Of a stretch of DNA of 64,000 nucleotides, positions 1 through 64,000 are shown one piece after another. The DNA comes from a virus. The DNA lies in IMG/VR virus record IMGVR_UViG_3300045988_120604; one strand, given 5' to 3'. The position numbers and the translations under genes are program-made. Each line of letters starts with the position of its first letter. Positions within the stretch are counted from its first letter, which is position 1. The notes below the pieces were generated by a model. The model was not told where the DNA came from. It was given only the letters and a program-made list of their open reading frames with translations, and did no database searches.

Positions 1-126
1 GGAGACGATGGTAATGTAAATATCTATCCTAATTACCCATATAATGACCTATCACAAGATCAATATAATTATACGTCTGGCAAAAGAGACGAGTTTATAT
101 CCCATCCTTTCGACAAAGGAGGAAAC

Positions 127-3030
127 GTGTGGTATTCATTTTGTTCGCCTGATATTTATTTCAACAAGCCCGAACTTCCAAATGAAGTATGTATAGACGG
201 GTTTCAAAGAGGAATGTCTGTAGGCAGTTTTATACCTGTCGAAGATCATCCAAAATGGACTATCTTAGGTCCTGCCGCTTATACGATGGCTGCGTCACTT
301 GCCGCAGTTGAATCAAGTGCCACAATAGCCGCTATGATAGCAGAAGAGCTTCAGGTAAGGGCTCAGTCTGGATACATAGGAGGGTCGGCTGGTCTTACCG
401 GAGGAGGATTCCTAACGAATTTAAGTGTGGCCATGCTGTTTTCTTCAATGGTGTCAACCATTAGTCAAACTCTTGCTAAGGGCCCGATATTGTACGGTAA
501 GTACCGTTATGATTGGCTTAATACGTTTATAAACAATGGACCAAGACGTAATCATGCATGGTATTATACTTCTGTAGGATTATATAATTCAATGATAGGT
601 ATAACGGACCAGGATAAGTATGAACGAAATTTTGCTCGTGGTTTATCTTCTGTTAAGTACATGAAGTCCGGTGTATATCCTATGATGGATGCCAGTATGT
701 CATCTAAATGGGGAACCGGTAAAAACGATAATGAGGGACGATTCTTATTTGTTAATAATATAGATCGTGAATCTTCGTTATTTTTATCATTTGGTGATCC
801 AGGTGAAAAGGGAGATGGTAAATCGAAATATTTATTGGAATATCCGAACTATGTCTACAACTACGACAGTAGCCGTATAGATGATTCGGTTATTGCTGGA
901 AGAGATGTTGTAGCAGGAAGAACATTCGAGCAATCCAAATCAGTTTCATACATCTGTTCTCCGTATATGAGGCTTATGCGATATAGGCCGGATCAATATG
1001 GTCAAATAGAAGATATAAAATGGATTTCCATAGGTGGATGTGGATTTTTCACTAATGAAAAGAAACTGATGTTCGGTGGTGATACGGTGATAACCAGATT
1101 TTCATTAAAGAGAAAATTTCCTGTTTTTTATAATAGTGCTTTTGGTATTGGAGATATGATACCTTTCCCTTACATGGATTATAGAAATGTAGGATATCCA
1201 AGATATTTTGTTAATTATGATACAGGGGAAGATGCGCTTGAAACCACGGATAACGAACGTTTCAATAGTTGGACATCGTCTAATAAAGGAAGATATGCTT
1301 TTTACCCAAATAGGAAGAGCTTGTATGAATTGAACGGTGACACCTCCGGTAAGTATGTAGATGGCAGATTTTATACATGGTTCTATGGTATTCCTCAGTT
1401 CCTTGTAGAATCTGAAATAAATTGTAATTTCAGATTAGAGGGCCCTCAGCCTCATGAATTATTCTATCCAAAAGTAGGAGATTTTGTTTGGTGGACACAA
1501 GAAAAGAACGTATCTATCCATAGGGACAATGATTACAAGATAAGTCCTATCTATTCATCAAGAATGACATTGACACCTAATGTATTGCCGGCAACATACG
1601 AACGTCGTTTTTATGATTGTGCTTACCAGCGACCTAATGGTGTTATATGGAGTAGGGCTGACGTATCTGAAAACAGTCAAACAGATCCGTGGCTAACGTA
1701 CAAGCCTATGGACTATCATGAGTTTCCAACCAGCAACGGGAAGCTTATTCACATGAAGCGTATTGAATCCGATCAGATTCTTGTCAGGTTCGAGGATCAG
1801 GTTTCACTCCATAACGCCATAGACGTAATCAAGGAGCGCACCTCCCCGGGGCAGGCTGAGATGGGCACCGGCGGTCTGTTCGCGTCCCGTCCTCTGGAGT
1901 ACAACACGACCGACCTCGGTTATTCTGGAACCCAGAGCACTGAAATAATTAGTTCAGAATTTGGTCACTTCTGGGCAGATACTAAAAGAGCACAGGTGTT
2001 TATGACCGACCCGAACGGACGTAATCTTAAGGAACTTAGTGTAGGTGTCAGACATTGGCTTAAGCGTCATCTTCCGTTTAAGATTCTTAGATACGGAATA
2101 ACTAATATCTTAACCGGTACGGAGATGACAGAAGAAGATACGGATAATAAATTTATTGGTCTTGGTCTGTCTCTTGGATGGGATAACAGGTATAAGAGGG
2201 TGTTTATTACTAAAAAAGATTATATACCAGTACAGAATCCGGCATATTATAAATATGATGGTGGTAGGTTTTTGTACAATGATACAGAGATATCATTAAA
2301 GGATGAGCGATATTTCAAGGATGTGTCATTCACTATCGGATATTCTTGTTTGAAGCAAGAATGGATTTCTTATTATTCGTTTTGTCCCGATTATTATATA
2401 GAACAGCAACAATATTTCCAGACAGGAATAAACTTCCCGGCATTAGACGAGGAAGGTGGCTTATGGAGTCATTTGTTGACGAATAAGAGCTTCCAGACAT
2501 TCTACGGAACAACATATCCGTTTATATTAGAAGTGCCGATAAAAGAGAAATATAATGGCTCTACGCTGGCTTCTGTAGAATACGAGCTTGATGCAAGGAA
2601 ATACGTCGATGATGTGAATTACACTCTTGATAGAAAAGTAGGTTTAGATACGATAACTATCTACAACGACACAAACAACTCAGGTGAAATTCATCTTGTT
2701 CCAGAAGAAAAGAATAATTTAGCGCAACGTATATCGTATCCGAAGATCGTAGGCGACCATACCGAGGTTCTGGATACTGAAGTATATAGAAGACATAAGT
2801 TAAACGACTTCTTTAATAGGGTTGACGATGACCGATCTGAAACACCTATCTGGATCAAGGACGATGACGATATAAATAAGTCAGTTAATCCTGATTCTCT
2901 TAATTTTAGACGGTCATGGCTTGATAGGTTGCGTGGTAGTTGGATGCTGATGAGGATAAAGAAAGTAATTAGCAACCGGAAAATTATATTCCAGTGGTTG
3001 ATTTCTGAAGATAAGATTAAGAATAGATAA
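127..3030 (+). CDS. Large virion/structural protein (967 aa). The frame is open back to window position 1, so the true start may lie upstream; GTG at 127 is preceded by aaaggagg.
   Basis: Long uninterrupted ORF. SD-like aaaggagg lies 6-13 nt upstream of GTG 127. Composition is Y/W/N/D-rich and beta-type. No recognisable catalytic motif. Confidence 0.6.
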   Translation: MWYSFCSPDIYFNKPELPNEVCIDGFQRGMSVGSFIPVEDHPKWTILGPAAYTMAASLAAVESSATIAAMIAEELQVRAQSGYIGGSAGLTGGGFLTNLSVAMLFSSMVSTISQTLAKGPILYGKYRYDWLNTFINNGPRRNHAWYYTSVGLYNSMIGITDQDKYERNFARGLSSVKYMKSGVYPMMDASMSSKWGTGKNDNEGRFLFVNNIDRESSLFLSFGDPGEKGDGKSKYLLEYPNYVYNYDSSRIDDSVIAGRDVVAGRTFEQSKSVSYICSPYMRLMRYRPDQYGQIEDIKWISIGGCGFFTNEKKLMFGGDTVITRFSLKRKFPVFYNSAFGIGDMIPFPYMDYRNVGYPRYFVNYDTGEDALETTDNERFNSWTSSNKGRYAFYPNRKSLYELNGDTSGKYVDGRFYTWFYGIPQFLVESEINCNFRLEGPQPHELFYPKVGDFVWWTQEKNVSIHRDNDYKISPIYSSRMTLTPNVLPATYERRFYDCAYQRPNGVIWSRADVSENSQTDPWLTYKPMDYHEFPTSNGKLIHMKRIESDQILVRFEDQVSLHNAIDVIKERTSPGQAEMGTGGLFASRPLEYNTTDLGYSGTQSTEIISSEFGHFWADTKRAQVFMTDPNGRNLKELSVGVRHWLKRHLPFKILRYGITNILTGTEMTEEDTDNKFIGLGLSLGWDNRYKRVFITKKDYIPVQNPAYYKYDGGRFLYNDTEISLKDERYFKDVSFTIGYSCLKQEWISYYSFCPDYYIEQQQYFQTGINFPALDEEGGLWSHLLTNKSFQTFYGTTYPFILEVPIKEKYNGSTLASVEYELDARKYVDDVNYTLDRKVGLDTITIYNDTNNSGEIHLVPEEKNNLAQRISYPKIVGDHTEVLDTEVYRRHKLNDFFNRVDDDRSETPIWIKDDDDINKSVNPDSLNFRRSWLDRLRGSWMLMRIKKVISNRKIIFQWLISEDKIKNR

Positions 3031-3166
3031 ATTACAATATTTAATAAGTTGAAAATAAGTAGTTTTTATTTTGTGATTTAATAATAGTTGAATGTATTTG
3101 TAGCGCCTATCTGTCCGAGATGGATCGATAGGCGCTTATTTATTAACAATAAAATGATGTAAAATT

Positions 3167-3916
3167 ATGAAAAGTAACGTGTTATTGCAATCAGAAAGCA
3201 GAGAATTGTTGGGTAGAAACATCTCTGTTATGTCAAAAGACGGTTTTGTGTGTATAACAGAGGTAATGGAAGCTTTGACTGAAAAGAGGGAAAAACATGG
3301 TTTGGCTCCAAAAAGATTAGATGATTTAATGAGTACAAAAGGATTTCAAGAGAAAATGTATGCTTTAGTTAAGAGACTGAATATAAACAATATATGTACT
3401 GCGGTAAAAATCGCAGTACAAAAAAACGATCTGTGTATTAGCAAGCCATATGATCTTAAAAAATATCATATGGCTTACAGAAAAGGAAAAGGAAAAGATC
3501 AGAAATGGTTTGTGGATCCTTATTTCTTTGTAATGGTTGCATTGGAATTAGATCCAGATATATATGCGAGTGTGGTTATATGGCTTACTAATGGCCTTAT
3601 CAAGAATAGAAATATGGCAGGTGATGCTTATATAAGAACATGTAAATCTGTAGGATCACTTGTAAAAAATAAAAGCGAATTATCCGATAAGATAAAAAGG
3701 ATAGCAAAGGCTATTAATTTTATTGTATTCAATAAACATGAGGATGGGATAAGAAATATGGCAACGGAAGAACAACTTAATGATATAACAGAATTAGAAA
3801 TAGCCATAAGTTCAATAATAGACGGAGGATTTATAGCAAATTACAATGATCTTATATCCTATTTAGGTAAAGAGTGGAAAAAGAAATGGGGTAATCCGAT
3901 TATGGCTCTAAATTGA
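3167..3916 (+). CDS. KilA-N (APSES-type) DNA-binding domain protein
   Basis: N-terminal ~100 aa looks KilA-N-like. The C-terminal half is paralogous to ORF 41160..41927 (shared ...MVALELDP.IYA.VV.WLT..LI.NR...GD.Y / NFIVFNKHE..IRN.AT.EQL). Confidence 0.5.
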   Translation: MKSNVLLQSESRELLGRNISVMSKDGFVCITEVMEALTEKREKHGLAPKRLDDLMSTKGFQEKMYALVKRLNINNICTAVKIAVQKNDLCISKPYDLKKYHMAYRKGKGKDQKWFVDPYFFVMVALELDPDIYASVVIWLTNGLIKNRNMAGDAYIRTCKSVGSLVKNKSELSDKIKRIAKAINFIVFNKHEDGIRNMATEEQLNDITELEIAISSIIDGGFIANYNDLISYLGKEWKKKWGNPIMALN

Positions 3917-4029
3917 CATGCTTTTTCTTACGCAAGAAGGTCTTCGTAAGAACTTAAATAAAATAGCCGAAGGACGAGTAGCATCATTCTTCGGCTATTT
4001 TATTTACCTTTGTTGAAAAACAGATTGTT

Positions 4030-4443
4030 ATGAAACAGGTATCGTATAAAAATGACATATATCCTTACAATATAAGGGTATTGCTTGGAGCAGATGAAGA
4101 GTATATAGTTAAGACGTTCGCCAACCTGGAAGTAGAAGATCAGAGCTGGGAGGGATGGACTGATGATTATGGTGGCAGAACTATTTTCGTAGGAAACCGA
4201 ACCAATCACAGGAAAGAAATATGTTTCTTATTTCATTCACTGTCTGATATGGATGTGAGAACCATAGGGCACGAATGCCTGCATGGTCTTTCTATTTATT
4301 GTAAGTATCTTAATATGGATTACAGTTTTGAAGTAGGAGGAGATGAGCATGCCGCCTGCCTGATGGGATGGTTAGTTGATAAGGTTTGTGATGCTTACCA
4401 TAAGTTCAAGAAGGAGGAAGAGAAAGATGACAAAGAAGAGTAA
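4030..4443 (+). CDS. Small putative Zn-metallopeptidase-like protein (HExxH)
   Basis: Motif HECLHG (HExxH) with a downstream GGDEH; acidic C-terminal tail. Its 3' end overlaps the next gene. Confidence 0.4.
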   Translation: MKQVSYKNDIYPYNIRVLLGADEEYIVKTFANLEVEDQSWEGWTDDYGGRTIFVGNRTNHRKEICFLFHSLSDMDVRTIGHECLHGLSIYCKYLNMDYSFEVGGDEHAACLMGWLVDKVCDAYHKFKKEEEKDDKEE

Positions 4444-7399
4444 GTCAGATTGGAAACCTTCAGAAAATATTCTTAAATATTTGAAGTCGTGGGAAAAATT
4501 TAGGTCAAAACCGTATGACGATGGTGAAGGAAATATTACTGTCGGATACGGATTTAACTTGCCTCACCTTCTTAAAAAATACAAGAAGGGTATAACGGAA
4601 GAGCAGGCGGACAAAGAATTTGCAGGCGTAGTAAATACGTTCGTTCCTGAGTTTAGGAAACTTACTCCAAACTTTGATAGTTTAAATAATAATCAGCGTG
4701 ATGCTCTTTTCAGTTTATACTACAATGCCGGTGCTGATACTTATATGAAAAGTCCTATGCTATTCAAATATCTTAAAGAAGGAGATTTTGATAAGGCGGT
4801 TAAGGAAATAAATCATGACGAATGGAAAGACGACATGGAAGGCCAGAAGAAGCGCCGGGCCTTCGAACGCCGTGTGTTCTCTACGCCGACAGACCAGCCT
4901 TGGACGGTGGATGACGACAGTAACTACGTCCTGGTTGAAAACAAGCCCGTAGAGGACAAATCTGTAGGAGAAGGTACTGATGATCCAAAATACGAAGACG
5001 CTCGCCATGTGGAAGCTAAATATGGTTATACAGGTTATGTGGGTAGAGGATATGACGGAAATAAGGTCAGGGTATCTGATTCGAATATGAAATCAGTTGG
5101 CATATCCAATAACGCTGATCCTGATAAGTGGTATGAATCCGTTAATCCAATATTAGACACTGATCCTATTAGTTTGATTGCCGATTTTATTCCTACTGTA
5201 AAACGAATGTTGGATCCTAATAGGGAGCGATCAGGGGAAGATACAGCCACAGATTTTGAAGAAAAAATGTGGAAGGCTTACACTGACGGAGATATAAGTA
5301 GGCTGCCGGCAAGCAAGTATCGTTTTGATGATGATGATGATAATGCTCAGTACGTGGGATTGCCTCAAGAACAAGCCATTTTGATACAATCTTTATTAGA
5401 TAAAGAATATATAAACAACATGCTTGACGAGGCATATAAGGATGCTGATGAAAAAAGTAAACGAAAAATAAGAGATTATAAGAAGGTCCTTGATAAACTA
5501 AATAAAAATATATTTGAAAATCCAGGAAAATGGATTTTAGTAAATGAAGGTGTAAGTCCATTTAGAGAAGAAGTATATGGTGACAATTTTGAAAAAGTAA
5601 ACGAAGCTTCCGGATTAGGTGCGTTGAAGAATTTCAGTGTAAGATGGGATCCTGATGCCGGTATGTTAGATGTGAAGGATGATTATGATTTTAGTCGAAA
5701 GAAGATAGCGGAAGACATCATACCGGAAAGGGATGTCCCTCTTAGAATAAGGGAACGTATCAAATACGATCCTAAGAAAGGTAGTGTGCTTCGAAATAAT
5801 GACAAGGCTTTACCTAAAAGGTTTGTAAGGAAATACGAAGAAGGTGGAGAAGCTAAGTATTGGTGGAGCAATCCAGACAAGAGAGATGAGGTTATAAAAA
5901 GACAAGATGACAATGGGGAGTGGCAAGAAAAGAGGAGGAGATTACTTGAACAAGCTCATTCAGATCTTGAAAAAGGTGAAATTGATGAGGACGAATTTAG
6001 AAGAATAGCCGGGTTTTCAAATAGTGAAATAGGAAATTTGATAATATCCAAAGATGGAAACGGGGAAGAAATAGGAGCTATTATAAATAATCTTTTAGAT
6101 TCCATAGATATAGATAAGGTAAAAGAGGGAATTGATGATGCTAAAGAAGAGAGGGAGAACAAGAGCAGGGAGGATGCTTACCCTTATAAGTTAATGGCCG
6201 AATCTTTGCTTACACTTGCGGACGTTGCTTCTTCTACACCAGGAATGCTCAGATTATATAACAAAATGGGATTAAGGTTGATGCCGATTCTTAAGACAAT
6301 AGCAGAAAGTAGCAAAATACAAACCATAGCTGGATTGTCTAATGTGGGTGTTGACGGAAGCCAGATTGCCTTAGATCCAGAAGGAGATAATACTTTTAAC
6401 TACGCCGGCATACTTGGTGGAGCCGCCGAGGCAATAGGAGGAACGAATGTGATAAGGAATATGTCTTTTATGGGAAGATATGGGAATAGGGTAGATGATG
6501 TACTTGATATTGCAAATCCTATTATATCAACATTAGGTGTAGTAGATGATGTAAGTAAGATGAAAGAAGGTGGAGTAATTGGCAAGCAGCGTGAAGCATA
6601 TGAATACTTTACTAATAAGAGAGGTATGTCCAAGATACAGGCGCTTGCTATCATAGGTAATCTCATGGCTGAATCCGGTCTTAAAGATGACATATATGGA
6701 GACAATAGAACATCATACGGCATACAGCAATGGCATAATGAACGCATGGATAAGTTATTCAAGCATGCCAAAAAGAAAGGTCATTCTACACCCACATTCA
6801 AAGACCAACTTGAGTTCTTGGCTGACGAATACGAAGGGAAAACCGGATATTCTAATTTCTTATACACAAGAAAAGGAAAAGAAGGACCAGGGTATTACAA
6901 CTACAGCCGGCAGGATTTTATGAACGCCGATAACCTTAAAGATGCTGTAGTAGCTTGGAACCAAGGAGCAGGACGTCCTCATAAAAGCGTGATACGAAAC
7001 GATGACCGTTATAACTATGCTATGGAGGTTGCTAAAAATCTTGGTTTGGATATTGAAGAAAATCCCGTATCTTCGTATGGTCAAATGGGATTCGGAGATG
7101 ATGCTGAAATAGCAGCATCAGTAACACTTCCAGAGGTAGAAGTGGCAGCCGCCCTCCCTAACCCGGAAGCCCCGTCCCAGGAGGAACAGTCCGAGGAAGA
7201 GAGATTCCGTACATGGACTGAAACGTATGGTAAGGACATCATAAATCATTTACTGACGTTAGACGGGAAAAAGGACAGTGATTACAGCATGATGTATAAA
7301 CAGCATGAAAAAGAAAGCGAAGAGGATAAGAAAATGGCTTTGATTAATGCCGTGCTTCCCAATATACAGCTTCGCATTAAAGGCGTCACTGATAATTAG
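4427..7399 (+). CDS. Virion-associated peptidoglycan hydrolase: N-terminal GH24 lysozyme-like domain, acidic/coiled middle, C-terminal phage-tail-lysozyme-like domain
   Basis: N-terminal WEKFRSKPYDDGEGNITVGYGFNL aligns with T4 lysozyme [24 protein letters not shown] (Glu/Asp/Thr positions conserved). C-terminal IQALAIIGNLMAESGL...SYGIQQW matches the phage tail lysozyme signature. The likely start is ATG 4427, preceded by aaggagg (the ORF track starts at 4376). Confidence 0.65.
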   Translation: MTKKSKSDWKPSENILKYLKSWEKFRSKPYDDGEGNITVGYGFNLPHLLKKYKKGITEEQADKEFAGVVNTFVPEFRKLTPNFDSLNNNQRDALFSLYYNAGADTYMKSPMLFKYLKEGDFDKAVKEINHDEWKDDMEGQKKRRAFERRVFSTPTDQPWTVDDDSNYVLVENKPVEDKSVGEGTDDPKYEDARHVEAKYGYTGYVGRGYDGNKVRVSDSNMKSVGISNNADPDKWYESVNPILDTDPISLIADFIPTVKRMLDPNRERSGEDTATDFEEKMWKAYTDGDISRLPASKYRFDDDDDNAQYVGLPQEQAILIQSLLDKEYINNMLDEAYKDADEKSKRKIRDYKKVLDKLNKNIFENPGKWILVNEGVSPFREEVYGDNFEKVNEASGLGALKNFSVRWDPDAGMLDVKDDYDFSRKKIAEDIIPERDVPLRIRERIKYDPKKGSVLRNNDKALPKRFVRKYEEGGEAKYWWSNPDKRDEVIKRQDDNGEWQEKRRRLLEQAHSDLEKGEIDEDEFRRIAGFSNSEIGNLIISKDGNGEEIGAIINNLLDSIDIDKVKEGIDDAKEERENKSREDAYPYKLMAESLLTLADVASSTPGMLRLYNKMGLRLMPILKTIAESSKIQTIAGLSNVGVDGSQIALDPEGDNTFNYAGILGGAAEAIGGTNVIRNMSFMGRYGNRVDDVLDIANPIISTLGVVDDVSKMKEGGVIGKQREAYEYFTNKRGMSKIQALAIIGNLMAESGLKDDIYGDNRTSYGIQQWHNERMDKLFKHAKKKGHSTPTFKDQLEFLADEYEGKTGYSNFLYTRKGKEGPGYYNYSRQDFMNADNLKDAVVAWNQGAGRPHKSVIRNDDRYNYAMEVAKNLGLDIEENPVSSYGQMGFGDDAEIAASVTLPEVEVAAALPNPEAPSQEEQSEEERFRTWTETYGKDIINHLLTLDGKKDSDYSMMYKQHEKESEEDKKMALINAVLPNIQLRIKGVTDN

Positions 7400-7432
7400 A
7401 ACAATTATTTTATTTCTCATATTAATAAAGCG

Positions 7433-7506
7433 AAGCCGGATTTGAGACTCGTTATGCGGATACCAAAGGTTGAAGAACGATATCAAGATAATCCGGCTTT
7501 TTTATA
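7433..7506 (+). terminator. Long hairpin (stems aagccggat/atccggctt, 49-nt loop) followed by a TTTTTT run; terminator or small structured RNA
   Basis: 9-bp perfect stem arms at 7433-7441 and 7491-7499, then ttttttat, immediately downstream of the stop at 7399. Confidence 0.4.
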
Positions 7507-7535
7507 CTTCGTAACGATTACAATTTGCAATGATA

Positions 7536-7879
7536 CGAGCTAATGATCCGAACCTACGCTTGGGCTAACGCTATCCTGCCTCACAACACACGACGGCCTC
7601 TCCTACCCGCCTGCCTGCTTATCTCGTGGCTACTCGTGAAACTGTTATCGCTTCTCTCAACCTCACTCCCTTCGGTCGATTCGGTTTCAATCGCTTTATA
7701 TAGATATCGAGCTAATGATCCGAACCTACGCTTGGGCTAGCGCTGTCCTGCCTCACAACACACGACGGCCTCTCCTACCCGCCTGCCTGCTTATCTCGTG
7801 GCTACTCGTGAAACTGTTATCGCTTCTCTCAACCTCACTCCCTTCGGTCGATTCGGTTTCAATCGCTTTATATAGATAT
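7536..7879. repeat. Perfect tandem direct repeat, 2 copies x 172 bp (2 mismatches, both A->G), relatively GC/pyrimidine-rich, non-coding
   Basis: Unit cgagctaatgatccgaacctacgcttgggcta(a/g)cgct(a/g)tcctgcctcacaacacacgacggcctctcctacccgcctgcctgcttatctcgtggctactcgtgaaactgttatcgcttctctcaacctcactcccttcggtcgattcggtttcaatcgctttatatagatat occupies 7536-7707 and again 7708-7879. Confidence 0.95.
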
Positions 7880-8026
7880 TGAAAATATAAAAATATATTT
7901 TCGTTCTTTCGTATATCTCCCTCCGGTCGATATACTCAATCACTTTTAATATCAATCAGGCTAAAAAGTAAATAGTCGTAATGATAAATTATTAATTGTT
8001 TCGAAATCTCACTCCCTTCGGTCGAT
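7662..8026. repeat. Iteron-like motif ctc(a/c)ctcc(c)ttcggtcgat in four copies (7662, 7834, ~7916 degenerate, 8008) set in AT-rich DNA
   Basis: Direct reading. Copies 3 and 4 lie outside the 172-bp units, in the AT-rich stretch 7880-8160. Confidence 0.8.
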
Positions 8027-8247
8027 TCGATTCCGAAACTATAAAAGTATATTTAAAACAGTATTTATATTTAAAAAATATGAATAACATATAAATATAT
8101 AAAATGAATACGACTGAATGGAGTATGAATGGAATATATAATAGGGGAAATTCATTTATCCTATTATACCTTTAGATAACTTGTCCCACCACTGATGTTC
8201 AGTGACTTACGGGTACGGTACGAATCGGTTACGTTTACCATGCCTAT

Positions 8248-9384
8248 ATGAAACAAAAATCCCTGTATCCTATTTTTCTCAAACCGGATACAGGGTCGTG
8301 CAATTTCTTTACCGTCAGTATGAAAACTTTTCGTATATTTGCACAAAAAAAACAACCAATGGCAAAGATAGTAGAAATGACATATTGCGACAAGCTTCAC
8401 AAATCACTCCTTAAAAAGGAGGCGGTTTCACCCCTTGAGGTTATCTATAATAATCACAATCAGTTAGGCTATAATGTAGTACGCAGACCAGCCGGTCAAT
8501 GTTTAGGCAATTTAAAGTATTTTAATCTATTTTATAACGGGAGATTTGATAGGTGGTACAAAGTTGATGAGAAACAAAGGGTTGGTAAATACTTTGTCAT
8601 CACCGACTACTGGAAGGATCGTGTGCGTTGCTTCATGGTCTGGAACTACGGATTTGGTCGTTATTTCCCGTACAATGATTTTGTAGAGGCTATGGTTTAT
8701 GACTACCGTCGTTTTGGTCGTCTTTGTAATCCTCGTAGCAAGAAAGTTCAAGAAGCTGAAGAAAAGTGTGTTAGGTTTTATGTTAGGTCTCAGATAGACT
8801 TGATGAGAAAGGGTGGATATCAGTCTTTTAGGGCTCAATTCGCAGAAGAGCATCCTGAATATTTCATTGGAAAAGAACGTACCACATTTAGATGTCTTAA
8901 TGGAGCTCTTAGTAGAAATGAGAAGATAGCCGCTTGCCATGCTCATAAAAGAGATCTCAGAACCAACATATTGGATAGCTTTGCTGATAGGATTGCCAAA
9001 CACCCAAGCACGGCATGGTCCTGGTTTTCACATGTAACAGATAAACAAGGTAAAAATCGAATGTGCTTCTCGGAGAAAGCTGTTGCATTTTTAAATAGAA
9101 GGCTCAAGAATAACGGTCTCAAGGAATTGTCTGATTCTTATCTCTATAGATCATTTAGGATTAGGTTATTAAAGCGATTTGATGGGAAATACAATTCTGT
9201 TCGTTCGTTCCTCAATGCGGTGGTGATGTCTGTCTTATCATCAGATGTTATTGCTAAGGCTATGAAGAAAATCCAGAGCCCGGTTGTGTTATCTATATAC
9301 AGGAAAGTTCTCAAGTTGTACAAGAAGAAAGAAAAGGCTGTCAACGCTCCTATAACCAAAGAGGCTCCACCTCTATCATCTTGA
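8248..9384 (+). CDS. Hypothetical basic protein (378 aa; alternative starts at 8320 or 8359), sited immediately downstream of the repeat/AT-rich region
   Basis: Long ORF, basic, Cys/His scattered. No RT, HNH or LAGLIDADG motif. A Rep-like role is speculative. Confidence 0.5.
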   Translation: MKQKSLYPIFLKPDTGSCNFFTVSMKTFRIFAQKKQPMAKIVEMTYCDKLHKSLLKKEAVSPLEVIYNNHNQLGYNVVRRPAGQCLGNLKYFNLFYNGRFDRWYKVDEKQRVGKYFVITDYWKDRVRCFMVWNYGFGRYFPYNDFVEAMVYDYRRFGRLCNPRSKKVQEAEEKCVRFYVRSQIDLMRKGGYQSFRAQFAEEHPEYFIGKERTTFRCLNGALSRNEKIAACHAHKRDLRTNILDSFADRIAKHPSTAWSWFSHVTDKQGKNRMCFSEKAVAFLNRRLKNNGLKELSDSYLYRSFRIRLLKRFDGKYNSVRSFLNAVVMSVLSSDVIAKAMKKIQSPVVLSIYRKVLKLYKKKEKAVNAPITKEAPPLSS

Positions 9385-9431
9385 TTTTTAAATGGATTCG
9401 ATTCCGTTGGATTTTCTCGTTCGTTTCTCTT

Positions 9432-9439
9432 ATCTTTGT
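9432..9439 (+). promoter_or_regulatory. TAtcTTTG, matching the Bacteroidetes -7 promoter consensus TAnnTTTG, 14 nt upstream of ATG 9453
   Basis: Sequence match only. A similar TAccTTTG at 31212-31219 precedes ATG 31242. Confidence 0.25.
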
Positions 9440-9452
9440 GAAAAAAGATAGT

Positions 9453-12293
9453 ATGAAATTACGAATCATAAAAAATCGTCCGATATTCGCTCCTGGCGGT
9501 AGTGTTCAGGATAAGAAACAGGATATTAATGTATCCTCTACTCAGCCTATTCTTGATTATGGAACGCCTGTTAATAAATGGGGTGAATCTGATATTCAGA
9601 ATATATATATGCCTTCTGATGTGATTTTAGAAACAGAGGAGGGGGAGATAAATCCATTTAGTAGTATGCCTACATCCGATCCGTTTTTTGAAAATCATGA
9701 TGCAGGATATGCAGGATATCTCGCTGATAATAGGGGTATGGTTAAAAACGTAGAGAAATCAGTCGTTGATAATGCAATGAATGTAGGTGGTGTTGATGCT
9801 GATTCCTCTAAAGAAAAACGTTCCCAAGATGGTAATCCTCTTGATCCTATGACTACCCCATATTATTCACCCGATCTAACCGGCAGAGCTCAAATGTTCG
9901 GTACAAGTCTTGGCCGGATAAGAGCCGGTAATAAGATCGGTGCTAATGTGGCTCAAGCTACCTTGTCTGGTGTTAGTTTAGGATTAGGTCTTACCCGTAA
10001 TATCATGGGAGCTTCATCTGCTGCGTATGCAGCCAGCAGAGACGAGCAGGCAGCGAGGGAAAAACTTGCCAAGGAGCGCCGGCAGCAATTCATCAAGTGG
10101 GAACGTGAAGGTGGTGGCGTGAATTTAGGTAACGGTCAGAAGATAGATACGTCTGATATGACCGGCGAATATATTTATCCTCTTCCCAAGTCTATGGAAG
10201 ATGCTGCGAATGTAGAGATAGAGAAAGGCGAGTACGTGCTGACTCCTGACTCCGTAGGGCCTATGGAAGCCAAAGGGAACAGACATGAAAATGGTGGCAC
10301 TCCGGTTGATTTGCCAGAGGCTTATATTGTTTCCGATTATCGTAAGATAGATGATGAGTTTGCCTCTTACGTTAGAGAAAATTATGGTATTAAGGCAACG
10401 TCAAAAGATACATACGCTACACTCCTTGATCGATATAAGAAGAAGATTGGTTTGTCTGATAAGTACGAAGATCAGGAGCGTGTATATAAGAGATTAGAGA
10501 AAAATGAAGATGTAAAAGACAAAAACACATCTAATCTTAATGCTTCTATTCTTTCCAAGTACGTCAATGAAAACCAGAAAGAGATAGACGAGCTTGAAGC
10601 ACAATTTCGTTCTTTCGCTGAAATCGTTTATGGCAAACAGGAAGAATCTAAGCGTAACGAGAAGATGGATGCTTTTTTCAGGGATGGCGGGGTTGTTGAT
10701 CTGAATCAGGTAAAGAAACAAGCTAAGGCTTTTAATATTGCAGAATCAGATGCTAAGAACTGGATATATGACGAGTATGTTAAGCAAACCAGAAAAATGG
10801 CTGAAGGTGGACCTACTCAGAAGGAGCTGGAGGAGCTTAGAAAGAATGCTATCGGCTACAATAAGCTTATCAATCAGTTATTTGGACGAACTCTTAATAT
10901 GACTGTATCTGATGTTAGTGGTCGTGAGCAGATTCTTAATCCTGATTCCAGTGTCAATGCCAACCAGAATCTCCAACATAGAAGCAATTTAGGATACGGC
11001 AGGGTAAATGATAAGGCGGTATCTAATTTGCTCGACGTAAACCGATGGGCTAACAAGTACAATACGGATGGTGATTTTGATACAGAAGGTTTCCAGAAAG
11101 GATACAACAGGCAATTAAATGCATTGTGGGCGTTAGCTGATGTAGGCGCTATTACGAATGCTGATGCAGCCAAGAAATTCAGAGATGAATACGGATTCTG
11201 GGGCCAGGACGCCGGAAGCTACGGAGGGAATCAGGCTTATAATTCATTTGCCGTAGATGATAAGTTTGGTCAGACAACAGCTACTCGTTCTTATTATGGG
11301 TTGGACGTTGTTTCGGCAGAGCAAAAAAGATTGTTAAACGAAAAAGGAATAAAGAATTATGTTGACTTATTTGGTGATAAATCTGATGCCGCTAAGAAGA
11401 TTCTGGGCTCCGATTATAATAAGTTTGTTGCTTTAAGAGATAGTGGGTTAATGCCGGAAATAGACTTCGTTCTTGAGTCTGTTAAACCAGAAATGAAGCC
11501 TATTGAGGCCGGTCCCATAGCACCAGGCCTTACACCGCCTAAGATTGGATCTCCTGGAAGGATAGAGGTAAAACCGAAAGCAAGTACGCCTACGACTGCA
11601 ACCGACACCGATACAGAGGAGGTGGTTGAAGACAACGGACCTAAAGGACAGGGCAGACCGGCGGCGTTCGGTCCTATCTTCCCGGAGATGCTGAGAACGC
11701 TCGATACAGGCTTGGAGATAGAGGGATTGGAAAGGCATCAGGCTCCGAGAATAGATCCGGTTCTGCAATCTGCTGATCAGTATATCAACGAGCTCAACCG
11801 CGCGACATCGGCTCAGTTGGACGCAGTAGGTGACGTGCCCGACTCCCAGCGCTCTGCTATTCTGGCTAATATGAACGCCATAGCCGGAAGCAATATAGCC
11901 AAGTACATTAACGAAGTAAATTTCAATAACGCAAGGCAAATAAACGAAGCTGATAGATTCAATGAAATGGCTTATGTTCAGACAGACGATAAGAACATAG
12001 CGGAAAGGCAACGTTATGAATCTGGGTTATTGAAGGCTATGGCTATAAGGGATGAAAATCTTGCTCGTTATTATGATAGCATAAACAGCGAAATACAGAA
12101 TAAGTTCAATGTTCGTACATCGTTGAATACCATAGCTTCCATAGCTCCGAATATGAGAATGCTTCCAAGTGGCCAAATTATTTACGTTCAAGGTAATCAG
12201 GATGTGATGAATATGGGTGATTATTCTACACCTTACTTGAGAAGTTTAAATGAAGAAGATGACGAAAATAAAAGAAGAAGGAGGACCAAATAG
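9453..12293 (+). CDS. Large virion/structural protein (~947 aa)
   Basis: Long ORF with a likely start at MKLRIIK (ATG 9453); the track starts at 9381. Confidence 0.6.
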   Translation: MKLRIIKNRPIFAPGGSVQDKKQDINVSSTQPILDYGTPVNKWGESDIQNIYMPSDVILETEEGEINPFSSMPTSDPFFENHDAGYAGYLADNRGMVKNVEKSVVDNAMNVGGVDADSSKEKRSQDGNPLDPMTTPYYSPDLTGRAQMFGTSLGRIRAGNKIGANVAQATLSGVSLGLGLTRNIMGASSAAYAASRDEQAAREKLAKERRQQFIKWEREGGGVNLGNGQKIDTSDMTGEYIYPLPKSMEDAANVEIEKGEYVLTPDSVGPMEAKGNRHENGGTPVDLPEAYIVSDYRKIDDEFASYVRENYGIKATSKDTYATLLDRYKKKIGLSDKYEDQERVYKRLEKNEDVKDKNTSNLNASILSKYVNENQKEIDELEAQFRSFAEIVYGKQEESKRNEKMDAFFRDGGVVDLNQVKKQAKAFNIAESDAKNWIYDEYVKQTRKMAEGGPTQKELEELRKNAIGYNKLINQLFGRTLNMTVSDVSGREQILNPDSSVNANQNLQHRSNLGYGRVNDKAVSNLLDVNRWANKYNTDGDFDTEGFQKGYNRQLNALWALADVGAITNADAAKKFRDEYGFWGQDAGSYGGNQAYNSFAVDDKFGQTTATRSYYGLDVVSAEQKRLLNEKGIKNYVDLFGDKSDAAKKILGSDYNKFVALRDSGLMPEIDFVLESVKPEMKPIEAGPIAPGLTPPKIGSPGRIEVKPKASTPTTATDTDTEEVVEDNGPKGQGRPAAFGPIFPEMLRTLDTGLEIEGLERHQAPRIDPVLQSADQYINELNRATSAQLDAVGDVPDSQRSAILANMNAIAGSNIAKYINEVNFNNARQINEADRFNEMAYVQTDDKNIAERQRYESGLLKAMAIRDENLARYYDSINSEIQNKFNVRTSLNTIASIAPNMRMLPSGQIIYVQGNQDVMNMGDYSTPYLRSLNEEDDENKRRRRTK

Positions 12294-15200
12294 TGGCTTC
12301 ACAGTATAGTATTTTAAGGCAATATGCCCCGTATGTTAGTCCTTACAACATAGATCTTGTTAAGGACGTCATGATGTACAAACAGCAGAAGGTTGATGCT
12401 GCTCGTGAAAAGATCTATACCCAGGTAGATTATCTTATGGGTCAAGAGATAGATAAGCCTGAAGCCCGCGCTTATATGGAAGATAAGATGTCAGGTGTGA
12501 TTGCTAACATCAATCAAAAATTCAAAGGCGTGGATCTTTCTTCTGATGGTGTTACGAGAGCTATACAAGGAGAGATCAGTTCAGTGTTGGATGATACGGT
12601 CATTAACGCGATTGCCGGCACAAAAGAAGGCAGGAGAATGCATAAAATGCTATCTGATTTACAAATAAATAATCCAGAACTTTATTCTGCTGCGAATGCT
12701 TATGCGGCTTTAAAGCCGTATAATGAATGGGTGAATGATGGAAAGGCTGGTTCCCGTCTTGCTCCTCTTCAATATACTCCTTATACTGATTATAATAAGG
12801 AATTAAAAGATAGGATAGATTTTATAAGCAAGCTTCATAAAGGAGCTAAAGTTCAGATTCCTATTCTTGACAAGGATGGTCATCCTACCGGGGCAGTACA
12901 AGAAGTAACTGAGGATATGCTTACTCCTGAACAGATAGCTTCTTTCGCATTGTCAGGGTTATCAGATAAAGCAAGGCAGCAGATGCAGGTGGAGGCTATT
13001 TACATGGTAGACTCTAATCCCTCTTTATATTCGTATGATTCTGTTCTTGGTTTTATGAATAAGCAGATAAGTGATAAGCAGAGGTATGTTGATGCTCTTA
13101 CTGCCGATCTTTCCGGTTTGGGTTCTGATCCTGCAAAGAAAGAAATGGTTGAAAATGAAATAAAGAGAGCCAAATCTGAAATAGCTTCCATGAAATCTGA
13201 ATTTAGCAGAATGGATGAAAGGACTTACGATCCGTATCTTGGAGCGATGAATGTTATTGAAAATAATTTTATTAATAATGCTGCTGCTTCATATGCTTAT
13301 GATAATTCGTCTTTCATAATCAAAGCCGACGAGCTTTACTGGAAAACCAAAGAATATAATCAGAGGGAAAGATTAGCTAATTTGAATTTCGAAAAATGGA
13401 AGATAGAATTTGAATATGAAAGAAATAGGAATATTGCAGAGTTTGAATATGGTAAGAATAAGGATGAAGCCAGATTTGGATTAGACGAAGAACGTCTGAA
13501 GATGCAGAATAGGCTTAATGAAGCCAGAATAGCAAAACTTATGTCCTCTGGTGCAGGAGCGGCAGGCGGCAGAGCTGGAAGCCGAGCCATGCAGGTGGGC
13601 GTTGGCACAAACTCTGGTGGAACTATTTCAGCTAATCCTATCGAAACTAAAAATATTAGCATATCAGAAGAAACTCATAAGAAGTTTAATAAGGCATATA
13701 CAGATCTTGTAACATCCGGAAGTAGACTATCTACAGCCCTTGGTGCTGAAAACATGAAAAATATTCAAGCTGCCATATCAAGAAATATGACGGATGAAAC
13801 ATCAGGATACAAGTATCTTATGGATGAAGAAAAACTTCTTAAGTATATAAAGGACAATGGAGGTCTCTCTAATGATATGTTTGACAAGCTACCTATGGCA
13901 GAGAGAAAAGCTGCCACAGATGCTTATATGCAGCTTAATAGCGCTGTAGACAAGATGGATATAGAGAATGATAGAATTAAGAAGGAGAATAAGATTTATG
14001 ATAATATTGTATCTGAAATAGCAAATGCGATCGCGCAGAAGGAAGGAGGTAAACCCGAAGAATATATAGCCTATGCTACAGCGTTATCCCTTAATGATAT
14101 TTTAAGAAAAAATAGAGGTACAGTCGGCGATGTAGAATCTGGAGTAAGATATTATGGAAAAGGATTCTCGCCTGTTGATATAGTTACTATAAGAAAGAGG
14201 GTGAAAAATGATGGCATTGATTTATCTAAAGTATTTGAGAGGGATAGCAAAAGTGGCAGGTATTTCTTAAAAAAATACGATGATGTAAAAAATAGTTTCT
14301 CGGATGGTGAAGAAAATGTGTTTTTTAATACACTGTACTCTATTAGTGAAATGGAAGGTGCTGGATACTATGCGGTAACTGATATTAATATGGCTAATCA
14401 AATAACTAAGGTTCAGGATGATGCTATAAATGAGATACGTAAAGAATATCTCGAACTGTATTCACCTAATACAGTAACGTATTCAACCAAATTAACCTCC
14501 AAGGAGGCTGGTTATAGAGAGATGGGGGTTCTCAGGGATCTATTTACTAAGAAAATGGCAGAGCATCCTGTTGGTAAATATAAATCATCATCGGCAACCA
14601 TTGAATCATTTTCTTTGACAGAATCGGGAATAGCCGACAATGGAGAGAAGACTTACAGTTTGGTCGCTAATCATACCGGTAAAAGAGGAGAGACAGATAT
14701 TGTTGAGGTGTCTGAAACAGAGTTGATAAACAATGGTATAGATCCTGGTGTTAATACTCCTTCTGTCGATATAGGTGGATATGAAAGTGGTATTATAAGA
14801 CCTACATTTGGAAGTGATACTAATATGTGGTATCCGAAGATGCTTGAAAATTCAGGTATATCACCCGCTTATGCTTCTGTATCTTCAATGATGAAAGTGT
14901 TATCAGATATGATAAATGAATCTGGTAATAATTTAGATGATATGCCAGAACAAAAGGTTTGGCTTCTTAATGCAGCTAAAGATATATTGGATAACAGCGG
15001 AAAGCTTGGTGTAAAGGTTGAAGGTTATGATCCTAAGACAAGTTACGGTTATGGATATGAGACAAGGCTTTATCTTATGGAGAATGGTAAACCTGAGTTA
15101 ATAGATTCGTTTGATACTCCTAATGTATGGTTTGCGGATAATGTGTCTAAAGAACTTGCTGTTGCGCCTCAGAAAAAAATAGTTGATTTTGTTGGGCCAG

Positions 15201-15316
15201 CCATAACAGAAGAGATTAAGGATATGGTGACAGCAAAAGAAGGAGGTAATTTGCCTACGTCTTTGAATAAAAACGGCAAGTTGATGAAGTTGTTGAATAG
15301 TGTAAATAGGGAATAA
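12293..15316 (+). CDS. Large virion/structural protein (1007 aa)
   Basis: GTG start overlaps the upstream stop (taGTG) and is preceded by aaggagg, suggesting translational coupling. Function unknown. Confidence 0.65.
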   Translation: MASQYSILRQYAPYVSPYNIDLVKDVMMYKQQKVDAAREKIYTQVDYLMGQEIDKPEARAYMEDKMSGVIANINQKFKGVDLSSDGVTRAIQGEISSVLDDTVINAIAGTKEGRRMHKMLSDLQINNPELYSAANAYAALKPYNEWVNDGKAGSRLAPLQYTPYTDYNKELKDRIDFISKLHKGAKVQIPILDKDGHPTGAVQEVTEDMLTPEQIASFALSGLSDKARQQMQVEAIYMVDSNPSLYSYDSVLGFMNKQISDKQRYVDALTADLSGLGSDPAKKEMVENEIKRAKSEIASMKSEFSRMDERTYDPYLGAMNVIENNFINNAAASYAYDNSSFIIKADELYWKTKEYNQRERLANLNFEKWKIEFEYERNRNIAEFEYGKNKDEARFGLDEERLKMQNRLNEARIAKLMSSGAGAAGGRAGSRAMQVGVGTNSGGTISANPIETKNISISEETHKKFNKAYTDLVTSGSRLSTALGAENMKNIQAAISRNMTDETSGYKYLMDEEKLLKYIKDNGGLSNDMFDKLPMAERKAATDAYMQLNSAVDKMDIENDRIKKENKIYDNIVSEIANAIAQKEGGKPEEYIAYATALSLNDILRKNRGTVGDVESGVRYYGKGFSPVDIVTIRKRVKNDGIDLSKVFERDSKSGRYFLKKYDDVKNSFSDGEENVFFNTLYSISEMEGAGYYAVTDINMANQITKVQDDAINEIRKEYLELYSPNTVTYSTKLTSKEAGYREMGVLRDLFTKKMAEHPVGKYKSSSATIESFSLTESGIADNGEKTYSLVANHTGKRGETDIVEVSETELINNGIDPGVNTPSVDIGGYESGIIRPTFGSDTNMWYPKMLENSGISPAYASVSSMMKVLSDMINESGNNLDDMPEQKVWLLNAAKDILDNSGKLGVKVEGYDPKTSYGYGYETRLYLMENGKPELIDSFDTPNVWFADNVSKELAVAPQKKIVDFVGPAITEEIKDMVTAKEGGNLPTSLNKNGKLMKLLNSVNRE

Positions 15317-15319
15317 TAT

Positions 15320-18300
15320 ATGGAAAATAAGGAACAGACATTGGTAGAGAAATCAGGTTTCTTATCATCTACTGGATTAAGAGGGTATAATGCCGGAGTT
15401 CCTACGCGATATGAAGAAGAATCTTCTCTTATTGAGGGAGCAAAAAGAGAGATGGAGAGGATGAAAGTAGGTTCATATACTCCCCCGGTATCAGCCATAA
15501 ATCCTGATGATGATTCAGAAAAAGGGTCTGATATTAGCGGAATAGATACTTCTTTTGATGTAGACACATCTTTTTCTGGACTAAAATCGGCTCTGAATGG
15601 TGGAGATGATCCAAGAAAGAAGAAAGAGGAGTCTTATAATAAGTTAAATTCCATGATAAAATCTATTCAAGATAAATCAAGGAATACTTATTCTGGTAAA
15701 CGAACGTCTTATGGTGAGGTTATAGCTGGTGATCAACAGTCATCTGCTGTTGATTTTGGTGTATTTGGTAAAGGAAGAACTATTAAGTTAGATGAAGCAT
15801 ATGACTTTTTATCCGATGGGAACATCGGTCTTGCAAAGTTTAAAAGTTATATGCCAGGAAGGGATAATGAAGATTATTACGGAAGAAGGCAAACTACTTG
15901 GGATAAGGCTGTTAATGGTATGGGGAAATTTGTCACAAAAACAGCATTATATGGTGTATCAGGAGTAGTAGGTATTATCCCGGCTGCGTATAATCTTATA
16001 AAGACTGGTACGTTATCTTCTGCATTTGACAATGATTTTATACGGACCATAAATGATATAGATGAAAGAATAAACCACTCTCTTCCTCATTATTATACAA
16101 GAGAAGAGCGTGATATGGGATTTTTGCAGAGTCTTGGAACTGCAAATTTTATTTTTAATGATGTTATTGGAAATGGTCTATCGTTTATGGCAGGAGCTCT
16201 TCTGTCTGTCTACTTTACAGGTGGGTTGGGCGTGTCAAGTCTTGGAGCTATTGGCGCTAAAGTAGGGATGAGAGTGGCCGGGAAGATGGCGGCGTCTAAG
16301 ATTGCGGCAAGTGCTGTAAAATCAGCTTTTGGAGCGTATAGAGCAGGAGCGATGTACGGCAGGGCTATAGGTAATATGGCCAAGGTAGGAGTAAATACGT
16401 TCGTGGGCGCCGGCTGGGAGTCTGCCGTGGAGGCTCAGTCCTTCATGAAAGACTCTGAAAGTAAATACAAGGAATATTTTAAAAATATGTATGGTCGGAA
16501 TCCTAATCAGTCTGAGACGGCTGAATTTAAGAGTTCTATTTCCGATACGGCAAATAGCATATTTTTAGCTAATATGGGTATAGTTGGATTATCCAATTAT
16601 CTTCTTCTGGGAAAATATCTTGGAGTAGACACTGGTTTTGCTTCTAAATACATACCTGGATTAAAGGGTGTATCAAACACATATAGGGAATCAAAGAGTT
16701 TTGTAGATCGCTATTTGTTTGGATTAGGGACTAAGAAGGTAGCGGGTGATGCTGGAAGATTACAGACGATAAAAGCAAATTTATTCCAGAAATCCTTAGC
16801 TACTGTTTGGAATGTATCTAAAAGACCCATATCTGAAGGTGTATGGGAGGAAGGCATGCAAGGTGTTGCTCAGCGCATGGGGGAAGATTTTATTAGATCA
16901 AGATATGATAAGACGTATCTTGATGCTACGTCTTCTATAGTTGATTCTTTTTCTAAGGCCATAGCTGAACAATTTACAACCAAAGAAGGATTGAAAGAGA
17001 TTGGCATAGGAGCCCTGATTGGTGGTTTATTTGGAGCCAGAAATGGTGCTTTTGGTTTATATGAAAGGAGAAATAAAGAGCGTACTATTAATACTGATGT
17101 TGAGGAATTTAATAGTAATAATGCTTTTACTTCTCAATCTGTAAAAGACTCTATGCGAAATTTAGCCGAATTTAATGCTCAAATGAATGATCCTGAATCA
17201 GATTATTATTCTAAATTTGAATTATCTGACAGAATGGGAATGTTAGAGGATACGGCTAACAATTTCAGGTCAATGGTTAAAAGCCTTGACGAAAGTGAGT
17301 TGGCTTCTGAAATGAAAGTAGATGAAGAAACTGTTAAAAAATACAAGGAAGATATTATAAAAGATTTTGATAAGAAGTTAGCCAATTATAAAAAAGCTTC
17401 TTCTTTTGCTGAGGTTATTACTGCTGAGACTTCATCTGATCTTTATCGATCTAATGTTGCTAATGCTGTGTTTAAGGGGTTGGATGCAGAGGATATGGCA
17501 ATGGAAGTATCAAATGATATTGCTGATTATGTAAATGACAATAATTTGTTTGATGATATAAATACGTTTTATTCATTATCAAGTCAAGCTTTTGATACAG
17601 CTAATCAGTTAAGGGAATTGCGTAATGAGATCAATGATCTGAATGCTGAAATAGAAAGGTTGGCTACAACTCCAAGAAGAGTAGAGGATGGCAATGATAT
17701 CGAAGCAGAGGCTATAAAACAAAAAACTATTAAATACGATAATCTTAATAAGGAATATAGAAGGTTGTCAGAAGATCTTCTTAGTAGTTATAAAGAAGTA
17801 TTTTATTCTTTTGATCCTGGAGTATTAGCTTTTGAGTTGTTTAAATCCGAAACAATAACTGCTGAAGATATATTGAAAGCTTATGACTCTGTAGCTTCTT
17901 TAAGTACTTATATTGAGAATAATAAAGGGAAGAAAGAAGCAGAGGATTTAAGAAATATGGTGGTGAAATACCAGCAAGCCATTACCCAATATAAGGTTTT
18001 ACGGTCATTTATGAACTCCATACAGGATAAGAAATTCATGAGACATGATTTTTCTTTATTTTCTAAGTTCTTAAATGATATGGTATCTTCTAATACTAAA
18101 TCTATAGAAAGTGATCGTTTTTACCAGACAGAGGATAATAATATCAGTTTGGATGAAAAAATAGATGAGCTTCTGAATAATGGAGAAATAAATTCAGATG
18201 AAGCATTTACCATGAAAGTATTTGGTCATCTAAACGATGGTATAACTCAGAAGCCGAAAGAAGATATATTGTCTGATTTTGATTATGAGTCGGCAATGGA

Positions 18301-21300
18301 AGATCTTTTGTCTGCACCTATAGAGGTTAAAGAACGTATCGTAGATAAGATATATACAGGTAATCAAGATCTTTTATCTCCAAGGGAGAAGGAGATATAT
18401 GAAAAGTATAAACAGGATATTGATGATTATATATCAAATCTTGGTGATAGTCCGGCTAAGATGATAAAAGATTTATCAGATAAAGTTAAGAGACTTACTG
18501 AACCTCGATCTGTGTATGAGGATAATAATATCATTATTGATATGGCTAAATCAAATTTGGAACCAGATCAAAGGCAGGAACTTGATGATGCTATTTCTTC
18601 GTATGTGGATATAATGAACAGACGGGACAAAGGGGAGAAAGTTGATGAAGATAAGCTTGCTGATTCGGTATTTACCATAGAAGATCTTGGCCAAGTTGGA
18701 AACATCACAGATCTCCTTCCTTATATCGAACAAAACAGGATTATTGATAAAGGTCGTATTTCCGAATCTACGTTAAGTAATTTTGGGGAGGATGATGCTA
18801 ATATAGATTCTCTTGTAAATGAGTTAGACGAATCCGATAATACGCCGGGAGCTAACATAGATAGTGCCCAGAATCCAGAGACGTTGATGGTTAGAAGAAT
18901 ATCCAACGATGGCAACGAAAGGTATGAAATTGCGGGTCTTAGAGCCGATAAATTTATATCTTCTATAAAATCATTGGTTCCTATTCAAATAAGCTCTGAA
19001 ACGAACGCTAATGGTACTAAAAGGTATTCTCTTAACATAGGTGGAGAAACGGCTACTATAATGGAATTACCTTATCATGCGAGATGGTCTATAGATAAAG
19101 AATCGGCTCGTGTTCTTAATCGCTACACAGACGTGTCTATTCAGGACGTGGGTAATTCATATTCTTTGGTTTATAAGCGTCTTGATTCAGATGAGTTGGT
19201 TCCGTACAGAACAGGTGTCGGATTCGGAGAGAATGAAGTAGATAAAATAGATCAGGAAGCATTATCTTCTTTGAAAAAAGGAGATAAGGTGAATCTCGAA
19301 ATAGATGTAAATGATACCTATAATCAGTCTCTTTTTACCGAATACAATAACGCTGTTCAGTCCGGCGATAGAAATAAAATAGAATCTGCTGAAAATAAGC
19401 TGGTATCCAATATGGTTATTAAGGTTATGAGTGGGAACAGATTCGTTTCTGTTGTAAAAGCTGATACAGGAGGCATAGATGGTATAAGTAAGATAAGAAG
19501 AACGGCTTTCAACAAGTGGAAGAAGGACGCCGGCCGGTCGGCTACCGTCGGCGTCGGCACGCATGTTGTTGCCCAGACCCTTCCCGGAAGACCGGTGTTT
19601 AACATGAAGGTGAACGGTCAAGGATATGGCCAGGTAGAAAATCTCCCTATTACCGAAAAAGGTGCTGAAAAAGTATCTGATGTCGGATATGTATTAAATG
19701 GCAAAGTCGTGCTTAAGAACGGATCTAAATACACAGGCTTCCCATTTGCTTATTCTATATTAAATGACAAGGGGAATAATTACAAAAATGTAAGAGTTCC
19801 GGTAGTTGTCATCAAAGGTAAAAACGGTCTTAATTATCTTTTCCCAGTTAGCCTACGTTCTGTAGAATCAGAGGAAGGGCAGAAATGGATGTCTTTTATA
19901 GATATGCTGCTTGAATCTGGTGATTCTGAATTGCTACAGATGGGTCAAGATGATATACAAGATCTTAATGCGTATCTAACCAAGTTAGACCTTGATCCGG
20001 CTTCGTATCAAGTATCGTATTTGAATCCTATTTCAGGGCTTAGAAAAGCTCGTGAGGCTATAGAGAAATTATCTACGGTTCCTGATGTTGTTAAGTGGGT
20101 AGAAGATGGAAGTAGGAGCGTGAAAGACATTGTGACGTCTGAAGTAGAATCTGGAATAGATTTCGAAGGTGAGATGTTTGTTGCTCCTAAGATCAGGATC
20201 CAGTTTGGTAAATCATCTTCCAGGCCTAAATCACTTATAGAGGATGATCTTCCTTTCTCTGATGAGGGTAAGACCGTTACTTCTAAAGAAGATGTGGATG
20301 TTTATGAAGAGGAAATGCCAGAGGAAGGAGCTGTCCGGGGGACTCAGCCGGCGCCACCGGCTCAACCAGCTCCTGCGGCACAAGCTGCGCAGTCTTTACC
20401 TGGCAAGAAGCGTACCTCCAGGAAAAACTTCTCTCTTATGTTAAACGAAATAGAATCTCATATAGAAAAAGAGGGATTGCCGCCTTATGCTAATATTTTT
20501 GATTTTATAGCAAGGAAGATTGTAGGAGGTGACTTGAGGTTTCTTCGTGAGAGAGGTAATCCTAAAAGCCTTAAGGAGGAAATGGGATTAGAACCTAAAG
20601 GAACAGTAGGTGATAAGATATCCACTCCTTCCAGTAAAGGTGGTAAGACTTTAGAAGAATACGTTTCTTGGCTTCGTTCTCAAACAGATCAGGTGGTGGT
20701 GGATTATGTTGGGCCAAGATCTGATGAACAAATTATATCAGAGTTGGAAAACTTTTTGAAATATATTAATTTTGTTCCGAGTAAGGCTTTGAATTATTCT
20801 CTTAGAGTCAATGGCATGGATACCCTAAAAGAATATGGCACAAAAGAGGAAGTAGAAAAAATGGAATCTGATATCAATAGTTTGGTTTCTAAAGTTTTGC
20901 CTACGGTGGATAACCAAACTATAGAAGATGTTTCTACTGCAATAGAATCAAACAACTTGCCTGCCATATGGGAGCCCGTGGAAAGCCTTGATATGACAAA
21001 CGAGGGAAAAATAGAGTTTTTGAATAACGTAGCAGATTTCCTTAGCGGCATACCAGAGTATGATGCTGTTGTGGAGTCTATAGAGTCAGAATCAGATAAT
21101 ATTTTAAATGATGGAAAAGAAGGAAGTGCAGAAGGCGGTGCAGTACGCGCTGAGGAAGATGGCGATAAAAAGGGAGATGGAGAAGGCAAAGGACAATCCA
21201 GAACAAATGTCGAAGTTAAAGGAAATGTCGAATTACCTGGATATACAAAAGGAGAAATAGAAAAAGACGAACCTCGTATATCCGAAGAACCGCTTACTCA

Positions 21301-21727
21301 CATATCAAGGGTAACAACCCCTTATTTTCTGTACGGCGGTGATGAAGCATATACATCTGTTCCGGCTAAGGTAGAACAGATACCTGAGAAGATAATGGGT
21401 CGTAATGGCATTAAATTTGGTATGAGTGTAGTCGAGTTAACCAAATTAGGGTACAAAAAAGCTGGTGGAAACTGGATATATAAATTCTATATGAACTCAG
21501 GTGTGTATGATTTGTATAATATCAGTACCGGTGAAGCGTTTAGGGCAAAACCGGATCTTGGAGTTAAGATAAGTTCCAGTGCATTCATCCGCTCTTTATC
21601 TCAATCTGGTAGAAAAATACAAAATATGATGAGTAATATGAGCCAGGAAGAGATAGATAGGAATAAGAATCTCGTAGAAGGGTCTGATAATTCGGATTCG
21701 ATAAATGAGTTAAATAAGGAGTGTTGA
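15320..21727 (+). CDS. Giant virion protein (2135 aa); candidate ejected/cargo protein
   Basis: N-terminal region has Gly/Ala-rich hydrophobic segments (ALYGVSGVVGIIPAAY, GGLGVSSLGAIGAKVGMRVAGKMAASKIAASAV, IGIGALIGGLFGA). Long coiled-coil middle; Pro/Ala linker (QPAPPAQPAPAAQAAQ). No DxDGD motif found. Confidence 0.7.
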   Translation: MENKEQTLVEKSGFLSSTGLRGYNAGVPTRYEEESSLIEGAKREMERMKVGSYTPPVSAINPDDDSEKGSDISGIDTSFDVDTSFSGLKSALNGGDDPRKKKEESYNKLNSMIKSIQDKSRNTYSGKRTSYGEVIAGDQQSSAVDFGVFGKGRTIKLDEAYDFLSDGNIGLAKFKSYMPGRDNEDYYGRRQTTWDKAVNGMGKFVTKTALYGVSGVVGIIPAAYNLIKTGTLSSAFDNDFIRTINDIDERINHSLPHYYTREERDMGFLQSLGTANFIFNDVIGNGLSFMAGALLSVYFTGGLGVSSLGAIGAKVGMRVAGKMAASKIAASAVKSAFGAYRAGAMYGRAIGNMAKVGVNTFVGAGWESAVEAQSFMKDSESKYKEYFKNMYGRNPNQSETAEFKSSISDTANSIFLANMGIVGLSNYLLLGKYLGVDTGFASKYIPGLKGVSNTYRESKSFVDRYLFGLGTKKVAGDAGRLQTIKANLFQKSLATVWNVSKRPISEGVWEEGMQGVAQRMGEDFIRSRYDKTYLDATSSIVDSFSKAIAEQFTTKEGLKEIGIGALIGGLFGARNGAFGLYERRNKERTINTDVEEFNSNNAFTSQSVKDSMRNLAEFNAQMNDPESDYYSKFELSDRMGMLEDTANNFRSMVKSLDESELASEMKVDEETVKKYKEDIIKDFDKKLANYKKASSFAEVITAETSSDLYRSNVANAVFKGLDAEDMAMEVSNDIADYVNDNNLFDDINTFYSLSSQAFDTANQLRELRNEINDLNAEIERLATTPRRVEDGNDIEAEAIKQKTIKYDNLNKEYRRLSEDLLSSYKEVFYSFDPGVLAFELFKSETITAEDILKAYDSVASLSTYIENNKGKKEAEDLRNMVVKYQQAITQYKVLRSFMNSIQDKKFMRHDFSLFSKFLNDMVSSNTKSIESDRFYQTEDNNISLDEKIDELLNNGEINSDEAFTMKVFGHLNDGITQKPKEDILSDFDYESAMEDLLSAPIEVKERIVDKIYTGNQDLLSPREKEIYEKYKQDIDDYISNLGDSPAKMIKDLSDKVKRLTEPRSVYEDNNIIIDMAKSNLEPDQRQELDDAISSYVDIMNRRDKGEKVDEDKLADSVFTIEDLGQVGNITDLLPYIEQNRIIDKGRISESTLSNFGEDDANIDSLVNELDESDNTPGANIDSAQNPETLMVRRISNDGNERYEIAGLRADKFISSIKSLVPIQISSETNANGTKRYSLNIGGETATIMELPYHARWSIDKESARVLNRYTDVSIQDVGNSYSLVYKRLDSDELVPYRTGVGFGENEVDKIDQEALSSLKKGDKVNLEIDVNDTYNQSLFTEYNNAVQSGDRNKIESAENKLVSNMVIKVMSGNRFVSVVKADTGGIDGISKIRRTAFNKWKKDAGRSATVGVGTHVVAQTLPGRPVFNMKVNGQGYGQVENLPITEKGAEKVSDVGYVLNGKVVLKNGSKYTGFPFAYSILNDKGNNYKNVRVPVVVIKGKNGLNYLFPVSLRSVESEEGQKWMSFIDMLLESGDSELLQMGQDDIQDLNAYLTKLDLDPASYQVSYLNPISGLRKAREAIEKLSTVPDVVKWVEDGSRSVKDIVTSEVESGIDFEGEMFVAPKIRIQFGKSSSRPKSLIEDDLPFSDEGKTVTSKEDVDVYEEEMPEEGAVRGTQPAPPAQPAPAAQAAQSLPGKKRTSRKNFSLMLNEIESHIEKEGLPPYANIFDFIARKIVGGDLRFLRERGNPKSLKEEMGLEPKGTVGDKISTPSSKGGKTLEEYVSWLRSQTDQVVVDYVGPRSDEQIISELENFLKYINFVPSKALNYSLRVNGMDTLKEYGTKEEVEKMESDINSLVSKVLPTVDNQTIEDVSTAIESNNLPAIWEPVESLDMTNEGKIEFLNNVADFLSGIPEYDAVVESIESESDNILNDGKEGSAEGGAVRAEEDGDKKGDGEGKGQSRTNVEVKGNVELPGYTKGEIEKDEPRISEEPLTHISRVTTPYFLYGGDEAYTSVPAKVEQIPEKIMGRNGIKFGMSVVELTKLGYKKAGGNWIYKFYMNSGVYDLYNISTGEAFRAKPDLGVKISSSAFIRSLSQSGRKIQNMMSNMSQEEIDRNKNLVEGSDNSDSINELNKEC

Positions 21728-21729
21728 GT

Positions 21730-22260
21730 ATGAGAAGGAGATTTTTTAATGCTGCGGATAATTTCGTGGGAGGATGTTATAATAAGTTATCCAATGAAGA
21801 TATAAAAAGGCTTGGAGGAAAAAGACCTTATGTATGTCAGTTTAATAAAATTCATATACATATAGGACCTGTATTAAAAGATCATGATTCTGATGTTAGT
21901 TACATAATGTTTAATAGTAATTGGAATTATGGTGGTTATGAATCTATGGTTTATAATCATAGCAATAATGGTATTTTTATATTAGGTGAAAACAAAATTG
22001 GTAACATAGAAGATCATATACAAGATCTAACATATTGGTACGAATATGATCCAAGCATTAATGAAAATTATTGTTATTTTTATTATGAGGCTAATAACAG
22101 CGGAAATGCTATCAAGTTGAATGGTGAGTTTGGTGATACCAGTACTGTTTTCAACATTCCCAGCTTGGAAGTCACCACTCTTCGTGATGGCAGTTTGAGT
22201 TTTCCGGAGATTTATATAGAAGGAATTTGGGATCCGTCATTGTATAAGTCGGTTTTATAA
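21730..22260 (+). CDS. Hypothetical protein (177 aa)
   Basis: ATG 21730 sits 3 nt after the upstream stop, with taaggag 9 nt upstream. Confidence 0.5.
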   Translation: MRRRFFNAADNFVGGCYNKLSNEDIKRLGGKRPYVCQFNKIHIHIGPVLKDHDSDVSYIMFNSNWNYGGYESMVYNHSNNGIFILGENKIGNIEDHIQDLTYWYEYDPSINENYCYFYYEANNSGNAIKLNGEFGDTSTVFNIPSLEVTTLRDGSLSFPEIYIEGIWDPSLYKSVL

Positions 22261-22285
22261 TTAACTTTGCAAAAAAGTTAATTAT
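22257..22285. promoter_or_regulatory. Perfect 11-bp-stem palindrome ataattaactt-tgcaaaa-aagttaattat spanning the stop codon, 2 nt before the next ATG; no T-run
   Basis: Direct reading; the reverse complement of ataattaactt is aagttaattat. Confidence 0.5.
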
Positions 22286-22286
22286 A

Positions 22287-24545
22287 ATGGGTGTCAAATG
22301 TCAGATAGAAAAAAAGGAAAATGAAATAAAACGGGTTAAGGCTCCTAACGGGGAGCCTTCCGTTCTTTACGAAAGTGCTTTAAAAGTATTAGGAAACAGC
22401 GAGCGGGCCCTTCAGGTATGGGCTAAGGCTTACACTCCTGGTTTTTTGTCGTATTATGGTCATTGGAATAACCCGGCTCCAGGGGAGATGTTTAATACCG
22501 ATCCCAATGGCGAACCTCTTTTAGAAGACGTGCTGTCGTATATGAAGCGTCAGACTTATTTTGCTGATCCTTTAACGGCTCAGGACATTAAGGATGTAAG
22601 GGATTTCCTTTTGTCTACTCATTATTTTTTTAATGCGTCTTCATTGTCTAATGCTATTCTCTTCGATTTTTATGTAGATGGCAGTTTGATACTGAATGAG
22701 CAGAAATTAAGGAGATCCGGTTTGTATGATGAAACAGAGATAAGTCGTATTTTATCCGATCCTTCTGTTTTAAATGAGGTTTCGACTTCCATGAGAAAGT
22801 TAATAGATTATTCTATTAACGAACATGATAGGGAAAAGGATAATTATTTTATGTCTGTTGACTATCAGTATGGTCCTATTGTTTACAAGGAGGGAGTGTT
22901 TAACCAATTTGGTAAAAAAGTACCATATAATCCTTCTGAGCTTTATTGGGCTATGGGCAAAACAGTAGCCGGCATAAAAAACTTTTCTGAATTTTCATCT
23001 GCTTTTGAATCGTTGAGAAACTCATACCCTGAACTGGTTGAGAAATTCGTTTCTGATAAAGAATTTGCCGAATCTATGTTTGATGAGTTCTCATCTACGA
23101 ATAAGATTCCGGTAATAAACATAGAAGGGGATGATGTGGTAGAAGGCAAGAGAAGATCCTTGTCTAAGCTACAAGATCTGTCTTATTACAATCCTGGCAA
23201 AATAGAGTTCCTAAGAGCTCGTATATCAGCTTATTTACATAGGGCTAATGCCGACACCGAATCCGACTTAAGAAGCATGATATGGGATATAGAAGAGGCT
23301 TGTACGTGGTTTGGCATAGATATAATAGGGACATCGGAAACTTATGATGGCACAGAAGAATCTTTGAATAAGATAGATAATTTGATGCTGGATCTTGATA
23401 TTTATGTGGCCAGGCATAATGATGTAAATTATGCTCCAACGCTGGCATCTTCTATAGATGATATTCTTGGTGATAGCACAGATTATTATTTTGGATTATT
23501 ACCGGAGTATATGGATAATTTGAATATCGTTTATTCTGAATCCGATATAGACCCAGTAGAGGCATTTGAGAAACATTCATTGCTTAAGGTAGGAGATAAT
23601 CTATATCAAAGGATCAGCAAAGATGATCTTAACGAGATGTATCAAATATCAACAGTATTAGCCAAGCACAACCTAACTCATTTTTCTACTAAAATATATC
23701 CTGAATCTTGTTTTAAGAACGGCGTTTTGGATAAAGAGAAAGTACGGAACGTAGATAATAATACGCTCATGGATTCCATTAAAAAATACGTCAGATCGTT
23801 CATGGATTCTCAAAACACAGAGGACATGATAATGACCAGGATGGCGTTTGGGCACCCGGCGGTACTTGACATTTCTTACGCGGATATGGATCGGGAGTAT
23901 AGTCGATACATGAACAAAAAACAAGATAGCGAAAACCCATTATCCTTATTCGATTTATACCAATCTTACCTTGACAACAAACTCCATAAAACAAAATTAT
24001 ATGATAATGCCTATAAGTATCTTGACTTCAAACCTGGTTCATCTTTGGGCCTTATTTCTGATGATCCTGATATTCTGAAATCAATAGAATTATCTTTATC
24101 TGGAAAAGACAGGTTGATGTTGTTTGATTATAGCATGACCAGCACCGATCCTTCTTTATCAAAATTGTTTTATTTGGATAGGTATGACCCTTCGTATGCC
24201 GATAATGATTTTGAACATTATTTTTACACCAGGCACCCGTATCTGTTAAAAGAAAAATCGGGTCCTAATATCGTAGAGCAAGATGGTGTTATAACAGCCG
24301 AAGGTATTTATGATAATTTTATAAGAGTAGGTAATAAGATATGGTCTAAAGTAAGCGAAAGTAGTTCCGGCTCTATCTACCAAAATCTGACAGGAACCGA
24401 ATCGGAGGTGAAATACGATTCTACTCAGAAGGTTAAGACGGTAGAAACCGATTACGCTCCATACCAAAACAGATCTGGCCTGACGCAAGATATGATCGTA
24501 AGCAAGTCTGAATTGGATGATCTTAACAAATTAGAATGCAGGTAA
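22287..24545 (+). CDS. Large hypothetical virion protein (752 aa)
   Basis: Long ORF with no recognisable motif. Confidence 0.6.
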   Translation: MGVKCQIEKKENEIKRVKAPNGEPSVLYESALKVLGNSERALQVWAKAYTPGFLSYYGHWNNPAPGEMFNTDPNGEPLLEDVLSYMKRQTYFADPLTAQDIKDVRDFLLSTHYFFNASSLSNAILFDFYVDGSLILNEQKLRRSGLYDETEISRILSDPSVLNEVSTSMRKLIDYSINEHDREKDNYFMSVDYQYGPIVYKEGVFNQFGKKVPYNPSELYWAMGKTVAGIKNFSEFSSAFESLRNSYPELVEKFVSDKEFAESMFDEFSSTNKIPVINIEGDDVVEGKRRSLSKLQDLSYYNPGKIEFLRARISAYLHRANADTESDLRSMIWDIEEACTWFGIDIIGTSETYDGTEESLNKIDNLMLDLDIYVARHNDVNYAPTLASSIDDILGDSTDYYFGLLPEYMDNLNIVYSESDIDPVEAFEKHSLLKVGDNLYQRISKDDLNEMYQISTVLAKHNLTHFSTKIYPESCFKNGVLDKEKVRNVDNNTLMDSIKKYVRSFMDSQNTEDMIMTRMAFGHPAVLDISYADMDREYSRYMNKKQDSENPLSLFDLYQSYLDNKLHKTKLYDNAYKYLDFKPGSSLGLISDDPDILKSIELSLSGKDRLMLFDYSMTSTDPSLSKLFYLDRYDPSYADNDFEHYFYTRHPYLLKEKSGPNIVEQDGVITAEGIYDNFIRVGNKIWSKVSESSSGSIYQNLTGTESEVKYDSTQKVKTVETDYAPYQNRSGLTQDMIVSKSELDDLNKLECR

Positions 24546-24587
24546 TTTTTGTACATATATATAGTTTTTTCATAGTTATAATTTGGG

Positions 24588-24617
24588 AAGTGAGGCTTGT
24601 GAAAGTCTCACTTTTCT
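24588..24617 (+). terminator. Rho-independent terminator (aagtgag/ctcactt stem, 12-nt loop, tttctc tail)
   Basis: Hairpin 24588-24613 followed by a T-rich run, 43 nt after the stop at 24545. Confidence 0.5.
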
Positions 24618-24767
24618 CATATATGTACGTATATCAATAACATACAAGAAAAGTTAGATTTTCATTGTTTATGAATTATTTTTATTAAGTTTGCAATATT
24701 AGTTTCAGGAAGGGATTATGGAAATAAGGAAAAAGTAAGAACCGAACGTAACTAATAACAGTAGGAA

Positions 24768-24965
24768 ATGAGAATCAGTACCATTAAACGTAACAACAGC
24801 ATTCATCTTATGTATAAAAACATTATGAATGATTTAGGTCAATTAAGAACTGTAGTTTCAAAATCCTATATTTATAATCTGATACAAAATCAAACCGGAT
24901 TAAGTATCAGAACTATATCCCATGTACTTAACCATACCAAAGAACAGGATACGGATTCTTTGTGA
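24768..24965 (+). CDS. Small putative HTH protein (65 aa) upstream of tnpB
   Basis: GLSIRTISHVLNH resembles a LacI/Xre-type HTH recognition helix. No HuH (TnpA) motif. Weak. Confidence 0.3.
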   Translation: MRISTIKRNNSIHLMYKNIMNDLGQLRTVVSKSYIYNLIQNQTGLSIRTISHVLNHTKEQDTDSL

Positions 24966-24969
24966 AAAG

Positions 24970-26545
24970 CATGTGTTTTCATACATTTGTGTGTTCTTTA
25001 GTTTTTAGATAGTCAAACTATTTGTTTATTTTATTAATAATGATCATATTTGTTATATAAATAATTAAAATGAAACTCGTTGAAAGACATATAGTTAAAG
25101 ACAATCGGTTTGAGGATATTTGCCTCAAATCAGGTTTGTTGTATAATTATGTTCTTTACAATATTCGTCAAGGAATTTTTTCTGGTAACTATCTTAAAGA
25201 GTTTGAGCTTTCAAGCAAACTTTGTAAAGAAAACCAATTTGACTTCAGGAATTTACCTAATCATGTTTCACAGCAGGTGATTAAACAGGTATTTAAAAAC
25301 ATAAAATCCTGGATGAAACTCAAGAAAGATTTTGAAAAGAATCCTTCAAAATACGGTAATCATCGTCCACATCTTCCTTCATACAAACGAGGTAAAAAAC
25401 AAAACATTTTTGTTTTTACTAATTGTGATTGCAGGATAAAAGATGATGGTTATATCCATTTTGTCAAAAACACAATTAAACCGATCAAAACGAATATAAA
25501 GAAAGATGAATTAAAACAAGTTAGAATCATACCTCAAGCCACCTGCTATGTAGTAGAGGTAGTTTATGAAAGAAAGGAAACTGATCTTAGTTTAGATAAA
25601 GACAATTTTCTTTCGATTGATTTAGGATTGAATAATTTATGTTCATGTATTAGTAATGTGGAAATCAGTTCTTTCATTATAAACGGACGGGTTATAAAAT
25701 CAGTAAATCAGTGGTACAATAAGAAGAAGGCTAAGTTGATGTCTTTTGTTGGTAATAAGGGAACTTCAAATAAGATTAAAAGGATTACTTTATTACGAAA
25801 CTGTTGGATAGAAGATAAGTTGCATAAGATCAGTAGATACATTGTAGACTTTTGTAAATCTAACAATATAGGAACAATCATCATTGGATTAAACAAAGAA
25901 TGGAAAAACAAGATAAATATTGGTAAACGAAATAATCAACATTTTGTTTTTATTCCTCATTCAAAGTTAATAGATAAGATTGTTTACAAAGCGAAGCTTT
26001 TAGGAATTAACGTTGTTATTCATGAAGAATCTTATACATCAAAGATCGATCATCTTGCTTTTGAACCTCTAAAGAAACAGGAATCCTACTTAGGAAAAAG
26101 GGAGAAACGTGGATTGTTCCAAAGTTCAGTTGGAAAGTTAATCAATGCAGATATCAATGGAGCTATTGGGATAGCAAGAAAAGTAATCGGTGATTCTTTT
26201 ATCAAAAAGATAATCGATAGTGGATTTGTGTTTAATCCAGTTAGATTAAATATTTTGTAATATAAGATTGAATCTAATAAATAAAATGAGTAATTTTAAT
26301 AACATTTAAGTTTTTCATGGTATTAGTTTATATTAGTGTAGATCAGGGTTCGCAGTGATGCGGGCCCTGGTTTGATTTAAAAAGTATTAAAATATTTGCT
26401 ATTTAAGATCCTGTTCCTATCTCTGTTCCAGAAACAATGAACAACGAGATCCCACCTCTGGTTGTTTGATGTTGAAAGATATTTTTGGCTCATTAGGGTT
26501 TGTCATAGTGGAATCTGACATTCTCTTTTGGGCCTATTTTTTTTA
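24970..26545 (+). mobile_element. IS605-like tnpB-only element; boundaries not resolved
   Basis: tnpB plus a 287-bp structured non-coding tail. No terminal inverted repeats detected for this copy. Confidence 0.4.
25070..26260 (+). CDS. tnpB: IS200/IS605-family TnpB (OrfB) RNA-guided nuclease homolog, tnpA-less
   Basis: RuvC-I SIDLGLNNL (D), RuvC-II HEESYTSK (E), RuvC-III NADINGAIGIARK (D). The Zn-finger cysteines normally found between RuvC-II and RuvC-III are absent. Confidence 0.85.
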   Translation: MKLVERHIVKDNRFEDICLKSGLLYNYVLYNIRQGIFSGNYLKEFELSSKLCKENQFDFRNLPNHVSQQVIKQVFKNIKSWMKLKKDFEKNPSKYGNHRPHLPSYKRGKKQNIFVFTNCDCRIKDDGYIHFVKNTIKPIKTNIKKDELKQVRIIPQATCYVVEVVYERKETDLSLDKDNFLSIDLGLNNLCSCISNVEISSFIINGRVIKSVNQWYNKKKAKLMSFVGNKGTSNKIKRITLLRNCWIEDKLHKISRYIVDFCKSNNIGTIIIGLNKEWKNKINIGKRNNQHFVFIPHSKLIDKIVYKAKLLGINVVIHEESYTSKIDHLAFEPLKKQESYLGKREKRGLFQSSVGKLINADINGAIGIARKVIGDSFIKKIIDSGFVFNPVRLNIL

Positions 26546-26547
26546 TT
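26200..26547 (+). ncRNA. Candidate omega-RNA (reRNA) scaffold / right-end region of the tnpB element
   Basis: By established TnpB biology, the guide RNA derives from the 3' end of tnpB plus the right end. The region has GC-rich hairpins such as cagggttcgcagtgatgcgggccctg (26345-26370). No homology check is possible here. Confidence 0.3.
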
Positions 26548-27426
26548 ATGGATAAAGTTTCTGTTTTTGAAAGTTCAGATTTTGGAGAAATTCGTGTCAT
26601 GGTTATAAACGATCAGCCTTGGTTCGTGGGTAGTGATATAGCATCAGCCCTTGGTTATTCAAATGCTTCTAAAGCTGTTTCTGCTCATGTTGATGAAGAA
26701 GATATCGACAGGATATTACTCACTGATTTAGAGCGCTTTACCCAAAATGGGAAAAGCAGAATAAATAATTCTAAAGTAATGATAATCAACGAGTCAGGTG
26801 TTTATAGCTTGATATTATCATCTAAGCTTGATTCAGCAAAGAAATTTAAGAAATGGGTAACATCTGAGGTTCTTCCTTCTATTCGTAAAACAGGAGGATA
26901 CAAAACAAGTCCAGGCGGCAAGGGGATTTTGGTTCCTGATTTTTCCAATCCAGCAGAGGCAGCAAGGGCCTGGGCTGATCAGTACGAAGCTGCCCAAAGA
27001 GCTATAGCTGAAAAGTCGCAGGCAGAGGCAGAGAAGCAACAAGCTTTGAAAACAATAGAAGAGCATAAGCCTGATGTGGAATTTGCCGAGTCTTTTAGGA
27101 AGGTAGCCCATAATAATATGTGGTTGATTCGTGATATTGCTAAAAAGTTAGAACAGAATGGAATCATCATCGCCGAAAAGAATCTTCGATCATTTCTTGA
27201 AGAAGCTAAGTTTATGTTTAGAAACGGTCTTGGAAAATGGGAACTATATAGTAATGTTGTAGCTAAAGGATATGGAGTATATAGATCTTATTTTGTTGAT
27301 AAATATTCTGGTGAAAGAGTTAATCAACAAACTATCTACATGACAGGATCTGGATACGAAGTGACCCTCAATGGCATAAAAGGAAAACTCAAAAATGTGT
27401 TTCTAAAATATGGCAAGTTTGCTTAA
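26548..27426 (+). CDS. Bro-N domain antirepressor-like protein with a KilA-C/ANT-like C-terminal region
   Basis: N-terminal FGEIRVMVINDQPWFVGSDIASALGYSNASKAVSAHVDEED closely matches the Bro-N consensus (compare P22 Ant). Confidence 0.8.
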   Translation: MDKVSVFESSDFGEIRVMVINDQPWFVGSDIASALGYSNASKAVSAHVDEEDIDRILLTDLERFTQNGKSRINNSKVMIINESGVYSLILSSKLDSAKKFKKWVTSEVLPSIRKTGGYKTSPGGKGILVPDFSNPAEAARAWADQYEAAQRAIAEKSQAEAEKQQALKTIEEHKPDVEFAESFRKVAHNNMWLIRDIAKKLEQNGIIIAEKNLRSFLEEAKFMFRNGLGKWELYSNVVAKGYGVYRSYFVDKYSGERVNQQTIYMTGSGYEVTLNGIKGKLKNVFLKYGKFA

Positions 27427-27455
27427 GTTTATTTACAGGTAGTGTTTTAAAAGAA

Positions 27456-28711
27456 GGTGATTATATACCACTTTACACCAAAAGCGTAAAGTAATACACA
27501 TTTATACGGAAATTCGTACCGGGTTACACCAAAACCCTCTACCTTCTGGTAACATCGTTACATCAAAGGATTCTTTTTCCGATTTACGGATGATGTTAAA
27601 AGCACCATTGATATCAGCATTAATTGTCTTACCAGAAGAGGTTTTAAACAATCCTCGTTTAATCCTTCTTCCTTTGTAAGATTCATGTTTGCAAATCCGT
27701 TCATTATCTAAAAAGCTACATTTTGAAGTATAAGATTCTTCAACGATCTTAACATTTATTCCTTCTAATGTTGCTTTATAAGATATCATTGAAATAAACA
27801 TATTAAAAGGAATAGATACAAAGTTCTGATTATTTCGTTTTCCGATATTGATCTCTTGTTTCCAGCATTTGTTATGACCGATTATGATCGTATTAATACC
27901 ATTGGAAACTACATGATTAACCAATATTCTACTTGCTTTATGCAGATAGTCTTTGATCTTGTTATTCCTTTTGTCGGTTAATGACCTTATTTGTTTTGAA
28001 ATCTGTTTATTGTCTTTTAACTTAGATTTTAAGAATGCTAACCTTTTGTTATAATATTGGTTAATAGACTTTAGTGGTCTACCATTGATGATAAAACAAG
28101 AACCGTTGTTAGAAACACAAGATGCTAAATTATCTAATCCTATGTCGATGCCAAGATAGTTTCCATTATCTGACATAAGATTCTTTTCCTTCTTGTTGTA
28201 AACTATTTCAAGAACAATATACCCATTCTTAGGAATGAATCTAAGTTGTTGAATATTTTGTTTATTGGTTCTTGTGGTGAAAGAAAATTGCTTTGGTAAC
28301 TTAACAATGCCTTGTTTTATCCATTTTTGAGAAAAAGCATTTGTTGCAAAAACAGCAGGAAACAAACCACCCTTGTTGAGCAACCGGTGCTGGTAAAGCA
28401 CGATAGTCAACATCATTTTCTGTTCTTAACTTCTTTTCAAGAGAATAGTAGTTTAGGTACTTATACTTTACAGTATTATCATCCTTGTATTGAAAATAAT
28501 ACTGTCTAACAACATATAACCCTTTATTGTATAAGTTTTTACACTTATGCAATAGATCATAAAGTTCATTGTAATAAACAGAACTTGGTTTGATCGTATG
28601 TTGTTCGACTAATCTCATGACACAAATATAGAAATTATTATTTATAAAATTATTATTTATATATGAAAACAAATTGGCGTATTTGTGGTGTAAAGTTGTA
28701 TATAATTACCT
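27456..28711 (-). mobile_element. tnpB element bounded by ~24-bp imperfect inverted repeats (IR-L 27456-27479 ggtgattatataccactttacacc; IR-R 28688-28711 ggtgtaaagttgtatataattacc)
   Basis: 22/24 identity between the reverse complement of IR-L and IR-R. Similarity extends into flanking ttttggtg/tttgtggtg. Confidence 0.65.
27502..28672 (-). pseudogene. tnpB: IS200/IS605-family tnpB split by a +/-1 frameshift near 28385-28400 (N-terminal 123-aa ORF 28301..28672 plus C-terminal 304-aa ORF 27502..28416)
   Basis: The N-terminal ORF (MRLVEQH...DYRALPAPVAQQ) and the C-terminal ORF (...AVFATNAFSQKWIKQ...LGIDIGLDNL...EESYTSK...NADINGAFNIIRK) align co-linearly with the plus-strand TnpB but sit in different frames. 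The RuvC D-E-D triad is present; two Cys remain in the Zn-finger region. Confidence 0.65.
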
Positions 28712-28880
28712 AAAGATGTTAAAAATTGGCTCGAATCTCTACCAAAGATCTGAACCTATTTTTTTTAATACCAGGCCCGATTCGATTTTAACGTATCGGG
28801 TTTTTATTTTAATTCATATTGTTTTATTTTAAATCTAATTAATTCATGAATGTCGTACTTTTGTTGAAAAAGTATTCTAT

Positions 28881-29108
28881 ATGGAAAATAAGGAAGATTA
28901 CGTTGGTTACGAAGATCAAGAACTGTGTAACCGGTATTACAAAGAGGCTGAAGCCATGAGGCAAAAGCAGGACTGGTCTCGGCTTAGGGCTGTCCCTGCT
29001 CCGGCCAAGGGAACGCCTTCGCCCGGCTGGGGTCAGCTTGGACGTGGAAATGATGTCCGTGTTAAGTACGTTAGCATCAATTCAGGATTAGGAGGGGACA
29101 GATTATGA
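28881..29108 (+). CDS. Hypothetical small protein (75 aa) containing a GC-rich patch
   Basis: ORF ends in an ATGA overlap with the next ORF. Confidence 0.35.
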   Translation: MENKEDYVGYEDQELCNRYYKEAEAMRQKQDWSRLRAVPAPAKGTPSPGWGQLGRGNDVRVKYVSINSGLGGDRL

Positions 29109-29320
29109 CTGTAGAAGAATTGGCTAATAAAAGATACAGTGGCGAATTTGTTTTCATGCTTGGTCATTTGGAAGGTATAACAAGATTCGTTTTTGAATGT
29201 TTTGATCCCAGGCCTGATCACGAAGGTAAAAATACTTATATGGTTTCCTATTTTGATAAGGGACTTCGTAGAAGAGATGTGGTAGATGTGCCATGTTATA
29301 TGAATGTTTTAGCAAAATAA
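29105..29320 (+). CDS. Hypothetical small protein (71 aa)
   Basis: ATGA start/stop overlap with the upstream ORF. Confidence 0.4.
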   Translation: MTVEELANKRYSGEFVFMLGHLEGITRFVFECFDPRPDHEGKNTYMVSYFDKGLRRRDVVDVPCYMNVLAK

Positions 29321-29378
29321 ATTAAAATATTGTAAATATCGTGGTTAGAATCGCATATTTCGGAAGGTATTTGACGTC

Positions 29379-29876
29379 ATGCGTTTTAAGATAGCTGAGT
29401 TTAAAGGATGGACGATATTGGGGATCCCGGCAAGCTTAGACGATCATAGACCTGGAAGCAAAACCGTTATCTTCATAGAGGGTGAAGCTAACGAAGCTGA
29501 TTTTATAGAAGTCACACAAGAGTATTCTTTTCTTAAAAATAAGGTAAAGAAACTTGCCGAATTGTATCATGATGGAGAATGGCTTGCGACTGGTAAATTG
29601 AATCAAGATCCGCCTACTAACAAGGAGCGGTTTCAATTTACGTTAGACAAGGATGATATTATTAACATGATTAGGGGAGTCGATTTAGATCCTTATTCTG
29701 ATGTGGCGAATGAAATGGAGAAAATCGGATTGGGATCATCATCTGATTCTTCATATGAGGGTCCCACATGGTCTTGGTTTGTTAACAAAGTAGAACTTTG
29801 GCAGAAGAATAATGTATGGGATAGTTTCTCCGCTGAGTTTTTGTGGGGTTTGTATTGTAGGATAAAGAAAGTATAG
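29379..29876 (+). CDS. Hypothetical protein (165 aa)
   Basis: ORF only. Confidence 0.5.
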   Translation: MRFKIAEFKGWTILGIPASLDDHRPGSKTVIFIEGEANEADFIEVTQEYSFLKNKVKKLAELYHDGEWLATGKLNQDPPTNKERFQFTLDKDDIINMIRGVDLDPYSDVANEMEKIGLGSSSDSSYEGPTWSWFVNKVELWQKNNVWDSFSAEFLWGLYCRIKKV

Positions 29877-29921
29877 TAACAATTAATTTAAAACAAATCA
29901 ATTAAAAGATTTTAAAGATGT

Positions 29922-30083
29922 GGTTAGAGTAATGACAAAAGAAGAGTTCGAATCAACAATCGAAGAAGATATTAAATTCGTTGAGGGATTCAAGAATTTC
30001 TTAAAACATGATGATGCCACGAGGATAGTAGAGCATATCAAGTCTGTGTTAGAAGCATCAGTAGATTACTGCGCAGAATATAT
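29922..30083 (+). CDS. Small hypothetical ORF (~53 aa; MTKEEFESTIEEDIKFVEG...)
   Basis: Below the ORF-track threshold but fills an inter-ORF gap. Confidence 0.25.
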
Positions 30084-30330
30084 ACTCCGATAATTATAGG
30101 CTTAAGGTTTATACTGGTAATTGCATAATTCAATTGAACGTAAATCCAAAGGACCCCAGTGAATCCTTTTTTGACGTATATGATAGAGATGAGATGAAAT
30201 TGATATACGGAATAAAGATCAGTATTCTGAAAGAAATGTTTATCATATGATTACCAAGCAGGACATACAAGCAGCAGCATCGTATATTTTCCGAAGCAGT
30301 TTTGTCTCGTAGGACCAGGCAAGGAAAGCA

Positions 30331-30564
30331 ATGGTAAGAGTCGGCAATAACGCTACCAAGATCCTCGTCAAGACCTTTAGAGGCAAGTTGTTCAAGAAAG
30401 CTTTTGAAAGAGCCCGTAGAGGAAAGGATATCAGTTCTTTTGAAAGACAGGAAAAAGAAAGTGGTTTCAATTTTCTACACAATCCTAATAATGGTCGTAT
30501 GCAAAGCGGTCATATTATAATAGATGGAATTGGTCTGTTTAAACAAATAATTCATGAAAGGTAA
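30331..30564 (+). CDS. Hypothetical basic small protein (77 aa)
   Basis: ORF; the antisense ORF 30243..30482 is probably a shadow. Confidence 0.35.
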   Translation: MVRVGNNATKILVKTFRGKLFKKAFERARRGKDISSFERQEKESGFNFLHNPNNGRMQSGHIIIDGIGLFKQIIHER

Positions 30565-30724
30565 AAAAGTTGATATTCGTTTAGGTAGAGGTCTGGCGAA
30601 TCAGATTAAGATAAACAAAACCATTCCAGTGTCTCATAAACCAAAAGAAGAACGTCGAATGATGTTTATTTGTGGTGATGATATTGCTTCTATTATAAAG
30701 CGGTTTGAAAACGAATCAAAGTAA
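30554..30724 (+). CDS. Small hypothetical ORF (56 aa; MKGKKVDIRLGRG...) overlapping the upstream stop
   Basis: Start overlaps the end of the previous ORF. Confidence 0.25.
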   Translation: MKGKKVDIRLGRGLANQIKINKTIPVSHKPKEERRMMFICGDDIASIIKRFENESK

Positions 30725-30775
30725 TATAAAGTCGGACATATATCTTGTCCGATTTTTTTTTTATATATTTGTGGC

Positions 30776-31099
30776 ATGGCAAGAGGTTATTATTGGATAC
30801 CACAAACAGATGAAACGTTAAATGGCAGAAGCTATTACGTGGCTAAGATAGTAGGAGATATCACGTTTGATACTAAACGAAAAAGAATCGTATTTCAAGC
30901 TGATAGGTATTTCCCTGTAGGATCTGTTTTCCATTTTACGCACAATTGCTTCAATTATATCATAACTTGCCTAATTCGTAAGCCGGGGCTTTGGTTTGAA
31001 GCCAGGAGAGAGGATTCGGGCTCTATTTGCCCTGAAGATATTGAGCGCTTTGAATCGGGAAGGTTTATACACCGAGATGGGTACATGCATTACATGTAA
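30776..31099 (+). CDS. Hypothetical protein (107 aa)
   Basis: ORF followed by two terminator-like hairpins. Confidence 0.45.
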   Translation: MARGYYWIPQTDETLNGRSYYVAKIVGDITFDTKRKRIVFQADRYFPVGSVFHFTHNCFNYIITCLIRKPGLWFEARREDSGSICPEDIERFESGRFIHRDGYMHYM

Positions 31100-31107
31100 G
31101 CTGAACT

Positions 31108-31139
31108 TGACGATTTTTCGTCAGATTATAATTTTTTTT
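31108..31139 (+). terminator. Rho-independent terminator (tgacga-tttt-tcgtca hairpin, then T8 run)
   Basis: Direct reading. Confidence 0.5.
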
Positions 31140-31151
31140 CATATTATTTTT

Positions 31152-31188
31152 AAGCCATTAGACTGAGAAGTTAGATGGCTTTATTTTC
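31152..31188 (+). terminator. Second hairpin (aagccat...atggctt) plus tattttct
   Basis: Direct reading. Confidence 0.35.
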
Positions 31189-31241
31189 TATGATATGCTT
31201 GATTTTTAACTACCTTTGTCTCATAACAAAAATGTTTTACT

Positions 31242-34200
31242 ATGACATCAACGTGTATTATTAAAAGAGATAATAAAAAGAAAGTTGTTTCTGTCTCTAC
31301 CAGATCAGGGGACAGGTCTATGTTGTTTGATAAAATAGCATCTGTTCCCCTTATGGAGAATAGGGAACGGGCTACTACTGTTTTTAAAACCGTATTTTCT
31401 AATAAGTTCTTAAAGGCTTTTGGCGACTGGAGAAAGAGAGTGCCTATCAACAAACAGGCTTATAATAAGGTAAAATCCAACATCGATCTTATCCCAGAAG
31501 CCTATATAGAAAGGGTGCTGGATAAGGCTTCTAAGATGAGTAACCCTGTTCTTGTGTCAAAATCAGATGCACCTTATGGGATTCAAGAATCGGGCTTTGG
31601 ATTCTACAGCCAAGATCTGGGTGATAATATTATGTTGGTGGATGCTATGGTTCCGTCAAGTATTTCCGTACCGGAAGGACCGGGAATAGACGCCGGGCAG
31701 TATCTACAAGATGCTATATCTTCGGACTTCACTCCCGTATCTATGGTACAGGATAAGGGTGTTAATTATATGGTTATAAAAGACGGTCTTAAGATATTTA
31801 GCCCAGAGGAGTTACCAGAAACAGATTCTAATCCTGTGGGTGTAACGTATCAGACCGGAGAGCCTCGTTTGTTTTTCATGAACGATCGTAATCAATTATT
31901 TGAAGATTACGGAGAAGCTCTTCGCTCTGGCGGGAATGATATTAGAATAGGATTCTTATCCGGCACCGTTCAAGAATCTACCGTGGATGGCGTGGCAGAC
32001 ATTACTTACAAGGCTGGAAAGTATGTTCTTAATAATCCCAAGTCTTTTATACCGGTCATGACCGCTTCTGCTTCTACTTCTTTATCAACGAAAGGCGGGA
32101 TAATTAACTACCTTATAAAGAAAGGTCTTTTGTCAGGATCTAAGATATTCGATCCTGAAACAAGAAGCTATTATCTTACAGGAGAAGGTCATACAGGACA
32201 AATTAGACTTTTCAATTCAGCCTTATCCTACACCGAGCTCCGTAATCATTTTGGTTCAGATGTTTCCATGAACGACCAGGGTATGATAACCATAAGCTCG
32301 TTGGATAATAGTAAGGTAACTATGAGACTCGCTACCGGAGGGACGGAAAGGGTTAGTAGGGAACAGATAAAGAACGATCTCAAGTCAGGAAGATACAATG
32401 AATTGGATGCTAAGTACGATCATTTTGATGCGCTTGTAGTTTCATTCATATTAGAAGACAACGATCTTTATGCTGATGCTAAAGCTAAGATCGTATCAGA
32501 TTATAGCAGGCAGGAACGTGACCAACGAAATTCTATTGTCGAGATACTGAAAACGCTGGGCGTTAGTGTCATAGGTATGACCGACTATATAGAGAAGTAC
32601 CAAACCAAATACGGGCATGAACCTTCTGCTAAGGCATTGGCGGATATTGCCAATAACGTAATAGCAGTTGGTGAAGATGCTACTTTATCTGATTTAGTAG
32701 AAGAAACAGCCCACTTCCTTGTAGAGGCATACAGAGATCAGAATGCTGTTGAGGCTGTTCTGCAAGATGTAGAAGGTACGGAAGAGTGGAACCAATATGC
32801 AGGTCAGTATTATAATACATACGGTAAGGTATATGAAGGAGCTGAGCTTGATAATGCTGTTAGGAGAGAAATTCTTGGAAAGATCCTCGCCAGGGAGATG
32901 CAGACCGGCACAGCACAGGCGCCGGTAGAGCCCACCTCCTTCCTGGGGCGCGTCCGGCAGCTTCTCTCTGGAATCGTAAGCTGGCTTAAATCAGCTTTAT
33001 CAACCCAAAGACAAGATTTGAATAACGTTATTAAAAACATTCGTGATCTTGCCATTACTGACATAGATAAAGGATTTGACACCTCTCTGTTAAAGGATAA
33101 TGACTTTACATTATATTCCCTTTCTTCTATGAACAAGAACAAGTTTCTTGAGTCTAAAATCCGGGCATTAAGGAAAACATTAAGAGACTTACGTCAGATA
33201 AGCTCTGATAGGGCTGTAACTACGTCTATGACCCTTGCGCAGCTTAAGACCATAGAAGATAAGATAAATAAAGTAGAGACCGAAATAGACAAGAATGAGA
33301 TGGCGGCTGCCATGAACAGCATGATCTCCACAGCCGAAGCTCAGGTCAGATACTTAAGTAATGTGGTGAACATCATCCTTCATGGTGATACCAAAGACGG
33401 TAAGCTTCACTTCAATACCAATGATCGAAAGAACGTAGATATTATCAACAATCAGGTTCTTCCGATCATGAACGATCTTCGAGGATATATCCGTAACAGA
33501 AGTACCGAATTTGATGAACGTGAAAAGCAGGATTATACAAATAGGATCAATACCGTCATTGCCGACATCAATGGTATTCAGTCTGATATTAAATCAGTAC
33601 AAGACCTTGATGAAAGTACGTTGCTTGATAAGTTAATGAACGAACTTCATGTGCCGGCAGATAAGGTAAAGAGAGTAAAAGAATTTTTCGACAAGGTTCA
33701 ACACGATGTTTCTTGGATAAGTAGGTGGTTTGGTATATTAGAGCATTCTTCCAGTCCGTTCAATAACGCTCTTGGAGCTATGATTGCCAAAGACAATTAC
33801 AATGCGATGGTGAATGCCCAGCCCGCCATATCCGACTTCCTGGCATATGCGAAAAAGCATGGTTTTAACAAATCTGAATTTGAAAAACTGCTTCAGAAAG
33901 TAGACAGCAAAACTTCTAATTACCTTCGTAGTGCTCTTGATATGGCTAAATACGATCGTAATAAGAAGCTGGCGCAGATGCGAGCGTTTGCGACTGCCAT
34001 GAACATAGAGATATCAGAAGAAGAAATTGGTGATGTGGTTGACAATAACCGTAATTACGTATTTAAAAGAGAAGTAGTTGACAAGGATGGAAATACGGTT
34101 ACTGAAAACGCTAAATTCAAACCATCGTCTGATAGAGTTAATACCGATATTTTTACCATCGAGCAGGAAAAGATCTATACAGAGCAGATGGAAAAGTGGG

Positions 34201-37200
34201 ATGCTGAAAATTCGGAACTGGAATTTAGCGAAAGTTATGCCACAAGAATGGAATCCATATACAAAAAGGCTGAAGAAGAATTAGGGCATCCGGTTTCTCA
34301 AACAACCAAAGAATACCTTAATGCTCTATCCCGGCAAAAACGGATATTGAGGCAGCCTTTTATTGATAGCGGTGGTAATTTTGATGAAGTTGCCTATTTT
34401 AAAAGCAGCAATTACGAAGAAGAAGGACTGCTTCGTAAACAACGTAAGGAAGCAGCTTCAGAATACATATATGTAGGAACCAGGAGAGTGGAAAAAACCG
34501 GCGACCAACTTAAGATGGCCAAAGAAATACAAGCTATAAATGAAGTTTGGAGAAAGGAATCAAATAATGTTACTAATGCCGTATCAGAATCGTTTTTGCA
34601 AAAATTGAGAGCGATTCAGAGCGAGTCAGGAGGGGAAGCTGCATTGAGAACGCTTATGTTGGGTGGTCACCTGTCATTCAACGATCGGTTTTGGAATGAT
34701 ATAGAATCGGAACAGTCAGCGCGTACCGAATCAAATAACAAGGCTTCGTATCTCAAAATGGCGCATGATATCATTAGTTCTACGACAAGTGATAGAGATG
34801 CGACTGACGTGGATTCTATTGTGAAAGATATAGAAAAAAATAAGGCCATTATCAAGGAAATAATCGGAAACAATCGCGATGTGGCTGATATCGGAGAGAT
34901 TAACGAAGCGACATTTACCTCATCTGAAAGAGATGCTTTTAGGGCCGCATCTGAAGCTATTGAAGCCGATTACGCTATTTTGATAGATTATGTTAAGATG
35001 GTGGGTCTTGAAGATATTGATAAGTACCTTACTAAAAGCAGTAAGGCTGAAAACGAAGTAAATCAGTCTTATTTAAATGCTCTTGCTGACTCCAAGGAAG
35101 TGGAATGGAAGTTCGTACAACGTCATACTACGGCGAAGAAAGCAAGAAGGATTCAGGCTTTAAGGGATAAGCTGTTTAAGGCTGCTGATAACCGATATTT
35201 GTTTACCGTATCTGAAACCAACTACCTGTCAGAAAAGCTTGGTATAAGCAAAGAATTAGACGGTAGAGATTTTAGGAATGCTGTTAATGCTAAGATGGCC
35301 AGCTTATTTTTAAATAATACAAGGGAAGAGGGCATAGAAGAGGCCAATGCTATTGTTAATGAATTTGCCAGGAGCCAGGTTTTTTCGTACTATAAACGCA
35401 TGGCTCCTACCGGATATGCGGCTATGATCGACAAAATCGGTCGAGGTGAGATAGATGTGGCGCAGATGGTTAAGGACGTACAAAACGGTACATCCACCCA
35501 AGATTATGGCATGGACATATCGTACCTGTCTTTCGATCCTGCAAGGGCATGGGTGGCTGAATCTGAAGCCGAAAATAGCGGCCGTAATCCTGATTATGTA
35601 AAAGATCATGGGTATGGTCATCGCATGCCTAAGAAAAGCCTGTATCGTGACGAATCGTATTTCAATGACTTTGGTATCAAGTATGATGCTGACGGTAATG
35701 AAGTTGCTACTAAAAACGTAGAGCAGTGGAATATGATTCAAAAACTCAAGGAAATAAAAAGACAATCCCTTGATCTATACAAAGAGCAGAGCCCGAACCT
35801 GTATGCTATTCCACAGATATCAAAACAAGACATAGAACGTATGGAAGGATTGGGTATTAACTTCAAAAATACGGTTCGTAATTTTGTATCAGATCTGTGC
35901 CTGGACAGAGTAGACGATTCTCTATACGGTAAAACCAGGCAAGGAGAAGTATATGATCCGGAAGATAGACTTAGGTCTATACCTAAATACTACATATATG
36001 AATTGGAGAACCAAGATGATGTATCTCACGATTTTGGCTACTCTTATTCGATGCTTATGATGCAGTCATCGTTATACAACGAAAAGCAGAAGTCTATAGA
36101 GCTCGCTCAAGGACTGGAGCAGATGTTGCTGAATAAGCAATTTGAAGGCGGGAAGAAAGCTGAAGCGACTCAAGCATATCAGATGTTTAGGGACTTCTTC
36201 AACGATCATTATTATGGCATTAGGATGAACACCAAAAAACTTACGGTGAACATCGGAGGATATACGGTAGACCTTACAAGAATTATGATGGCTGTTGAAA
36301 GATTTATGTCGGTCATGAACTTGGCACTGTCTCCGTTTGTGGCAGCTACCGGCGCCTTAACAGGTCATATCAACCTCATCATGGAATCTGCCGTAGGACA
36401 GTATATAAGCAAAGACTCCCTTAAATACGCATCGGCTGAATTTTCACGCCTTGCTCCGTCTTGTATAGCAGAAACCGGAGACATAGATAGGAAAAGCAAA
36501 TTATATGTCATAGGTGAGAGAATGGGGATATTCAATATCCGAAATCGTATGTATGGTGCCGGATACAATAGAGCGGCCAGGACCTTAATGCGTTCGCCTA
36601 TGTATGCTTTTATGGAAATCCTGAACTACCCTCTTGATCCGCAGGTTATGATTGCTACTATGGACAATGTTCGTTATTACAAAGGCCGGTTCTACACGTT
36701 CCAAGATTTCAAGATGGAAAAAGAACGTAATAAAGAACAGAGTACCATAAAAAGAGAATGGAATGCATTAAAAGATCGTACTTTATGGAGTATGGTAGAC
36801 GTCGTGGATGGGAAGGTGGTTGTAAAGCCAGGATCGGGTGTTACTGTTGAGGAAGTAGAAACCCAGATGGCTATAACCAGGAATCAAGTCCGTAGCTTGT
36901 CGCAGATATGTAACGGATCTTTGAATGAAGAAAACCGAACTGCCGCATCGCGCAACTGGATAGCCAGGTTCATGACCGCCCACCGAGGGTGGTTGGTGCT
37001 GGCGGCTCAACGTCTGTGGAAAAGACGTGGCTTCAATTTCCAGACAATGCAAGAAGAGGAAGGGTTGTCAATTACGTTAAAGAATATGATAGCCAAAACA
37101 TTTAGCCTGGCTTCCGAGTCTGGTATGAAAAACATCATAGATGCCTGGAACGAAAATAAAGACAATATGGATGAGGTAGAGAAAACTAATCTCAAACGCC

Positions 37201-37664
37201 TCAGTGTCTATGCCGGCACGTTCCTTATCATGCAAGCCGTATCCATGCTTCTTGCCGGATGGCGTGATGATGATGAAAACGAAGAAAGTTGGCTTACTCA
37301 ATTTGGATCTTACGTTGGATTCAGAACCATAAACGAAATAGCTTCACAGATGCCGTTTATTATGGAGCTTAACGTGGTAGATATCATTAACGATCCGTTT
37401 GTTATGGGGCGGAAACTGAAGGATCTTACCGATCTTAGGAATTATTCACTTGATGAAGTAACATCCGGCACATACAAAGGAGAGTCTAAGTTATTTAGGC
37501 AACTCGCCAAACAGACGTTTATCAAACAATGGTATAATATCAAGACGCCGGAAGACGTAGCGCGCGCCTATAATTGGTGGCAGCAGACAAACAACAAGTC
37601 AATGATGTTCTTCATCGGCGCTACTCCTGATTCGGAAGGAGACGATGACGTTAGTTACAAATAG
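31242..37664 (+). CDS. Giant virion protein (2140 aa); candidate cargo protein. A virion-RNAP-like role is possible but unproven.
   Basis: Last gene of the plus-strand block, the position occupied by giant cargo/RNAP proteins in crAss-like phages. It contains YDADGNE, which only partially matches the DxDGD catalytic motif. Confidence 0.7.
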   Translation: MTSTCIIKRDNKKKVVSVSTRSGDRSMLFDKIASVPLMENRERATTVFKTVFSNKFLKAFGDWRKRVPINKQAYNKVKSNIDLIPEAYIERVLDKASKMSNPVLVSKSDAPYGIQESGFGFYSQDLGDNIMLVDAMVPSSISVPEGPGIDAGQYLQDAISSDFTPVSMVQDKGVNYMVIKDGLKIFSPEELPETDSNPVGVTYQTGEPRLFFMNDRNQLFEDYGEALRSGGNDIRIGFLSGTVQESTVDGVADITYKAGKYVLNNPKSFIPVMTASASTSLSTKGGIINYLIKKGLLSGSKIFDPETRSYYLTGEGHTGQIRLFNSALSYTELRNHFGSDVSMNDQGMITISSLDNSKVTMRLATGGTERVSREQIKNDLKSGRYNELDAKYDHFDALVVSFILEDNDLYADAKAKIVSDYSRQERDQRNSIVEILKTLGVSVIGMTDYIEKYQTKYGHEPSAKALADIANNVIAVGEDATLSDLVEETAHFLVEAYRDQNAVEAVLQDVEGTEEWNQYAGQYYNTYGKVYEGAELDNAVRREILGKILAREMQTGTAQAPVEPTSFLGRVRQLLSGIVSWLKSALSTQRQDLNNVIKNIRDLAITDIDKGFDTSLLKDNDFTLYSLSSMNKNKFLESKIRALRKTLRDLRQISSDRAVTTSMTLAQLKTIEDKINKVETEIDKNEMAAAMNSMISTAEAQVRYLSNVVNIILHGDTKDGKLHFNTNDRKNVDIINNQVLPIMNDLRGYIRNRSTEFDEREKQDYTNRINTVIADINGIQSDIKSVQDLDESTLLDKLMNELHVPADKVKRVKEFFDKVQHDVSWISRWFGILEHSSSPFNNALGAMIAKDNYNAMVNAQPAISDFLAYAKKHGFNKSEFEKLLQKVDSKTSNYLRSALDMAKYDRNKKLAQMRAFATAMNIEISEEEIGDVVDNNRNYVFKREVVDKDGNTVTENAKFKPSSDRVNTDIFTIEQEKIYTEQMEKWDAENSELEFSESYATRMESIYKKAEEELGHPVSQTTKEYLNALSRQKRILRQPFIDSGGNFDEVAYFKSSNYEEEGLLRKQRKEAASEYIYVGTRRVEKTGDQLKMAKEIQAINEVWRKESNNVTNAVSESFLQKLRAIQSESGGEAALRTLMLGGHLSFNDRFWNDIESEQSARTESNNKASYLKMAHDIISSTTSDRDATDVDSIVKDIEKNKAIIKEIIGNNRDVADIGEINEATFTSSERDAFRAASEAIEADYAILIDYVKMVGLEDIDKYLTKSSKAENEVNQSYLNALADSKEVEWKFVQRHTTAKKARRIQALRDKLFKAADNRYLFTVSETNYLSEKLGISKELDGRDFRNAVNAKMASLFLNNTREEGIEEANAIVNEFARSQVFSYYKRMAPTGYAAMIDKIGRGEIDVAQMVKDVQNGTSTQDYGMDISYLSFDPARAWVAESEAENSGRNPDYVKDHGYGHRMPKKSLYRDESYFNDFGIKYDADGNEVATKNVEQWNMIQKLKEIKRQSLDLYKEQSPNLYAIPQISKQDIERMEGLGINFKNTVRNFVSDLCLDRVDDSLYGKTRQGEVYDPEDRLRSIPKYYIYELENQDDVSHDFGYSYSMLMMQSSLYNEKQKSIELAQGLEQMLLNKQFEGGKKAEATQAYQMFRDFFNDHYYGIRMNTKKLTVNIGGYTVDLTRIMMAVERFMSVMNLALSPFVAATGALTGHINLIMESAVGQYISKDSLKYASAEFSRLAPSCIAETGDIDRKSKLYVIGERMGIFNIRNRMYGAGYNRAARTLMRSPMYAFMEILNYPLDPQVMIATMDNVRYYKGRFYTFQDFKMEKERNKEQSTIKREWNALKDRTLWSMVDVVDGKVVVKPGSGVTVEEVETQMAITRNQVRSLSQICNGSLNEENRTAASRNWIARFMTAHRGWLVLAAQRLWKRRGFNFQTMQEEEGLSITLKNMIAKTFSLASESGMKNIIDAWNENKDNMDEVEKTNLKRLSVYAGTFLIMQAVSMLLAGWRDDDENEESWLTQFGSYVGFRTINEIASQMPFIMELNVVDIINDPFVMGRKLKDLTDLRNYSLDEVTSGTYKGESKLFRQLAKQTFIKQWYNIKTPEDVARAYNWWQQTNNKSMMFFIGATPDSEGDDDVSYK

Positions 37665-37801
37665 ACAAAGAATATCGGACTTGCATTGTTTTTGTATGAT
37701 TCCAATATGTTATATTGGCATCGTCAAAGAGTAGATTGTACGTTTTTTGTTCTTACTTGAAAGATTATGTAGGTTTAATTTTTTTCTGAAATTGTTTTCT
37801 T

Positions 37802-37843
37802 ACCGGTTCTCAGTCAGAGATGATAGGGAACCGGTTTCTTTTA
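37802..37843 (+). terminator. Rho-independent terminator (accggttc...gaaccggt 8-bp stem, then ttctttt)
   Basis: Direct reading, 140 nt after the stop of the giant gene. Confidence 0.6.
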
Positions 37844-38040
37844 TGTTGTCAATTATTGCTATCTTGCAAACAAAAAATCATGAGACGAAGATTTCAAATA
37901 GGGAGGGGGGTAAATCCCTCGCTTATAATCAATAAAGGCATATACATCCAACATGTAGATGGAGGATTTATACAAAAGAAAATTGGTCTAATAAAGGATA
38001 TTCCAATGATCTATGCAATGGAATAGCTCTTGTAGATAAA

Positions 38041-38631
38041 GTGTGTTTTGTTATAGCCACCGAATATATTGGCACATTTCGTTGGGGTAAGGATGGAAAA
38101 ATAGACAATATATTGGCACAAGATAGTTCTCATATTGGAACTATTAAAAAGGATTATTGGGGGCGTGAAAATCAGAATGCGTATCTTGAATATGATACCA
38201 GTAATACAGATTACGCTTTTAATAAAGCTAATAGCTATTTATTTAAAAATGGTCAAAATGGATATGTAGGTGGCGCCGGAGAGTTTTTTTTGATATCATT
38301 GTATGCGAATGAAATAAACGAATGCCTTTTAATGGTAGGAGGTACGATAATGAGTAATAGAATGTGGACATCCACTCGAAATACAAAATTTTCTATATAC
38401 CAATCTTCTAAAAAACGGTTGGATACTGTGTATATTCGAGGAGGTGTTCCAATGGAAGATAGGCAAGAGATCGATAGTCAGGTTGATACGATAAAGGAAT
38501 TGCTTGAACAGGATTCGGTGGTTCTTGCTATTGCTTTAACAACCTCTCCTTATTATGGATTTAGAGTAAGTGTGATAGCACCACCCACGTTCTTCCATAA
38601 TGGTCCTAATGTCCCCTTCTATGAAATCTGA
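38041..38631 (+). CDS. Hypothetical protein (196 aa)
   Basis: ORF; its 3' end overlaps a candidate minus-strand small ORF. Confidence 0.4.
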   Translation: MCFVIATEYIGTFRWGKDGKIDNILAQDSSHIGTIKKDYWGRENQNAYLEYDTSNTDYAFNKANSYLFKNGQNGYVGGAGEFFLISLYANEINECLLMVGGTIMSNRMWTSTRNTKFSIYQSSKKRLDTVYIRGGVPMEDRQEIDSQVDTIKELLEQDSVVLAIALTTSPYYGFRVSVIAPPTFFHNGPNVPFYEI

Positions 38632-38703
38632 GGCATTCATTGAATGTGTAGAGTTGGGATTGTGCTTGGCACCACACTTAGGACATACGAGTTGGTAATT
38701 CAT
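38536..38703 (-). CDS. Small zinc-ribbon ORF (55 aa, MNYQLVCPKCGAKHNP...), ATGA-coupled to the upstream gene
   Basis: caaggaggaagtatcATGA: a strong SD lies 7 nt upstream of an ATG that overlaps the TGA of gene 38700..39413. Confidence 0.3.
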   Translation of the reverse strand: MNYQLVCPKCGAKHNPNSTHSMNASDFIEGDIRTIMEERGWCYHTYSKSIIRRGC

Positions 38704-39413
38704 GATACTTCCTCCTTGTTTTTAGATTCTGCCTCTTCAAGTATGCTGATTACTTTATCGACGATATCTGAATCTGACATTTTCTCAATAAAAACATCCA
38801 TTGCCTTAGTTATGTCATTGGCTTCTTTTTCTTCAAGAGCTATTTCTCCACCGGTAATAGCATCAGATAATGATGTAGATAAGTGTCTTATCTTATCAAT
38901 GCTCATAAACGTAAATGGGTTACCACCCCAGCCTCCACCCATTTCTTTCATGATCTGATATCCACCTGAAATAAGTCTGCCTGATGTCGTAGCCAAGGAG
39001 GATACGATTAGGGACAGTACCGCCGCTTCCGTCCGCTCCTCGGACACGCCCTTCGACCACACGGCTGCCCTTATAGCGCCGGCCAGGTCGTCTATGTATG
39101 GCATGAGACAATCTTCCATTGCTTGTGTTATATCAGCAATAACCTCACTACGTTCTTTGTTTATGTAATATATAGAGGCATTGTATCTTTTTATCTCCTT
39201 ATCCATATCATTCAAAAATCGTTTGACATTATGTTTGTACATAGGACCACCCTTAATTACTTCCTTTAGCTTAAGAATGTAATTATAAGCCTGGTCATTT
39301 ACGAACAACGTCATGGTTTCAACCGTTGAATGAAGCGTGTTGAGGCTGTTAAGAATCTTATCGAAATTGTTTATCAAATAAGCTTTTCTGGCTTTTGCTG
39401 CATAGTTAATCAT
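38700..39413 (-). CDS. Hypothetical protein (237 aa)
   Basis: ORF in a co-directional operon. Confidence 0.6.
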   Translation of the reverse strand: MINYAAKARKAYLINNFDKILNSLNTLHSTVETMTLFVNDQAYNYILKLKEVIKGGPMYKHNVKRFLNDMDKEIKRYNASIYYINKERSEVIADITQAMEDCLMPYIDDLAGAIRAAVWSKGVSEERTEAAVLSLIVSSLATTSGRLISGGYQIMKEMGGGWGGNPFTFMSIDKIRHLSTSLSDAITGGEIALEEKEANDITKAMDVFIEKMSDSDIVDKVISILEEAESKNKEEVS

Positions 39414-39948
39414 CGCATTCGAATTTTAGATTTTCAAGTTCATGTATTTGTAACCTAAGAGACTTAATTAAATTCGTTCTCTGTTCCTCTGCATGTTTTA
39501 AAGCCTCTTCCTTGCTTTCAAAAGCACAATCCCCTATCTGATAAGGGGTGTAACGACCAGGAGTGTCGGCTAATAAAAGACCACCACAATCTTCTATTCT
39601 GGCTTTTACCTTTCTTATTTTCCCATCTTTTAGACACATGTCTGTAACCCATACGAATTTACCATATAATTTATCATACTCTTCTGATCTCTCTTCTTGC
39701 AATTCATACCATTTAGGCTTAGGAAATCTTAATGTGAATTTAACCTCAGTATCTTTTTCTAAGACATTAATATCGTATGCTTCCGGCCACAGCTCTTTTA
39801 TGCTGTCTTCGTCTTCGGCATACGCTACAAGTATGAATGAATCATCGGATTCACCACTACACCAATATGGATATTTTATAGGCCATTTGACTGGACGGTA
39901 GTCGTTACCGCAGTCGGATTTTTTAATGTAAAATCTTGCTCTAATCAT
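39406..39948 (-). CDS. Hypothetical protein (180 aa)
   Basis: ORF. Confidence 0.6.
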   Translation of the reverse strand: MIRARFYIKKSDCGNDYRPVKWPIKYPYWCSGESDDSFILVAYAEDEDSIKELWPEAYDINVLEKDTEVKFTLRFPKPKWYELQEERSEEYDKLYGKFVWVTDMCLKDGKIRKVKARIEDCGGLLLADTPGRYTPYQIGDCAFESKEEALKHAEEQRTNLIKSLRLQIHELENLKFECDD

Positions 39949-39955
39949 ATCGTTA

Positions 39956-40267
39956 TTAATCTGATAATTTTTCTATTTTAATTAATTTTGATGATAGATA
40001 CATATTCCATTTCCCTCTGCCTCTGTCACCTTTTTCGTTTTGTTTTTGGATTGTCAAGTACAGATCTCCGTCTTCACATACTTCAACTTTTTTCAAGAAG
40101 CCTATCATTTCATCTCCTGCTTCGTGTAAAATACGGATCTTATCTCCTTCTTTTAACCCATAATTGGAATCAAAATATTCTTTTTTGATTCTATCAATGT
40201 TGTCTTTATGGTTTTTTATAGCATAAAGCTCTTTTCTTAATAAATAATTTAGTTGTTCTATTGTCAT
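39956..40267 (-). CDS. Hypothetical protein (103 aa)
   Basis: ORF. Confidence 0.5.
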   Translation of the reverse strand: MTIEQLNYLLRKELYAIKNHKDNIDRIKKEYFDSNYGLKEGDKIRILHEAGDEMIGFLKKVEVCEDGDLYLTIQKQNEKGDRGRGKWNMYLSSKLIKIEKLSD

Positions 40268-40809
40268 TTCTTTTCCTCCTTATTTAATGGTATTAATCCT
40301 TTCCCGTGCTTATCATACCACAGCATAGCTATACAATTCCATGCACATTGTGCAAGATGAAAAGCTCCTGTATCTGAGTCTATTCTTTCCCCTTTCATGT
40401 ATTCCATTAGGTGTCTGGCAGCCGCAGCACGATACCGTTCAAACCCGTTGTCAAGGTTCTGCCATTTATTGGGTCCGTACTTCTTTGCACCAGCATGATA
40501 GACTCTTACAATATCCTCAATCTCTTCCATTGGAAGCAAATCCCATCGTAGTTTGTCGTCAATGATGTCATTCTTTACCGACTTACTTTCTTTATTTTCA
40601 AAAAGAGTATTATCACTCTTAGATATATATTCAACTGGTACATCGAACTCCATACGACCTTCGTATGACAGTGTAACTTCTGTATCTCCTTTTTTGATAT
40701 CCTTTTCACATGCAACCTTAAGTCCTTTTCTGGCTACTGTTACTTCACGAACATTAAGATCTCTGTTAAGAACTACATCGGTTCCTTTTTTAATAATAAT
40801 ATCGTCCAT
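40264..40809 (-). CDS. Possible dATP/dGTP diphosphohydrolase-like (DUF5664-type) domain protein
   Basis: C-terminal LRWDLLP...VRVYHAGAKKYGPNKWQNL...RYRAAAARHLMEY...GAFHLAQCAWNCIAMLWY resembles a family I recall from phage nucleotide-metabolism proteins. This rests on memory only. Confidence 0.35.
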   Translation of the reverse strand: MDDIIIKKGTDVVLNRDLNVREVTVARKGLKVACEKDIKKGDTEVTLSYEGRMEFDVPVEYISKSDNTLFENKESKSVKNDIIDDKLRWDLLPMEEIEDIVRVYHAGAKKYGPNKWQNLDNGFERYRAAAARHLMEYMKGERIDSDTGAFHLAQCAWNCIAMLWYDKHGKGLIPLNKEEKK

Positions 40810-40870
40810 CTTTTATTTTGTTTTATCGTTGTTTTACCATATTTAGATAGTAATATAATTCATCTTCGTC

Positions 40871-41158
40871 CTATACCCTATCATTCCTGTTTTTCTCAAA
40901 ATACTGTCTTACGGCTTCAATCGCCTTATCGTCATCAAAAACCTCTACAAATTCCTCATAGAATCTATTTCGTTCCATAGAGAACGTGTTGCTTCCTTCC
41001 GGAATGGTCCTGAATACAACTACTTTCTCTCCGTCTACGTTCGTTCCTATTATGTTATTGTGAAGAATAATAGAATAGCGCCCAGAGCTTTTGTTTTGGA
41101 CGACACTATGTTCGAGATTGTAGAGTCTAAGTAGTTCTCTTATTTCTTTTACTCCCAT
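40871..41158 (-). CDS. Hypothetical protein (95 aa)
   Basis: ORF. Confidence 0.5.
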   Translation of the reverse strand: MGVKEIRELLRLYNLEHSVVQNKSSGRYSIILHNNIIGTNVDGEKVVVFRTIPEGSNTFSMERNRFYEEFVEVFDDDKAIEAVRQYFEKNRNDRV

Positions 41159-41159
41159 A

Positions 41160-41927
41160 TTATTTTACTTTTTTAGAGGTTACAGTCTCTTCTCCCCATT
41201 TCTTTACATATATAGATCTCATCATGTTCATTAAATTAGAGAAAGAAGAGATGGTTCCCATCTCTATGCAGAATGCAAGATTAGACTGTAGGGTTTCAAG
41301 TTCTTTCAACTGCTCCTGTGTAGCCCTATTTCTTATCATGCTTTCATGCTCATTAAATACAATCCAATTTAAGCCTTTAGCCATCTTGGAGTAATCGGCA
41401 TCCGGAAATCTTGATATAGCTCTTGATAAGACATTGTATTTATCACCTGCCTCTATTCGGTTTAAGATAAGCTTATCTGTCAACCACGTAACAACCTCAG
41501 CGTACAACATAGGGTTCAGTTCCATAGCTACAAGCACCCATATATATGGATTACACATAGTCCTTCTATTCTCTCCTCTACCCATTGTTTTATAGGCTCC
41601 CATCTTTTTCATCACTTTTATAAGTGATTCTTTTTCAACAGATTGTATAAAACCAGGAAATCCTGATTCTATCTTATATCCCTGTTTTTCAAGGATATAG
41701 TAAACCCGTTCCGCACTCTCCTTATTAGATAGGATATTCTCTATTCTCTTTTCATTCCACCCCATCTCAACCCTCTTCTTCGTGTAGGCTTCCTGAAGGT
41801 CTGTTAAGGACATAAACGAAGTTTTAGTGTCCTGCTTAATTATTACGCCAAATAATTCTCGGTCTTTTGATACCATTGTGACATTCGTTTTCATAAAATA
41901 TAACACATAAAAAATAATACGATACAA
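41160..41927 (-). CDS. KilA-N domain protein, paralog of 3167..3916 (true start probably at 41894 or 41876)
   Basis: Shared motifs with 3167..3916, as listed for that gene. Confidence 0.5.
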   Translation of the reverse strand: MYRIIFYVLYFMKTNVTMVSKDRELFGVIIKQDTKTSFMSLTDLQEAYTKKRVEMGWNEKRIENILSNKESAERVYYILEKQGYKIESGFPGFIQSVEKESLIKVMKKMGAYKTMGRGENRRTMCNPYIWVLVAMELNPMLYAEVVTWLTDKLILNRIEAGDKYNVLSRAISRFPDADYSKMAKGLNWIVFNEHESMIRNRATQEQLKELETLQSNLAFCIEMGTISSFSNLMNMMRSIYVKKWGEETVTSKKVK

Positions 41928-41993
41928 AAATATGTATCGTATTATACCTATACAAATATACTGTGTTAAATTTTATTATTGTATTTTTTTATA

Positions 41994-42356
41994 CTATGCG
42001 CCTATGGCTGCCTCTAAATTTCCTATAATATCAGTTTCTATCTCATCGATTTTATCATCAATGGTTGAAACCGCATTCTCTAAATCCCCTACAATACTTT
42101 CCATATCATCAACAACCGCCTCCATATTAGCTACAGCCTCATCTGATTGATAATATCTTTCTGTATCTTGTAACGGCTCCGGCATATTGTCTCTTGCTTC
42201 TGTCTCTTCGTCTAAAATCATATCAACATCATCCTTGGCTGAATCCAGATTATGCCTAACCTCTGACAGCTTTGATTTGATAAACTCAAGATCTGTTTTA
42301 TGCTTTTCCAAATTGGAAATAATATCCTCTATTTTCTTACGTCTTTTGCTGTTCAT
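41994..42356 (-). CDS. Acidic coiled-coil protein (120 aa)
   Basis: ORF with an E/D-rich heptad-like sequence. Confidence 0.5.
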   Translation of the reverse strand: MNSKRRKKIEDIISNLEKHKTDLEFIKSKLSEVRHNLDSAKDDVDMILDEETEARDNMPEPLQDTERYYQSDEAVANMEAVVDDMESIVGDLENAVSTIDDKIDEIETDIIGNLEAAIGA

Positions 42357-43774
42357 GCTTTTATTCTATTATAATATTCGATAATCTTTTCTTTCCTGTC
42401 TCCTGGTTTTACTGCCATATTCTCAGCCAAGAACCTAAAATACGACACTGGTATGTCCTTGAATCTAATTCCTTCATATTTTCCAAACCACATTATTATG
42501 CTGTCAAGATCGTCTTCTCTCCTACCATCTCCATTCACAGATTTAAGCGAGGCTGCCCGACGAAGGATCTCGTCTTTGGTAATAATATCACCCATCCTTA
42601 TATTAGACAGAAGTTGATCGCCGGCAAACATACACCAGCCCTTAGAAGGGAATTGCTCGATTGTCAGGTCTTCTATCCGACCAAAGCGTCTCATGTTGTC
42701 GCAGCAATCAACTATCAGCGCCTCTTTCTTGTCAGGATGGATGCGGACGGCGCGGCCTAATATTTGGTAATAAGTTGAATATGAGAAAGTTGGTCGACCA
42801 AACATCACACAATCAAGTTCAGGAAAATCAAATCCGGTAGCAAGCGTTGAATAATTAAAAACCACCTTCAACTTACCTTCTTTGAAATCGGATATGATTT
42901 GCTCTCTTTTCTTTTTGGTTGTTAGCGATGTTACGACACCGGTTATGGCTCCCATCCTGGCATTCATGAACTCTGATATTCTATTACATGATTCGATAGA
43001 ATCCATGCAAACCAAAATGGCTTTACGCTCGTTCATAAGTTGAAGAAGGCGCTTGTAGATAGAGTTGTTTAAGCCGTTTCGTACAATACTTTCTTTAATA
43101 GATTCGTTGGTGTATTCGGCTCCGGTACTGTTTAACATCAGAGCCGATTCATCAAACGACCATCGTTCGTACTTAAGTGGACACCAAAACCCTTGAGAAG
43201 TTAGTTCTTGTATTTGAGTCACATGAACTATTTTCTTGAAGAAGTTATGCTCGTCTTTCGTCAGCATATTGAGCTTGCTATAGTTCCCTTCCAGCATGGA
43301 ACTGTAGGTTCGGAGGCGGCAGGGAGTGGCGGTGAAGCCCAGTACCTTCGCCTCTGGGAACCTGTTCATAAACTCCATAAATTCAGAACCTTCTTCAGGA
43401 GAATATCCTGAATGACATTCGTCTATCAATAAGGTATCTATCCCTATATCCTTCAACCTCGCTACATCTTTCTTTATGCTCTTTAATGTTGCATAAGTCA
43501 TAGCCGACAGCTCCTTTATACCACATGAAGCAGAATATATAGTAGGTTTAGAACCGAATGATACGGCCTTTGCATAATTCTGCTCCAGAATCTCTTTTGA
43601 GGGCTGTAATACTAATGTCGGTCTATTTATTTCATGTGCTATCTTGGATATCAGAAGGCTCTTTCCACATCCGCATGGGGCTACGATTATGCCAGGCTTC
43701 TTAGATCTTCCTGTAAGAAACTTAAGCCCGGCATCTACTGCTTCTTTTTGGTAAGGTCTAAGTTCAAAGCCCAT
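42353..43774 (-). CDS. Superfamily-2 DEAH-box helicase
   Basis: Q-motif LRPYQKEAV, Walker A APCGCGKS, Walker B DECH, motif III GFTATP, and a helicase C-terminal domain. Confidence 0.8.
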   Translation of the reverse strand: MGFELRPYQKEAVDAGLKFLTGRSKKPGIIVAPCGCGKSLLISKIAHEINRPTLVLQPSKEILEQNYAKAVSFGSKPTIYSASCGIKELSAMTYATLKSIKKDVARLKDIGIDTLLIDECHSGYSPEEGSEFMEFMNRFPEAKVLGFTATPCRLRTYSSMLEGNYSKLNMLTKDEHNFFKKIVHVTQIQELTSQGFWCPLKYERWSFDESALMLNSTGAEYTNESIKESIVRNGLNNSIYKRLLQLMNERKAILVCMDSIESCNRISEFMNARMGAITGVVTSLTTKKKREQIISDFKEGKLKVVFNYSTLATGFDFPELDCVMFGRPTFSYSTYYQILGRAVRIHPDKKEALIVDCCDNMRRFGRIEDLTIEQFPSKGWCMFAGDQLLSNIRMGDIITKDEILRRAASLKSVNGDGRREDDLDSIIMWFGKYEGIRFKDIPVSYFRFLAENMAVKPGDRKEKIIEYYNRIKA

Positions 43775-44150
43775 CGCAATCTATTATATTATTTTTTGAA
43801 AGTTCTATTATCGCCTCTTTCAACATCTCCCTTGCTTTATTCTCATTATCTTCAAACAGGCATACACTGCATGTAACACCTTTGGAGGGGTAGTCTCTGT
43901 AGGCTTCTGCTCTTTCTACAACGTACGCACAACAATAGTCGTGACTCATGTCTTTTGCTATACTTATAAAATGATCTTCTCCATTCATCAACACGCAATA
44001 TTCAGCATCGTTTTCGCATGCAATAACACCTTTGTTTTTTAAAATGGATAGCACTTTATTTCCAAAAAGTCCAATATAGACCCATATATCTTTCCCTGCA
44101 TTTTTGTAAAAAATATCCATTCCTTCTTTGATTGTGACTTTCTTTTCCAT
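43764..44150 (-). CDS. Hypothetical protein (128 aa)
   Basis: ORF. Confidence 0.5.
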   Translation of the reverse strand: MEKKVTIKEGMDIFYKNAGKDIWVYIGLFGNKVLSILKNKGVIACENDAEYCVLMNGEDHFISIAKDMSHDYCCAYVVERAEAYRDYPSKGVTCSVCLFEDNENKAREMLKEAIIELSKNNIIDCDGL

Positions 44151-44156
44151 AATCCC

Positions 44157-44507
44157 TTATTTTATATCAGTAATTAAAACATATATTTTAGCAATATCTT
44201 CAAGACTCACAGAAGAACGTATATATAGTTTTTCTTCGTACTCATATAGAGCGTACCCTTCTTTTATGTCTAATATCTTAATCACATGCTTGCCTCTTTC
44301 AAATGGATCCTCAAAGTAGCTCTTATGTTCGTATCTTTGACCTACTTTGATTTTGTCAGTTTTCTTCTTCATCTTATAACGCTCTACTGCTCTACCTGTT
44401 TTTATGAAAGCTGTCGTGAGTAAGTATAATAAAACTAAATACAAAAGGATCGCTACTCCACATATTAGATCTTCTTTCATTACACTCCTTTTAAATAGTT
44501 GAACCAT
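44157..44507 (-). CDS. Hypothetical protein with an N-terminal transmembrane helix (116 aa)
   Basis: ORF with hydrophobic N-terminus LICGVAILLYLVLLYLL. Confidence 0.45.
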   Translation of the reverse strand: MVQLFKRSVMKEDLICGVAILLYLVLLYLLTTAFIKTGRAVERYKMKKKTDKIKVGQRYEHKSYFEDPFERGKHVIKILDIKEGYALYEYEEKLYIRSSVSLEDIAKIYVLITDIK

Positions 44508-44646
44508 ATATCCTCCAGCTTCTCCTGAAGCTCAAACGCTTTCTTGAAATTCCCGCATCTTACAGCAACGTCTCTCATGTATTCTACGTTTATAACTTCC
44601 GGATCTTGCCGGTATTTCGTTCTTAACTTTTGAACATCCTCGTATT

Positions 44647-45666
44647 TCATCGTTTTATCTTTTTAGACGGATCCCAATCTGAAGAGAAAGGGCATTCGTT
44701 TTTGTTATGTAATCCAAAGTCACAATAATAACACAGCGCCGACGGGCAGGGTAGCTTGTTTTGCGAAACAGGCTGGCTTAGGGTGGCGCGCCGCTTGCTA
44801 TACCTGGCTTCTTCTGCTCCCTGGATGTACGCTTGAAATGTTTTTACACTATTATCTTCAAAATCATACATTTTAGACAAAGTGTCATTTAGCATTTCTA
44901 TAGATTTTGTTTTACGCTCTTCATCTATCTTAACCTTTTGGTACTGCCTGGTTCTGGTAAAGAAATAGATGTTCATATCTGGCAGAACTCCACCATATTT
45001 TCTATAGATGTAAAATGAATATATAGGATGCTGTAAATTCGTTTCCAACTTCTTAGAATCAAAAATCTTATTCCCTGATTTCCAATCTATGACATAATGG
45101 TGAACTACGTTCTTGCTCTTTATAGCCAGATGAAGGTCTACCGATCCTACTATGTACACATGAGTATGAATTACTCCATTTATATCAACAGGCTTAGGAA
45201 GACGGTACGGCAGCACAAAATCTTCTTCGACTCCAACTATAGCGCCGTGTCTGATAAGTTTCTCACAGGGATTAAGATCACTATCAGCTATCATAAACCT
45301 ATTCCCGTCTTTTTTAAACAGATCCACAATCCAAGCAAGAAGCTCCCCAGATTGTTTCATGGCTATCATCATATTTTCCGGTGATAGCCAAGGTATGTCT
45401 TCTTGGTAAGCATAGTAACTTATTGCTTCTCCAAGGTCTTTACCAGAAGGCTGTCTTCCGTTCTTAAAGAAGTATTCCAGTGTCTTATGGATAACCGTAC
45501 CATAAGATGTAGCTTCTTGTTTTTCTGTAGACCTTTTGCCCTCTACGTAAGTCTTATACCATTTCATTGGACAGGTAAGAAACGTATCTATCTGGGAATA
45601 AGATATGGCAAGACGTTTCACACCATTAAACTCCTTATATAGCAAATGCGTTTCCGGGACCTTCAT
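44647..45666 (-). CDS. PD-(D/E)XK nuclease of the Cas4/RecB type with a 4-Cys cluster
   Basis: VDLHLAIKSKNVVHHYVIDWKSGNK gives a D...D-x-K core. One N-terminal Cys (FLTCPMKWY) and a C-terminal CPSALCYYCDFGLHNKNECP fit the 1+3 Cys Fe-S arrangement of Cas4/AddB nucleases. Confidence 0.6.
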   Translation of the reverse strand: MKVPETHLLYKEFNGVKRLAISYSQIDTFLTCPMKWYKTYVEGKRSTEKQEATSYGTVIHKTLEYFFKNGRQPSGKDLGEAISYYAYQEDIPWLSPENMMIAMKQSGELLAWIVDLFKKDGNRFMIADSDLNPCEKLIRHGAIVGVEEDFVLPYRLPKPVDINGVIHTHVYIVGSVDLHLAIKSKNVVHHYVIDWKSGNKIFDSKKLETNLQHPIYSFYIYRKYGGVLPDMNIYFFTRTRQYQKVKIDEERKTKSIEMLNDTLSKMYDFEDNSVKTFQAYIQGAEEARYSKRRATLSQPVSQNKLPCPSALCYYCDFGLHNKNECPFSSDWDPSKKIKR

Positions 45667-46022
45667 AAGTCATTGTCTTTAAATCCTTCTGGGTAATATA
45701 CGACATACTTCTTACCGTCTTCTGGTGTCATGGCAAACTGCATATAGTTATTACGATTACGATGCTTGCCCTCCAATCCTCGTTTCCAATACAGGATACC
45801 GTCTATATCCACATAAGATCGGCCGCGGTCGGCTCTAACCACGTCCGTGTGTAGCAGATACCCGTCGGAAGACACAATCCACACTTTATCCCCTTTGCTT
45901 AAATAAGATATTCTTTTTCTTACAACAACCCTTTTCTTATTATCCAATACAAATTCCTCGTCAGTCATACTCTTCATCCTCCTCTTCTTCTGTTTCAAAA
46001 TCAATTCCATAATACTGATCAT
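45663..46022 (-). CDS. Hypothetical protein (119 aa)
   Basis: ORF. Confidence 0.5.
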   Translation of the reverse strand: MISIMELILKQKKRRMKSMTDEEFVLDNKKRVVVRKRISYLSKGDKVWIVSSDGYLLHTDVVRADRGRSYVDIDGILYWKRGLEGKHRNRNNYMQFAMTPEDGKKYVVYYPEGFKDNDL

Positions 46023-46175
46023 AATGCTTGGTCAGTTCTTCTGGTTCTAAATCTTGTCCAAAATCCATGTTAAAAATATCGTAATTAGTAAAGCACTGTT
46101 CCTGCCGGCAGGAAATCTATGAATGCTGCTTTTATTTCTTCAATTAGGCCCAAGTGTAACCTTGGGCCATTGTAT

Positions 46176-47876
46176 TTATTTTTTGTCATCTCCTTTTAGC
46201 TTCTTTAAAGTATCTGCAATCGGAAGCTGATCAATGACTCCCAATGCCGGAGCGACGGTCTTGACAACATTGTTAAGGAAATTACCGGTACTGTTCTGAC
46301 CGCCGTCAAATACTGTGATATTTCCGAGGTTAATGTGCTCAAATGCCTTAACCTGTTCTCCGGCAATTTCTTTCCACTGATTAACCATCTTGTACTGGAT
46401 AGCGATCTGAGGATTGGATTCTGCTGCTTCCACCATGGCCTTAAATCCGTCGGCTTCTGCCATTAACGACTTTTTCTTACCTTCGGCTTCTGCCTCCAGC
46501 TTCATCTGAATAGCTTTTGCCTCCGCCTCAGCTTTTGCCAAATGTGCTGCTGCCTCAGCCTCAGCCCGGCGTTTGATCTTCTCGGCCTCGGCATCAGCTT
46601 GCAAGATAGCCTCTTCCTTCTGGGTTTCAGCCGGCACAATCTTTTCAGCCTTAAGCGCAGCCTGAACTTTCTTAGCCTTAGCTTCTTCCACTTCTTTGTC
46701 GGCAAGCTCTTTTGCTGTTTTTACAGCCGCTTCCGATTTAACTTTTTCTTCTCCGGCCTTCTTCTCTGATTGAGCTTTGATGATCTGTAGTTCTGATACT
46801 GATACAGCAACCTCCTTCTGGGCATTGTTGTATCCTATAGACGCATTTTTCTCAGCCTCAGCCTTCTTAATCTGAGCTTCAGAGTCTTGTATTGCTATAG
46901 CTGCTTCCTTGTCAGCTTCAGCCTTATTCTTTCCGACTTCTTCCATTCTTTCAGCCTCGGCTTTATTTACTTCAAGTTCTGCCTTAGATCTTACGATCGC
47001 CGATTCCTTGTCGGTTAAAGTTTTTGCGATAACCGCAGCCCTGTCTCTATCTGCTTGAGCTACACCGATCTGTTTCTCTTTGTCGGTTAAAGCTAAAGCT
47101 ATTTCTTTTTCTTTCTTCGTTTCAGCTACTATTGTCTCCTTTTCTTTTTCAGTACAAGCAATTTGAATCTCTTGTTCTTTTTTGGTATTAGCCACAGCCG
47201 TTTCTTTTTCCTTCTGCTGTACAGCAATTTTAATAGCACCCAGCTTCTCCTGTTCTTCGATATTAGCCTGTGCCTCGTTCAGAGCCCTACTTTCAGCTTC
47301 CTTACCAAGGTTCATAATATAACCGGCTTCGTCTCTGATGTCACTGATGTTGATGTTCAGGAGGTAAAGACCTAACTTGTTAAGCTCGTTATCAATGTTC
47401 TTTCTCGCCTTATCCAAAAACTCATCCCTGTCAGAATTAAGTTTTTCGATTGTCATTTCAGCAATAATCAAACGCATCTGACCGTAAACGATGTCCGTAA
47501 TAAGATTTTCAGTAGATTCGGTATCCATCCCCAAAAGTCTTTCTGCCGCATTTTGCATGATTTCGGGATTTGTACTGATAGCTACTGTAATGGTCGTAGG
47601 TACATCTACTCTAATATTCTGAGATGACAAAGCACCGGTAAGCTTGCAATCTATTTGCATAGGCTCCATTGACAAAACATCATAGCTTTGAATAATAGGC
47701 AAGACAAATGCCGCTCCACCATGATATAATTTCGCCGATTTCTTTTCCCCACCTGTCTTACCGTAAACGACCAAGACCTGATTAGGTTTACATCTACGAT
47801 ACCTTGATAAGACTCCGATGATTGTCAAAATAATCACTACAGCTAAGATAGCTGACACGTACATGATTGTTGTCAT
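46176..47876 (-). CDS. Flotillin-like SPFH/band-7 membrane protein (FloT/YuaG-like)
   Basis: N-terminal TM helix, SPFH domain (NQVLVVYGKTGG...VLPIIQSYDVLSMEPMQID...), and ~250 aa of A/E/K-rich coiled-coil (flotillin domain). Confidence 0.8.
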   Translation of the reverse strand: MTTIMYVSAILAVVIILTIIGVLSRYRRCKPNQVLVVYGKTGGEKKSAKLYHGGAAFVLPIIQSYDVLSMEPMQIDCKLTGALSSQNIRVDVPTTITVAISTNPEIMQNAAERLLGMDTESTENLITDIVYGQMRLIIAEMTIEKLNSDRDEFLDKARKNIDNELNKLGLYLLNINISDIRDEAGYIMNLGKEAESRALNEAQANIEEQEKLGAIKIAVQQKEKETAVANTKKEQEIQIACTEKEKETIVAETKKEKEIALALTDKEKQIGVAQADRDRAAVIAKTLTDKESAIVRSKAELEVNKAEAERMEEVGKNKAEADKEAAIAIQDSEAQIKKAEAEKNASIGYNNAQKEVAVSVSELQIIKAQSEKKAGEEKVKSEAAVKTAKELADKEVEEAKAKKVQAALKAEKIVPAETQKEEAILQADAEAEKIKRRAEAEAAAHLAKAEAEAKAIQMKLEAEAEGKKKSLMAEADGFKAMVEAAESNPQIAIQYKMVNQWKEIAGEQVKAFEHINLGNITVFDGGQNSTGNFLNNVVKTVAPALGVIDQLPIADTLKKLKGDDKK

Positions 47877-47907
47877 AACTTTTAAAATTTAATTGTTGAT
47901 AAAAAAA

Positions 47908-48402
47908 TTAGATACTTAATTCTCCTTCTTCATATTTTATATTCACCTTGTCACCGTTTTTGTAGGTTTTTCCAGACAAGCATCTTACTCTCATTTGCTC
48001 CTGTCTTCCATTTTTCGAAATATTTACCATATAATGATTCTTCCCTGATCTAAACACTATCTCCACTTCTCTTCCATTTAAATCTTCCGGACATTCGTAC
48101 ACCATTTCTTGCTTTAACTTAAGAAGTAACTTATATACGTAAAACAAAACGATAAAGAAAAGCGACCCTATCACAACCCCTACTAAATGGGAACCCGAAA
48201 AGTAGGTAGTCCAGCTATATCCAAGAATAAAATGTGTTATGCCCTTGAATGATATGATGTCCGACAAAGACATGCTTAAATCAGAAGCACTGTCAATGTC
48301 AATATCCGTATCCAGATCAGATCCTAATATCGACAACAAAAACTGTATAACAAAAGCAAATGACGCTATTAAAGCCATGCATAAAATTATGTCACTTCCC
48401 AT
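47908..48402 (-). CDS. NfeD-like membrane protein (YuaF-like short form) in an operon with flotillin
   Basis: N-terminal TM helices plus a C-terminal beta-barrel segment (NGREVEIV...GKNHYMVNI...SGKTYKNGDKVNIKYEEG). It lies upstream of flotillin, as in the canonical nfeD-floT operon. Confidence 0.55.
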   Translation of the reverse strand: MGSDIILCMALIASFAFVIQFLLSILGSDLDTDIDIDSASDLSMSLSDIISFKGITHFILGYSWTTYFSGSHLVGVVIGSLFFIVLFYVYKLLLKLKQEMVYECPEDLNGREVEIVFRSGKNHYMVNISKNGRQEQMRVRCLSGKTYKNGDKVNIKYEEGELSI

Positions 48403-48462
48403 ATCCTTCTGTTATTATTTTGTAAACAAGATCAGTCATATCTTTTATTATCTTTCTGATTC

Positions 48463-49176
48463 TTACTTTTTCCATTGCTTTCTAATTTTGTTAAATAAGT
48501 ATGTTTTTATGTTTTTCAATCTCTCTTTGTCTGTTTCAGAACTTCCGGTAAATAAATAATCCGGATTGCCTTTAGCCGGCGGCGTAGGCAATTTAGATAC
48601 GGCAAACAACCAATCCATTTCCTTATTCTTCTTAGGCTCCAAATAAGGCTCGGTAGCGATCTTAAATTTTTCAGCTATTAAGTCAAAGAGCTTTGAATTT
48701 TTAAGGTTCATATGAACTGAAAAAGCTTGAGAAGGCGGTTTCCATATGAAGTTACATAAGCTCATTGTATAATCTCCTGACTCTGCTATATAAGATTCCG
48801 TTACCTGAAGTATGACCTCTTTCTTGAATGAGGTGTTACCCATAAACCAACACAACCTGGATTCTGCTTCTTTTCTGCTGACACCTATGTCTTTTGAATA
48901 CGATTCGTACATTCCTATCATAATCTTCAACGTTTCCAGAACCTCGTCTGTCATTTCCGGTGTCTCTATATAATTCACAAAAGACGTTCCTTTGTTGGTC
49001 AATCTCATCACGCCTGATTTTAATTTCTCAACCAGGCCAAGCTCTATATACCTCCCAGCATCTTCTTCCGGCATGGCTTCGGTCATAACCGAATCCTTCT
49101 GTCTTATGGCAAGAAGATTGGCAAGATCATTAGGAGTCATGTCTGATGCTGCAAGTTGTCTGAAATTGATGTACAT
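48463..49176 (-). CDS. Hypothetical protein (237 aa)
   Basis: ORF. Confidence 0.5.
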   Translation of the reverse strand: MYINFRQLAASDMTPNDLANLLAIRQKDSVMTEAMPEEDAGRYIELGLVEKLKSGVMRLTNKGTSFVNYIETPEMTDEVLETLKIMIGMYESYSKDIGVSRKEAESRLCWFMGNTSFKKEVILQVTESYIAESGDYTMSLCNFIWKPPSQAFSVHMNLKNSKLFDLIAEKFKIATEPYLEPKKNKEMDWLFAVSKLPTPPAKGNPDYLFTGSSETDKERLKNIKTYLFNKIRKQWKK

Positions 49177-49178
49177 TC

Positions 49179-49376
49179 TTAATCAGCTTTAATGAAAATA
49201 ACATCCTTGTTATCTTGTCTATCAATATGTTCACATGGACCAATAATCATGTCTGTACATGAACAATAATTGTATTTTTCGAATATACACCTATCGCATG
49301 TATCACCTTCCACACATTTTAATCTTACAAGTCCGGCAGTAAATACTTCTCCTACTTTAAATTCCTTCTTTTCCAT
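49179..49376 (-). CDS. Small Cys-rich protein (65 aa; CVEGDTCDRCIFEKYNYCSCTDMIIGPCEH)
   Basis: 8 Cys in 65 aa. Confidence 0.4.
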   Translation of the reverse strand: MEKKEFKVGEVFTAGLVRLKCVEGDTCDRCIFEKYNYCSCTDMIIGPCEHIDRQDNKDVIFIKAD

Positions 49377-49391
49377 ATTCCCTCCTTGTTT

Positions 49392-49994
49392 TTAACTGTT
49401 GTACCCTTCTTTAATAATCGAATTTCTACCGGTAGATACCGACTGGCGAAGATCGTCATGTACAGAATCTACCGTAGAATACTTGTTTCTGGTTGTAAAA
49501 ATCACTTCCAGCATCTCCTTGTAATCACCTAAAGCTACTTCGTATCTCGGATCTACTTTGGCTTTTCTTTCGGCCTCGGCATTACTTTTAGCCAGTTCTC
49601 GGTCGAGGAGGTCTTCTTTGATTCGGTCAGCAATCATATCAAGTTCTTTTTTAATAACTTCTCCTGCTGCCCGAAGTTGACCTTCTACGTCACCAAGCTG
49701 GTCTTGGACGGTTCCTATTTCTTTCTTTAAACGATCGTATTCGTTAATCATACCCATATCACCTGCATATCCGGAAAAGTCCTTGATTATTCTGGTTCCT
49801 TCTTTAAGGAGCTCAATGACTCGTCTTTTACGTTCTCTGCTTATTAAAGACGGAAGACGATAATTCATATCCGCCACCGCCTTATCATGTATGGAGTTGA
49901 TTAAAAACATCTCTCTTTCATCTCCTGCAAACTCAGTAAGAACCAAAAGGAACTTACTTATCAGGTATTCGTTTTCTTCTACTGTCAGTCTCAT
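49392..49994 (-). CDS. Hypothetical protein (likely start MRLTVEE at 49994; the track start at 50147 overlaps DnaB)
   Basis: ORF; the start was adjusted to remove a 140-nt overlap. Confidence 0.5.
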   Translation of the reverse strand: MRLTVEENEYLISKFLLVLTEFAGDEREMFLINSIHDKAVADMNYRLPSLISRERKRRVIELLKEGTRIIKDFSGYAGDMGMINEYDRLKKEIGTVQDQLGDVEGQLRAAGEVIKKELDMIADRIKEDLLDRELAKSNAEAERKAKVDPRYEVALGDYKEMLEVIFTTRNKYSTVDSVHDDLRQSVSTGRNSIIKEGYNS

Positions 49995-50008
49995 GGTTCT
50001 TATTTTTT

Positions 50009-51142
50009 TTAATACAATGACTGTTCTTCTTTTGTCTCTTGTTCTTGTTCCTGATTGTCCGTAACGTCTTCCACAGTATAGAGCTTGGGCGGCGTCGGCG
50101 GCTGGTTGGGGTTCACGAACTTCGTCCCGCCCTCCCCGTACATCCACCCATACCCCGGCAGAATCTCTGGGTGGATTGTATTAGTAAGCTCTTCCATACT
50201 AACTTGCCTTACCTTCAGTATATGATGAAACACCAGTCCGGCTGTCCTGAATGATGTTTTGTTTTCAGTTTTAAACCTATCAAGAGTCTGATACCAATCT
50301 TTCCCAAATATCATATACTTATCCAGCCCGTACCTACGAGGATTGTGCAAACCTATCATTAACGTACATAACTGACCCAGCGTATCAGATTGGTAAAAAT
50401 CAGAAAGACGCGGAGGCTGCTCTTGTGGGCTTTTTATCCTTCCTTCTATCTCTCTGTTGAATTGTGATATGATGAGGAAAAATATGTTTTTATATACTAA
50501 TTTAGCTTCGTTCATAACCGCCACCAAATCATCTATAGCCGACTTAGGATCTAACCCCATTCTTTTTATCAAAGCAATATGATCGACTTTAAATATTATA
50601 AGACGTTTGTCTTTGTGTTTGGTAGCTATATGATACACAGCCGCCTCAAACTCTTTTACCGTACACGGAGCATCGATGTATATTATATTATTCCTGATTT
50701 CACCTTGAAGGATTTCAAACATCCTCATCTCTTCCACTGTATTAGAATCTTGCCTTCTTAATATTTCAGGAGCCCGCTTTTTCATATCCCGGCTCATTCT
50801 ACGAAGAAGAAGATCTTGAGGATTCATTTCGAACTCGCAATTAACAAGAAAATAATCTTCTGCTTGCGGGTTGATCATCGGATTCATCACATTTTCCAAT
50901 ATCTTTTGGGCCACATACGATTTACCTACAGAGGGCCGGGCTCCTATGGCAATAGCATGCTGAGGGAAAATACCTCCAAGCAAAGCCTCATCAATATAAT
51001 CGTATCCGGTTTTAGCGGGGATAAGCTCTCCCCGCCTGTATTTCAAGATATTCTCATACGCCTCTTCCATGACCTGTTTAGAGGTCTTGAATATCCTTCT
51101 TATATCTATCCTATTTGCTATCTCCTCGTGCATTTTTGTCAC
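50009..51142 (-). CDS. DnaB-family replicative helicase (RecA-like C-terminal domain)
   Basis: GYDYIDEALLGGIFPQHAIAIGARPSVGKS (Walker A), IIFKVDHIALIK (H2/Walker B-like), IISQFNRE. Confidence 0.7.
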   Translation of the reverse strand: MTKMHEEIANRIDIRRIFKTSKQVMEEAYENILKYRRGELIPAKTGYDYIDEALLGGIFPQHAIAIGARPSVGKSYVAQKILENVMNPMINPQAEDYFLVNCEFEMNPQDLLLRRMSRDMKKRAPEILRRQDSNTVEEMRMFEILQGEIRNNIIYIDAPCTVKEFEAAVYHIATKHKDKRLIIFKVDHIALIKRMGLDPKSAIDDLVAVMNEAKLVYKNIFFLIISQFNREIEGRIKSPQEQPPRLSDFYQSDTLGQLCTLMIGLHNPRRYGLDKYMIFGKDWYQTLDRFKTENKTSFRTAGLVFHHILKVRQVSMEELTNTIHPEILPGYGWMYGEGGTKFVNPNQPPTPPKLYTVEDVTDNQEQEQETKEEQSLY

Positions 51143-51431
51143 CTTTTGTATCCGATTTGGATCCCCTATTGGCTTTTACTGATTTATACCTAAGACCGTT
51201 CTTGGTATGAGAACAATCCTTGCCTTTTCTCCAGCCCTTACCCTTCTTCTTGTCCGTTTCGTAGTTTTTACGACCAAGCTCCCGGCGTTTGGCTTTCTGT
51301 TCCGGTCTGGCATTTATCTCCTTGTCTTTTTTAGCCTTTTTCTTCCTGGCTTCGGGATGAGTCCTGTAGTACTCTGTTGATCTGCCCATCTTCTTACATT
51401 TTTTGATTGATAATAGCACAAAGATAGGCAA
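51111..51431 (-). CDS. Very basic Lys/Arg-rich small protein (106 aa); possible DNA-binding protein
   Basis: About 40% K/R. Overlaps the DnaB start by ~30 nt. Confidence 0.35.
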   Translation of the reverse strand: MPIFVLLSIKKCKKMGRSTEYYRTHPEARKKKAKKDKEINARPEQKAKRRELGRKNYETDKKKGKGWRKGKDCSHTKNGLRYKSVKANRGSKSDTKGDKNARGDSK

Positions 51432-51439
51432 TTCTCGCC

Positions 51440-52006
51440 CTATTTCAACCTGCCGTAACTCATATCAGGATCACACCAGACATACCCGTCTTTCTCATCA
51501 TGAAGATACTCAGGACATCCTCTACATGCGCTACTTCCTGACACTATTTGATTGTTTTTATTAGGGCACTTATCTCCAGGTTTATGCCATTCTATTCTCG
51601 AACCTGATCGCTCTTTGTTTACATGACAGAACTGAAAGATTTTCCCCATCGTCTTCTCGCCGAACATACCTATATGTGTGTACTCTTCCGGTATAGAGAG
51701 AAATTCAGATAACTCTTTATACATCCTTTCCCGTTCCTCTGGCGTAGACCATAGTCTATCAAGTTCGGCATGGACTCTTATCTTAAGAGACCTCAGTGAT
51801 GCCCCCGCAAGCCGGCCTTTAGCTTTTCCCTTATTCGGCCCTGATTCATGAACACCGACATAAGCATTGCATGGTTTGCACATCATAACCATACCTAAGC
51901 CTTTTCTGCTATATATTTTATCGGCGTTGACCAGCTCGGTTTCCCTTCCGCAATAAGGACAAATTTCGCCTCTTAAAACCCGTTGTTGGAGCTCATTAAG
52001 TTCCAT
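51440..52006 (-). CDS. Zinc-ribbon protein (188 aa)
   Basis: CPYCG...CKPCNAYVGVH plus CRGCPEY. Confidence 0.5.
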   Translation of the reverse strand: MELNELQQRVLRGEICPYCGRETELVNADKIYSRKGLGMVMMCKPCNAYVGVHESGPNKGKAKGRLAGASLRSLKIRVHAELDRLWSTPEERERMYKELSEFLSIPEEYTHIGMFGEKTMGKIFQFCHVNKERSGSRIEWHKPGDKCPNKNNQIVSGSSACRGCPEYLHDEKDGYVWCDPDMSYGRLK

Positions 52007-52248
52007 ACCCTATTCTTTTGTTTTTCTTTAAACTTTTCATACAAACTGCTTTCAGTTTCCATTTCTGAGATCTCTACCTCTACGTCCTCTCTTTTGAAAA
52101 TTACTTTCTTGGCTGTCGGATACGCACATTTAGAGATACGAATAGCATTACGAATAGCGTAAACAAAATACGTTTCTGGCGACGATTCAATCACCACTAC
52201 CTCGTTTAAAGTGTTTTTGTAATTTTCCATATTATCTACTTGCTTCAA
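51973..52248 (-). CDS. Hypothetical protein (91 aa)
   Basis: ORF. Confidence 0.45.
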   Translation of the reverse strand: MKQVDNMENYKNTLNEVVVIESSPETYFVYAIRNAIRISKCAYPTAKKVIFKREDVEVEISEMETESSLYEKFKEKQKNRVWNLMSSNNGF

Positions 52249-52582
52249 TTATATAACCCGGATGATCTTCACACGCCTCTTTATATTCGATAAGAAACTT
52301 AAGAAATGAATCATAAGACCCCCATTCGTTTTCCGGCTCGTATCTCAAAAGACTTTTTCTCTTAGAGATCATAATACATATGCCTTTTGTAAGTACATTC
52401 TTCATCTCATCGGTATCTATTTCCCTACCCAATTCTTCTGGTCTCCAAACATAATCGTACAGCGTTTCTTTATTTTCTGATACGAATATTCTTTGTGCCA
52501 TCTTGTTCATGTTGTGGGTGATGTTCGCAACCCATTCACGATCTTCTTTCTTCTTGTTCTTAATATAAACATCCAGGCTCAT
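52232..52582 (-). CDS. Hypothetical protein (116 aa)
   Basis: ORF. Confidence 0.5.
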   Translation of the reverse strand: MSLDVYIKNKKKEDREWVANITHNMNKMAQRIFVSENKETLYDYVWRPEELGREIDTDEMKNVLTKGICIMISKRKSLLRYEPENEWGSYDSFLKFLIEYKEACEDHPGYIIEASR

Positions 52583-53573
52583 GATATTTTTCTTTTACCT
52601 TGTTATTGATTATCAAATCTGCCACATCATCTCCGTCTCCTACATTTTCAACATTTTGAAGATAGTTCGATACTTTTATCCTTGACTTCATCATCATCCC
52701 ATCTATCTTTTTACTCCATGTCTCAAATGCTTGTCCTTTGTCCGGAAAAGCTACGGTCTTTCTATCTTTTAAAACATCTATCACTTCCGGTCTTAGATTC
52801 TGCAACCCACCGGTAGCTACAAATAACTCATCCGGTTTATTCACAGCGCATATAATAGCCGTCTTTTCTGATTCCACCAAATTAACCACCTTATCCGGAT
52901 ATTGGCTTAGAAGATGTTCTCCGAACAGGCATTGTCTAAACAAGAAGTCTCTTGCATGCAACGAGTGATAAAACATAACATGAGGCCGCTCATTGTCACC
53001 GTCTTTTTCTTTCACTCTTTTTACATCAATCTCATTCCCCTGGCTGTCGGTCTTTATATAAAAGTCCATGATCTTGCCGGTTCTACATACAAAATCTTTG
53101 TCTATCTGCCAGAATATACAACACCCTTTCCATCCCCATAAGTCCATTGTTCCGACATGATACCTTCTGAACACATCAGATACCCTTTCTTTTCCCCATA
53201 GAGACGATAAAAATCTAAATACGGTGTTTCTATCGTCTGGAACCACAGTCCTCTCAAACTCGCTAAAAGGTATGTAATTTACAACGTCAGGATTTACAGG
53301 AGGACGATAAGCTCTTATACACTTGTTTCCCGAGATCCAAAGATCTTTGTCACCTACATCCTTACCAGTAGGTCGTTTATCGTAACCGCAAGTCCGTTCA
53401 TGATCGCATCTTCCGAACTCGTTGCCAACAACCTGGCCTGTTGCCACATCAATATAAGGGGTGAGACACCGGCTTCTCCCGCAAGCTGGGCAGGTTAGCT
53501 TCAGTCGGCTCCTTCCGGGCCTGCGGTCAAGTTGAAACCGGGGTACGTTTTCGTATCTTCTGAAATCAAGCAT
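52560..53573 (-). CDS. DNA primase (N-terminal zinc ribbon plus TOPRIM domain)
   Basis: TCPACGRSRC...CDHERTCGY zinc ribbon. TOPRIM-like LVESEKTAIICAV...FVATGGLQNL...AFPDKGQAFETW. Confidence 0.55.
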   Translation of the reverse strand: MLDFRRYENVPRFQLDRRPGRSRLKLTCPACGRSRCLTPYIDVATGQVVGNEFGRCDHERTCGYDKRPTGKDVGDKDLWISGNKCIRAYRPPVNPDVVNYIPFSEFERTVVPDDRNTVFRFLSSLWGKERVSDVFRRYHVGTMDLWGWKGCCIFWQIDKDFVCRTGKIMDFYIKTDSQGNEIDVKRVKEKDGDNERPHVMFYHSLHARDFLFRQCLFGEHLLSQYPDKVVNLVESEKTAIICAVNKPDELFVATGGLQNLRPEVIDVLKDRKTVAFPDKGQAFETWSKKIDGMMMKSRIKVSNYLQNVENVGDGDDVADLIINNKVKEKYHEPGCLY

Positions 53574-53916
53574 TTTTAACTCCTCTCATTGCTTCTATGA
53601 TTCTATCCGCTATAGTTATAGACCATGACACCACATCTGGTATATATACTCCGCAATCTATTTCTCCTTTTCTATCTTGCATTTTAATGAACTCAATAGA
53701 ATAAGCCTTAACAAGATCGAATCTACGTTGTTCCCAGTCTACATCTTTGTTCTCATCATCCACAGGAAGGGTATCGAGATAATAATTTAAACTCTCATTT
53801 ATCACACTTCCGTTGCTGTCATAGAATTGTATTTTGTCATAGTCTCTTCTTATAGTTGAACCATTGAAGGTGATTACGTCTATTATCTCCCCGGTTCTTC
53901 TAATTTTTCTTTTCAT
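53566..53916 (-). CDS. Hypothetical protein (116 aa)
   Basis: ORF. Confidence 0.5.
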   Translation of the reverse strand: MKRKIRRTGEIIDVITFNGSTIRRDYDKIQFYDSNGSVINESLNYYLDTLPVDDENKDVDWEQRRFDLVKAYSIEFIKMQDRKGEIDCGVYIPDVVSWSITIADRIIEAMRGVKNA

Positions 53917-54146
53917 ACTCTTCTTGTGTTTCTAACCAGTATAGGCATTGTCACATTAACAGTCTTGCCATATTTCTCGTAAGATGTGAGTATGCATATT
54001 GCATACTTATCCCCTATTTTCAAATCTTTCGATAATCTTAATCTTGAACCCCTTTTGATGTTAATAAAATAATCACCAAAAGGATTGATACATATCGGTT
54101 TTACGATTTCCACATAATCTCCTTTAGGAATAACAATATCACTCAT
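53913..54146 (-). CDS. Hypothetical protein (77 aa)
   Basis: ORF. Confidence 0.45.
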   Translation of the reverse strand: MSDIVIPKGDYVEIVKPICINPFGDYFINIKRGSRLRLSKDLKIGDKYAICILTSYEKYGKTVNVTMPILVRNTRRV

Positions 54147-55459
54147 ATTACGAATCTTTTAGACATTTCCTCAGCAATATCATATACGACAATATGATCC
54201 TCTTCATTGTACGGCTTATTGATATTCAGCACTCCTTTTCTCACTTTAAACCTCTTATCTTTTCTGATATGATTCAACATCCCTTGTTGGAACACACAGT
54301 CCGCTTTCTCCATAGCAGCATTTTTATCAGACCATTCTTTTAGCGTATAACCTTTACTGTTCGTGCTTTTTGGAGAAAAATTCATAATACGTGCATCAAT
54401 TCCGTACCAGTTTTTAACCATTCTCCTTTCAGCCTCCAATTGAAAAGCATGTTCATTTCGTATGTCACCTGATTTAAAATCTAAGATAACAATCTCTTCT
54501 TTCTCCACTTCTCTTACTTCCTTCTTCGGATCTCCTTTTTTGAACTGCCCCGTAGCCCTTTGATACACGGCTCCAAAATAACCTTCTTCTTTGTATTTGA
54601 ATGTCATTTTAACCATCGCATCTATCGGCGTAGCTACCAAATAATCTTCTAATGACAATATTCTTTCAATCATCATCGGCTTAACCTTATACTCCGAACA
54701 AAACTTAGCAAACTTCATAACTCTGACAATCATATCGTCAAGATCATCTATGCTACCAAAGAATTTGTCAAGATTCTTTTTTGATATTTTAAGCTTGCCT
54801 TCTTGCACTGTCTTAACTATAAAACTTCGATTTAAGACCATATCTCTACCTGTCAAGTACAATCCATATAGGTAGTGCATGATCGTTCCTTTATCTGCAT
54901 CATATTCTGATACTTCTTCCGGGTTGCGACCAATCATCCTCATCTCCTGTCTCCATTCTTGAAGAGCCGTCTTGTCATCTACGAATCCGTCTCTTATCAT
55001 GGTTGTTACCGAAGCATATATCTTGGCTGTCCCATCGTCCATCTTTCTTACATAAAAACGATTACCGTCTAATGTCAATCTTACGAACTTGGGAGTCTCG
55101 ATCTTCTTTAACTCATCACAGATATAAAACGGCTCTAACGTTTCCTGATTTTCTGTAAACAGATTCGAATCCTCTTCTCCAGGGTTAGGAGCGGCTTCCT
55201 CCGCCGGAGCTTTCGGTTCCTCCTTCTGGGCCTGCTCTGTCTCAGGCGCCGGCTCTTTAACTACTGGAGCCTGTCCGCCTCTTTCTGCTATGTCTTTATT
55301 CTTTATCAAAGACATAACTTCTTTTTTTAACTGCTCCGGTGTTTGATTGGGATCTGATACCGACATCACAACATCGTTCATTCTAAACAACGTATTTCCT
55401 TCTCCTTCCACCATAGGCACAAACCCTAAATCTGTCAATATTTTTATTTTCTCTTTCAT
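54143..55459 (-). CDS. Protein with an acidic Pro/Ala/Glu-rich N-terminal linker and a possible PD-(D/E)XK nuclease-like core
   Basis: EIVILDFKSGD...QLEAERRM gives a D-x-K followed by an acidic pair. Weak. Confidence 0.3.
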   Translation of the reverse strand: MKEKIKILTDLGFVPMVEGEGNTLFRMNDVVMSVSDPNQTPEQLKKEVMSLIKNKDIAERGGQAPVVKEPAPETEQAQKEEPKAPAEEAAPNPGEEDSNLFTENQETLEPFYICDELKKIETPKFVRLTLDGNRFYVRKMDDGTAKIYASVTTMIRDGFVDDKTALQEWRQEMRMIGRNPEEVSEYDADKGTIMHYLYGLYLTGRDMVLNRSFIVKTVQEGKLKISKKNLDKFFGSIDDLDDMIVRVMKFAKFCSEYKVKPMMIERILSLEDYLVATPIDAMVKMTFKYKEEGYFGAVYQRATGQFKKGDPKKEVREVEKEEIVILDFKSGDIRNEHAFQLEAERRMVKNWYGIDARIMNFSPKSTNSKGYTLKEWSDKNAAMEKADCVFQQGMLNHIRKDKRFKVRKGVLNINKPYNEEDHIVVYDIAEEMSKRFVI

Positions 55460-55619
55460 GATCTTCCTCTAATCAATTCTTCTTTAATACAATGTAACAC
55501 TGTTTCCACTTCATCTTTATCTCTATCTTTCACTGCGATAGCTATATCCTTACCATAACTCTCTCTCTCTCTGTATGTGAGCATAAAAGATAGTTTCATC
55601 GTCAGCTTCTATTCTTATT

Positions 55620-56144
55620 TTATAAAGTTTTCTCATATCTGTCAATTATTTCAATAATTAATCTACCTCTTTCTTTAATCATTCCCCTGCTTTCCATATC
55701 CAGTACCTTCTTTACCGCATACTTCCACACGAAAGGAAATTCTGTTTCAAGTTTATCAAATTCCATCCGGTCAAGATACATGTCGAATACCGTATGCTCT
55801 GATTCATGAAGGAAAACTATATTATCCCTGCAAGTAGCAACCGACTTATATATCCTTTTCGGAAGTATGTGACAGACGTTACATACTGTAGGAAAATGAA
55901 TAGCCTTACCAGTCATAGACATTCGAATGCTACCCAACTCCTCCAACATAAGACGAAAGAACCCGGATAAATCCGGGTTCTCTAACTTTTTCTTCTTGCT
56001 GCTGTTTTTAATGGATGTAATTCTGTTTTTTTTCTTCGGAGTCAACTCTTTGCTCCTGCAAGCCTGGCATAAGCCATGACTTCTTATCATCACTTTTCGT
56101 CCGCATCGTTCGCAGACGTATAGCTTCTTTTCCTTGCTTTCCAT
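55620..56144 (-). CDS. Zn-finger protein, possibly NinG/Rap-like
   Basis: N-terminal CERCG...CQAC, a basic linker (KKKNRITSIKNSSKKKK), then CNVCH...H..H. The arrangement is reminiscent of lambda NinG. Confidence 0.3.
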   Translation of the reverse strand: MESKEKKLYVCERCGRKVMIRSHGLCQACRSKELTPKKKNRITSIKNSSKKKKLENPDLSGFFRLMLEELGSIRMSMTGKAIHFPTVCNVCHILPKRIYKSVATCRDNIVFLHESEHTVFDMYLDRMEFDKLETEFPFVWKYAVKKVLDMESRGMIKERGRLIIEIIDRYEKTL

Positions 56145-56329
56145 TCGAATAATAATGATATTATTGAAAAGAACAATCCCGCTGAAGCCAGTAGATAAGG
56201 TACGTTCATTAATAATTTAGATACCTCGTCTGTCTTAATCACTATCAGAAGGAAAGCGCCTGCTGAAAGCAATGATATTATCGCCACAACAAGCGCTATG
56301 TTGGAAACTACATCAGCCTTACTCTTCAC
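56090..56329 (-). CDS. Small membrane protein (79 aa)
   Basis: Two hydrophobic helices. Confidence 0.4.
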   Translation of the reverse strand: MKSKADVVSNIALVVAIISLLSAGAFLLIVIKTDEVSKLLMNVPYLLASAGLFFSIISLLFEWKARKRSYTSANDADEK

Positions 56330-56789
56330 TCTTCTTCTCGCCTAATTTTTCAGCTCCCTTCTGAAGATCATATTTGAATACGTCAATGATCTTCGTTTCA
56401 GCAATAGCTTCGCAATTCCAGTCGCCCAACGTACCCTGCATGCCTTTAGTCAACACAGCTTCGGCATCCTTGGGATTGCCGGCCTGGACATACATATAGC
56501 ATGGTGTTTTCTTTTCTTTACCTTTCTTTTCATCCAGTGTAATGTAATTCACCTTACACTTATACCAGTACTCAGCTTCTCCGTTGAAGAAGATTTCCGA
56601 CACTTTAATAGGATTAATTTTTACAACCTCGAAAGAATTGTACAAATCCTTAAAGATCTCCAACGATCTTGATTCTGCCTCTGTGTAAGACAAGGCATCT
56701 ACCAAATACTTTTCAGTTACTTTCTTTTTTTTGCCGTTCTCGATATTATCAATCTCGGCTTTTACTGTGATTTCAAACCAACGATTCAT
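56319..56789 (-). CDS. Hypothetical protein (likely ATG start MNRWFEI at 56789)
   Basis: ORF. Confidence 0.5.
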   Translation of the reverse strand: MNRWFEITVKAEIDNIENGKKKKVTEKYLVDALSYTEAESRSLEIFKDLYNSFEVVKINPIKVSEIFFNGEAEYWYKCKVNYITLDEKKGKEKKTPCYMYVQAGNPKDAEAVLTKGMQGTLGDWNCEAIAETKIIDVFKYDLQKGAEKLGEKKSEE

Positions 56790-57120
56790 GTCTATATTTT
56801 TATTCAAATTAATCAATCCATTTCCTTTTGTACCATAAAGCGTTTACACCTTGATTATTTACTATCGTGGCCACGAAATACTTACACCCCTCTAAGTGCG
56901 TCAGGGCTTCAATCATAGCTTCTTTTATCTCTTTTTCTTCCATTCTGTTTGTTTTTTTGGACAAAGATATGCCTTTTGATAATAAAAAAGATTCAAAATG
57001 ATTTAATTTAGCTTAATTACTGCTCTTTTGATTCGTCCGGTATAGGCATGTCAAACTTTTTTCTGATAAACGACTCTGTTTCTTCGTTGAATGGATAGGC
57101 CTCCTTGATAAAATTCATAG

Positions 57121-57216
57121 CTACCTCCATGTCACAATACGACCTGCTATTTCCCCTATGTTTATTTTTTTCGCCGTTTCTAAATCAAACGGGATTGTTA
57201 CCATTTTCTGTTCCAT
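57121..57216 (-). pseudogene. 31-aa fragment paralogous to the N-terminus of the adjacent gene 57221..57961 (MEQKMVTIPFDLETAKKINIGEI vs MENAIIVPFDLNTARKIKSGEI)
   Basis: Direct protein-level similarity; a truncated duplicate. Confidence 0.4.
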
Positions 57217-57220
57217 AATT

Positions 57221-57961
57221 TTATTTGTTTTTATTAGTTCCTAAAAGATATTCGTTCCCTTCGTATGGGATACACTGACTAAATCCTATCCCTCCTAAGC
57301 ATTCGTATTTATTATCTCCTACTGATTCTCTGGAAAATAGATGCAATTTCCACCTCTCTTGGTTAGTTCTTCTCACCAGCACTCGTTCAAATGGTTTGAA
57401 GTCATATTTCGGCATCTCATCTAATAGATACTCATATTCACTTAAATATCGTTTTATTATATCTATTTTTCTACTGTCTTCGGCTTTTATAATCTTTTCT
57501 GCTAAAAATTTCTTCTCTTCTTCTATAGCCTTTCTTACATACCGATTTTTATCTCCGTTATACACATTAGTCCATGTTTTGATATAATCAAACACAATAT
57601 CTCCAGATGTTACCATTCCACATATACTTCCCATTACCCCTTTGGTAATAAGTCCATCATATATGAATTGATATCCATTAGCGCTTGTTAATACATCTCC
57701 TTTCTTGAAATACGCTCCAGCCTCTACCCTCAATCCCAGAGTGGTGCCGCCAATAATACAACCTTCCGTGTTGGCATATATAGCACTTATCCCATATCCA
57801 TCTTTTTTTACAAAAAGCAAATTATAAGGACCTGCACAGTCTTTCGACTCATATACAAATTCTATTTCAATATTATCAATTAATACCGAACCTTCTATTT
57901 CTCCGCTTTTAATTTTTCTCGCCGTATTTAAATCAAACGGAACAATAATTGCATTTTCCAT
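57221..57961 (-). CDS. Hypothetical protein (likely start MENAIIVPFD)
   Basis: ORF. Confidence 0.55.
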   Translation of the reverse strand: MENAIIVPFDLNTARKIKSGEIEGSVLIDNIEIEFVYESKDCAGPYNLLFVKKDGYGISAIYANTEGCIIGGTTLGLRVEAGAYFKKGDVLTSANGYQFIYDGLITKGVMGSICGMVTSGDIVFDYIKTWTNVYNGDKNRYVRKAIEEEKKFLAEKIIKAEDSRKIDIIKRYLSEYEYLLDEMPKYDFKPFERVLVRRTNQERWKLHLFSRESVGDNKYECLGGIGFSQCIPYEGNEYLLGTNKNK

Positions 57962-57990
57962 ATTTTTCTTGTTTTTAGTTGTTATAAAAT

Positions 57991-59052
57991 TTAAACCCAT
58001 CCCAGTTGTTTTGCTATTCTCTCCATTTCGTTATATGCTATCCTATGACATCCAGCGGTTAGCAAATCGTTTTCGTACCGATTTAGACTCCACTGGTGAC
58101 CGGTGATGTCCTCCACCAGACCGTGCCGAAACTCGGCGCCCCGGTGCATTGCCGACACAGCCCGCCACAGTTTTCTGGCTTCTGCTATTCCAATCTTTAT
58201 CTGTTTACTTGTCTCAATAATATTTCCTTTTATACGAATCCAGGCGTTAGGTTTTTCACTAGGAATATAGAAAGGTGTATTCAAGAAATTGATTTCTCCT
58301 GACTTCCACTCTTCCAGTTTTTCATCAAAATCCTTGTAACGGGCTTCTTCTTCCTTTCTTAATCTCTCTAATTTTATTCTTTCTCTTTCTTCCTCACCCT
58401 TTCTCCATCTTTCAGATCTTTCTGAATACTTAATCCATGTACCTTCCCCGCAAACTTCATCAACAATCACATTTACGGTCCCTAACACTTTTAATCCTTG
58501 ATGATCTAATAAAATTTGAAAGATGCGTTTTAATTCATGTACGTGCTTACGCTTGATACTATCTCCGCTCTTGGATAATTCATGATTGGTTCCAAGCCAA
58601 TCATTAGCACTCTTTTTAAGGATACTCTTAGCAGTCCCCATGTTAAAGAACTGAATGTAATCCATCATATTCCCAAAAGCGCCCCAAATATCTGTATAAG
58701 ATAATTCTGTTTTAGCTCTTTTGTATTTTTCAATAGACTTCTTAATTGATTCCAGTTTGCTGGCAACAAACCTCATATTACCAGTATCCGATATATTATC
58801 CCCTACACTGAAAACCATTGCCCAAGTTGGTATCGCATTACGAACATAGCATTGATGTTTGCTCGTGGTAGCAGAATAATAATCTTCATTTATCAGGTAT
58901 GCTTTCTTCCCTTGTTTGTTTTTTACTATTCTCCCGACTTCAAAGTGATGCCCATAAGAATAAATACTTGTACCTTCAAAGAAGAAATTGCTCCCTGATG
59001 CTGATTCTCCTTGTTCATGAGCCCACAAGTGAGCGACCATTGAATTGTTCAT
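57991..59052 (-). CDS. Hypothetical protein (353 aa)
   Basis: ORF. Confidence 0.55.
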   Translation of the reverse strand: MNNSMVAHLWAHEQGESASGSNFFFEGTSIYSYGHHFEVGRIVKNKQGKKAYLINEDYYSATTSKHQCYVRNAIPTWAMVFSVGDNISDTGNMRFVASKLESIKKSIEKYKRAKTELSYTDIWGAFGNMMDYIQFFNMGTAKSILKKSANDWLGTNHELSKSGDSIKRKHVHELKRIFQILLDHQGLKVLGTVNVIVDEVCGEGTWIKYSERSERWRKGEEERERIKLERLRKEEEARYKDFDEKLEEWKSGEINFLNTPFYIPSEKPNAWIRIKGNIIETSKQIKIGIAEARKLWRAVSAMHRGAEFRHGLVEDITGHQWSLNRYENDLLTAGCHRIAYNEMERIAKQLGWV

Positions 59053-59064
59053 ATAAATATCTTT

Positions 59065-59472
59065 TTAATTGTTTAACTTACCTTTATCATATGACATTCT
59101 CTTTTCGTATTTTTCAATACGTTCGGTTATCATATCGCAGAAGACTTGCCCCTCTTTTTCGGAACCTCTGAAGTAACCAACCATCTTCAGAATATTTCCG
59201 TCAAATTCATGGACAAACTTGTTATAATAATGTTCACCCATTACCCGTCCGTATTTTTCTACGAACAAATCCTTGTCCAGTGATTCATCCTTAAAGCAAC
59301 GGTTGTAATCCCATCTTACGATACGAAACAATGTTTCAAAATTCAATCTTTCCATATCTTGTATTTTATAGATTTCCTCACATTCTTCATCCGTTAATCC
59401 AGTGTAATCATCATTGATTAACGGACAAGCCCAACAAGATAGCAACCTGTATCTTATTACTTTTATGCTCAT
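59065..59472 (-). CDS. Hypothetical protein (135 aa)
   Basis: ORF. Confidence 0.5.
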   Translation of the reverse strand: MSIKVIRYRLLSCWACPLINDDYTGLTDEECEEIYKIQDMERLNFETLFRIVRWDYNRCFKDESLDKDLFVEKYGRVMGEHYYNKFVHEFDGNILKMVGYFRGSEKEGQVFCDMITERIEKYEKRMSYDKGKLNN

Positions 59473-59861
59473 AGTTTTATTAATCTACAGTTACTATCTT
59501 CAAATACCGGAACCTTCCCTTGTTCTCTAAAATAAGCAGTGGCCACCTTGAAAGCATAAAGCGGATTTACTTTCTGGATTTCTTGTTGTGATTTATAGAA
59601 AGATACTGGCTGGCATACATAGAAGTTTTCATTGCCAAGGCAACCGAAAAGCCAATCCATATTGGATCCACTGCAATTAGTACCTCCAAGTACGATCATA
59701 TCGCACCCGGTCTTTCTTGTTCCCAAAATAAATGCCTTGTTCTTATTCTCTGGCTGCATAAATATCTCCTTGTCGATTATAAACCAGTCACTCTGGCAGT
59801 TCTCTACATCCCGGCGAACGATTTCGTCAATTTCATGGGCATATTCTTCTTGTGTTTTCAT
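59469..59861 (-). CDS. Hypothetical protein (likely start MKTQEEY)
   Basis: ORF. Confidence 0.45.
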   Translation of the reverse strand: MKTQEEYAHEIDEIVRRDVENCQSDWFIIDKEIFMQPENKNKAFILGTRKTGCDMIVLGGTNCSGSNMDWLFGCLGNENFYVCQPVSFYKSQQEIQKVNPLYAFKVATAYFREQGKVPVFEDSNCRLIKL

Positions 59862-59899
59862 AAGATATGTTATTAAAAAATGATAACTGAATGTATTTC

Positions 59900-60313
59900 T
59901 TAAAAGAAACTCCAACAAAATGTTACGATAAATTCTCCCATCCCGTATTCAGCAAGTTGCTTAAATGATTCTATCCCATTACAATAATAAAAAACATCAT
60001 CATTATCATCATCGTTGATACTCAGCGATAGTTTGATTGTCGCTCTTTTATCGTCTCCTGTCTCCTTCCATACAATCTGACATTCTACGTATTCAGGCTC
60101 CTTACCTGTTCTTTCTACAAATTCATGAAATCTTAAATCAATTTCATGTTTGACTTCTTCAACGTTAGATATTATTACCTCATTTTCACAATCCCCGCAA
60201 ATAGCATGCGCGAAAGATCCATCAAAATAATCTATTATTTCTCTGGTATTCGGATTTACTATGGCTTCACAAGCAACCTTTGTTCCACCACATCTTGTAC
60301 ATATATATCCCAT
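59900..60313 (-). CDS. Zinc-ribbon protein (137 aa; CTRCGG...CGDC)
   Basis: Cys pairs. Confidence 0.5.
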   Translation of the reverse strand: MGYICTRCGGTKVACEAIVNPNTREIIDYFDGSFAHAICGDCENEVIISNVEEVKHEIDLRFHEFVERTGKEPEYVECQIVWKETGDDKRATIKLSLSINDDDNDDVFYYCNGIESFKQLAEYGMGEFIVTFCWSFF

Positions 60314-60348
60314 AATTATCTTCTTTTAAAATGTTCAATAATTTCATC

Positions 60349-60516
60349 TACTGTAACCTTACGCCATGTGATGCAGCCCGCGTCTCCCCTGAACCGGAGC
60401 TCTTCGCACTTTACCCCACCTGTCTCCTGTGGCGTCCGTCACTATCAGCCGTTGACCTGAATCAGTATTATTTGTAATTCTTTGGTGTTCTTTCTGATAA
60501 TACACCCTCATGATCC
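60349..60516 (-). CDS. Small ORF (55 aa; MRVYYQKEHQRI...) containing a GC-rich patch
   Basis: Strong SD aaggagatgggggg upstream of the ATG; fills a 213-nt gap. Confidence 0.3.
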
Positions 60517-60526
60517 CCCCATCTCC

Positions 60527-61327
60527 TTATTTTTTCAGATTATGTTTTTTCATTATTTCTTCTATCAATTCGTCTGTTTCCATATAATAATCCCAACAGG
60601 AATCAACCTCTTCCCATTCTTCTCCCTCTTCATCCTCCCTGGATTTATCTTTGTATTTCTTGACAAATTTCACTTTCTTTTCAAGCACGTACCCCTTTAC
60701 ATCTCCCCATATCCACATACCTATGGATTTCACTTCATCATCAATCAATTTGTCAATTTTGGTTTTCCAATCGGAAGTATTATTACTAACCATTTTTGTG
60801 TACCTCTCCTTTGTACAGAAAGCTATACCTTTAACATAATCCCCTTGACTGTATCCTGTTGTGGACCATTCTTTGACAAATATATCCTTGCCTAAGTCTG
60901 AAAGAATCTGAATCAATTCTTCACATCCTAAGTCTTCTGTAAATTCATACGTATAATCATACGTGTAAAGATCTAATGGAGAAATGCTAAAAATTTCTTT
61001 ATAATACCACATTTTATCATGGTTATCATATCTCAGTCGACAACCGTCAATCTTGCCTTTCTTAAAATAATTCAGCAAGTCTTTCCATTTAACATATTCA
61101 CTAATAAGTTCATGTAGTGCATCTATAAGTGAGTGCCGACTATCTCCGTATTTACCAAACACTTCTCTCCAATCGCACACATCTTGCAGTCGAGGTAAAT
61201 AGATACATTCCCATAAGAAACATGCTGCCATATCCCAACTTTCACAAGGACATATACTGTCGGTATCATAGTATATTTTTATACGATAATTCCCTACTTC
61301 TTTTGTTGTAATAAGTCTGTCTTCCAT
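60527..61327 (-). CDS. Hypothetical protein (266 aa)
   Basis: ORF. Confidence 0.55.
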   Translation of the reverse strand: MEDRLITTKEVGNYRIKIYYDTDSICPCESWDMAACFLWECIYLPRLQDVCDWREVFGKYGDSRHSLIDALHELISEYVKWKDLLNYFKKGKIDGCRLRYDNHDKMWYYKEIFSISPLDLYTYDYTYEFTEDLGCEELIQILSDLGKDIFVKEWSTTGYSQGDYVKGIAFCTKERYTKMVSNNTSDWKTKIDKLIDDEVKSIGMWIWGDVKGYVLEKKVKFVKKYKDKSREDEEGEEWEEVDSCWDYYMETDELIEEIMKKHNLKK

Positions 61328-61339
61328 GTTTTTTATATT

Positions 61340-61831
61340 TTAAATAGTTTTTAACTTCTCATCAATAAATGCATCTATTACATCATAGTATGAACCATTA
61401 AAATCATAATTTTCATATTTTTCCGTAAACTCTTTAGCCCACTCTTGAATGATGTTAAATGACTCTTCTCTGCTACATTCTTTTAGTCCTGATAGATAAT
61501 CCACAGCTTCCACCGATAACTCTTGTAGATTTCGTAAGTAATTCAAATCTATGCTATATGGTAGCTTACCTACTTCTATGCATACATAATGACCTTGTTT
61601 AAAGGCATCCTGCAAGTCTTCAAGATTCTCTATTAATGACTCATACTCATCATCTACCCTCACCTTGTATAACTCAAAATCTTCATTTTCTGCCGACACC
61701 CATATCTTGTAGGCTTTTTCGTTGGACAATCTTTTCCAAACAAATCCGTCACTGAATATTATCAAGTTGTCTGTTACAATCGTGTTTTTCATAACCATTT
61801 TACTCATTGACTCCACATATTTCCATATCAA
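61340..61831 (-). CDS. Hypothetical protein (163 aa)
   Basis: ORF. Confidence 0.5.
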   Translation of the reverse strand: MIWKYVESMSKMVMKNTIVTDNLIIFSDGFVWKRLSNEKAYKIWVSAENEDFELYKVRVDDEYESLIENLEDLQDAFKQGHYVCIEVGKLPYSIDLNYLRNLQELSVEAVDYLSGLKECSREESFNIIQEWAKEFTEKYENYDFNGSYYDVIDAFIDEKLKTI

Positions 61832-61981
61832 TCACCTTACTCTCATGATAAACCGGAATGGAAAAATTATAACCCATGTCGTTTACCAGTTCTTCTACTT
61901 CTGAATATGTCATATCAGAAGGGCATTCTATGTCGATTTTGACGGTTACATATACACTTTCTGTTTTCATACACATTTAAA

Positions 61982-62257
61982 TTACAAAGTAAATACTATG
62001 TATCTGACACCATAACTGTTATGTTTGTATGATACCGAGAAACCCTCAGAACGAGCAAAATCAATTGCCACCTGTTCATGTGCCATACGAATCGTGTTAC
62101 CGTTAGGCGATACATCGGTTTCTCGAATATGCTTGTCGCAAATAAAACTTGCATATCCATACGCCTTAATTAGACGAGAGATTTTACTAATAAATTCGTC
62201 CTTACTAAATGGTGCTTCTTGCGCTATTTCCATACGCAATTTTTCTGCTGCTGTCAT
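61982..62257 (-). CDS. Hypothetical protein (91 aa)
   Basis: ORF. Confidence 0.45.
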   Translation of the reverse strand: MTAAEKLRMEIAQEAPFSKDEFISKISRLIKAYGYASFICDKHIRETDVSPNGNTIRMAHEQVAIDFARSEGFSVSYKHNSYGVRYIVFTL

Positions 62258-62261
62258 AATA

Positions 62262-62576
62262 TTAATCTGTTATTTTATAATAATAATCAAGTTCCTCTCC
62301 CTTAAAGTTGTTCATGGCATACTCGTCAGCTTCCCGCCACAACCGGTCATACAATGCAGCCAGTTCACGATTGCTTTCATAATGCTGCCAGATTTTATGA
62401 TTCAATATCATCGTCAATTCTGTAAAGAACTTATAATCGTCTTTCCATTCATTAAACGCTCTTTTGTAGGTATCTTTGACACCTGCTATACCATACTTGT
62501 CGGCTATGCTGAAATCTTCCCAAAAGGTAGTTATCAGGTCATAGCCTATTTCTTTCATAAATTCTTTGAATGTCAT
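62262..62576 (-). CDS. Hypothetical protein (104 aa)
   Basis: ORF. Confidence 0.5.
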   Translation of the reverse strand: MTFKEFMKEIGYDLITTFWEDFSIADKYGIAGVKDTYKRAFNEWKDDYKFFTELTMILNHKIWQHYESNRELAALYDRLWREADEYAMNNFKGEELDYYYKITD

Positions 62577-62579
62577 ATC

Positions 62580-63185
62580 CTAATCATTATCGTTGTAAAA
62601 GAACTCTTCAAAATCTTGTTCCCAATCACAACATGGATGTTTTTGTATTGATTCAAAGAAATCAAAAACCTCTTCACATAATTCATATTCTTCATTCTTT
62701 TTCTCTACAGGAGTCACACATACGCTATATGTGCAATACCCCGCCATTCCTTCTGCTATCTGACATCTGTATGGCAACGGATACGTATCACTCTTCCCTG
62801 TTATAGCTTTGTTCATCTTATGTATGGTAGGCCTCGTATCTACGCCATGTTTTTGTTTTATTGTTCCTTCAAACATGATAGCTTCGCATAATCCATACTG
62901 AAGAGTCAGACTTCCACTTGTATTAGTTATGCTGTCTGGATAAATCCAATTCCATAACAGTTTATTTAGTCCTTCTAAATTGATACGCCCTACATAATTA
63001 TGTTCTACGCACCCATTATCACTTTCTTCTAAAGGTATTACGTCTCTACTTGAACATTTATCTATGAAGTATTTGCCCTTTTTCAAATCTGATATAGCTT
63101 CAGATGAATATGTCTTATCTGTTCCTATACCAAACTGGAAAGATATCAAGACTATAAAACTTAGGTTTTCTATCTTTGTTTTCAT
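62580..63185 (-). CDS. Predicted secreted Cys-rich protein (signal-peptide-like N-terminus)
   Basis: MKTKIENLSFIVLISFQFGIG h-region; more than 8 Cys. Confidence 0.45.
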   Translation of the reverse strand: MKTKIENLSFIVLISFQFGIGTDKTYSSEAISDLKKGKYFIDKCSSRDVIPLEESDNGCVEHNYVGRINLEGLNKLLWNWIYPDSITNTSGSLTLQYGLCEAIMFEGTIKQKHGVDTRPTIHKMNKAITGKSDTYPLPYRCQIAEGMAGYCTYSVCVTPVEKKNEEYELCEEVFDFFESIQKHPCCDWEQDFEEFFYNDND

Positions 63186-63423
63186 GTTATTTTGTTTTTG
63201 TCCAACACCAAAAATTCACAGCATATTTCCCAGTAGTTATAAATATCTTACCTCCTCCTATCTCCGCAAGTATGTTCTTTCCAAATATCCTTGTAAGAAG
63301 TGGTATGTGCTTTGCATCTATAGGTAAATCCTGGGTTTCTTTTATAGGTCTATATGGCACAGAAGACAAGAAACTTCGATTCTCCCGACTCCACTAAGTA
63401 TAATAGCTTCATGATTTATCTCT

Positions 63424-63903
63424 TTAGATGTAAGTTATGCTGCCAACATTAATCTGCATTATATCATTTTCCAGCGTAATGAAATTATTTTGTTTTATGG
63501 GTCCAAACATCAATCCATATACACTTACTGTATTAAACAGCCTAACAGTGTGAAAATCTTCATTTGGCTCTACCCTGTTTTTATCCCAATATCCCAAATC
63601 GTTGATAGTTGCCGGGAATCCTCCTACGTCGTTATACTTATAGTAATCGTTTTGATTGAAAACGATTCCCTTTATTAACAGGTTCCCGATGCTTTTCGTG
63701 TTGAATCCGGACAACGCGATCTGCTCTGAGATATAACTAATCAAACAGTTATGATACGTGTTTGGCTTATCTCCTCTCTCGTTAATAATTTTCTTCCATT
63801 TCTTCGTTAATGGAACCCTAATATCCATATATGTACCAAATACGACTATGTTAGGACATTCTCCTTCAAACTTCGTTAAATCTTCTACTCTCATAATTAA
63901 CAA
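63424..63903 (-). CDS. Hypothetical protein (159 aa)
   Basis: ORF. Confidence 0.5.
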   Translation of the reverse strand: MLIMRVEDLTKFEGECPNIVVFGTYMDIRVPLTKKWKKIINERGDKPNTYHNCLISYISEQIALSGFNTKSIGNLLIKGIVFNQNDYYKYNDVGGFPATINDLGYWDKNRVEPNEDFHTVRLFNTVSVYGLMFGPIKQNNFITLENDIMQINVGSITYI

Positions 63904-63928
63904 ACATTTGTATTGTTTTCGTCGTTCA

Positions 63929-64000
63929 CTATCTGACTAATGTACGGTCCTGGCCACAGACAGCCAGGCCGACCTCATGGCAGGGCAGGCGCCGCCTTAC
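63929..64000 (-). CDS. 3' end of a minus-strand gene entering from beyond the window; GC-rich
   Basis: Open frame from the window edge down to a stop at 63929-63931. Confidence 0.3.
   Translation of the reverse strand, partial: VRRRLPCHEVGLAVCGQDRTLVR

Follow-up and report, generated by a model that had tools for sequence, protein, structure and literature searches.

Two non-autonomous TnpB transposons of different origin flank a Bro-N/ANT gene in a human-gut phage, probably by chance

Introduction

The nearest described system to the plus-strand element reported here is the IS607 family of transposons with TnpB (H. pylori IS607, ISXfa1; PMC6188088, PMC10711439), in which a serine-recombinase tnpA lies directly upstream of tnpB, the right end encodes a structured RNA overlapping the tnpB 3' end, and solo tnpB derivatives are known; the published members have GG ends and G-rich TAMs. 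For the minus-strand element, the closest counterparts are the TnpB branches of Altae-Tran et al. 2023 (PMC10691335) that are associated with DDE transposases and bounded by inverted terminal repeats, some of them solo TnpBs that are mobilised in trans. [quoted passage not shown] Both restorative and non-restorative homing by TnpB have been described (PMC13565253).

The locus analysed here belongs to a ~150-kb human-gut phage of the csAssE-Sib lineage and lies within a 64-kb stretch of DNA, termed the window. At a probability of roughly 0.8, it is best read as two different, independently acquired, non-autonomous TnpB transposons that chance to flank a Bro-N/ANT gene. The convergent bracketing of this gene looks incidental, as both element families occupy dozens of other sites, and nothing suggests regulation of Bro by either transposon.

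Results

Two convergent tnpB genes around a Bro-N/ANT gene had been proposed from the sequence, and all three are real, with minus-strand TnpB-coding DNA at 27502-28618:

25070..26260, plus strand: tnpB(+), intact, 396 aa, Pfam and NCBIfam matches above cutoffs
26548..27426, plus strand: Bro-N + ANT (KilAC) antirepressor-like gene (Pfam Bro-N E 9e-27, ANT E 7e-13)
27502..28618, minus strand: tnpB(-) pseudogene in two frames, stop codon 27502-27504

As predicted, both tnpB genes are without tnpA, and the residues of the D-E-D triad were found in each copy. The two proteins had been assigned to divergent families; they are not deeply divergent, being 45% identical, members of one clade and alike in their ESYTSK ... 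RGLF ... NADING motifs. The 396-aa plus-strand product matches OrfB_IS605 (E 6e-18) and Cas12f1-like_TNB (E 7e-8) and scores 154.7 bits against NCBIfam guided_TnpB (cutoff 100), and across 95 homologs D184, E320 and D361 are invariant or nearly so. Structural modelling, which had been suggested with the prediction, returned a high-confidence TnpB/Cas12f-like fold (AlphaFold2, pLDDT 92.2) that matches Cas12f, TnpB and Fanzor2 structures. There are indeed no cysteines in the zinc-finger region of this copy, between RuvC-II and RuvC-III, but this does not make it unusual: the loss is common to the whole clade, with >100 representatives, and large TnpB branches lacking the zinc finger are already on record in PMC10691335. 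A 394-396-codon ORF is kept in 78/80 related plus-element loci, at 68-92% amino-acid identity.

Comparison with the closely related phage csAssE-Sib, which has the Bro gene without any flanking tnpB, allowed the plus element and its parts to be delimited:

25008..25010, plus strand: GAT directly 5' of the left end, candidate TAM or integration core from subfamily comparison
25011..26305, plus strand: tnpA-less IS607-family-like TnpB transposon, 1295 bp, a precise insertion relative to csAssE-Sib
25011..25069, plus strand: left end, 59 nt, aligning with left ends of related solo elements
26187..26238, plus strand: two conserved RNA hairpins, omega-RNA-like scaffold core (RNAalifold, 35 diverse relatives)
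26239..26305, plus strand: highly conserved 3' scaffold part up to the right end, from sequence conservation among relatives
26306..26325, plus strand: predicted guide, TTAAGTTTTTCATGGTATTA, from the right-end boundary and published architecture

The corresponding site in csAssE-Sib is empty (TTTTTAGAT directly followed by TTAAGTTTTTCATGG); the insertion caused no target duplication, and its junction is ambiguous by the dinucleotide AT. The minus element is also absent there, with ~3.2 kb of other genes in its place. Three relatives (L006, L250 and L252) carry only the plus element beside Bro, and in other genomes with an identical TnpB(+) protein a different Bro gene adjoins, the right-hand neighbourhood differs and the minus element is absent. 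The right end, 45 nt beyond the tnpB(+) stop codon, is where homology to the MT835500 copy ends exactly (at ...AATAACAT); it is common to 80 related loci and sharply defined, adjoining 34 different flanks in related phages. GAT occupies the left flank in 9/9 clearly resolvable sites of the subfamily ending ...AACAT, and TAT that of the ...AACGT subfamily; GAT may thus be the TAM of the plus element.

The ancestry of the plus element is indicated by one relative, L046, in which an IS607 serine transposase (NF033518, 167.7 bits; cutoff 110) overlaps the start of a 76%-identical tnpB, and in which the left end upstream of tnpA is homologous to, and aligns with, that of the plus element. The plus element is an IS607-family (serine recombinase) derivative that lost tnpA, and like that family it has neither TIRs nor target duplication. 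It differs from described members in its AT-rich ends, with GAT or TAT as left flank and ...AAC(A/G)T as right end, and in a TnpB without the C4 zinc finger. Two features count against a straightforward assignment: the ends are not GG and no G-rich motifs adjoin them, and in the ...CGT subfamily the two junctions carry different dinucleotides, AT and GT. A further departure is that many relatives sit exactly inside gene start codons, often those of long, probably essential genes. Like IStrons, the intron-IS605/IS607 fusions (PMC13565253), these are TnpB elements that can reside in essential genes and leave them functional; unlike IStrons, which rely on RNA splicing, they are inserted between the AT and the G, and a new GTG start is rebuilt from the right end. 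There are hundreds of element copies within one phage lineage.

Conserved RNA structure at the tnpB 3' ends, as the original prediction had anticipated, was found for both elements. In the plus element, the core hairpins (26187-26217 and 26222-26238) lie inside the 3' end of tnpB(+) and comprise 16 pairs with 99.1% of cells paired and compensatory changes in 6 pairs; 0/500 shuffles matched this, and slid alignments paired only 24-60% of cells. Support is weak for a third helix, which would pair about 26241-26248 with 26270-26277 (80.5% paired, little covariation), and RNAalifold found no consensus structure in the last 65 nt of the scaffold. The non-coding tail at 26261-26547 had been put forward as the omega-RNA, and it does fold better than shuffles (z = -3.85), but 243 of its 287 nt lie outside the element and are also present in a relative without tnpB at this site. 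With the right end at 26305, the scaffold would run from about 26187 to 26305 and, following the published TnpB guide-RNA architecture (PMC13565253, PMC10711439), the guide would occupy 26306-26325 and not 26400-26547 as first placed. An Rfam search of the locus recognised no RNA family above threshold. For both elements, the omega-RNA ends, guides and TAMs given here are predictions from sequence comparison.

The DNA that follows the right end, 26306-26547, is native to the phage and consists of a FopS-like sRNA gene and then the Bro promoter and leader:

24982..24989, plus strand: putative Bacteroidetes-type -7 box TACATTTG for the phage's own sRNA gene, from a motif scan
26308..26381, plus strand: body of the FopS-like sRNA gene, seed and terminator hairpin (Rfam RF04319)
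26480..26487, plus strand: predicted -7 box TATTTTTG ahead of Bro, from a motif scan

The phage sequence resembles the FopS family of Bacteroides (RF04319; PMC11697453, which mentions a phage-borne FopS copy) in an identical 17-nt 5' seed, in a 5' part that is single-stranded and precedes a terminator hairpin, and in a canonical Bacteroidetes promoter box upstream. It differs in scoring below the Rfam gathering score of 56 (26.7 bits in the window; 29.9 bits, E 0.011, in csAssE-Sib, where the locus is uninterrupted) and in a transcript that is probably 5'-extended. In the window, the sRNA gene is also separated from its promoter by the plus element: the putative promoter box TACATTTG, directly upstream of the FopS-like sequence in csAssE-Sib, is now directed into the element.

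The minus-strand element is of a different kind:

27436..27455, minus strand: predicted guide, TTCTTTTAAAACACTACCTG, the right-end flank, in the disrupted Bro terminator
27456..28710, minus strand: IS1595-type TIR-bounded element, 1255 bp, tnpB as sole cargo, 90% identical to a csAssE-Sib copy elsewhere
27456..27483: right-end TIR, 29-nt arms, 90% complementary
27462..27569, minus strand: omega-RNA-like structured region, 38 pairs, 98.2% of cells paired
28623..28630, minus strand: predicted left-end -7 box TATATTTG, 5 nt upstream of the tnpB(-) ATG, from a motif scan
28683..28710: left-end TIR, partner of the right-end repeat

Homology to the csAssE-Sib copy, which lies at another locus, ends at the repeats. 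Intact copies measure 1347 bp (1346-1350 bp among relatives) and are frequently flanked by target duplications of 8 bp; the window copy is shorter owing to an internal deletion. What had been described as one gene at 27502..28672 is in two frames, 28301-28672 and 27502-28416; relative to an intact 407-aa copy in csAssE-Sib, 107 nt have been deleted internally, shifting the frame and leaving a pseudogene. Codons 1-82 occupy 28618 to 28373, the deletion lies at about 28374-28378, and the remainder continues in another frame from 28386 to 27505, about 31 WED/REC residues being gone. The structured region comprises hairpins at 27542-27569, 27521-27537 and 27504-27519 and a 16-bp hairpin at 27462-27500, the 3' arm of which is within the inverted repeat. 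Slid alignments paired 35-54% of cells, compensatory changes occur in 4 pairs, and there are many G-U pairs, which are strand-specific; low sequence diversity limits the support for the structure to moderate.

Insertion of the minus element deprived the Bro terminator hairpin of its 3' half. No target duplication surrounds the window copy; in csAssE-Sib, TTA precedes the right-end site, fitting the family pattern (T-W-A, then T-N7 from the junction), and in L120 the same left-end site is found with the ~3.2 kb still there. Across the family, an 8-bp duplication is present in 17/44 flank pairs, against 0.74 expected by permutation, and T-W-A precedes it in 15-16 of those 17. Elements that encode an IS1595 transposase (NF033547, 192.7 bits; cutoff 75) have the identical repeat at their ends, both in this phage lineage and in genomes of Bacteroidota, so that TnpB is here the cargo of a cut-and-paste transposon. 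As in the IS1595 family, the repeats begin GG, the 8-bp target duplications are AT-rich, members carry cargo and autonomous relatives encode a DDE_Tnp_IS1595 transposase, whereas the window element has no transposase and only the broken tnpB and omega-RNA region as cargo. As in the DDE-associated branches of PMC10691335, tnpB lies at most about 50 nt from the transposon end and the repeats match those of transposase-bearing elements, which implies mobilisation in trans; differences are the IS1595-family partner, where IS630, 'ISL2' and IS1031 are named elsewhere (PMC13565253), and multiplication in phage genomes. The similarity to Fanzor2* and Fanzor1 is accompanied by a prokaryotic, phage context and a different arrangement of the end: the 8-bp duplication is variable and so not part of the scaffold, and the guide would begin with these 8 nt, immediately preceded in the empty site by T-W-A as candidate TAM.

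Contrary to the original prediction, both elements fall outside the IS200/IS605 (Y1) type. The least probable of the readings considered is that a Y1 HUH TnpA moves both as ordinary IS200/IS605 (IS1341-group) elements, with the minus repeats merely subterminal hairpins. The Pfam name OrfB_IS605 would suit it, and insertion of the plus element beside a short motif without duplication fits IS605 too, but no Y1 transposase was seen at any locus examined, in the plus family the sole fused transposase found is a serine recombinase, and the minus family has true 28-29-nt TIRs, 8-bp duplications and IS1595 DDE ends.

It is improbable, though less so, that both copies are inert relics whose conserved 3' sequences reflect recent common descent only. 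The minus copy is clearly broken, no transposase gene of IS607 or IS1595 kind is encoded within the window, and Rfam was silent on the locus. Against this, the plus ORF is intact as in nearly all of its diverged relatives, compensatory base changes occur within coding sequence, the catalytic triad is invariant and many distinct insertion sites are occupied.

The position of the guides bears on whether the two TnpB/omega-RNA units could be a functional pair aimed at Bro-N, such as an RNA-guided antirepressor regulator. The right ends point towards Bro from both sides, the predicted minus guide (about 27436-27455) lies in the 3' UTR of Bro and near the position first claimed, and the terminator hairpin was truncated by the insertion. 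However, the guide of any such element is by construction the DNA adjoining its right end, its own flank, and a guide beside Bro implies no relation to that gene. The plus guide falls in the sRNA gene, 220 nt upstream of Bro; the minus tnpB carries a frameshift, and catalytic residues are kept, whereas domesticated regulator TnpBs have lost theirs. Bro also occurs with neither element or with the plus element only, and the families occupy 34 (plus) and 44 (minus) other flank contexts at unrelated sites. A pair targeting Bro is largely refuted by the frameshift, the guide positions and the dozens of unrelated sites, and is very unlikely.

Discussion

The preferred reading, of two transposons that arrived separately, suggests the following course of events. 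An IS607-family derivative, which besides its intact tnpB retains a short left end and a structured right end, entered after GAT, without duplication, in the 5' part of the FopS-like sRNA gene. Its transcription may start at the sRNA promoter that it captured or within its own left end. The 3'-terminal part of the mRNA (about 26187-26305) would serve as omega-RNA scaffold and the next 16-20 nt from 26306 as guide, so that TnpB(+) could cut element-free genomes bearing GAT and the target, whether a co-infecting phage or an excised copy, after which repair would restore the element by copying; movement to new sites would require an IS607 TnpA in trans. In the minus family, a related TnpB (45% identical) with its omega-RNA region has become the sole cargo between IS1595-family TIRs, and would be moved in trans by the IS1595 transposase of sister phages with the same repeats, with 8-bp duplications starting at the T of T-N7. 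The window copy has since decayed, and its flanks stem from separate target sites, the ~3.2 kb that lay between these having been lost.

A possible but doubtful alternative is that intact elements are kept mainly for the benefit of the phage, as RNA-guided homing endonucleases or gene drives against insertion-free co-infecting phages, in the manner of the free-standing homing endonucleases of T-even phages and unlike transposon self-maintenance after excision. Such a role would fit the persistence of tnpA-less copies as intact genes (78/80) with their RNA structure although no transposase is nearby, the hundreds of copies in a single phage lineage and the identical TnpB(+) protein in genomes with differing right-hand neighbourhoods; with many insertions in start codons of long, probably essential genes, a naive competitor would be cut in an essential gene. 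TnpA-independent homing has been reported for plasmids (PMC13565253). However, a comparison of element and flank identity gave no homing signature, the element being no more identical than its flanks between the window and L006, and a single common insertion site could reflect vertical inheritance. Full IS607 and IS1595 elements exist in the lineage, and ordinary transposition together with restorative homing is therefore a sufficient explanation.

Layout of the locus and its closest relatives

The convergent arrangement of two tnpB genes proved to be real, with Pfam matches to OrfB_IS605 and Cas12f1-like_TNB on the plus-strand ORF and likewise on a 304-aa minus-strand ORF. The minus-strand tnpB had been read as one gene, but its reading frame is split in two.

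Features of the locus and of one related site in the window
24982-24989, plus strand: Bacteroidetes -7 box TACATTTG (motif scan), 21 nt upstream of the insertion point of the plus-strand element
25070-26260, plus strand: intact tnpB(+) ORF of 396 codons, Pfam OrfB_IS605 and Cas12f1-like_TNB
26480, plus strand: promoter box TATTTTTG (motif scan), upstream of a likely Bro-leader hairpin
26548-27426, plus strand: antirepressor-like ORF of 292 codons with Pfam Bro-N and ANT domains, hereafter Bro
28301-28672 and 27502-28416, minus strand: two overlapping ORFs in different frames (ORF calls)
31242-37664: ORF of a 2140-aa gene, the empty allele of a site occupied in two related viral contigs, L044 and L070

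A human-gut metagenome contig (L251) matches the window at 100% identity, and the window's flanks are approximately 95% identical to the phage csAssE-Sib (OR575929, 151 kb; locus L001), on which a literature search for csAssE returned nothing relevant. The csAssE-Sib neighbourhood matches that of the window, with a 752-aa gene, a small HTH gene and then Bro, and holds no tnpB there. A 23-nt inverted repeat at 24600-24664, just after the 752-aa ORF, is probably a terminator, and a sub-threshold match to the Bacteroides sRNA BTnc231 lies at 24561-24664. Elsewhere in the window, cumulative GC skew peaks at ~38000-39000, where the skew changes sign, which would fit a change in gene orientation along the phage genome.

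TnpB proteins

Matches to Pfam OrfB_IS605 and Cas12f1-like_TNB were above cutoffs in both copies, and the NCBIfam guided_TnpB model scored 154.7 bits against the plus copy and 183.3 bits against an intact minus-type protein (cutoff 100), the two TnpBs being 45% identical. The D-E-D triad proposed for both holds: D184 and D361 do not vary across 95 homologs and E320 is conserved in at least 90% of them, while the minus fragment retains the motifs IDIG, EESYTSK and NADING. Both proteins carry NADxN, by which they fall in the clade that PMC10691335 terms "derived". A full-length ORF is kept in 78 of 80 plus-family relatives. A nuclease-dead, TldR-like regulator was considered and rejected, as the triad is conserved and the elements are mobile rather than fixed.

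The C4 zinc finger is absent, with no cysteines in the linker between RuvC-II and RuvC-III of the plus copy and two in the minus type. A search of 1.84 billion protein cluster representatives returned 1128 relatives at E < 1e-30, and of the 131 full-length representatives examined, at 36-50% identity, 108 had a linker that could be delimited. All 110 delimited linkers, those of the two query TnpBs included, contain 0-2 cysteines; most measure 33 aa and share a conserved (K/R)RGLF motif, so that lack of the zinc finger characterises the clade as a whole. Zinc-finger loss in some large TnpB branches is reported in PMC10691335, so that membership of TnpB is not excluded by it. The plus copy had been described as an unusual variant on this account; the loss itself is confirmed, but it is common to the whole clade and not rare. 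An AlphaFold2 model from the single tnpB(+) sequence was unusable (pLDDT 38) and was replaced by one from the 95-sequence alignment (pLDDT 92.2, pTM 0.86), in which the linker forms short beta strands. Foldseek matched this model to AsCas12f (E 7e-17), ISFba1 TnpB (2e-12), ISDra2 TnpB (2e-11) and Fanzor2 (3e-10).

Boundaries and structured RNA of the plus-strand element

In pairwise alignment, window positions 22253-25010 and 26304-27455 are contiguous in csAssE-Sib, which retains the empty site TTTTTAGAT|TTAAGTTTTTCATGG; 1295 bp (25011-26305, subject to an AT-dinucleotide ambiguity) were inserted there without target duplication. Homology to a copy in MT835500 (80% identical) ends exactly after ...AATTTTAATAACAT, and the right end ...AAC(A/G)T is common to 80 related viral-contig loci, beyond which there are 34 different flanks. 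Since the empty-site, MT835500 and 80-locus boundaries agree, the right end of the element is placed 45 nt past the tnpB stop. Judged by these alignments, 26306-26547 is native phage sequence outside the element, and the proposal that 26261-26547 is an omega-RNA tail cannot be sustained for the part beyond the right end.

Structured RNA was nevertheless correctly anticipated at the 3' end of tnpB(+), although it had been misplaced. Alignment of the last 180 nt of 35 non-identical plus-family relatives (68-92% protein identity) gave, with RNAalifold, two hairpins at 26187-26217 and 26222-26238, inside the coding sequence. In these, 99.1% of cells are paired and 6 of 16 pairs show compensatory double changes; the observed values were reached by none of 500 shuffles, and sliding the partners reduced pairing to 24-60%. 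The last 65 nt before the right end are highly conserved and yielded no consensus fold with RNAalifold when a long-range helix or pseudoknot was sought, and support for a hand-proposed third helix there was weak. No omega-RNA, HEARO or RAGATH-type Rfam family was found in a gathering-threshold scan of the whole window or a permissive scan of 24500-29000, the only relevant result being a sub-threshold match to FopS. The 287-nt tail of the original prediction does fold well (z = -3.85), but its hairpins are an sRNA terminator, an intergenic hairpin and the likely Bro-leader hairpin. In the published architecture the scaffold stops at the right end of the element and the guide is the next ~16 nt (PMC13565253); by analogy, the predicted guide of the plus copy is 26306-26325.

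Interruption of a FopS-like sRNA gene

The sequence directly beyond the right end resembles an sRNA gene, with 26308-26381 scoring 26.7 bits against Rfam FopS (RF04319) and the uninterrupted csAssE-Sib locus (L001 6503-6576) scoring 29.9 bits (E 0.011), against a gathering score of 56 for both. Its match to the FopS seed is exact over 17 nt, and it has a correctly spaced terminator hairpin; because the score is below the gathering threshold despite these matches, it is called only FopS-like. FopS sRNAs of Bacteroides repress susC mRNAs, and a copy in a Caudovirales phage has been noted (PMC11697453). As the -7 box at 24982-24989 lies upstream of the insertion point, the plus element separates the sRNA body from its likely promoter, which is now directed into tnpB(+). 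The predicted guide would coincide with the FopS seed. Targeting of host FopS genes by this guide was considered and is unlikely, as the four TAM-proximal bases and the TAM would mismatch. In L005, another plus-family locus, a FopS-like terminator segment is present on both sides of the element (2803-2941 and 4225-4270). Relatives with and without the plus insertion are natural variants in which the FopS-like sRNA could be studied.

Affiliation of the plus-strand element with IS607

One relative from the viral contigs, L046, encodes a TnpB with 76% identity to the plus copy. Its tnpB is adjoined on the upstream side by a 194-aa ORF that overlaps the start and has Pfam Resolvase and HTH matches and a match to the NCBIfam "IS607 family transposase" (NF033518, 167.7 bits vs cutoff 110). 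Before this ORF come the same GAT flank and a left end with homology to that of the plus element (59 nt). In MT835500 this tnpA is reduced to a C-terminal remnant. No serine-recombinase TnpA gene is present within 25011-26305. On the evidence of L046 and MT835500, the plus element is a tnpA-deleted member of an IS607-type family, and the window copy is therefore a non-autonomous derivative.

The assignment to IS200/IS605 (Y1) type is not supported: the plus family is tied to a serine recombinase, inverted repeats and duplications mark the minus family, and no Y1 tnpA was seen among the upstream ORFs of about a dozen representative loci. Comparison with the empty site gave no target-site duplication and only a 2-nt junction ambiguity, and no terminal repeat was found at the ends. 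Right ends are ...AACAT or ...AACGT, with a left flank of GAT for elements ending in ...CAT and TAT for those ending in ...CGT. Described IS607 members, in contrast, end in GG, insert at GG and have G-rich TAMs (PMC13565253, PMC10711439). As regards ends and target, the sequences make the plus element an IS607 variant. The junction-derived crossover dinucleotide of a serine recombinase fits AT in the ...CAT subfamily, and is inconsistent between AT and GT in the ...CGT subfamily.

A comparison with L006, another occupied locus, was uninformative as to a homing signature (element 90.9% identical, flanks 95.7% and 83.2%). A different serine recombinase, 30% identical to the L046 IS607 TnpA, is encoded in a sister phage at L120 6496-7005, ~2.2 kb beyond a minus-type element, and is possibly a trans-acting transposase or part of another element. 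In a sister phage, a gene for another homing-type nuclease (RRXRR plus HNH endonuclease; L252 10639-11859) lies a few kb downstream in the same variable region.

Insertion of plus-family relatives at start codons

In 20 of 34 distinct right flanks among the plus-family loci (L005-L084), the last two bases of the element and the first base of the flank form ATG or GTG, opening an ORF of at least 60 codons that is often a long downstream gene; 18 of the 20 are GTG sites of the ...CGT subfamily. In L044 (about 2940-4240) the element lies between TAT and G-TCG-AGT..., inside the initiation codon of a gene homologous to the 2140-aa gene of the window, and L070 (about 4228) has an insertion at the same gene. 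The junction codons and the L044 insertion together indicate that these relatives insert at AT|G and give the gene a new GTG start 45 nt past the tnpB stop. The window copy makes no new start codon and sits in the sRNA gene.

The minus-strand element and its decay

An intact counterpart of the minus-strand copy is present at csAssE-Sib 64111-65459 (90% identical), with a 407-aa TnpB, and its homology is bounded at both ends by 28-29-nt inverted repeats GGT(A/G)ATTATATAC(A/C)ACTTTACACC. Relative to it, the window copy (27456-28710) has a 107-nt deletion flanked by AACA microhomology, which removed ~31 WED/REC residues and shifted the frame; tnpB(-) is therefore a pseudogene, with catalytic motifs intact in its 3' fragment.

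Target sites were surveyed in 80 intact copies of 1346-1350 bp from viral contigs, out of >587 hits. Of 44 distinct flank pairs (L085-L164), 17 carry an 8-bp duplication with at most one mismatch, where permutation predicts 0.74; every duplicated octamer begins with T, and T-W-A precedes it in 15-16 of the 17. Reading the terminal repeats as IS605-type subterminal hairpins was rejected, as they are true inverted repeats with 8-bp duplications, common to DDE elements. The other 27 flank pairs have no duplication though each flank singly fits T-W-A|T-N7, which implies frequent rearrangement between copies in these phage genomes.

The window copy has no 8-bp duplication, its flanks stemming from two different sites. 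The flank of its left end is a site occupied in 14 other contigs (the L120 group), and in L120 (4272-6402) and csAssE-Sib (L001 7657-10862) that site is followed by ~3.2 kb of genes. In the window these ~3.2 kb are missing, and at junction 27455/27456 the right end of the element adjoins the Bro terminator. The loss could be due either to recombination of two same-orientation copies or to an adjacent deletion made by the transposase.

Shared ends with IS1595 transposase elements

The repeats of the minus element are also found on transposase-bearing elements. The same ~150-kb phage lineage encodes a 307-aa IS1595-family transposase (NF033547, 192.7 bits vs cutoff 75; Pfam E 3e-42), in some cases on contigs that carry TnpB elements, and in such elements (L227-L234) a 24-nt repeat core identical to that of the TnpB element flanks this transposase and small cargo ORFs. 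The repeat likewise occurs in locus L166. When bacterial genomes were scanned for it, a Mucilaginibacter MAG proved to have a 2243-bp element with the repeat at either end, encoding a DDE_Tnp_IS1595 transposase and a KilA-N cargo gene, and in Parabacteroides sp. AM08-6 the repeat lies at contig ends. Duplications of 8 bp, some perfect, accompany 3-4 of 11 transposase-bearing elements. No IS1595 transposase is present in the 64-kb window, where only tnpB lies between the minus repeats. Because the transposase elements carry the same repeats, the minus element is identified as a non-autonomous IS1595-type transposon with tnpB and its RNA region as sole cargo.

The L227-L234 elements (e.g. L228 181-3690, L232 538-3690) are 3.1-3.5 kb long with variable small cargo ORFs, some lipoprotein-like. 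In the cultured Parabacteroides sp. AM08-6 the contigs break shortly past the inverted repeat (L167 3821-3844, L168 6860-6883), suggesting that this possible host carries a multi-copy IS; the L168 repeat precedes a 144-aa ORF containing HExxH.

Altae-Tran et al. (PMC10691335) have six DDE branches and describe, in general terms, TnpBs associated with DDE transposases and bounded by inverted terminal repeats, as well as solo TnpBs whose ends match those of transposase-bearing elements. In the text available, neither that paper nor a 2026 review (PMC13565253) names IS1595, and a literature search found no paper connecting TnpB to IS1595.

Structured RNA of the minus-strand family

Four hairpins were predicted by RNAalifold in the minus family, spanning 27462-27569 and all intact in the window. 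Hairpin 2 (GGGUU-N7-AACCC) is built like hairpin 2 of the plus family, and in the last, a 16-bp stem, the inverted repeat itself serves as the 3' arm. Across 38 pairs, 98.2% of cells are paired, vs 35-54% when slid, and four pairs have compensatory changes; support is moderate because sequence diversity is low (88-100% protein identity). The many G-U pairs argue for an RNA of the tnpB sense strand. Read as the complement of 27436-27455, the predicted guide would fall within the Bro 3' UTR; in csAssE-Sib the corresponding segment supplies the 3' half of a terminator hairpin, and the TTA before this segment agrees with the target pattern of the family.

Relation to the Bro gene

No support was found for a meaningful bracketing of Bro, as csAssE-Sib has Bro with neither element. 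In L006, L250 and L252 the plus element occupies the same site and the minus element is absent, both families occupy many unrelated sites, and guides mapping near Bro are no sign of a relation, an element-adjacent guide being a feature of every TnpB element. L250 and L252 have a different, ANT-less Bro gene; homology to the window breaks at 27032, inside Bro, and the C-terminal ANT domain is therefore a swapped module. The shorter Bro-N-only gene (L250 7400-8044, L252/L253 7479-8045) occurs in genomes with an identical TnpB(+) protein. Each element is an ordinary selfish insertion, and one of the two is dead; they do not form a device that acts on the antirepressor. Taken as a whole, the original prediction was right about TnpB and a structured 3' RNA, but wrong about the location of the RNA, the integrity of the minus copy, the relation to Bro and the rarity of zinc-finger loss.

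Implications for the phage lineage

The elements themselves are known in kind and differ as variants. A tentative joint reading, to which a probability of only about 0.3 is given, is that this gut-phage lineage hosts TnpB transposons specifically adapted to a compact phage genome. In its first part, an IS607-like family may have switched from GG to AT targets, with a preference for AT|G start codons and a right end that rebuilds GTG, so that essential genes would survive insertion; if true, the guide would cause that essential gene to be cut at its first codons in any naive co-infecting phage, a strong gene drive. In its second part, a sister TnpB may have been captured as sole cargo of an IS1595 DDE transposon, with a candidate TAM expected directly 5' of the duplicated 8-bp target at the empty site; if true, this is a prokaryotic, phage-borne parallel to Fanzor capture by eukaryotic cut-and-paste transposons.

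TnpB with IS1595 ends and an 8-bp duplication is an association not named in the literature found. For tests of phage-phage homing and gene drive, the elements supply TnpBs that are compact (396-407 aa) and lack the zinc finger, together with AT-rich candidate TAMs and guide boundaries that are defined. One abundant human-gut phage lineage carries hundreds of TnpB copies with two mobilisation machineries, an IS607 serine recombinase and an IS1595 DDE transposase, and insertion into start codons followed by their restoration would explain the spread of transposons in a gene-dense lytic genome.

Follow-up and report, generated by a model that had tools for sequence, protein, structure and literature searches.

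The window, i.e., the whole stretch of 64 kb of viral DNA that was analyzed, contained a 1255-bp unit (27456..28710, minus strand) consisting of tnpB and an ωRNA-like region, the limits of which were set by homology and by unrelated flanks. Both ends of this unit carried a 24-mer, one on the tnpB 3' side (RE, ...ATACCAC... type; 27456..27479, minus strand) and one on the tnpB 5' side (LE, ...ATACAAC... type; 28687..28710, plus strand), the two being inverted and complementary at 22 of 24 positions. A previous reading, made from the sequence only, had rightly reported these repeats, their orientation, the position of the left arm, and a unit of approximately 1.26 kb, but its right arm (28688-28711) and the end coordinate of the unit needed correction. 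A repeat search lengthened the inverted repeat to 29 nt at 90% (27455-27483 and 28683-28711), extending it inward to 27483 at the RE and to 28683 at the LE; the similarity between ttttggtg and tttgtggtg that had been ascribed to the flanks does exist, but represents this inner extension. When a degenerate 24-mer (up to three mismatches) was used as a query, these two sites were the only matches in 64 kb, and 100 dinucleotide-preserving shuffles yielded none; no such inverted-repeat match is expected by chance. As the 24-mer is not self-complementary, the repeats are true inverted termini. Adjacent to the unit, positions 25011-26303 held a genuine classical tnpB element, with neither inverted termini nor a target duplication.

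In the window copy, tnpB was split into two minus-strand ORFs (28301-28672 and 27502-28416). The C-terminal fragment (27502..28416), the homologous frame of which begins at ...GLFPAVF, contained a RuvC-like OrfB_IS605 domain (PF01385, E = 2.6e-22) and a Cas12f1-like TNB domain (PF07282, E = 4e-13). The N-terminal fragment (28301..28618, minus strand), assigned from the ORF list and an alignment to WOZ57293.1, the 407-aa TnpB of crAssE-Sib, starts with an ATG at 28618 (MRLVEQH...) and goes out of frame past a deletion. This frameshifting deletion of 107 bp (alignment columns 979-1085) has its junction at 28374..28380 on the minus strand, where the two BLAST pieces (27456-28380 and 28374-28710) meet. 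Judged by its reading frames, the window tnpB is a pseudogene. Its stop codon lies 46 nt from the element end. Upstream of tnpB, the LE subterminal non-coding region (28619..28686, minus strand), delimited by end sequences and the alignment, forms an imperfect palindrome in the intact copies; in the window copy, it carries a 13-bp insertion.

Homology of the unit to the crAssE-Sib copy (90.8% identity, with edges at GGTG...CACC) and to more than 50 IMG/VR copies started and stopped exactly at the repeats, the flanks being unrelated, and homology ended precisely at the repeats in over 100 loci; the majority of the viral loci were drawn from one large dataset, and viral counts are to be read as minimum values. 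The exact bounding of more than 50 copies bears out the earlier claim that the repeats delimit a mobile unit carrying only tnpB, and both repeats accompanied tnpB in these copies, as a test of co-inheritance showed. In the paper on crAssE-Sib, only two TnpB genes are mentioned. Intact relatives of the unit were 1347-1350 bp long. Their TnpB matched NCBIfam guided_TnpB (NF040570, E = 8e-54) over its full length and displayed the motifs GIDIGLD, VEESYTSK, and INADINGA. A phmmer search of TnpB against PDB sequences gave zero matches at E ≤ 1e-3, so that the catalytic residues were judged by motifs and family models. Within the family, dN/dS of TnpB was 0.06-0.13 at dS up to 1.2, a range indicative of strong purifying selection on the TnpB of the units bounded by inverted repeats. 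At least three TnpB lineages were found on one set of ends, and in all three tnpB reads outward through a terminus.

These ends belong, as terminal inverted repeats, to a DDE (cut-and-paste) transposon of the IS1595 family in Bacteroidota and crAss-like phages. The same ends bounded 2.8-3.9-kb units encoding a 307-aa IS1595 transposase (L044, L014, L025, L117, and L118), as well as many MITEs. The transposase of these units matched NCBIfam transpos_IS1595 (NF033547, E = 7e-57) and Pfam DDE_Tnp_IS1595 (PF12762, E = 3e-42). Compared with the ends of the reference tnpB unit of crAssE-Sib, the ends of the transposase units were identical at 24/24 and 23/24 positions; in the window, 23/24 positions agreed both between the RE repeat and its counterpart in the transposase-bearing units and between the LE repeat and their transposase-proximal end. 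Among the 76 bacterial loci listed, the same ends bounded IS1595 ISs, with transposases 43-85% identical, and MITEs, and none of these 76 loci held a TnpB between the ends. Perfect 8-bp target duplications surrounded tnpB units at six independent sites, with 7/8 matching positions at a seventh site, and the transposase unit L044 was likewise flanked by a perfect one; in the bacterial relatives, the 8-bp duplication occurred in 21 of the 27 end pairs. A clean duplication was absent from many copies, including the window copy. Thus, inverted termini and 8-bp target duplications make the arrangement atypical for IS200/IS605, as had been claimed, and of the three origins then proposed for the repeats, the ends of a different tnpB vehicle with terminal inverted repeats was the sole correct one, this vehicle being an IS1595-family DDE transposon. 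No transposase gene was found in the unit or elsewhere in the 64-kb window, so the tnpB unit is non-autonomous. The units with tnpB and those with the transposase co-occurred in the same phage contigs, and no single unit encoding both proteins was present among the loci listed; hence, the partnership between TnpB and transposase rests on identical ends and co-occurrence. Given these two features and the target duplications, the IS1595 transposase probably binds and moves the ends of the tnpB units.

The 3' region of the unit showed an ωRNA-like scaffold, the tested 125-nt 3' part of which (27456..27580, minus strand) comprised five helices according to RNAalifold, pair counts, and folding. In the last helix, 27485-27500 pairs with 27462-27477, the latter lying within the terminal repeat. 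In the alignment (RNAalifold and pair counts), 96% of the cells at paired positions were paired, versus 36-56% in slid registers, and 11 pairs showed double-sided (compensatory) changes, versus 3.7±1.6 in shuffles (0/500). The window sequence itself folded in this region with z = -4.5. The G·U pairs make the structure specific to the sense strand. It was kept in tnpB-less MITEs, and the terminal repeat covaried with the upstream arm in L061, L013, L050, and the 83% subfamily. Neither a whole-window Rfam search at gathering thresholds nor one with permissive settings over 24.8-28.9 kb gave a meaningful family, and a tRNA gene search found none. Purifying selection on TnpB and a conserved, covarying RNA indicate that the TnpB/ωRNA module is functional. 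Furthermore, since the last helix is built from the terminal repeat, the guide should be the flank; by structure and geometry, the scaffold would end and the guide would begin at this point.

The flank beyond the RE differed at every site. The predicted guide-encoding flank in the window (27436..27455, minus strand; sense TTCTTTTAAAACACTACCTG) was assigned on this site-to-site variation and on the geometry of the structure, and its first 8 nt are presumed to be one copy of the target 8-mer. At the LE side (28711..28723, minus strand), flank statistics pointed to the 8-mer CATCTTTA at 28711-28718 and to TTTAA at 28719-23, the latter standing 5' of CATCTTTA on the sense strand. Its final TAA (28719-28721) is a candidate TAM of the T-W-A type, proposed from flank sequences. 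Both crAssE-Sib and a minimum of 119 loci had the corresponding empty site, ...TTTAA CATCTTTA TATTTAGGG.... For the first TnpB lineage, T-W-A occurred 5' of the 8-mer at 14 of 19 sites, versus 7/21 for phage tnpB-less ends (p = 0.014) and 6/42 for bacterial ends (p = 1e-5), and at intact sites it was seen at the LE in 7/7 cases versus 2/7 at the RE. Sites of the third TnpB lineage had A-A-A instead (4/4, versus 2/19 in the first lineage; p = 0.002); these samples of 19, 21, and 4 sites are small. The last 4 nt ahead of the left end were not conserved across copies. As A at -9 and T at -8 were common at tnpB-less ends too, part of the T-W-A signal is the transposase's own AT-rich target preference. 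A symmetric preference of the transposase as the sole cause of T-W-A was ruled out by the LE/RE asymmetry and the lineage dependence, although it still contributes. The lineage-specific motif, located directly before the duplicated 8-mer on its 5' side, is suggestive of a TAM and of homing to empty sites.

The window copy differed from this pattern, as its flanks (TAAAAGAA versus TAAAGATG) showed no 8-bp target duplication. The sequence-only reading had assumed an insertion 30 bp past the Bro-N stop; 29 nt actually separate the element from this stop (27426), and comparison with element-free genomes indicates that the event was not a simple insertion after Bro-N. Within the gap, 27437..27455 (plus strand) represents the 5' arm of the Bro-N intrinsic terminator (27437-27448) together with a portion of its loop; the 3' arm and T-run of this terminator are absent from the window, and element-free genomes read CAGGTAGTGTTTTAAAAGAA|TAAAAAAAACACTACCTTTTTTT there. 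Insertion-free homologs, including crAssE-Sib, had a Bro-N 3' region without the repeat; with both repeats also accompanying tnpB, the refuting condition set in the sequence-only reading did not hold. The two flanks correspond to two separate target sites located approximately 3.2 kb apart in crAssE-Sib, one in the loop of the Bro-N terminator and the other a site that is often occupied, and approximately 3.2 kb with seven genes of crAssE-Sib was missing from the window at the position of the element. Two copies may have recombined with each other, or an intramolecular transposition may have caused this loss. From its broken gene and chimeric flanks, the window copy is to be seen as a degenerate relic.

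The unit is probably a non-autonomous IS1595 derivative that is moved in trans and that carries TnpB and an ωRNA with a flank-derived guide as a homing cargo, the window copy being a relic of it. The terminal repeats would be the binding and cleavage sites of the 307-aa IS1595 transposase encoded elsewhere, i.e., by larger same-ended units in the same phage population and by Bacteroidota chromosomes, and this transposase would act in trans on the tnpB unit and yield the 8-bp target duplications. The ωRNA, co-transcribed with tnpB, would cross the 3'-side terminal repeat, as the 3' strand of its last helix, and enter the flank, the guide being made up of the duplicated 8-mer and the DNA beyond. 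In a related, insertion-free phage genome, the guide sequence would be contiguous and preceded by a short motif, T-W-A for this TnpB lineage, serving as TAM; TnpB could cut this empty site and recombinational repair would copy the element in, which would constitute homing between co-infecting phages. A more specific version is put forward tentatively, with slightly more doubt than conviction: the ends of one IS1595 transposon may have acquired the homing modules of at least three TnpB lineages, giving a two-enzyme element in which the repeat is the last guide-RNA helix, the guide starts with the 8-mer, and the TAM lies outside the other 8-mer copy. If this is true, the DDE transposase (in trans) would pick new sites, and TnpB, cutting empty alleles in co-infection, would spread the insertion in the phage population.

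Alternatively, TnpB may be a mere passenger spread by DDE transposition and phage recombination only, the motif reflecting transposase preference or sampling, with no RNA-guided homing. The phage tnpB-less ends raised in T-W-A (7/21), with their frequent A at -9 and T at -8, are consistent with this, and the chimeric flanks of many copies can be explained by recombination alone. In addition, it has been argued that DDE elements gain little from OMEGA systems, cut-and-paste excision already leaving a break, so that what is gained from TnpB is less evident than in IS605 (PMC13565253). Yet strong purifying selection combined with a conserved covarying RNA speaks for a functional module, the motif is asymmetric (LE 7/7 versus RE 2/7) and varies with the TnpB lineage on identical ends, and tnpB reads outward through the terminus in all three lineages, which together make a passenger role unlikely. 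A second possibility is that tnpB and the ωRNA form an independent IS605/IS607-like unit nested in an IS1595 MITE, with precise insertion and excision at ...TTTGTG|GTGTAAAG..., its guide being the terminal repeat and its targets IS1595 ends. The 98-102-bp MITEs L079 and L107 occupy sites that hold full copies in other genomes and share one common inner junction, while each matches its own subfamily, and the closest relatives outside the family, at 57% aa identity, are of the IS607 type with a resolvase gene. However, repeat positions 3-18 are base-paired in a covarying helix, unlike a guide, and the lineage-specific motif lies outside the element beside the 8-mer, not at the inner junction. 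Moreover, tnpB begins 2 nt from the supposed inner left end, leaving no space for a left-end structure, and neither a Y1 nor a serine TnpA accompanied these copies. A direct repeat (7/9) lies on both sides of the inner junction, where a long palindrome has its base, and this can explain recurrent deletion; internal deletions with other breakpoints occur frequently (L009, L027, L028, L065, and the window copy). Nesting is hence considered very unlikely.

The remaining two origins proposed in the sequence-only reading fared worse. That the repeats are primarily a phage regulatory module, i.e., a -10-like TATATAAT promoter or an operator flanking tnpB by coincidence, draws on the presence of TATATAAT in the repeat and on the possibility that a transposon end holds an outward-reading promoter. 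Bacteroidota promoters are not known to use a -10-like TATATAAT consensus. With just two copies in 64 kb, and with repeats that are the exact homology edges in over 100 loci and that bound bacterial MITEs with target duplications, such a primary role is unsupported and highly improbable. Similarly, a classical IS200/IS605 (IS1341-type) element with look-alike left and right subterminal hairpins would agree with the tnpB-only content and with a hairpin near each end, but almost no credence can be given to it: the 24-mer lacks self-complementarity, 8-bp target duplications flank copies of the unit, DDE transposase units and bacterial MITEs bear identical ends, and the true example next to the unit (25011-26303) shows neither feature.

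The IS1595 family, listed in ISfinder, is related to eukaryotic Merlin, and some members carry passenger genes. The unit resembles IS1595 ISs and MITEs in its terminal inverted repeats, 8-bp target duplications, and relation to a DDE transposase with an N-terminal zinc ribbon; it differs from these ISs in being without a transposase and in having as cargo an RNA-guided nuclease and a predicted guide RNA that would read out through the terminus. The TnpB/ωRNA (OMEGA) homing system was reportedly described by Karvelis in 2021 and Meers in 2023. With the IS200/IS605 group IS1341 and OMEGA systems, the unit shares tnpB-only content, an ωRNA-like structure overlapping the tnpB 3' end and, as predicted, a guide from one flank and a candidate TAM in the other. 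IS200/IS605 elements are without terminal inverted repeats or target duplication, whereas the unit has 24-29-nt inverted termini and an 8-bp duplication. Since no target is duplicated, the TAM abuts the left end in IS200/IS605; here, the candidate TAM is parted from the left end by the duplicated 8-mer. The closest TnpB relatives outside the clade bounded by inverted repeats (P0120, 57% aa identity) are of the IS607 type, with a resolvase gene overlapping the tnpB start and a right end 34 nt past the stop codon. The unit differs from the IS607 family in having TIRs and TSDs and no resolvase gene, as well as in the TnpB C-terminus and the 3' RNA region. Fanzor1 in eukaryotic DDE transposons is similar in being an OMEGA-type nuclease on TIR-bearing, TSD-generating, and often non-autonomous elements. 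In Fanzor1, the TAM includes the 5' TSD, and the 3' TSD lies inside the scaffold (PMC13565253), whereas the present data suggest a TAM outside the 5' copy of the 8-mer and a 3' copy that starts the guide. If so, the two-enzyme element would have a solution to the 'TSD problem' unlike that of Fanzor1.

The presence of TnpB on DDE/TIR transposons was already reported in 2023; the present family is an abundant variant, in crAss-like phages, of this rare kind of element. According to the parts consulted of Altae-Tran et al. (PNAS 2023; PMC10691335; summarized in PMC13565253), there are six DDE-associated TnpB branches, with inverted terminal repeats. In those passages, TnpB lies inside a transposon with symmetrical inverted ends, its 3' end being near one of them, and the ends of solo TnpB elements are almost the same as those on copies with a transposase, implying mobilization in trans (PMC10691335). 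The present units likewise had inverted terminal repeats, a TnpB 3' end less than 250 bp from the end, and ends shared with transposase copies. The DDE partners named in the main text are IS630, ISL2, and IS1031, IS1595 being unmentioned there (PMC10691335, PMC13565253), and a full-text literature search for an association of TnpB with IS1595 returned nothing relevant. As far as those elements are described in the parts consulted, the present ones differ in that the transposase never occurred in one unit with TnpB among the loci listed, and in the combination of at least three TnpB lineages on one end set with crAss-like phages as hosts. Likewise, a repeat serving as ωRNA stem and a motif-then-8-mer layout are features of the present units that the consulted parts of PMC10691335 do not describe.

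TnpB is the ancestor of Cas12, and its help to transposon persistence is understood mainly for IS605 and IS607, with scarless excision. Prokaryotic associations of TnpB with DDE transposons are said to be rare, and, given that DDE transposons duplicate their target, the rationale of these associations is hard to see. The family bounded by inverted repeats is abundant, with protein clusters of thousands of members in gut data, and its hosts, crAss-like phages, are among the commonest human gut viruses. As identical ends carry three TnpB lineages, no tnpB (MITEs), or a transposase, the family provides natural comparisons, and the position of the guide start relative to the target duplication, a TAM outside the duplication, and homing between co-infecting phages are directly testable with it. 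It also supplies compact TnpBs (approximately 400 aa) with candidate short AT-rich TAMs. Finally, these elements reshape the genomes of crAss-like phages, as illustrated by the window, which has lost approximately 3.2 kb and seven genes compared with crAssE-Sib.

The tnpB unit (27456-28710, minus strand; 1255 bp) is bounded by inverted repeats that are its genuine termini as a mobile element. The sequence-only reading had claimed two inverted 24-mers around tnpB, and both are present in inverted orientation; the arm 3' of the gene lies at 27456-27479, as described, whereas the arm 5' of the gene lies at 28687-28710, one base to the left of the 28688-28711 assigned to it. In a repeat search, the inverted repeat grows to 29 nt at 90% (27455-27483 and 28683-28711). 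A degenerate form of the 24-mer (at most three mismatches) matches the 64-kb window at these two arms only, and gave no match in 100 shuffles of the window sequence. Among GenBank phages, crAssE-Sib has the only close match to the unit, spanning window positions 27455-28710 exactly (90.8%); in the pairwise alignment, the likeness begins at GGTGATTATA and ends at TATAATTACC, and the sequences outside these points are unrelated. Scanning IMG/VR for the 24-mer yielded at least 119 stretches, the majority of the viral loci coming from one metagenome project. Among the matches listed, more than 50 are full tnpB-unit copies (1347-1350 bp), which form subfamilies at ~83%, 91-94%, and 99-100% identity and are all bounded by GGTG...CACC.

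The same 24-nt ends bound 2.8-3.9-kb units (loci L044, L014, L025, L117, and L118) that have only ~33-39 bp in common with the tnpB unit and encode a 307-aa protein matching NCBIfam transpos_IS1595 (E = 7e-57), Pfam DDE_Tnp_IS1595 (E = 3e-42), and, weakly and under the Pfam cutoff, the IS1595 zinc-ribbon model. Compared with the ends of the tnpB unit in its crAssE-Sib reference copy, theirs agree at 24/24 and 23/24 positions, and both types of unit have the ACAAC/ACCAC end asymmetry. At six independent sites, tnpB units lie between perfect 8-bp target duplications (7/8 at a seventh), and the transposase unit L044 is also flanked by an 8-bp duplication. In a bacterial survey with one genome per species, the end motif occurred in 76 loci, chiefly of Bacteroidota (Alistipes, Rikenella, Parabacteroides, Chryseobacterium, and others), where it bounds IS1595 insertion sequences (transposases 43-85% identical) and 130-300-bp MITEs; target duplications of at least 7/8 were found for 21 of the 27 bacterial end pairs, and no TnpB was found between the ends at any of the 76 loci. 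A chromosomal IS1595 copy of Parabacteroides is 87% identical at the DNA level to the phage transposase unit, which occurs in the same phage population as the tnpB unit and at times on the same contig. Because the ends are common to the transposase units and the window holds no IS1595 transposase gene, the tnpB unit can be classified from these comparisons as a non-autonomous IS1595-type element. The Parabacteroides IS1595 copy lies on the chromosome of the isolate Parabacteroides sp. AM08-6 (L247), and a 90%-identical TnpB occurs on a short contig assigned to Parabacteroides goldsteinii (L316; GCA_949386655.1), which together hint at Parabacteroides as the host of these epsilon crAss-like phages. 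Passenger genes in transposase units (L117:6000-9849, L044:179-3331, and L014:1973-5482) code for small lipoprotein- or outer-membrane-like proteins (TRL family, DUF5640, and a weak OMP beta-barrel match) that differ from copy to copy.

Intact TnpB copies match NCBIfam guided_TnpB over their full length (E = 8e-54) and are under strong purifying selection (dN/dS 0.06-0.13, dS up to ~1.2); the tnpB cargo is probably functional across the family. The final 125 nt of the sense strand fold into five helices with 36 pairs. When 15 divergent copies, two of them tnpB-less MITEs, are aligned, 96% of cells are paired, versus 36-56% for slid registers, and double-sided changes affect 11 pairs versus 3.7±1.6 in shuffles, 0 of 500 of which attained the observed value. 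The many G·U pairs restrict the structure to the sense strand; in the window, the fold of this region has z = -4.5. In the last helix, an upstream arm pairs with the terminal repeat (its positions 3-18), and the two sides covary, as in L061, where TATACAATTTTA pairs with TAAAATTGTATA. At the right terminus of L013 and L050, the repeat is changed from GTAAAGTGGTAT to GTAAAGTAATAC, the perfect complement of the upstream arm, as if copied across the hairpin through template switching or through selection for pairing. Only AUCACC separates the last helix from the flank, whose sequence differs at each site. The closest TnpB relatives outside the inverted repeat-bounded clade (57% amino acid identity) are of the IS607 type, with a resolvase gene overlapping tnpB, and have 34 nt between stop codon and right end, compared with 46 nt here. 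From the position of the last helix in the repeat, the site-variable flank, and this right-end distance, the boundary between scaffold and guide is predicted to lie at the outer edge of the repeat. MITEs of 324-331 bp with the same termini but without tnpB (L053:8777-9100 and 10289-10612; L077:7396-7726) keep the ωRNA-like structure through compensatory changes and may be guide-RNA-only satellites using TnpB in trans.

Two further TnpB lineages lie between the same IS1595 termini, each with its 3' end against a terminus. One (L024:8324-9655, L075:11900-13230, and L332-L339) has a canonical HTH_OrfB_IS605 N-terminus and a zinc finger, and its stop codon falls within the repeat; the other (L109:1186-3130) is 41% identical to the first lineage and uses the opposite end type. 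The termini also bound MITEs of 98-102 bp (L079:171-272 and L107:11781-11878), consisting of both termini plus the left subterminal palindrome. These occupy sites that hold full tnpB copies in other genomes, and each resembles its own subfamily, with an identical inner junction (TTTGTG|GTGTAAAG); they could stem either from repeated deletions guided by the palindrome or from the tnpB segment having been precisely lost or gained.

A candidate TAM, T-W-A, occupies the three sense-strand bases directly 5' of the left duplicated 8-mer at 14 of 19 independent tnpB-unit sites, and A is found at -9 in all 19; independence was judged from the flanks, and site numbers are small. The motif is less frequent at tnpB-less ends, both those of the same transposon in phages (7/21; p = 0.014) and bacterial ones (6/42; p = 1e-5), the background trinucleotide frequency being ~5%. 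At sites with intact duplications, it occurs on the left in 7/7 cases versus 2/7 on the right (p = 0.02). Part of this signal is accounted for by the AT-rich preference of the transposase itself. The strongest argument for a candidate TAM is a natural experiment, namely a motif that depends on the TnpB lineage on the same ends: the third, unrelated lineage (L024, L075, L332, and others) has A-A-A at the motif position in 4/4 independent sites, compared with 2/19 in the first lineage (p = 0.002). In the empty site, the motif, the 8-mer, and the right flank form one uninterrupted stretch, precisely the target expected for a flank-derived guide with a TAM, whereas the occupied site would match the guide over 8 nt only; this layout is compatible with an element that homes into empty alleles when phages co-infect. 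The right-side 8-mer is absent from some copies: L032 has lost TTGATTTA precisely, and in copies at the window's site (e.g., L089 and L003) CATCTTTATATTTAGGG is cut to CATTTAGGG. The left 8-mer is kept in both and ends in TTA, with the result that T-W-A still stands 5' of the empty-allele match to the new predicted flank-derived guide.

The window itself carries a degenerate copy. Its tnpB is dead and broken into two ORFs: relative to the 407-aa crAssE-Sib gene, 107 bp are missing, which accounts for the frameshift. In the RNA region, by contrast, a dozen other copies have exactly the sequence of the window copy. The window belongs to an epsilon crAss-like phage near crAssE-Sib (96.8% amino acid identity in a large structural protein), which is insertion-free at this locus; the sequence-only reading had proposed an empty-site comparison of this kind. 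Window positions 26304-27455 (Bro-N) align with 362-1519 of the crAssE-Sib locus L340, and those from 28711 on with L340 from 4726 on; in between, crAssE-Sib (96519-99725) has ~3.2 kb with seven annotated genes, including those for a 'spike protein/glycoprotein' and a DNA-binding protein, where the window has the 1255-bp element instead. The sequence flanking the right end comes from the loop of Bro-N's intrinsic terminator (CAGGTAGTGTTTTAAAAGAA|TAAAAAAAACACTACCTTTTTTT in intact genomes), the 3' arm of which is lost in the window; on the sense strand, this site reads TTA, TTCTTTTA, and AAACAC... in that order. Flanking the left end (...TTTAA CATCTTTA) is a site at which at least 119 loci lack an insertion and ~20 carry one. 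The two flanks come from different sites and 3.2 kb are missing; the window copy therefore either joins the ends of two insertions or arose by intramolecular transposition, the intervening DNA being lost in either case.

TnpB borne by DDE-type elements with terminal inverted repeats is an already known class. According to Altae-Tran et al. 2023 (PMC10691335), six DDE-associated TnpB branches have inverted terminal repeats, with the TnpB 3' end at most 250 bp from an end, and solo TnpBs have ends in common with transposase-bearing copies. A 2026 review (PMC13565253) names ISL2, IS630, and IS1031 as partner families, considers the TnpB-DDE association rare in prokaryotes, and describes a Fanzor1 TSD/TAM arrangement different from the one here. 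IS1595 was not found mentioned as a TnpB partner in the literature search or in the main text of PMC10691335, and the paper describing crAssE-Sib mentions no more than two TnpB genes. Possibly new are IS1595 as the chassis, crAss-like phages as the setting, three TnpB lineages on a common set of ends, the dual role of the terminal repeat as transposon end and predicted RNA helix, and the motif-then-8-mer layout.

A second tnpB (25011-26303, plus strand) is intact (396 aa) and 44% identical to the inverted repeat-bounded type. It belongs to a classical element without terminal inverted repeats or target duplication; L222, L115, and crAssE-Sib show its empty site (...TTTTTAGAT|TTAAGTTTTTCATGG). 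The window thus carries two TnpB elements with different mobility chassis 1.2 kb apart. Adjoining the right end of the classical element, a stretch at 26308-26381 (plus strand) that contains a GC-rich hairpin gives a weak match, below threshold, to the Rfam Bacteroidetes FopS sRNA (26.7 bits versus a gathering score of 56; E = 0.5).

Follow-up and report, generated by a model that had tools for sequence, protein, structure and literature searches.

An nfeD-flotillin operon of probable host origin, variably present in an epsilon crAss-like phage

Gene pairs encoding a flotillin and an NfeD protein are widespread in bacteria, and their physiological role is still debated. Bacillus subtilis carries such a pair as YuaF-FloT in the yuaF-floT-yuaI operon, where a short NfeD with transmembrane (TM) segments and an OB-fold lies directly upstream of a flotillin built from an N-terminal anchor, an SPFH domain, EA-rich helices and a Flot domain. 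For Escherichia coli the structure of an SPFH-NfeD cage, QmcA-YbbJ (8z5g), is available (Tan et al. 2024, cited in PMC13086221), and human flotillin-1 and flotillin-2 form a solved cage as well (9bq2, 9l3g). SPFH genes are also found in phages, where their role is explicitly called unclear (PMC13239085). Literature searches on csAssE-Sib, crAss-like flotillin, phage-encoded flotillin and SPFH proteins combined with anti-phage activity returned no treatment of the phage module described here; one paper on CBASS mentions flotillin a single time, without relevance to it.

The window, i.e. the whole analysed stretch of 64,000 nucleotides (IMG/VR virus record IMGVR_UViG_3300045988_120604), contains an nfeD-like gene upstream of a flotillin gene, on the same strand and separated by a 31-nt gap. 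[quoted passage not shown] The pair is flanked by a DnaB-like helicase on one side and by a PD-(D/E)XK exonuclease and a helicase on the other. Together with a primase these form the replication genes around it, in an early-type block that also holds many small accessory ORFs. The original prediction had placed the pair in a phage replication/accessory setting, which is borne out, and both ORFs were recovered with the sizes it gave; they lie on the minus strand. The larger gene is already labelled 'flotillin family protein' in GenBank, and a flotillin is annotated in JGI too; the CrAssE-Sib paper does not discuss this gene. Consequently, the novelty lies in assigning the small protein to NfeD and in the population-level and evolutionary view, the flotillin call itself being known already. 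The features are as follows.

48392..48475, minus strand: remnant (27 codons) of an acyl carrier protein (ACP) gene upstream of nfeD, core deleted
47908..48402, minus strand: nfeD-like gene, 164 aa, ATG start
aa 1-27 of the nfeD-like product, minus strand: N-terminal TM helix
aa 28-47 of the nfeD-like product, minus strand: acidic DxDxDxD loop
aa 48-101 of the nfeD-like product, minus strand: conserved SFKGxxHF helix and second or third TM helix
47911..48099, minus strand: C-terminal OB-fold beta-barrel of the nfeD-like product, aa 102-164
47877..47907, minus strand: spacer between nfeD stop and flotillin start, 31 nt, AT-rich
46176..47876, minus strand: flotillin gene, 566 aa, ATG start, Pfam Band_7 and Flot
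47793..47876, minus strand: N-terminal hydrophobic membrane anchor of flotillin (by hydropathy), aa 1-28
47244..47789, minus strand: SPFH/Band_7 domain of flotillin, aa 30-211, 79% identical to the chromosomal Bacteroides flotillin
46530..47243, minus strand: A/E/K-rich helical (coiled-coil) region of flotillin, aa 212-449
46200..46529, minus strand: C-terminal Flot domain of flotillin, aa 450-559, 78% identical to Bacteroides
46147..46168, no strand assigned: hairpin with a perfect 8-bp GC-rich stem (GGCCCAAG-6 nt-CTTGGGCC), 7 nt past the flotillin TAA

The 566-aa protein had been described as an N-terminal TM helix followed by an SPFH/band-7 domain and an A/E/K-rich coiled coil, and each of these parts was recovered. 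Pfam detects Band_7 (PF01145) at residues 30-211 (E 7.6e-26, 91.7 bits against a cut-off of 23.6) and Flot (PF15975) at residues 450-559 (E 2.1e-09, 38 bits against 27), so that both profiles score above their cut-offs. The anchor is the single strong N-terminal hydrophobic segment (Kyte-Doolittle window up to 2.8 within residues 1-28) and is followed by a basic stretch with a net charge of +5 over aa 23-45. Residues 212-449 consist of 21% A, 18% E and 17% K. This coiled-coil region is the least conserved part (50% against Bacteroides) and differs in length between relatives; Tandem Repeats Finder revealed no DNA tandem repeats that could account for the length variation. Judged by its sequence, the large protein belongs to the flotillin branch of the SPFH superfamily: in a search of PDB sequences flotillin-1 and flotillin-2 were the only matches at E<=1e-3, the best solved relatives being human flotillin-2 and -1 (9bq2, 9l3g; E 7e-23 to 8e-19). 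On these matches it stands nearer to flotillins than to stomatins, prohibitins or HflK/C, and membership of the HflK/C or stomatin branch was dropped. The NCBIfam FloT equivalog (NF058507) matches with E 5e-42 and 144.5 bits, not reaching its cut-off of 700 bits, and the profile scores thus place the protein in the flotillin family and not among FloT orthologs. An AlphaFold (AF2) monomer of the flotillin based on a shallow 10-sequence alignment reached a pLDDT of 43.8 and was left out of the fold search.

The smaller protein is a divergent short NfeD, composed of TM segments and an OB-fold. Hydropathy shows two strong hydrophobic stretches (residues 1-30 and 67-96) and one weaker, and the AF2 model has helices at 2-25, 52-69 and 72-101, which confirms the membrane segments proposed earlier. 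A six-strand beta domain follows at residues 112-163 (pLDDT ~88). The top Foldseek match of the model is full-length YbbJ in the QmcA-YbbJ cage (8z5g), over 117 columns spanning TM and OB parts (E = 0.016, 9% identity). Searching PDB sequences with the NfeD-family profile put YuaF on top (E 0.016 and 0.037), and aligning the family with YuaF homologs in hhalign gave a probability of 94.5% (E 7.6e-08, 91 columns). A shallow 8-sequence profile had returned only noise from the PDB sequences (Cas12f, E 0.33). NfeD was not detected when the phage 164-aa protein was searched against Pfam (E<=10), NCBIfam and PHROGs. Because the phage protein lacks a direct Pfam match, its membership follows from transitive and profile-profile evidence: Pfam NfeD (PF01957) is reached by 35 of the 79 Bacteroidota host proteins belonging to this HMM family and by two of 81 metagenomic members, and one family member carries the NCBI name 'NfeD family protein'. 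Synteny points the same way, as in all six testable metagenomic places and on all three IMG/VR contigs the NfeD-family gene is followed directly by one for a Band_7/flotillin protein. The NfeD-like identity in the original prediction therefore holds with respect to TM helices, OB domain, likeness to YuaF and YbbJ, and synteny; direct detection by Pfam, NCBIfam or PHROGs is the part that failed.

In the window a 168-bp in-frame deletion has cost the ACP gene its core and, with it, the LGLDSLD phosphopantetheine site. Of 80 close relatives 79 carry the gene intact, as does the sister species, and in these the module reads ACP-nfeD-flotillin. No terminator-like site was found in the nfeD-flotillin spacer (47877..47907), and the hairpin at 46147..46168 is possibly a transcript 3' end or a stabiliser; two partial deletions in relatives stop at or beside it. 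A sigma-70 promoter scan, which is not meaningful for a Bacteroides phage, gave 18 sites against 10.4 expected, none of them interpretable. The Bacteroides -7 motif TAnnTTTG does not occur on the gene strand between ~44.3 and 50.3 kb and is not enriched across the window (51 against 68 expected), and no promoter inference was drawn.

The gene order had been likened to that of bacterial nfeD-floT operons. This is confirmed by the Bacteroidota loci retrieved through flotillin alignment: an NfeD-family gene lies directly upstream of flotillin in 79 of 80. Flotillin identity amounts to 62-66% for Bacteroides and Leyella and to 37-48% for other Bacteroidota, and the NfeD is ~38% identical to its Bacteroides counterpart. 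In a neighbor-joining (NJ) tree the phage pair is the sister of the Bacteroidaceae clade. By sequence comparison, the closest cellular relatives of the phage pair are the chromosomal Bacteroides/Leyella pair, and in the Bacteroides nfeD-flotillin locus that we examined the neighbours are non-phage. CRISPR-based hosts predicted for epsilon crAss-like phages are Bacteroides, Parabacteroides and Porphyromonas (PMC11054128). Its agreement with the nfeD-flotillin operon on Bacteroidota chromosomes makes capture from a host the most likely origin of the pair.

Among phages the pair is rare, as had been supposed. A tblastn search gave matches in 11 of 50,697 phage records; the pair is missing from nearly all other phages, including the other crAss-like genomes in GenBank, and is no ubiquitous structural core pair. 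It is kept in the sister phage species, usually with the ACP gene upstream, and is also present in several other large-phage lineages, contigs of 171-401 kb among them. Strong purifying selection acts on both phage genes. In the comparison of the two phage species, flotillin has a pN/pS of 0.110/0.765 and NfeD one of 0.227/0.941 (pN/pS alone is given here because dS is saturated); flotillin is 82% identical, the helicase 80% and the exonuclease 78%. Within the species the ratio of segregating N to S changes is 0.054 for flotillin and 0.106 for NfeD.

Flotillin is nonetheless dispensable to the phage, since about one in four of the near-identical genomes has it deleted or truncated. Some 20 of ~79, mostly long (60-158 kb), have no intact copy, owing to 11 whole-gene deletions, three partial deletions and six truncated alleles. 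The 11 whole-gene deletions represent two junction haplotypes; the recurrent deletion has its left breakpoint at 47903-47905, inside the nfeD-flotillin spacer, with a junction of 47903-47905/46074-46077. This amount of loss argues against an essential platform for replication or assembly and in favour of a conditionally useful membrane module. We infer that flotillin is an optional host-manipulation gene rather than part of the core phage machinery.

With moderate confidence we propose that the probably captured nfeD-flotillin operon serves as a membrane-cage set for host maintenance or manipulation, acting outside virion and replisome. By analogy with solved SPFH assemblies (the flotillin-1/2 cage, the QmcA-YbbJ cage and HflK/C being the templates), flotillin would enter the cytoplasmic membrane after infection via its N-terminal anchor and would oligomerise through the long helices and the Flot domain into a dome-like cage enclosing a membrane patch. 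The NfeD, held by its TM helices, would dock its OB-fold on the SPFH ring, thereby promoting or stabilising assembly. In the least certain step, the module might supplement or replace host flotillin scaffolds, so that the inner membrane of the host and the protein complexes in it stay functional while a long or persistent infection lasts, with a benefit that would depend on the host strain. We favour a role in membrane maintenance because PspA is recruited by SPFH proteins when membrane stress is repaired (PMC8581546), because unfolded proteins under stress are stabilised by FloA-NfeD (summarised in PMC13086221) and because crAss-like phages persist without lysing cultures (PMC11054128).

Tentatively, and with a modest chance of being right, ACP, NfeD and flotillin might together form a phage-specific membrane-remodelling module. 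Cages specific to infection of Bacteroides, possibly with ACP-dependent lipid changes, would then underpin the carrier state in which crAss-like phages persist without lysis, or serve for exclusion at the membrane or against abortive infection, and the recurrent loss of flotillin would reflect a trade-off that depends on host genotype. If true, this would be the first function assigned to a virus-encoded flotillin and would provide a natural gain/loss system for bacterial flotillin-NfeD complexes.

The presence/absence polymorphism combined with strong purifying selection on intact copies is typical of conflict or 'moron' genes. It might therefore be argued that the pair acts in superinfection exclusion or as a carried defence, where a flotillin-NfeD assembly made at an early stage of infection, or during a carrier state, alters the inner membrane and blocks DNA entry or membrane steps of competitors. 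Its place in an early-type block among many small accessory ORFs would suit this, as would the repressor and anti-repressors encoded by epsilonunoviruses, which suggest a long stay in the cell (PMC11054128). We regard this role as unlikely, however: neither protein matches PADLOC-DB v2 at E<=0.1, no SPFH-based exclusion or defence system was found described in the literature search, the cellular homologs sit in ordinary chromosomal contexts across Bacteroidota and, where examined, outside defence islands, and the proteins remain near the housekeeping-type versions of the host (SPFH 79% identical).

That same closeness can be read differently. Against Bacteroides, SPFH and Flot reach 78-79% identity, with divergence to 50% in the coiled coil and to 38% in NfeD, and the high identity to host flotillin could permit mixed phage-host assemblies. 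The cage might then buffer pore-forming effectors of abortive infection, or sequester or modulate a host membrane protease or regulator and so tune lysis or persistence. Control of lambda cII by HflK/C-FtsH offers an established SPFH precedent in a phage decision (cited in PMC13086221), and loss in some genomes fits a benefit that depends on host genotype. Nevertheless the protein falls in the flotillin branch and not in that of HflK/C, no client protein is encoded nearby, flotillins are not known to act in abortive infection, and the idea is wholly inferential; such counter-defence or regulatory hijacking is improbable in our judgement.

Flotillins scaffold multi-protein complexes in bacteria. 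This, and the position of the pair among genes for a DnaB-like helicase, primase, exonuclease and helicase, would support the leading idea among the options listed in the original prediction, a membrane platform essential for replicating phage DNA or assembling virions. The idea is weakened by the ~20 of 79 near-identical genomes that do without intact flotillin and by the absence of the pair from almost all other phages, so that we consider it very unlikely. Passenger DNA without a function, or a chimera with host sequence made in assembly, might be suggested by the clear kinship to the host operon but can practically be dismissed: the synteny is the same in the sister species and across dozens of independent contigs, purifying selection is strong, and identities of 62-66% (flotillin) and ~38% (NfeD) to the host genes rule out a recent chimera or passenger gene.

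Summarizing, a very abundant human-gut phage lineage bears a selected and most likely host-derived flotillin-NfeD copy. Natural knock-outs (whole-gene deletions, truncations and the ACP deletion) circulate in one phage species and constitute ready isogenic contrasts; comparing flot+ and flot- genotypes, in metagenomes or in culture, could reveal the part of the flotillin cage in Bacteroides infection. The results also bear on annotation. What is annotated as a 'transmembrane' or 'hypothetical' protein in front of the flotillin, in Bacteroidota and phages alike, is a divergent NfeD. The current Pfam model fails to detect it in over half of the host proteins examined, and in 79 of 81 family members of metagenomic and phage type.

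Several known systems resemble the phage pair, each in part. The 'flotillin family protein' of Vibrio phage KIT04 (BBL19217.1) is 29% identical over the SPFH region, but it has no recognisable NfeD of the same family upstream and branches far off in the NJ tree. The phage SPFH proteins of phrog_200 ('lipoprotein', e.g. in the N4-like phage GIB1, PMC13239085) match weakly (E 6.8e-05) and, unlike the flotillin, are lipoproteins without a Flot domain. The human flotillin-1/2 cage is closest by sequence among the solved structures, over SPFH and the first helices; eukaryotic flotillins, however, form a two-paralog hetero-oligomer with an acylation/hairpin anchor and without an NfeD partner, whereas the phage has one flotillin gene and an NfeD. 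QmcA-YbbJ contributes the best full-length Foldseek match of the 164-aa model and a structural template for NfeD docking on an SPFH ring, although QmcA is an SPFH protein of the stomatin type. YuaF-FloT shares the short TM and OB NfeD directly upstream and the complete flotillin architecture; here the phage flotillin stays below the equivalog cut-off, and identity to YuaF is ~16% in the aligned region. An acidic DxDxDxD loop and an SFKGxxHF motif are present in the phage-type NfeD family. From the chromosomal operon of Bacteroides (Bacteroides sp. KFT8: WP_099147419.1 'hypothetical protein' and WP_099147420.1 'flotillin family protein') the phage copy differs in its place in a replication block, its variable presence and its NfeD, only ~38% identical, and phage relatives add an upstream ACP gene, for which there is none at the one Bacteroides locus examined. 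The two share both genes, their order, strand and short spacer, a small protein of one HMM family (E ~1e-58), and a flotillin with 62-66% identity along the full length (SPFH 79%, Flot 78%).

The two genes are encoded in a long minus-strand block which also holds a DnaB-like helicase, a PD-(D/E)XK exonuclease and a helicase, and the GC skew is negative from ~38 kb on. The features concerned are:

47908..48402 (-), NfeD-like ORF, 164 aa
46176..47876 (-), flotillin ORF, 566 aa, 31 nt downstream of the 164-aa ORF
46147-46168, GC-rich perfect 8-bp palindrome (GGCCCAAG/CTTGGGCC) with a 6-nt loop, 7 nt after the flotillin stop

At 97.6% identity, the region matches csAssE-Sib (OR575929.1), a human gut phage of 151 kb that Babkin et al. 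2024 (PMC11054128) describe as the epsilon crAss-like phage CrAssE-Sib. In GenBank the large gene is annotated as "flotillin family protein" and its smaller neighbour as "transmembrane protein"; the JGI label for relatives is "flotillin". The text of PMC11054128 does not mention flotillin, SPFH, NfeD or membrane proteins, and no paper combining "crAss-like" and "flotillin" was found in the literature searched. A GTG-start ORF of 251 aa (49392-50147, -) shares ~139 nt with the 3' end of the ORF for the DnaB-like helicase (50009-51142, -). Because the identical overlap is present in the GenBank annotation, its upstream start may be miscalled.

Judged by its sequence, the 566-aa protein belongs to the flotillin family. 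Pfam Band_7 (E 7.6e-26) and Flot (E 2.1e-09) both exceed their gathering scores, which confirms the SPFH flotillin of the original prediction. Among solved proteins, its sequence matches only human flotillin-2 and flotillin-1. The protein has a single strongly hydrophobic segment at the N-terminus (aa 1-28) and an A/E/K-rich centre. Its score of 144.5 bits falls short of the 700 that the NCBIfam FloT equivalog model requires, which makes it a member of the flotillin family and not a FloT ortholog. Two related database proteins, P0159 (659 aa) and P0169 (622 aa), show an apparent internal duplication covering the SPFH end and the first part of the helical region, which could be genuine or an assembly artefact.

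For the 164-aa protein, direct profile searches yield nothing relevant in Pfam (even at E<=10), NCBIfam or PHROGs. Nonetheless, five lines of evidence agree in marking it as a divergent NfeD. An exhaustive HMMER search collects a wider family of 434 representatives (E<=1e-3), and the best PDB sequence match of the family profile is B. subtilis YuaF (E 0.016; E 0.037 with a second alignment). With hhalign, the family aligns to YuaF homologs at 94.5% probability (E 7.6e-08); the 91 aligned columns reach from the final TM helix to the protein's end. Pfam NfeD is reached by 35 of the 79 Bacteroidota members, and one member (WP_291136646.1) is named "NfeD family protein" by NCBI. A Band_7 gene directly follows a family member at all six testable metagenomic places and in three more IMG/VR contigs (171-401 kb). 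The NfeD identity originally proposed thus holds at the level of the family and its synteny, but not by a direct Pfam match; the proposed nfeD-flotillin order is borne out by 79 of 80 Bacteroidota flotillin loci, where a family member lies directly upstream. Alignments A3 and A6 of the family show a nearly invariant acidic D-x-D-x-D-x-D loop (aa 28-47) and a conserved S-F-K-G-x-x-H-F-x-x-G motif (aa 51-61). Both stand between hydrophobic helices (window ~48220-48320), and as a guess they might bind a cation.

Directly upstream of nfeD, an acyl carrier protein (ACP) gene of 83-88 aa is found in 79/80 relatives, in csAssE-Sib and in a sister phage species. The proteins match PP-binding above the Pfam cut-off and carry the LGLDSLD serine motif. 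The window itself has a 168-bp in-frame deletion that leaves a 27-codon remnant (48392-48475, -; compare 16404-16655 in the related locus L001), a state common to only one other IMG/VR locus. ACP is absent at this place in other pair-bearing phage lineages and in the one Bacteroides locus examined (L094).

The sister species shows the same arrangement as that of the window: DnaB, 200-aa gene, 237-aa gene, ACP, NfeD, flotillin, small ORFs, exonuclease, two small ORFs and helicase. Between the two species flotillin (82% amino acid identity) is no less conserved than helicase (80%) and exonuclease (78%). With synonymous sites saturated, pN amounts to 0.11 for flotillin and 0.23 for NfeD. Within the species, the ratio of nonsynonymous to synonymous segregating changes per site is 0.054 for flotillin and 0.106 for NfeD (48 and 47 distinct alleles). 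Given these low values, both genes are under strong purifying selection.

We surveyed 80 IMG/VR genomes with an NfeD gene of >=97% identity. A clean 1.83-kb deletion (window 47903/47905 to 46074/46077) removes the whole flotillin in 11 of them (L003, L011, L041, L055, L060, L062 and L044, L059, L066, L071, L081), with two junction haplotypes at AT-rich microhomology. Three genomes have partial deletions (L006, L023, L076), and in six others (L037, L038, L058, L065, L078, L079) the allele is truncated, the Flot domain being partly or wholly missing. The NfeD ORF is intact in the genomes with flotillin loss. Among database proteins, P0028, P0031, P0034, P0046 and P0047 are in-frame fusions of the NfeD N-terminus to the Flot C-terminus with different junctions, while P0044 joins ACP to the NfeD C-terminus; these represent additional deletions that arose independently in the ACP-nfeD-flotillin module, or possibly artefacts of Logan contig assembly. 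From the deletions, truncations and fusion products together it follows that the locus is a hot spot of structural variation and that flotillin is dispensable. The palindrome lacks a U-tract on the gene strand, and two partial deletions seen in relatives stop at it or right beside it. At window ~46009-46011, between the flotillin-downstream region and a 119-aa gene, 12 related genomes carry an extra 354-362 bp.

The nearest cellular flotillins are chromosomal, from Bacteroides and Leyella (62-66% identity, full length), against 46-48% for Paludibacteraceae and 37-41% for other Bacteroidota. Identity to the Bacteroides protein is 79% in SPFH, 78% in Flot and 50% in the coiled coil; for NfeD it is 38%. 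The neighbours of the Bacteroides locus examined (fimbrillin/BACON, AAA-ATPase, DUF6078) rule out a prophage. A rough NJ tree without support values places the epsilon crAss-like pair as sister to the Bacteroidaceae clade, a set of long flotillins of large viral contigs in a clade of its own and KIT04, a Vibrio phage, as an outlier, which suggests at least two or three independent flotillin-bearing phage lineages. The CRISPR-based hosts predicted for epsilon crAss-like phages (Bacteroides, Parabacteroides and Porphyromonas; PMC11054128) fit this placement of the pair. Chromosomal copies of the operon occur throughout Bacteroidota, which makes acquisition from a host the parsimonious reading, subject to the tree's lack of support values. 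Two other records deserve mention. The 8.7-kb record L002 (MT836799.1, "UNVERIFIED: Bacteriophage sp.") is probably a piece of bacterial DNA rather than phage; its NfeD-like gene closely resembles the chromosomal version of Bacteroides sp. KFT8, the N-terminal half being nearly identical by eye. L088, a phage-like metagenomic contig of 160 kb, combines the pair with an RF-1-like release factor, an eIF-1a-like protein and many small ORFs, and is possibly a phage with an alternative genetic code.

Because the genes are host-like, selected and optional, we favour a putative auxiliary module that keeps or reorganises the host inner membrane during long or persistent infection. By analogy with flotillin-1/2, QmcA-YbbJ and HflK/C, flotillin would anchor in the cytoplasmic membrane and oligomerise into a cage delimiting a membrane patch; as in solved SPFH assemblies, the NfeD OB-fold may dock on the SPFH ring and support assembly. 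Two rivals to this auxiliary role stay in play: superinfection exclusion, and counter-defence or regulatory hijack. The replication or assembly platform, also proposed originally, is disfavoured as an essential role by the frequent natural knock-outs of flotillin in near-identical genomes. Selection, divergence and synteny exclude both a neutral passenger and an assembly chimera.

Few phages have flotillin-like genes: tblastn matches occur in 11 of 50,697 records, several of them being short or likely pieces of bacterial DNA. The SPFH family of phages in PHROGs (phrog_200, "lipoprotein") matches flotillin weakly, a phage SPFH gene had been noticed before in KIT04, and for that of an N4-like phage the reason for its presence "remains unclear" (PMC13239085). 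Whereas SPFH genes in phages and the flotillin annotation of the large gene are thus already known, the new points are the NfeD assignment, the connection with the Bacteroidota operon, the signs of purifying selection, the loss of flotillin across the population and the conserved ACP upstream.
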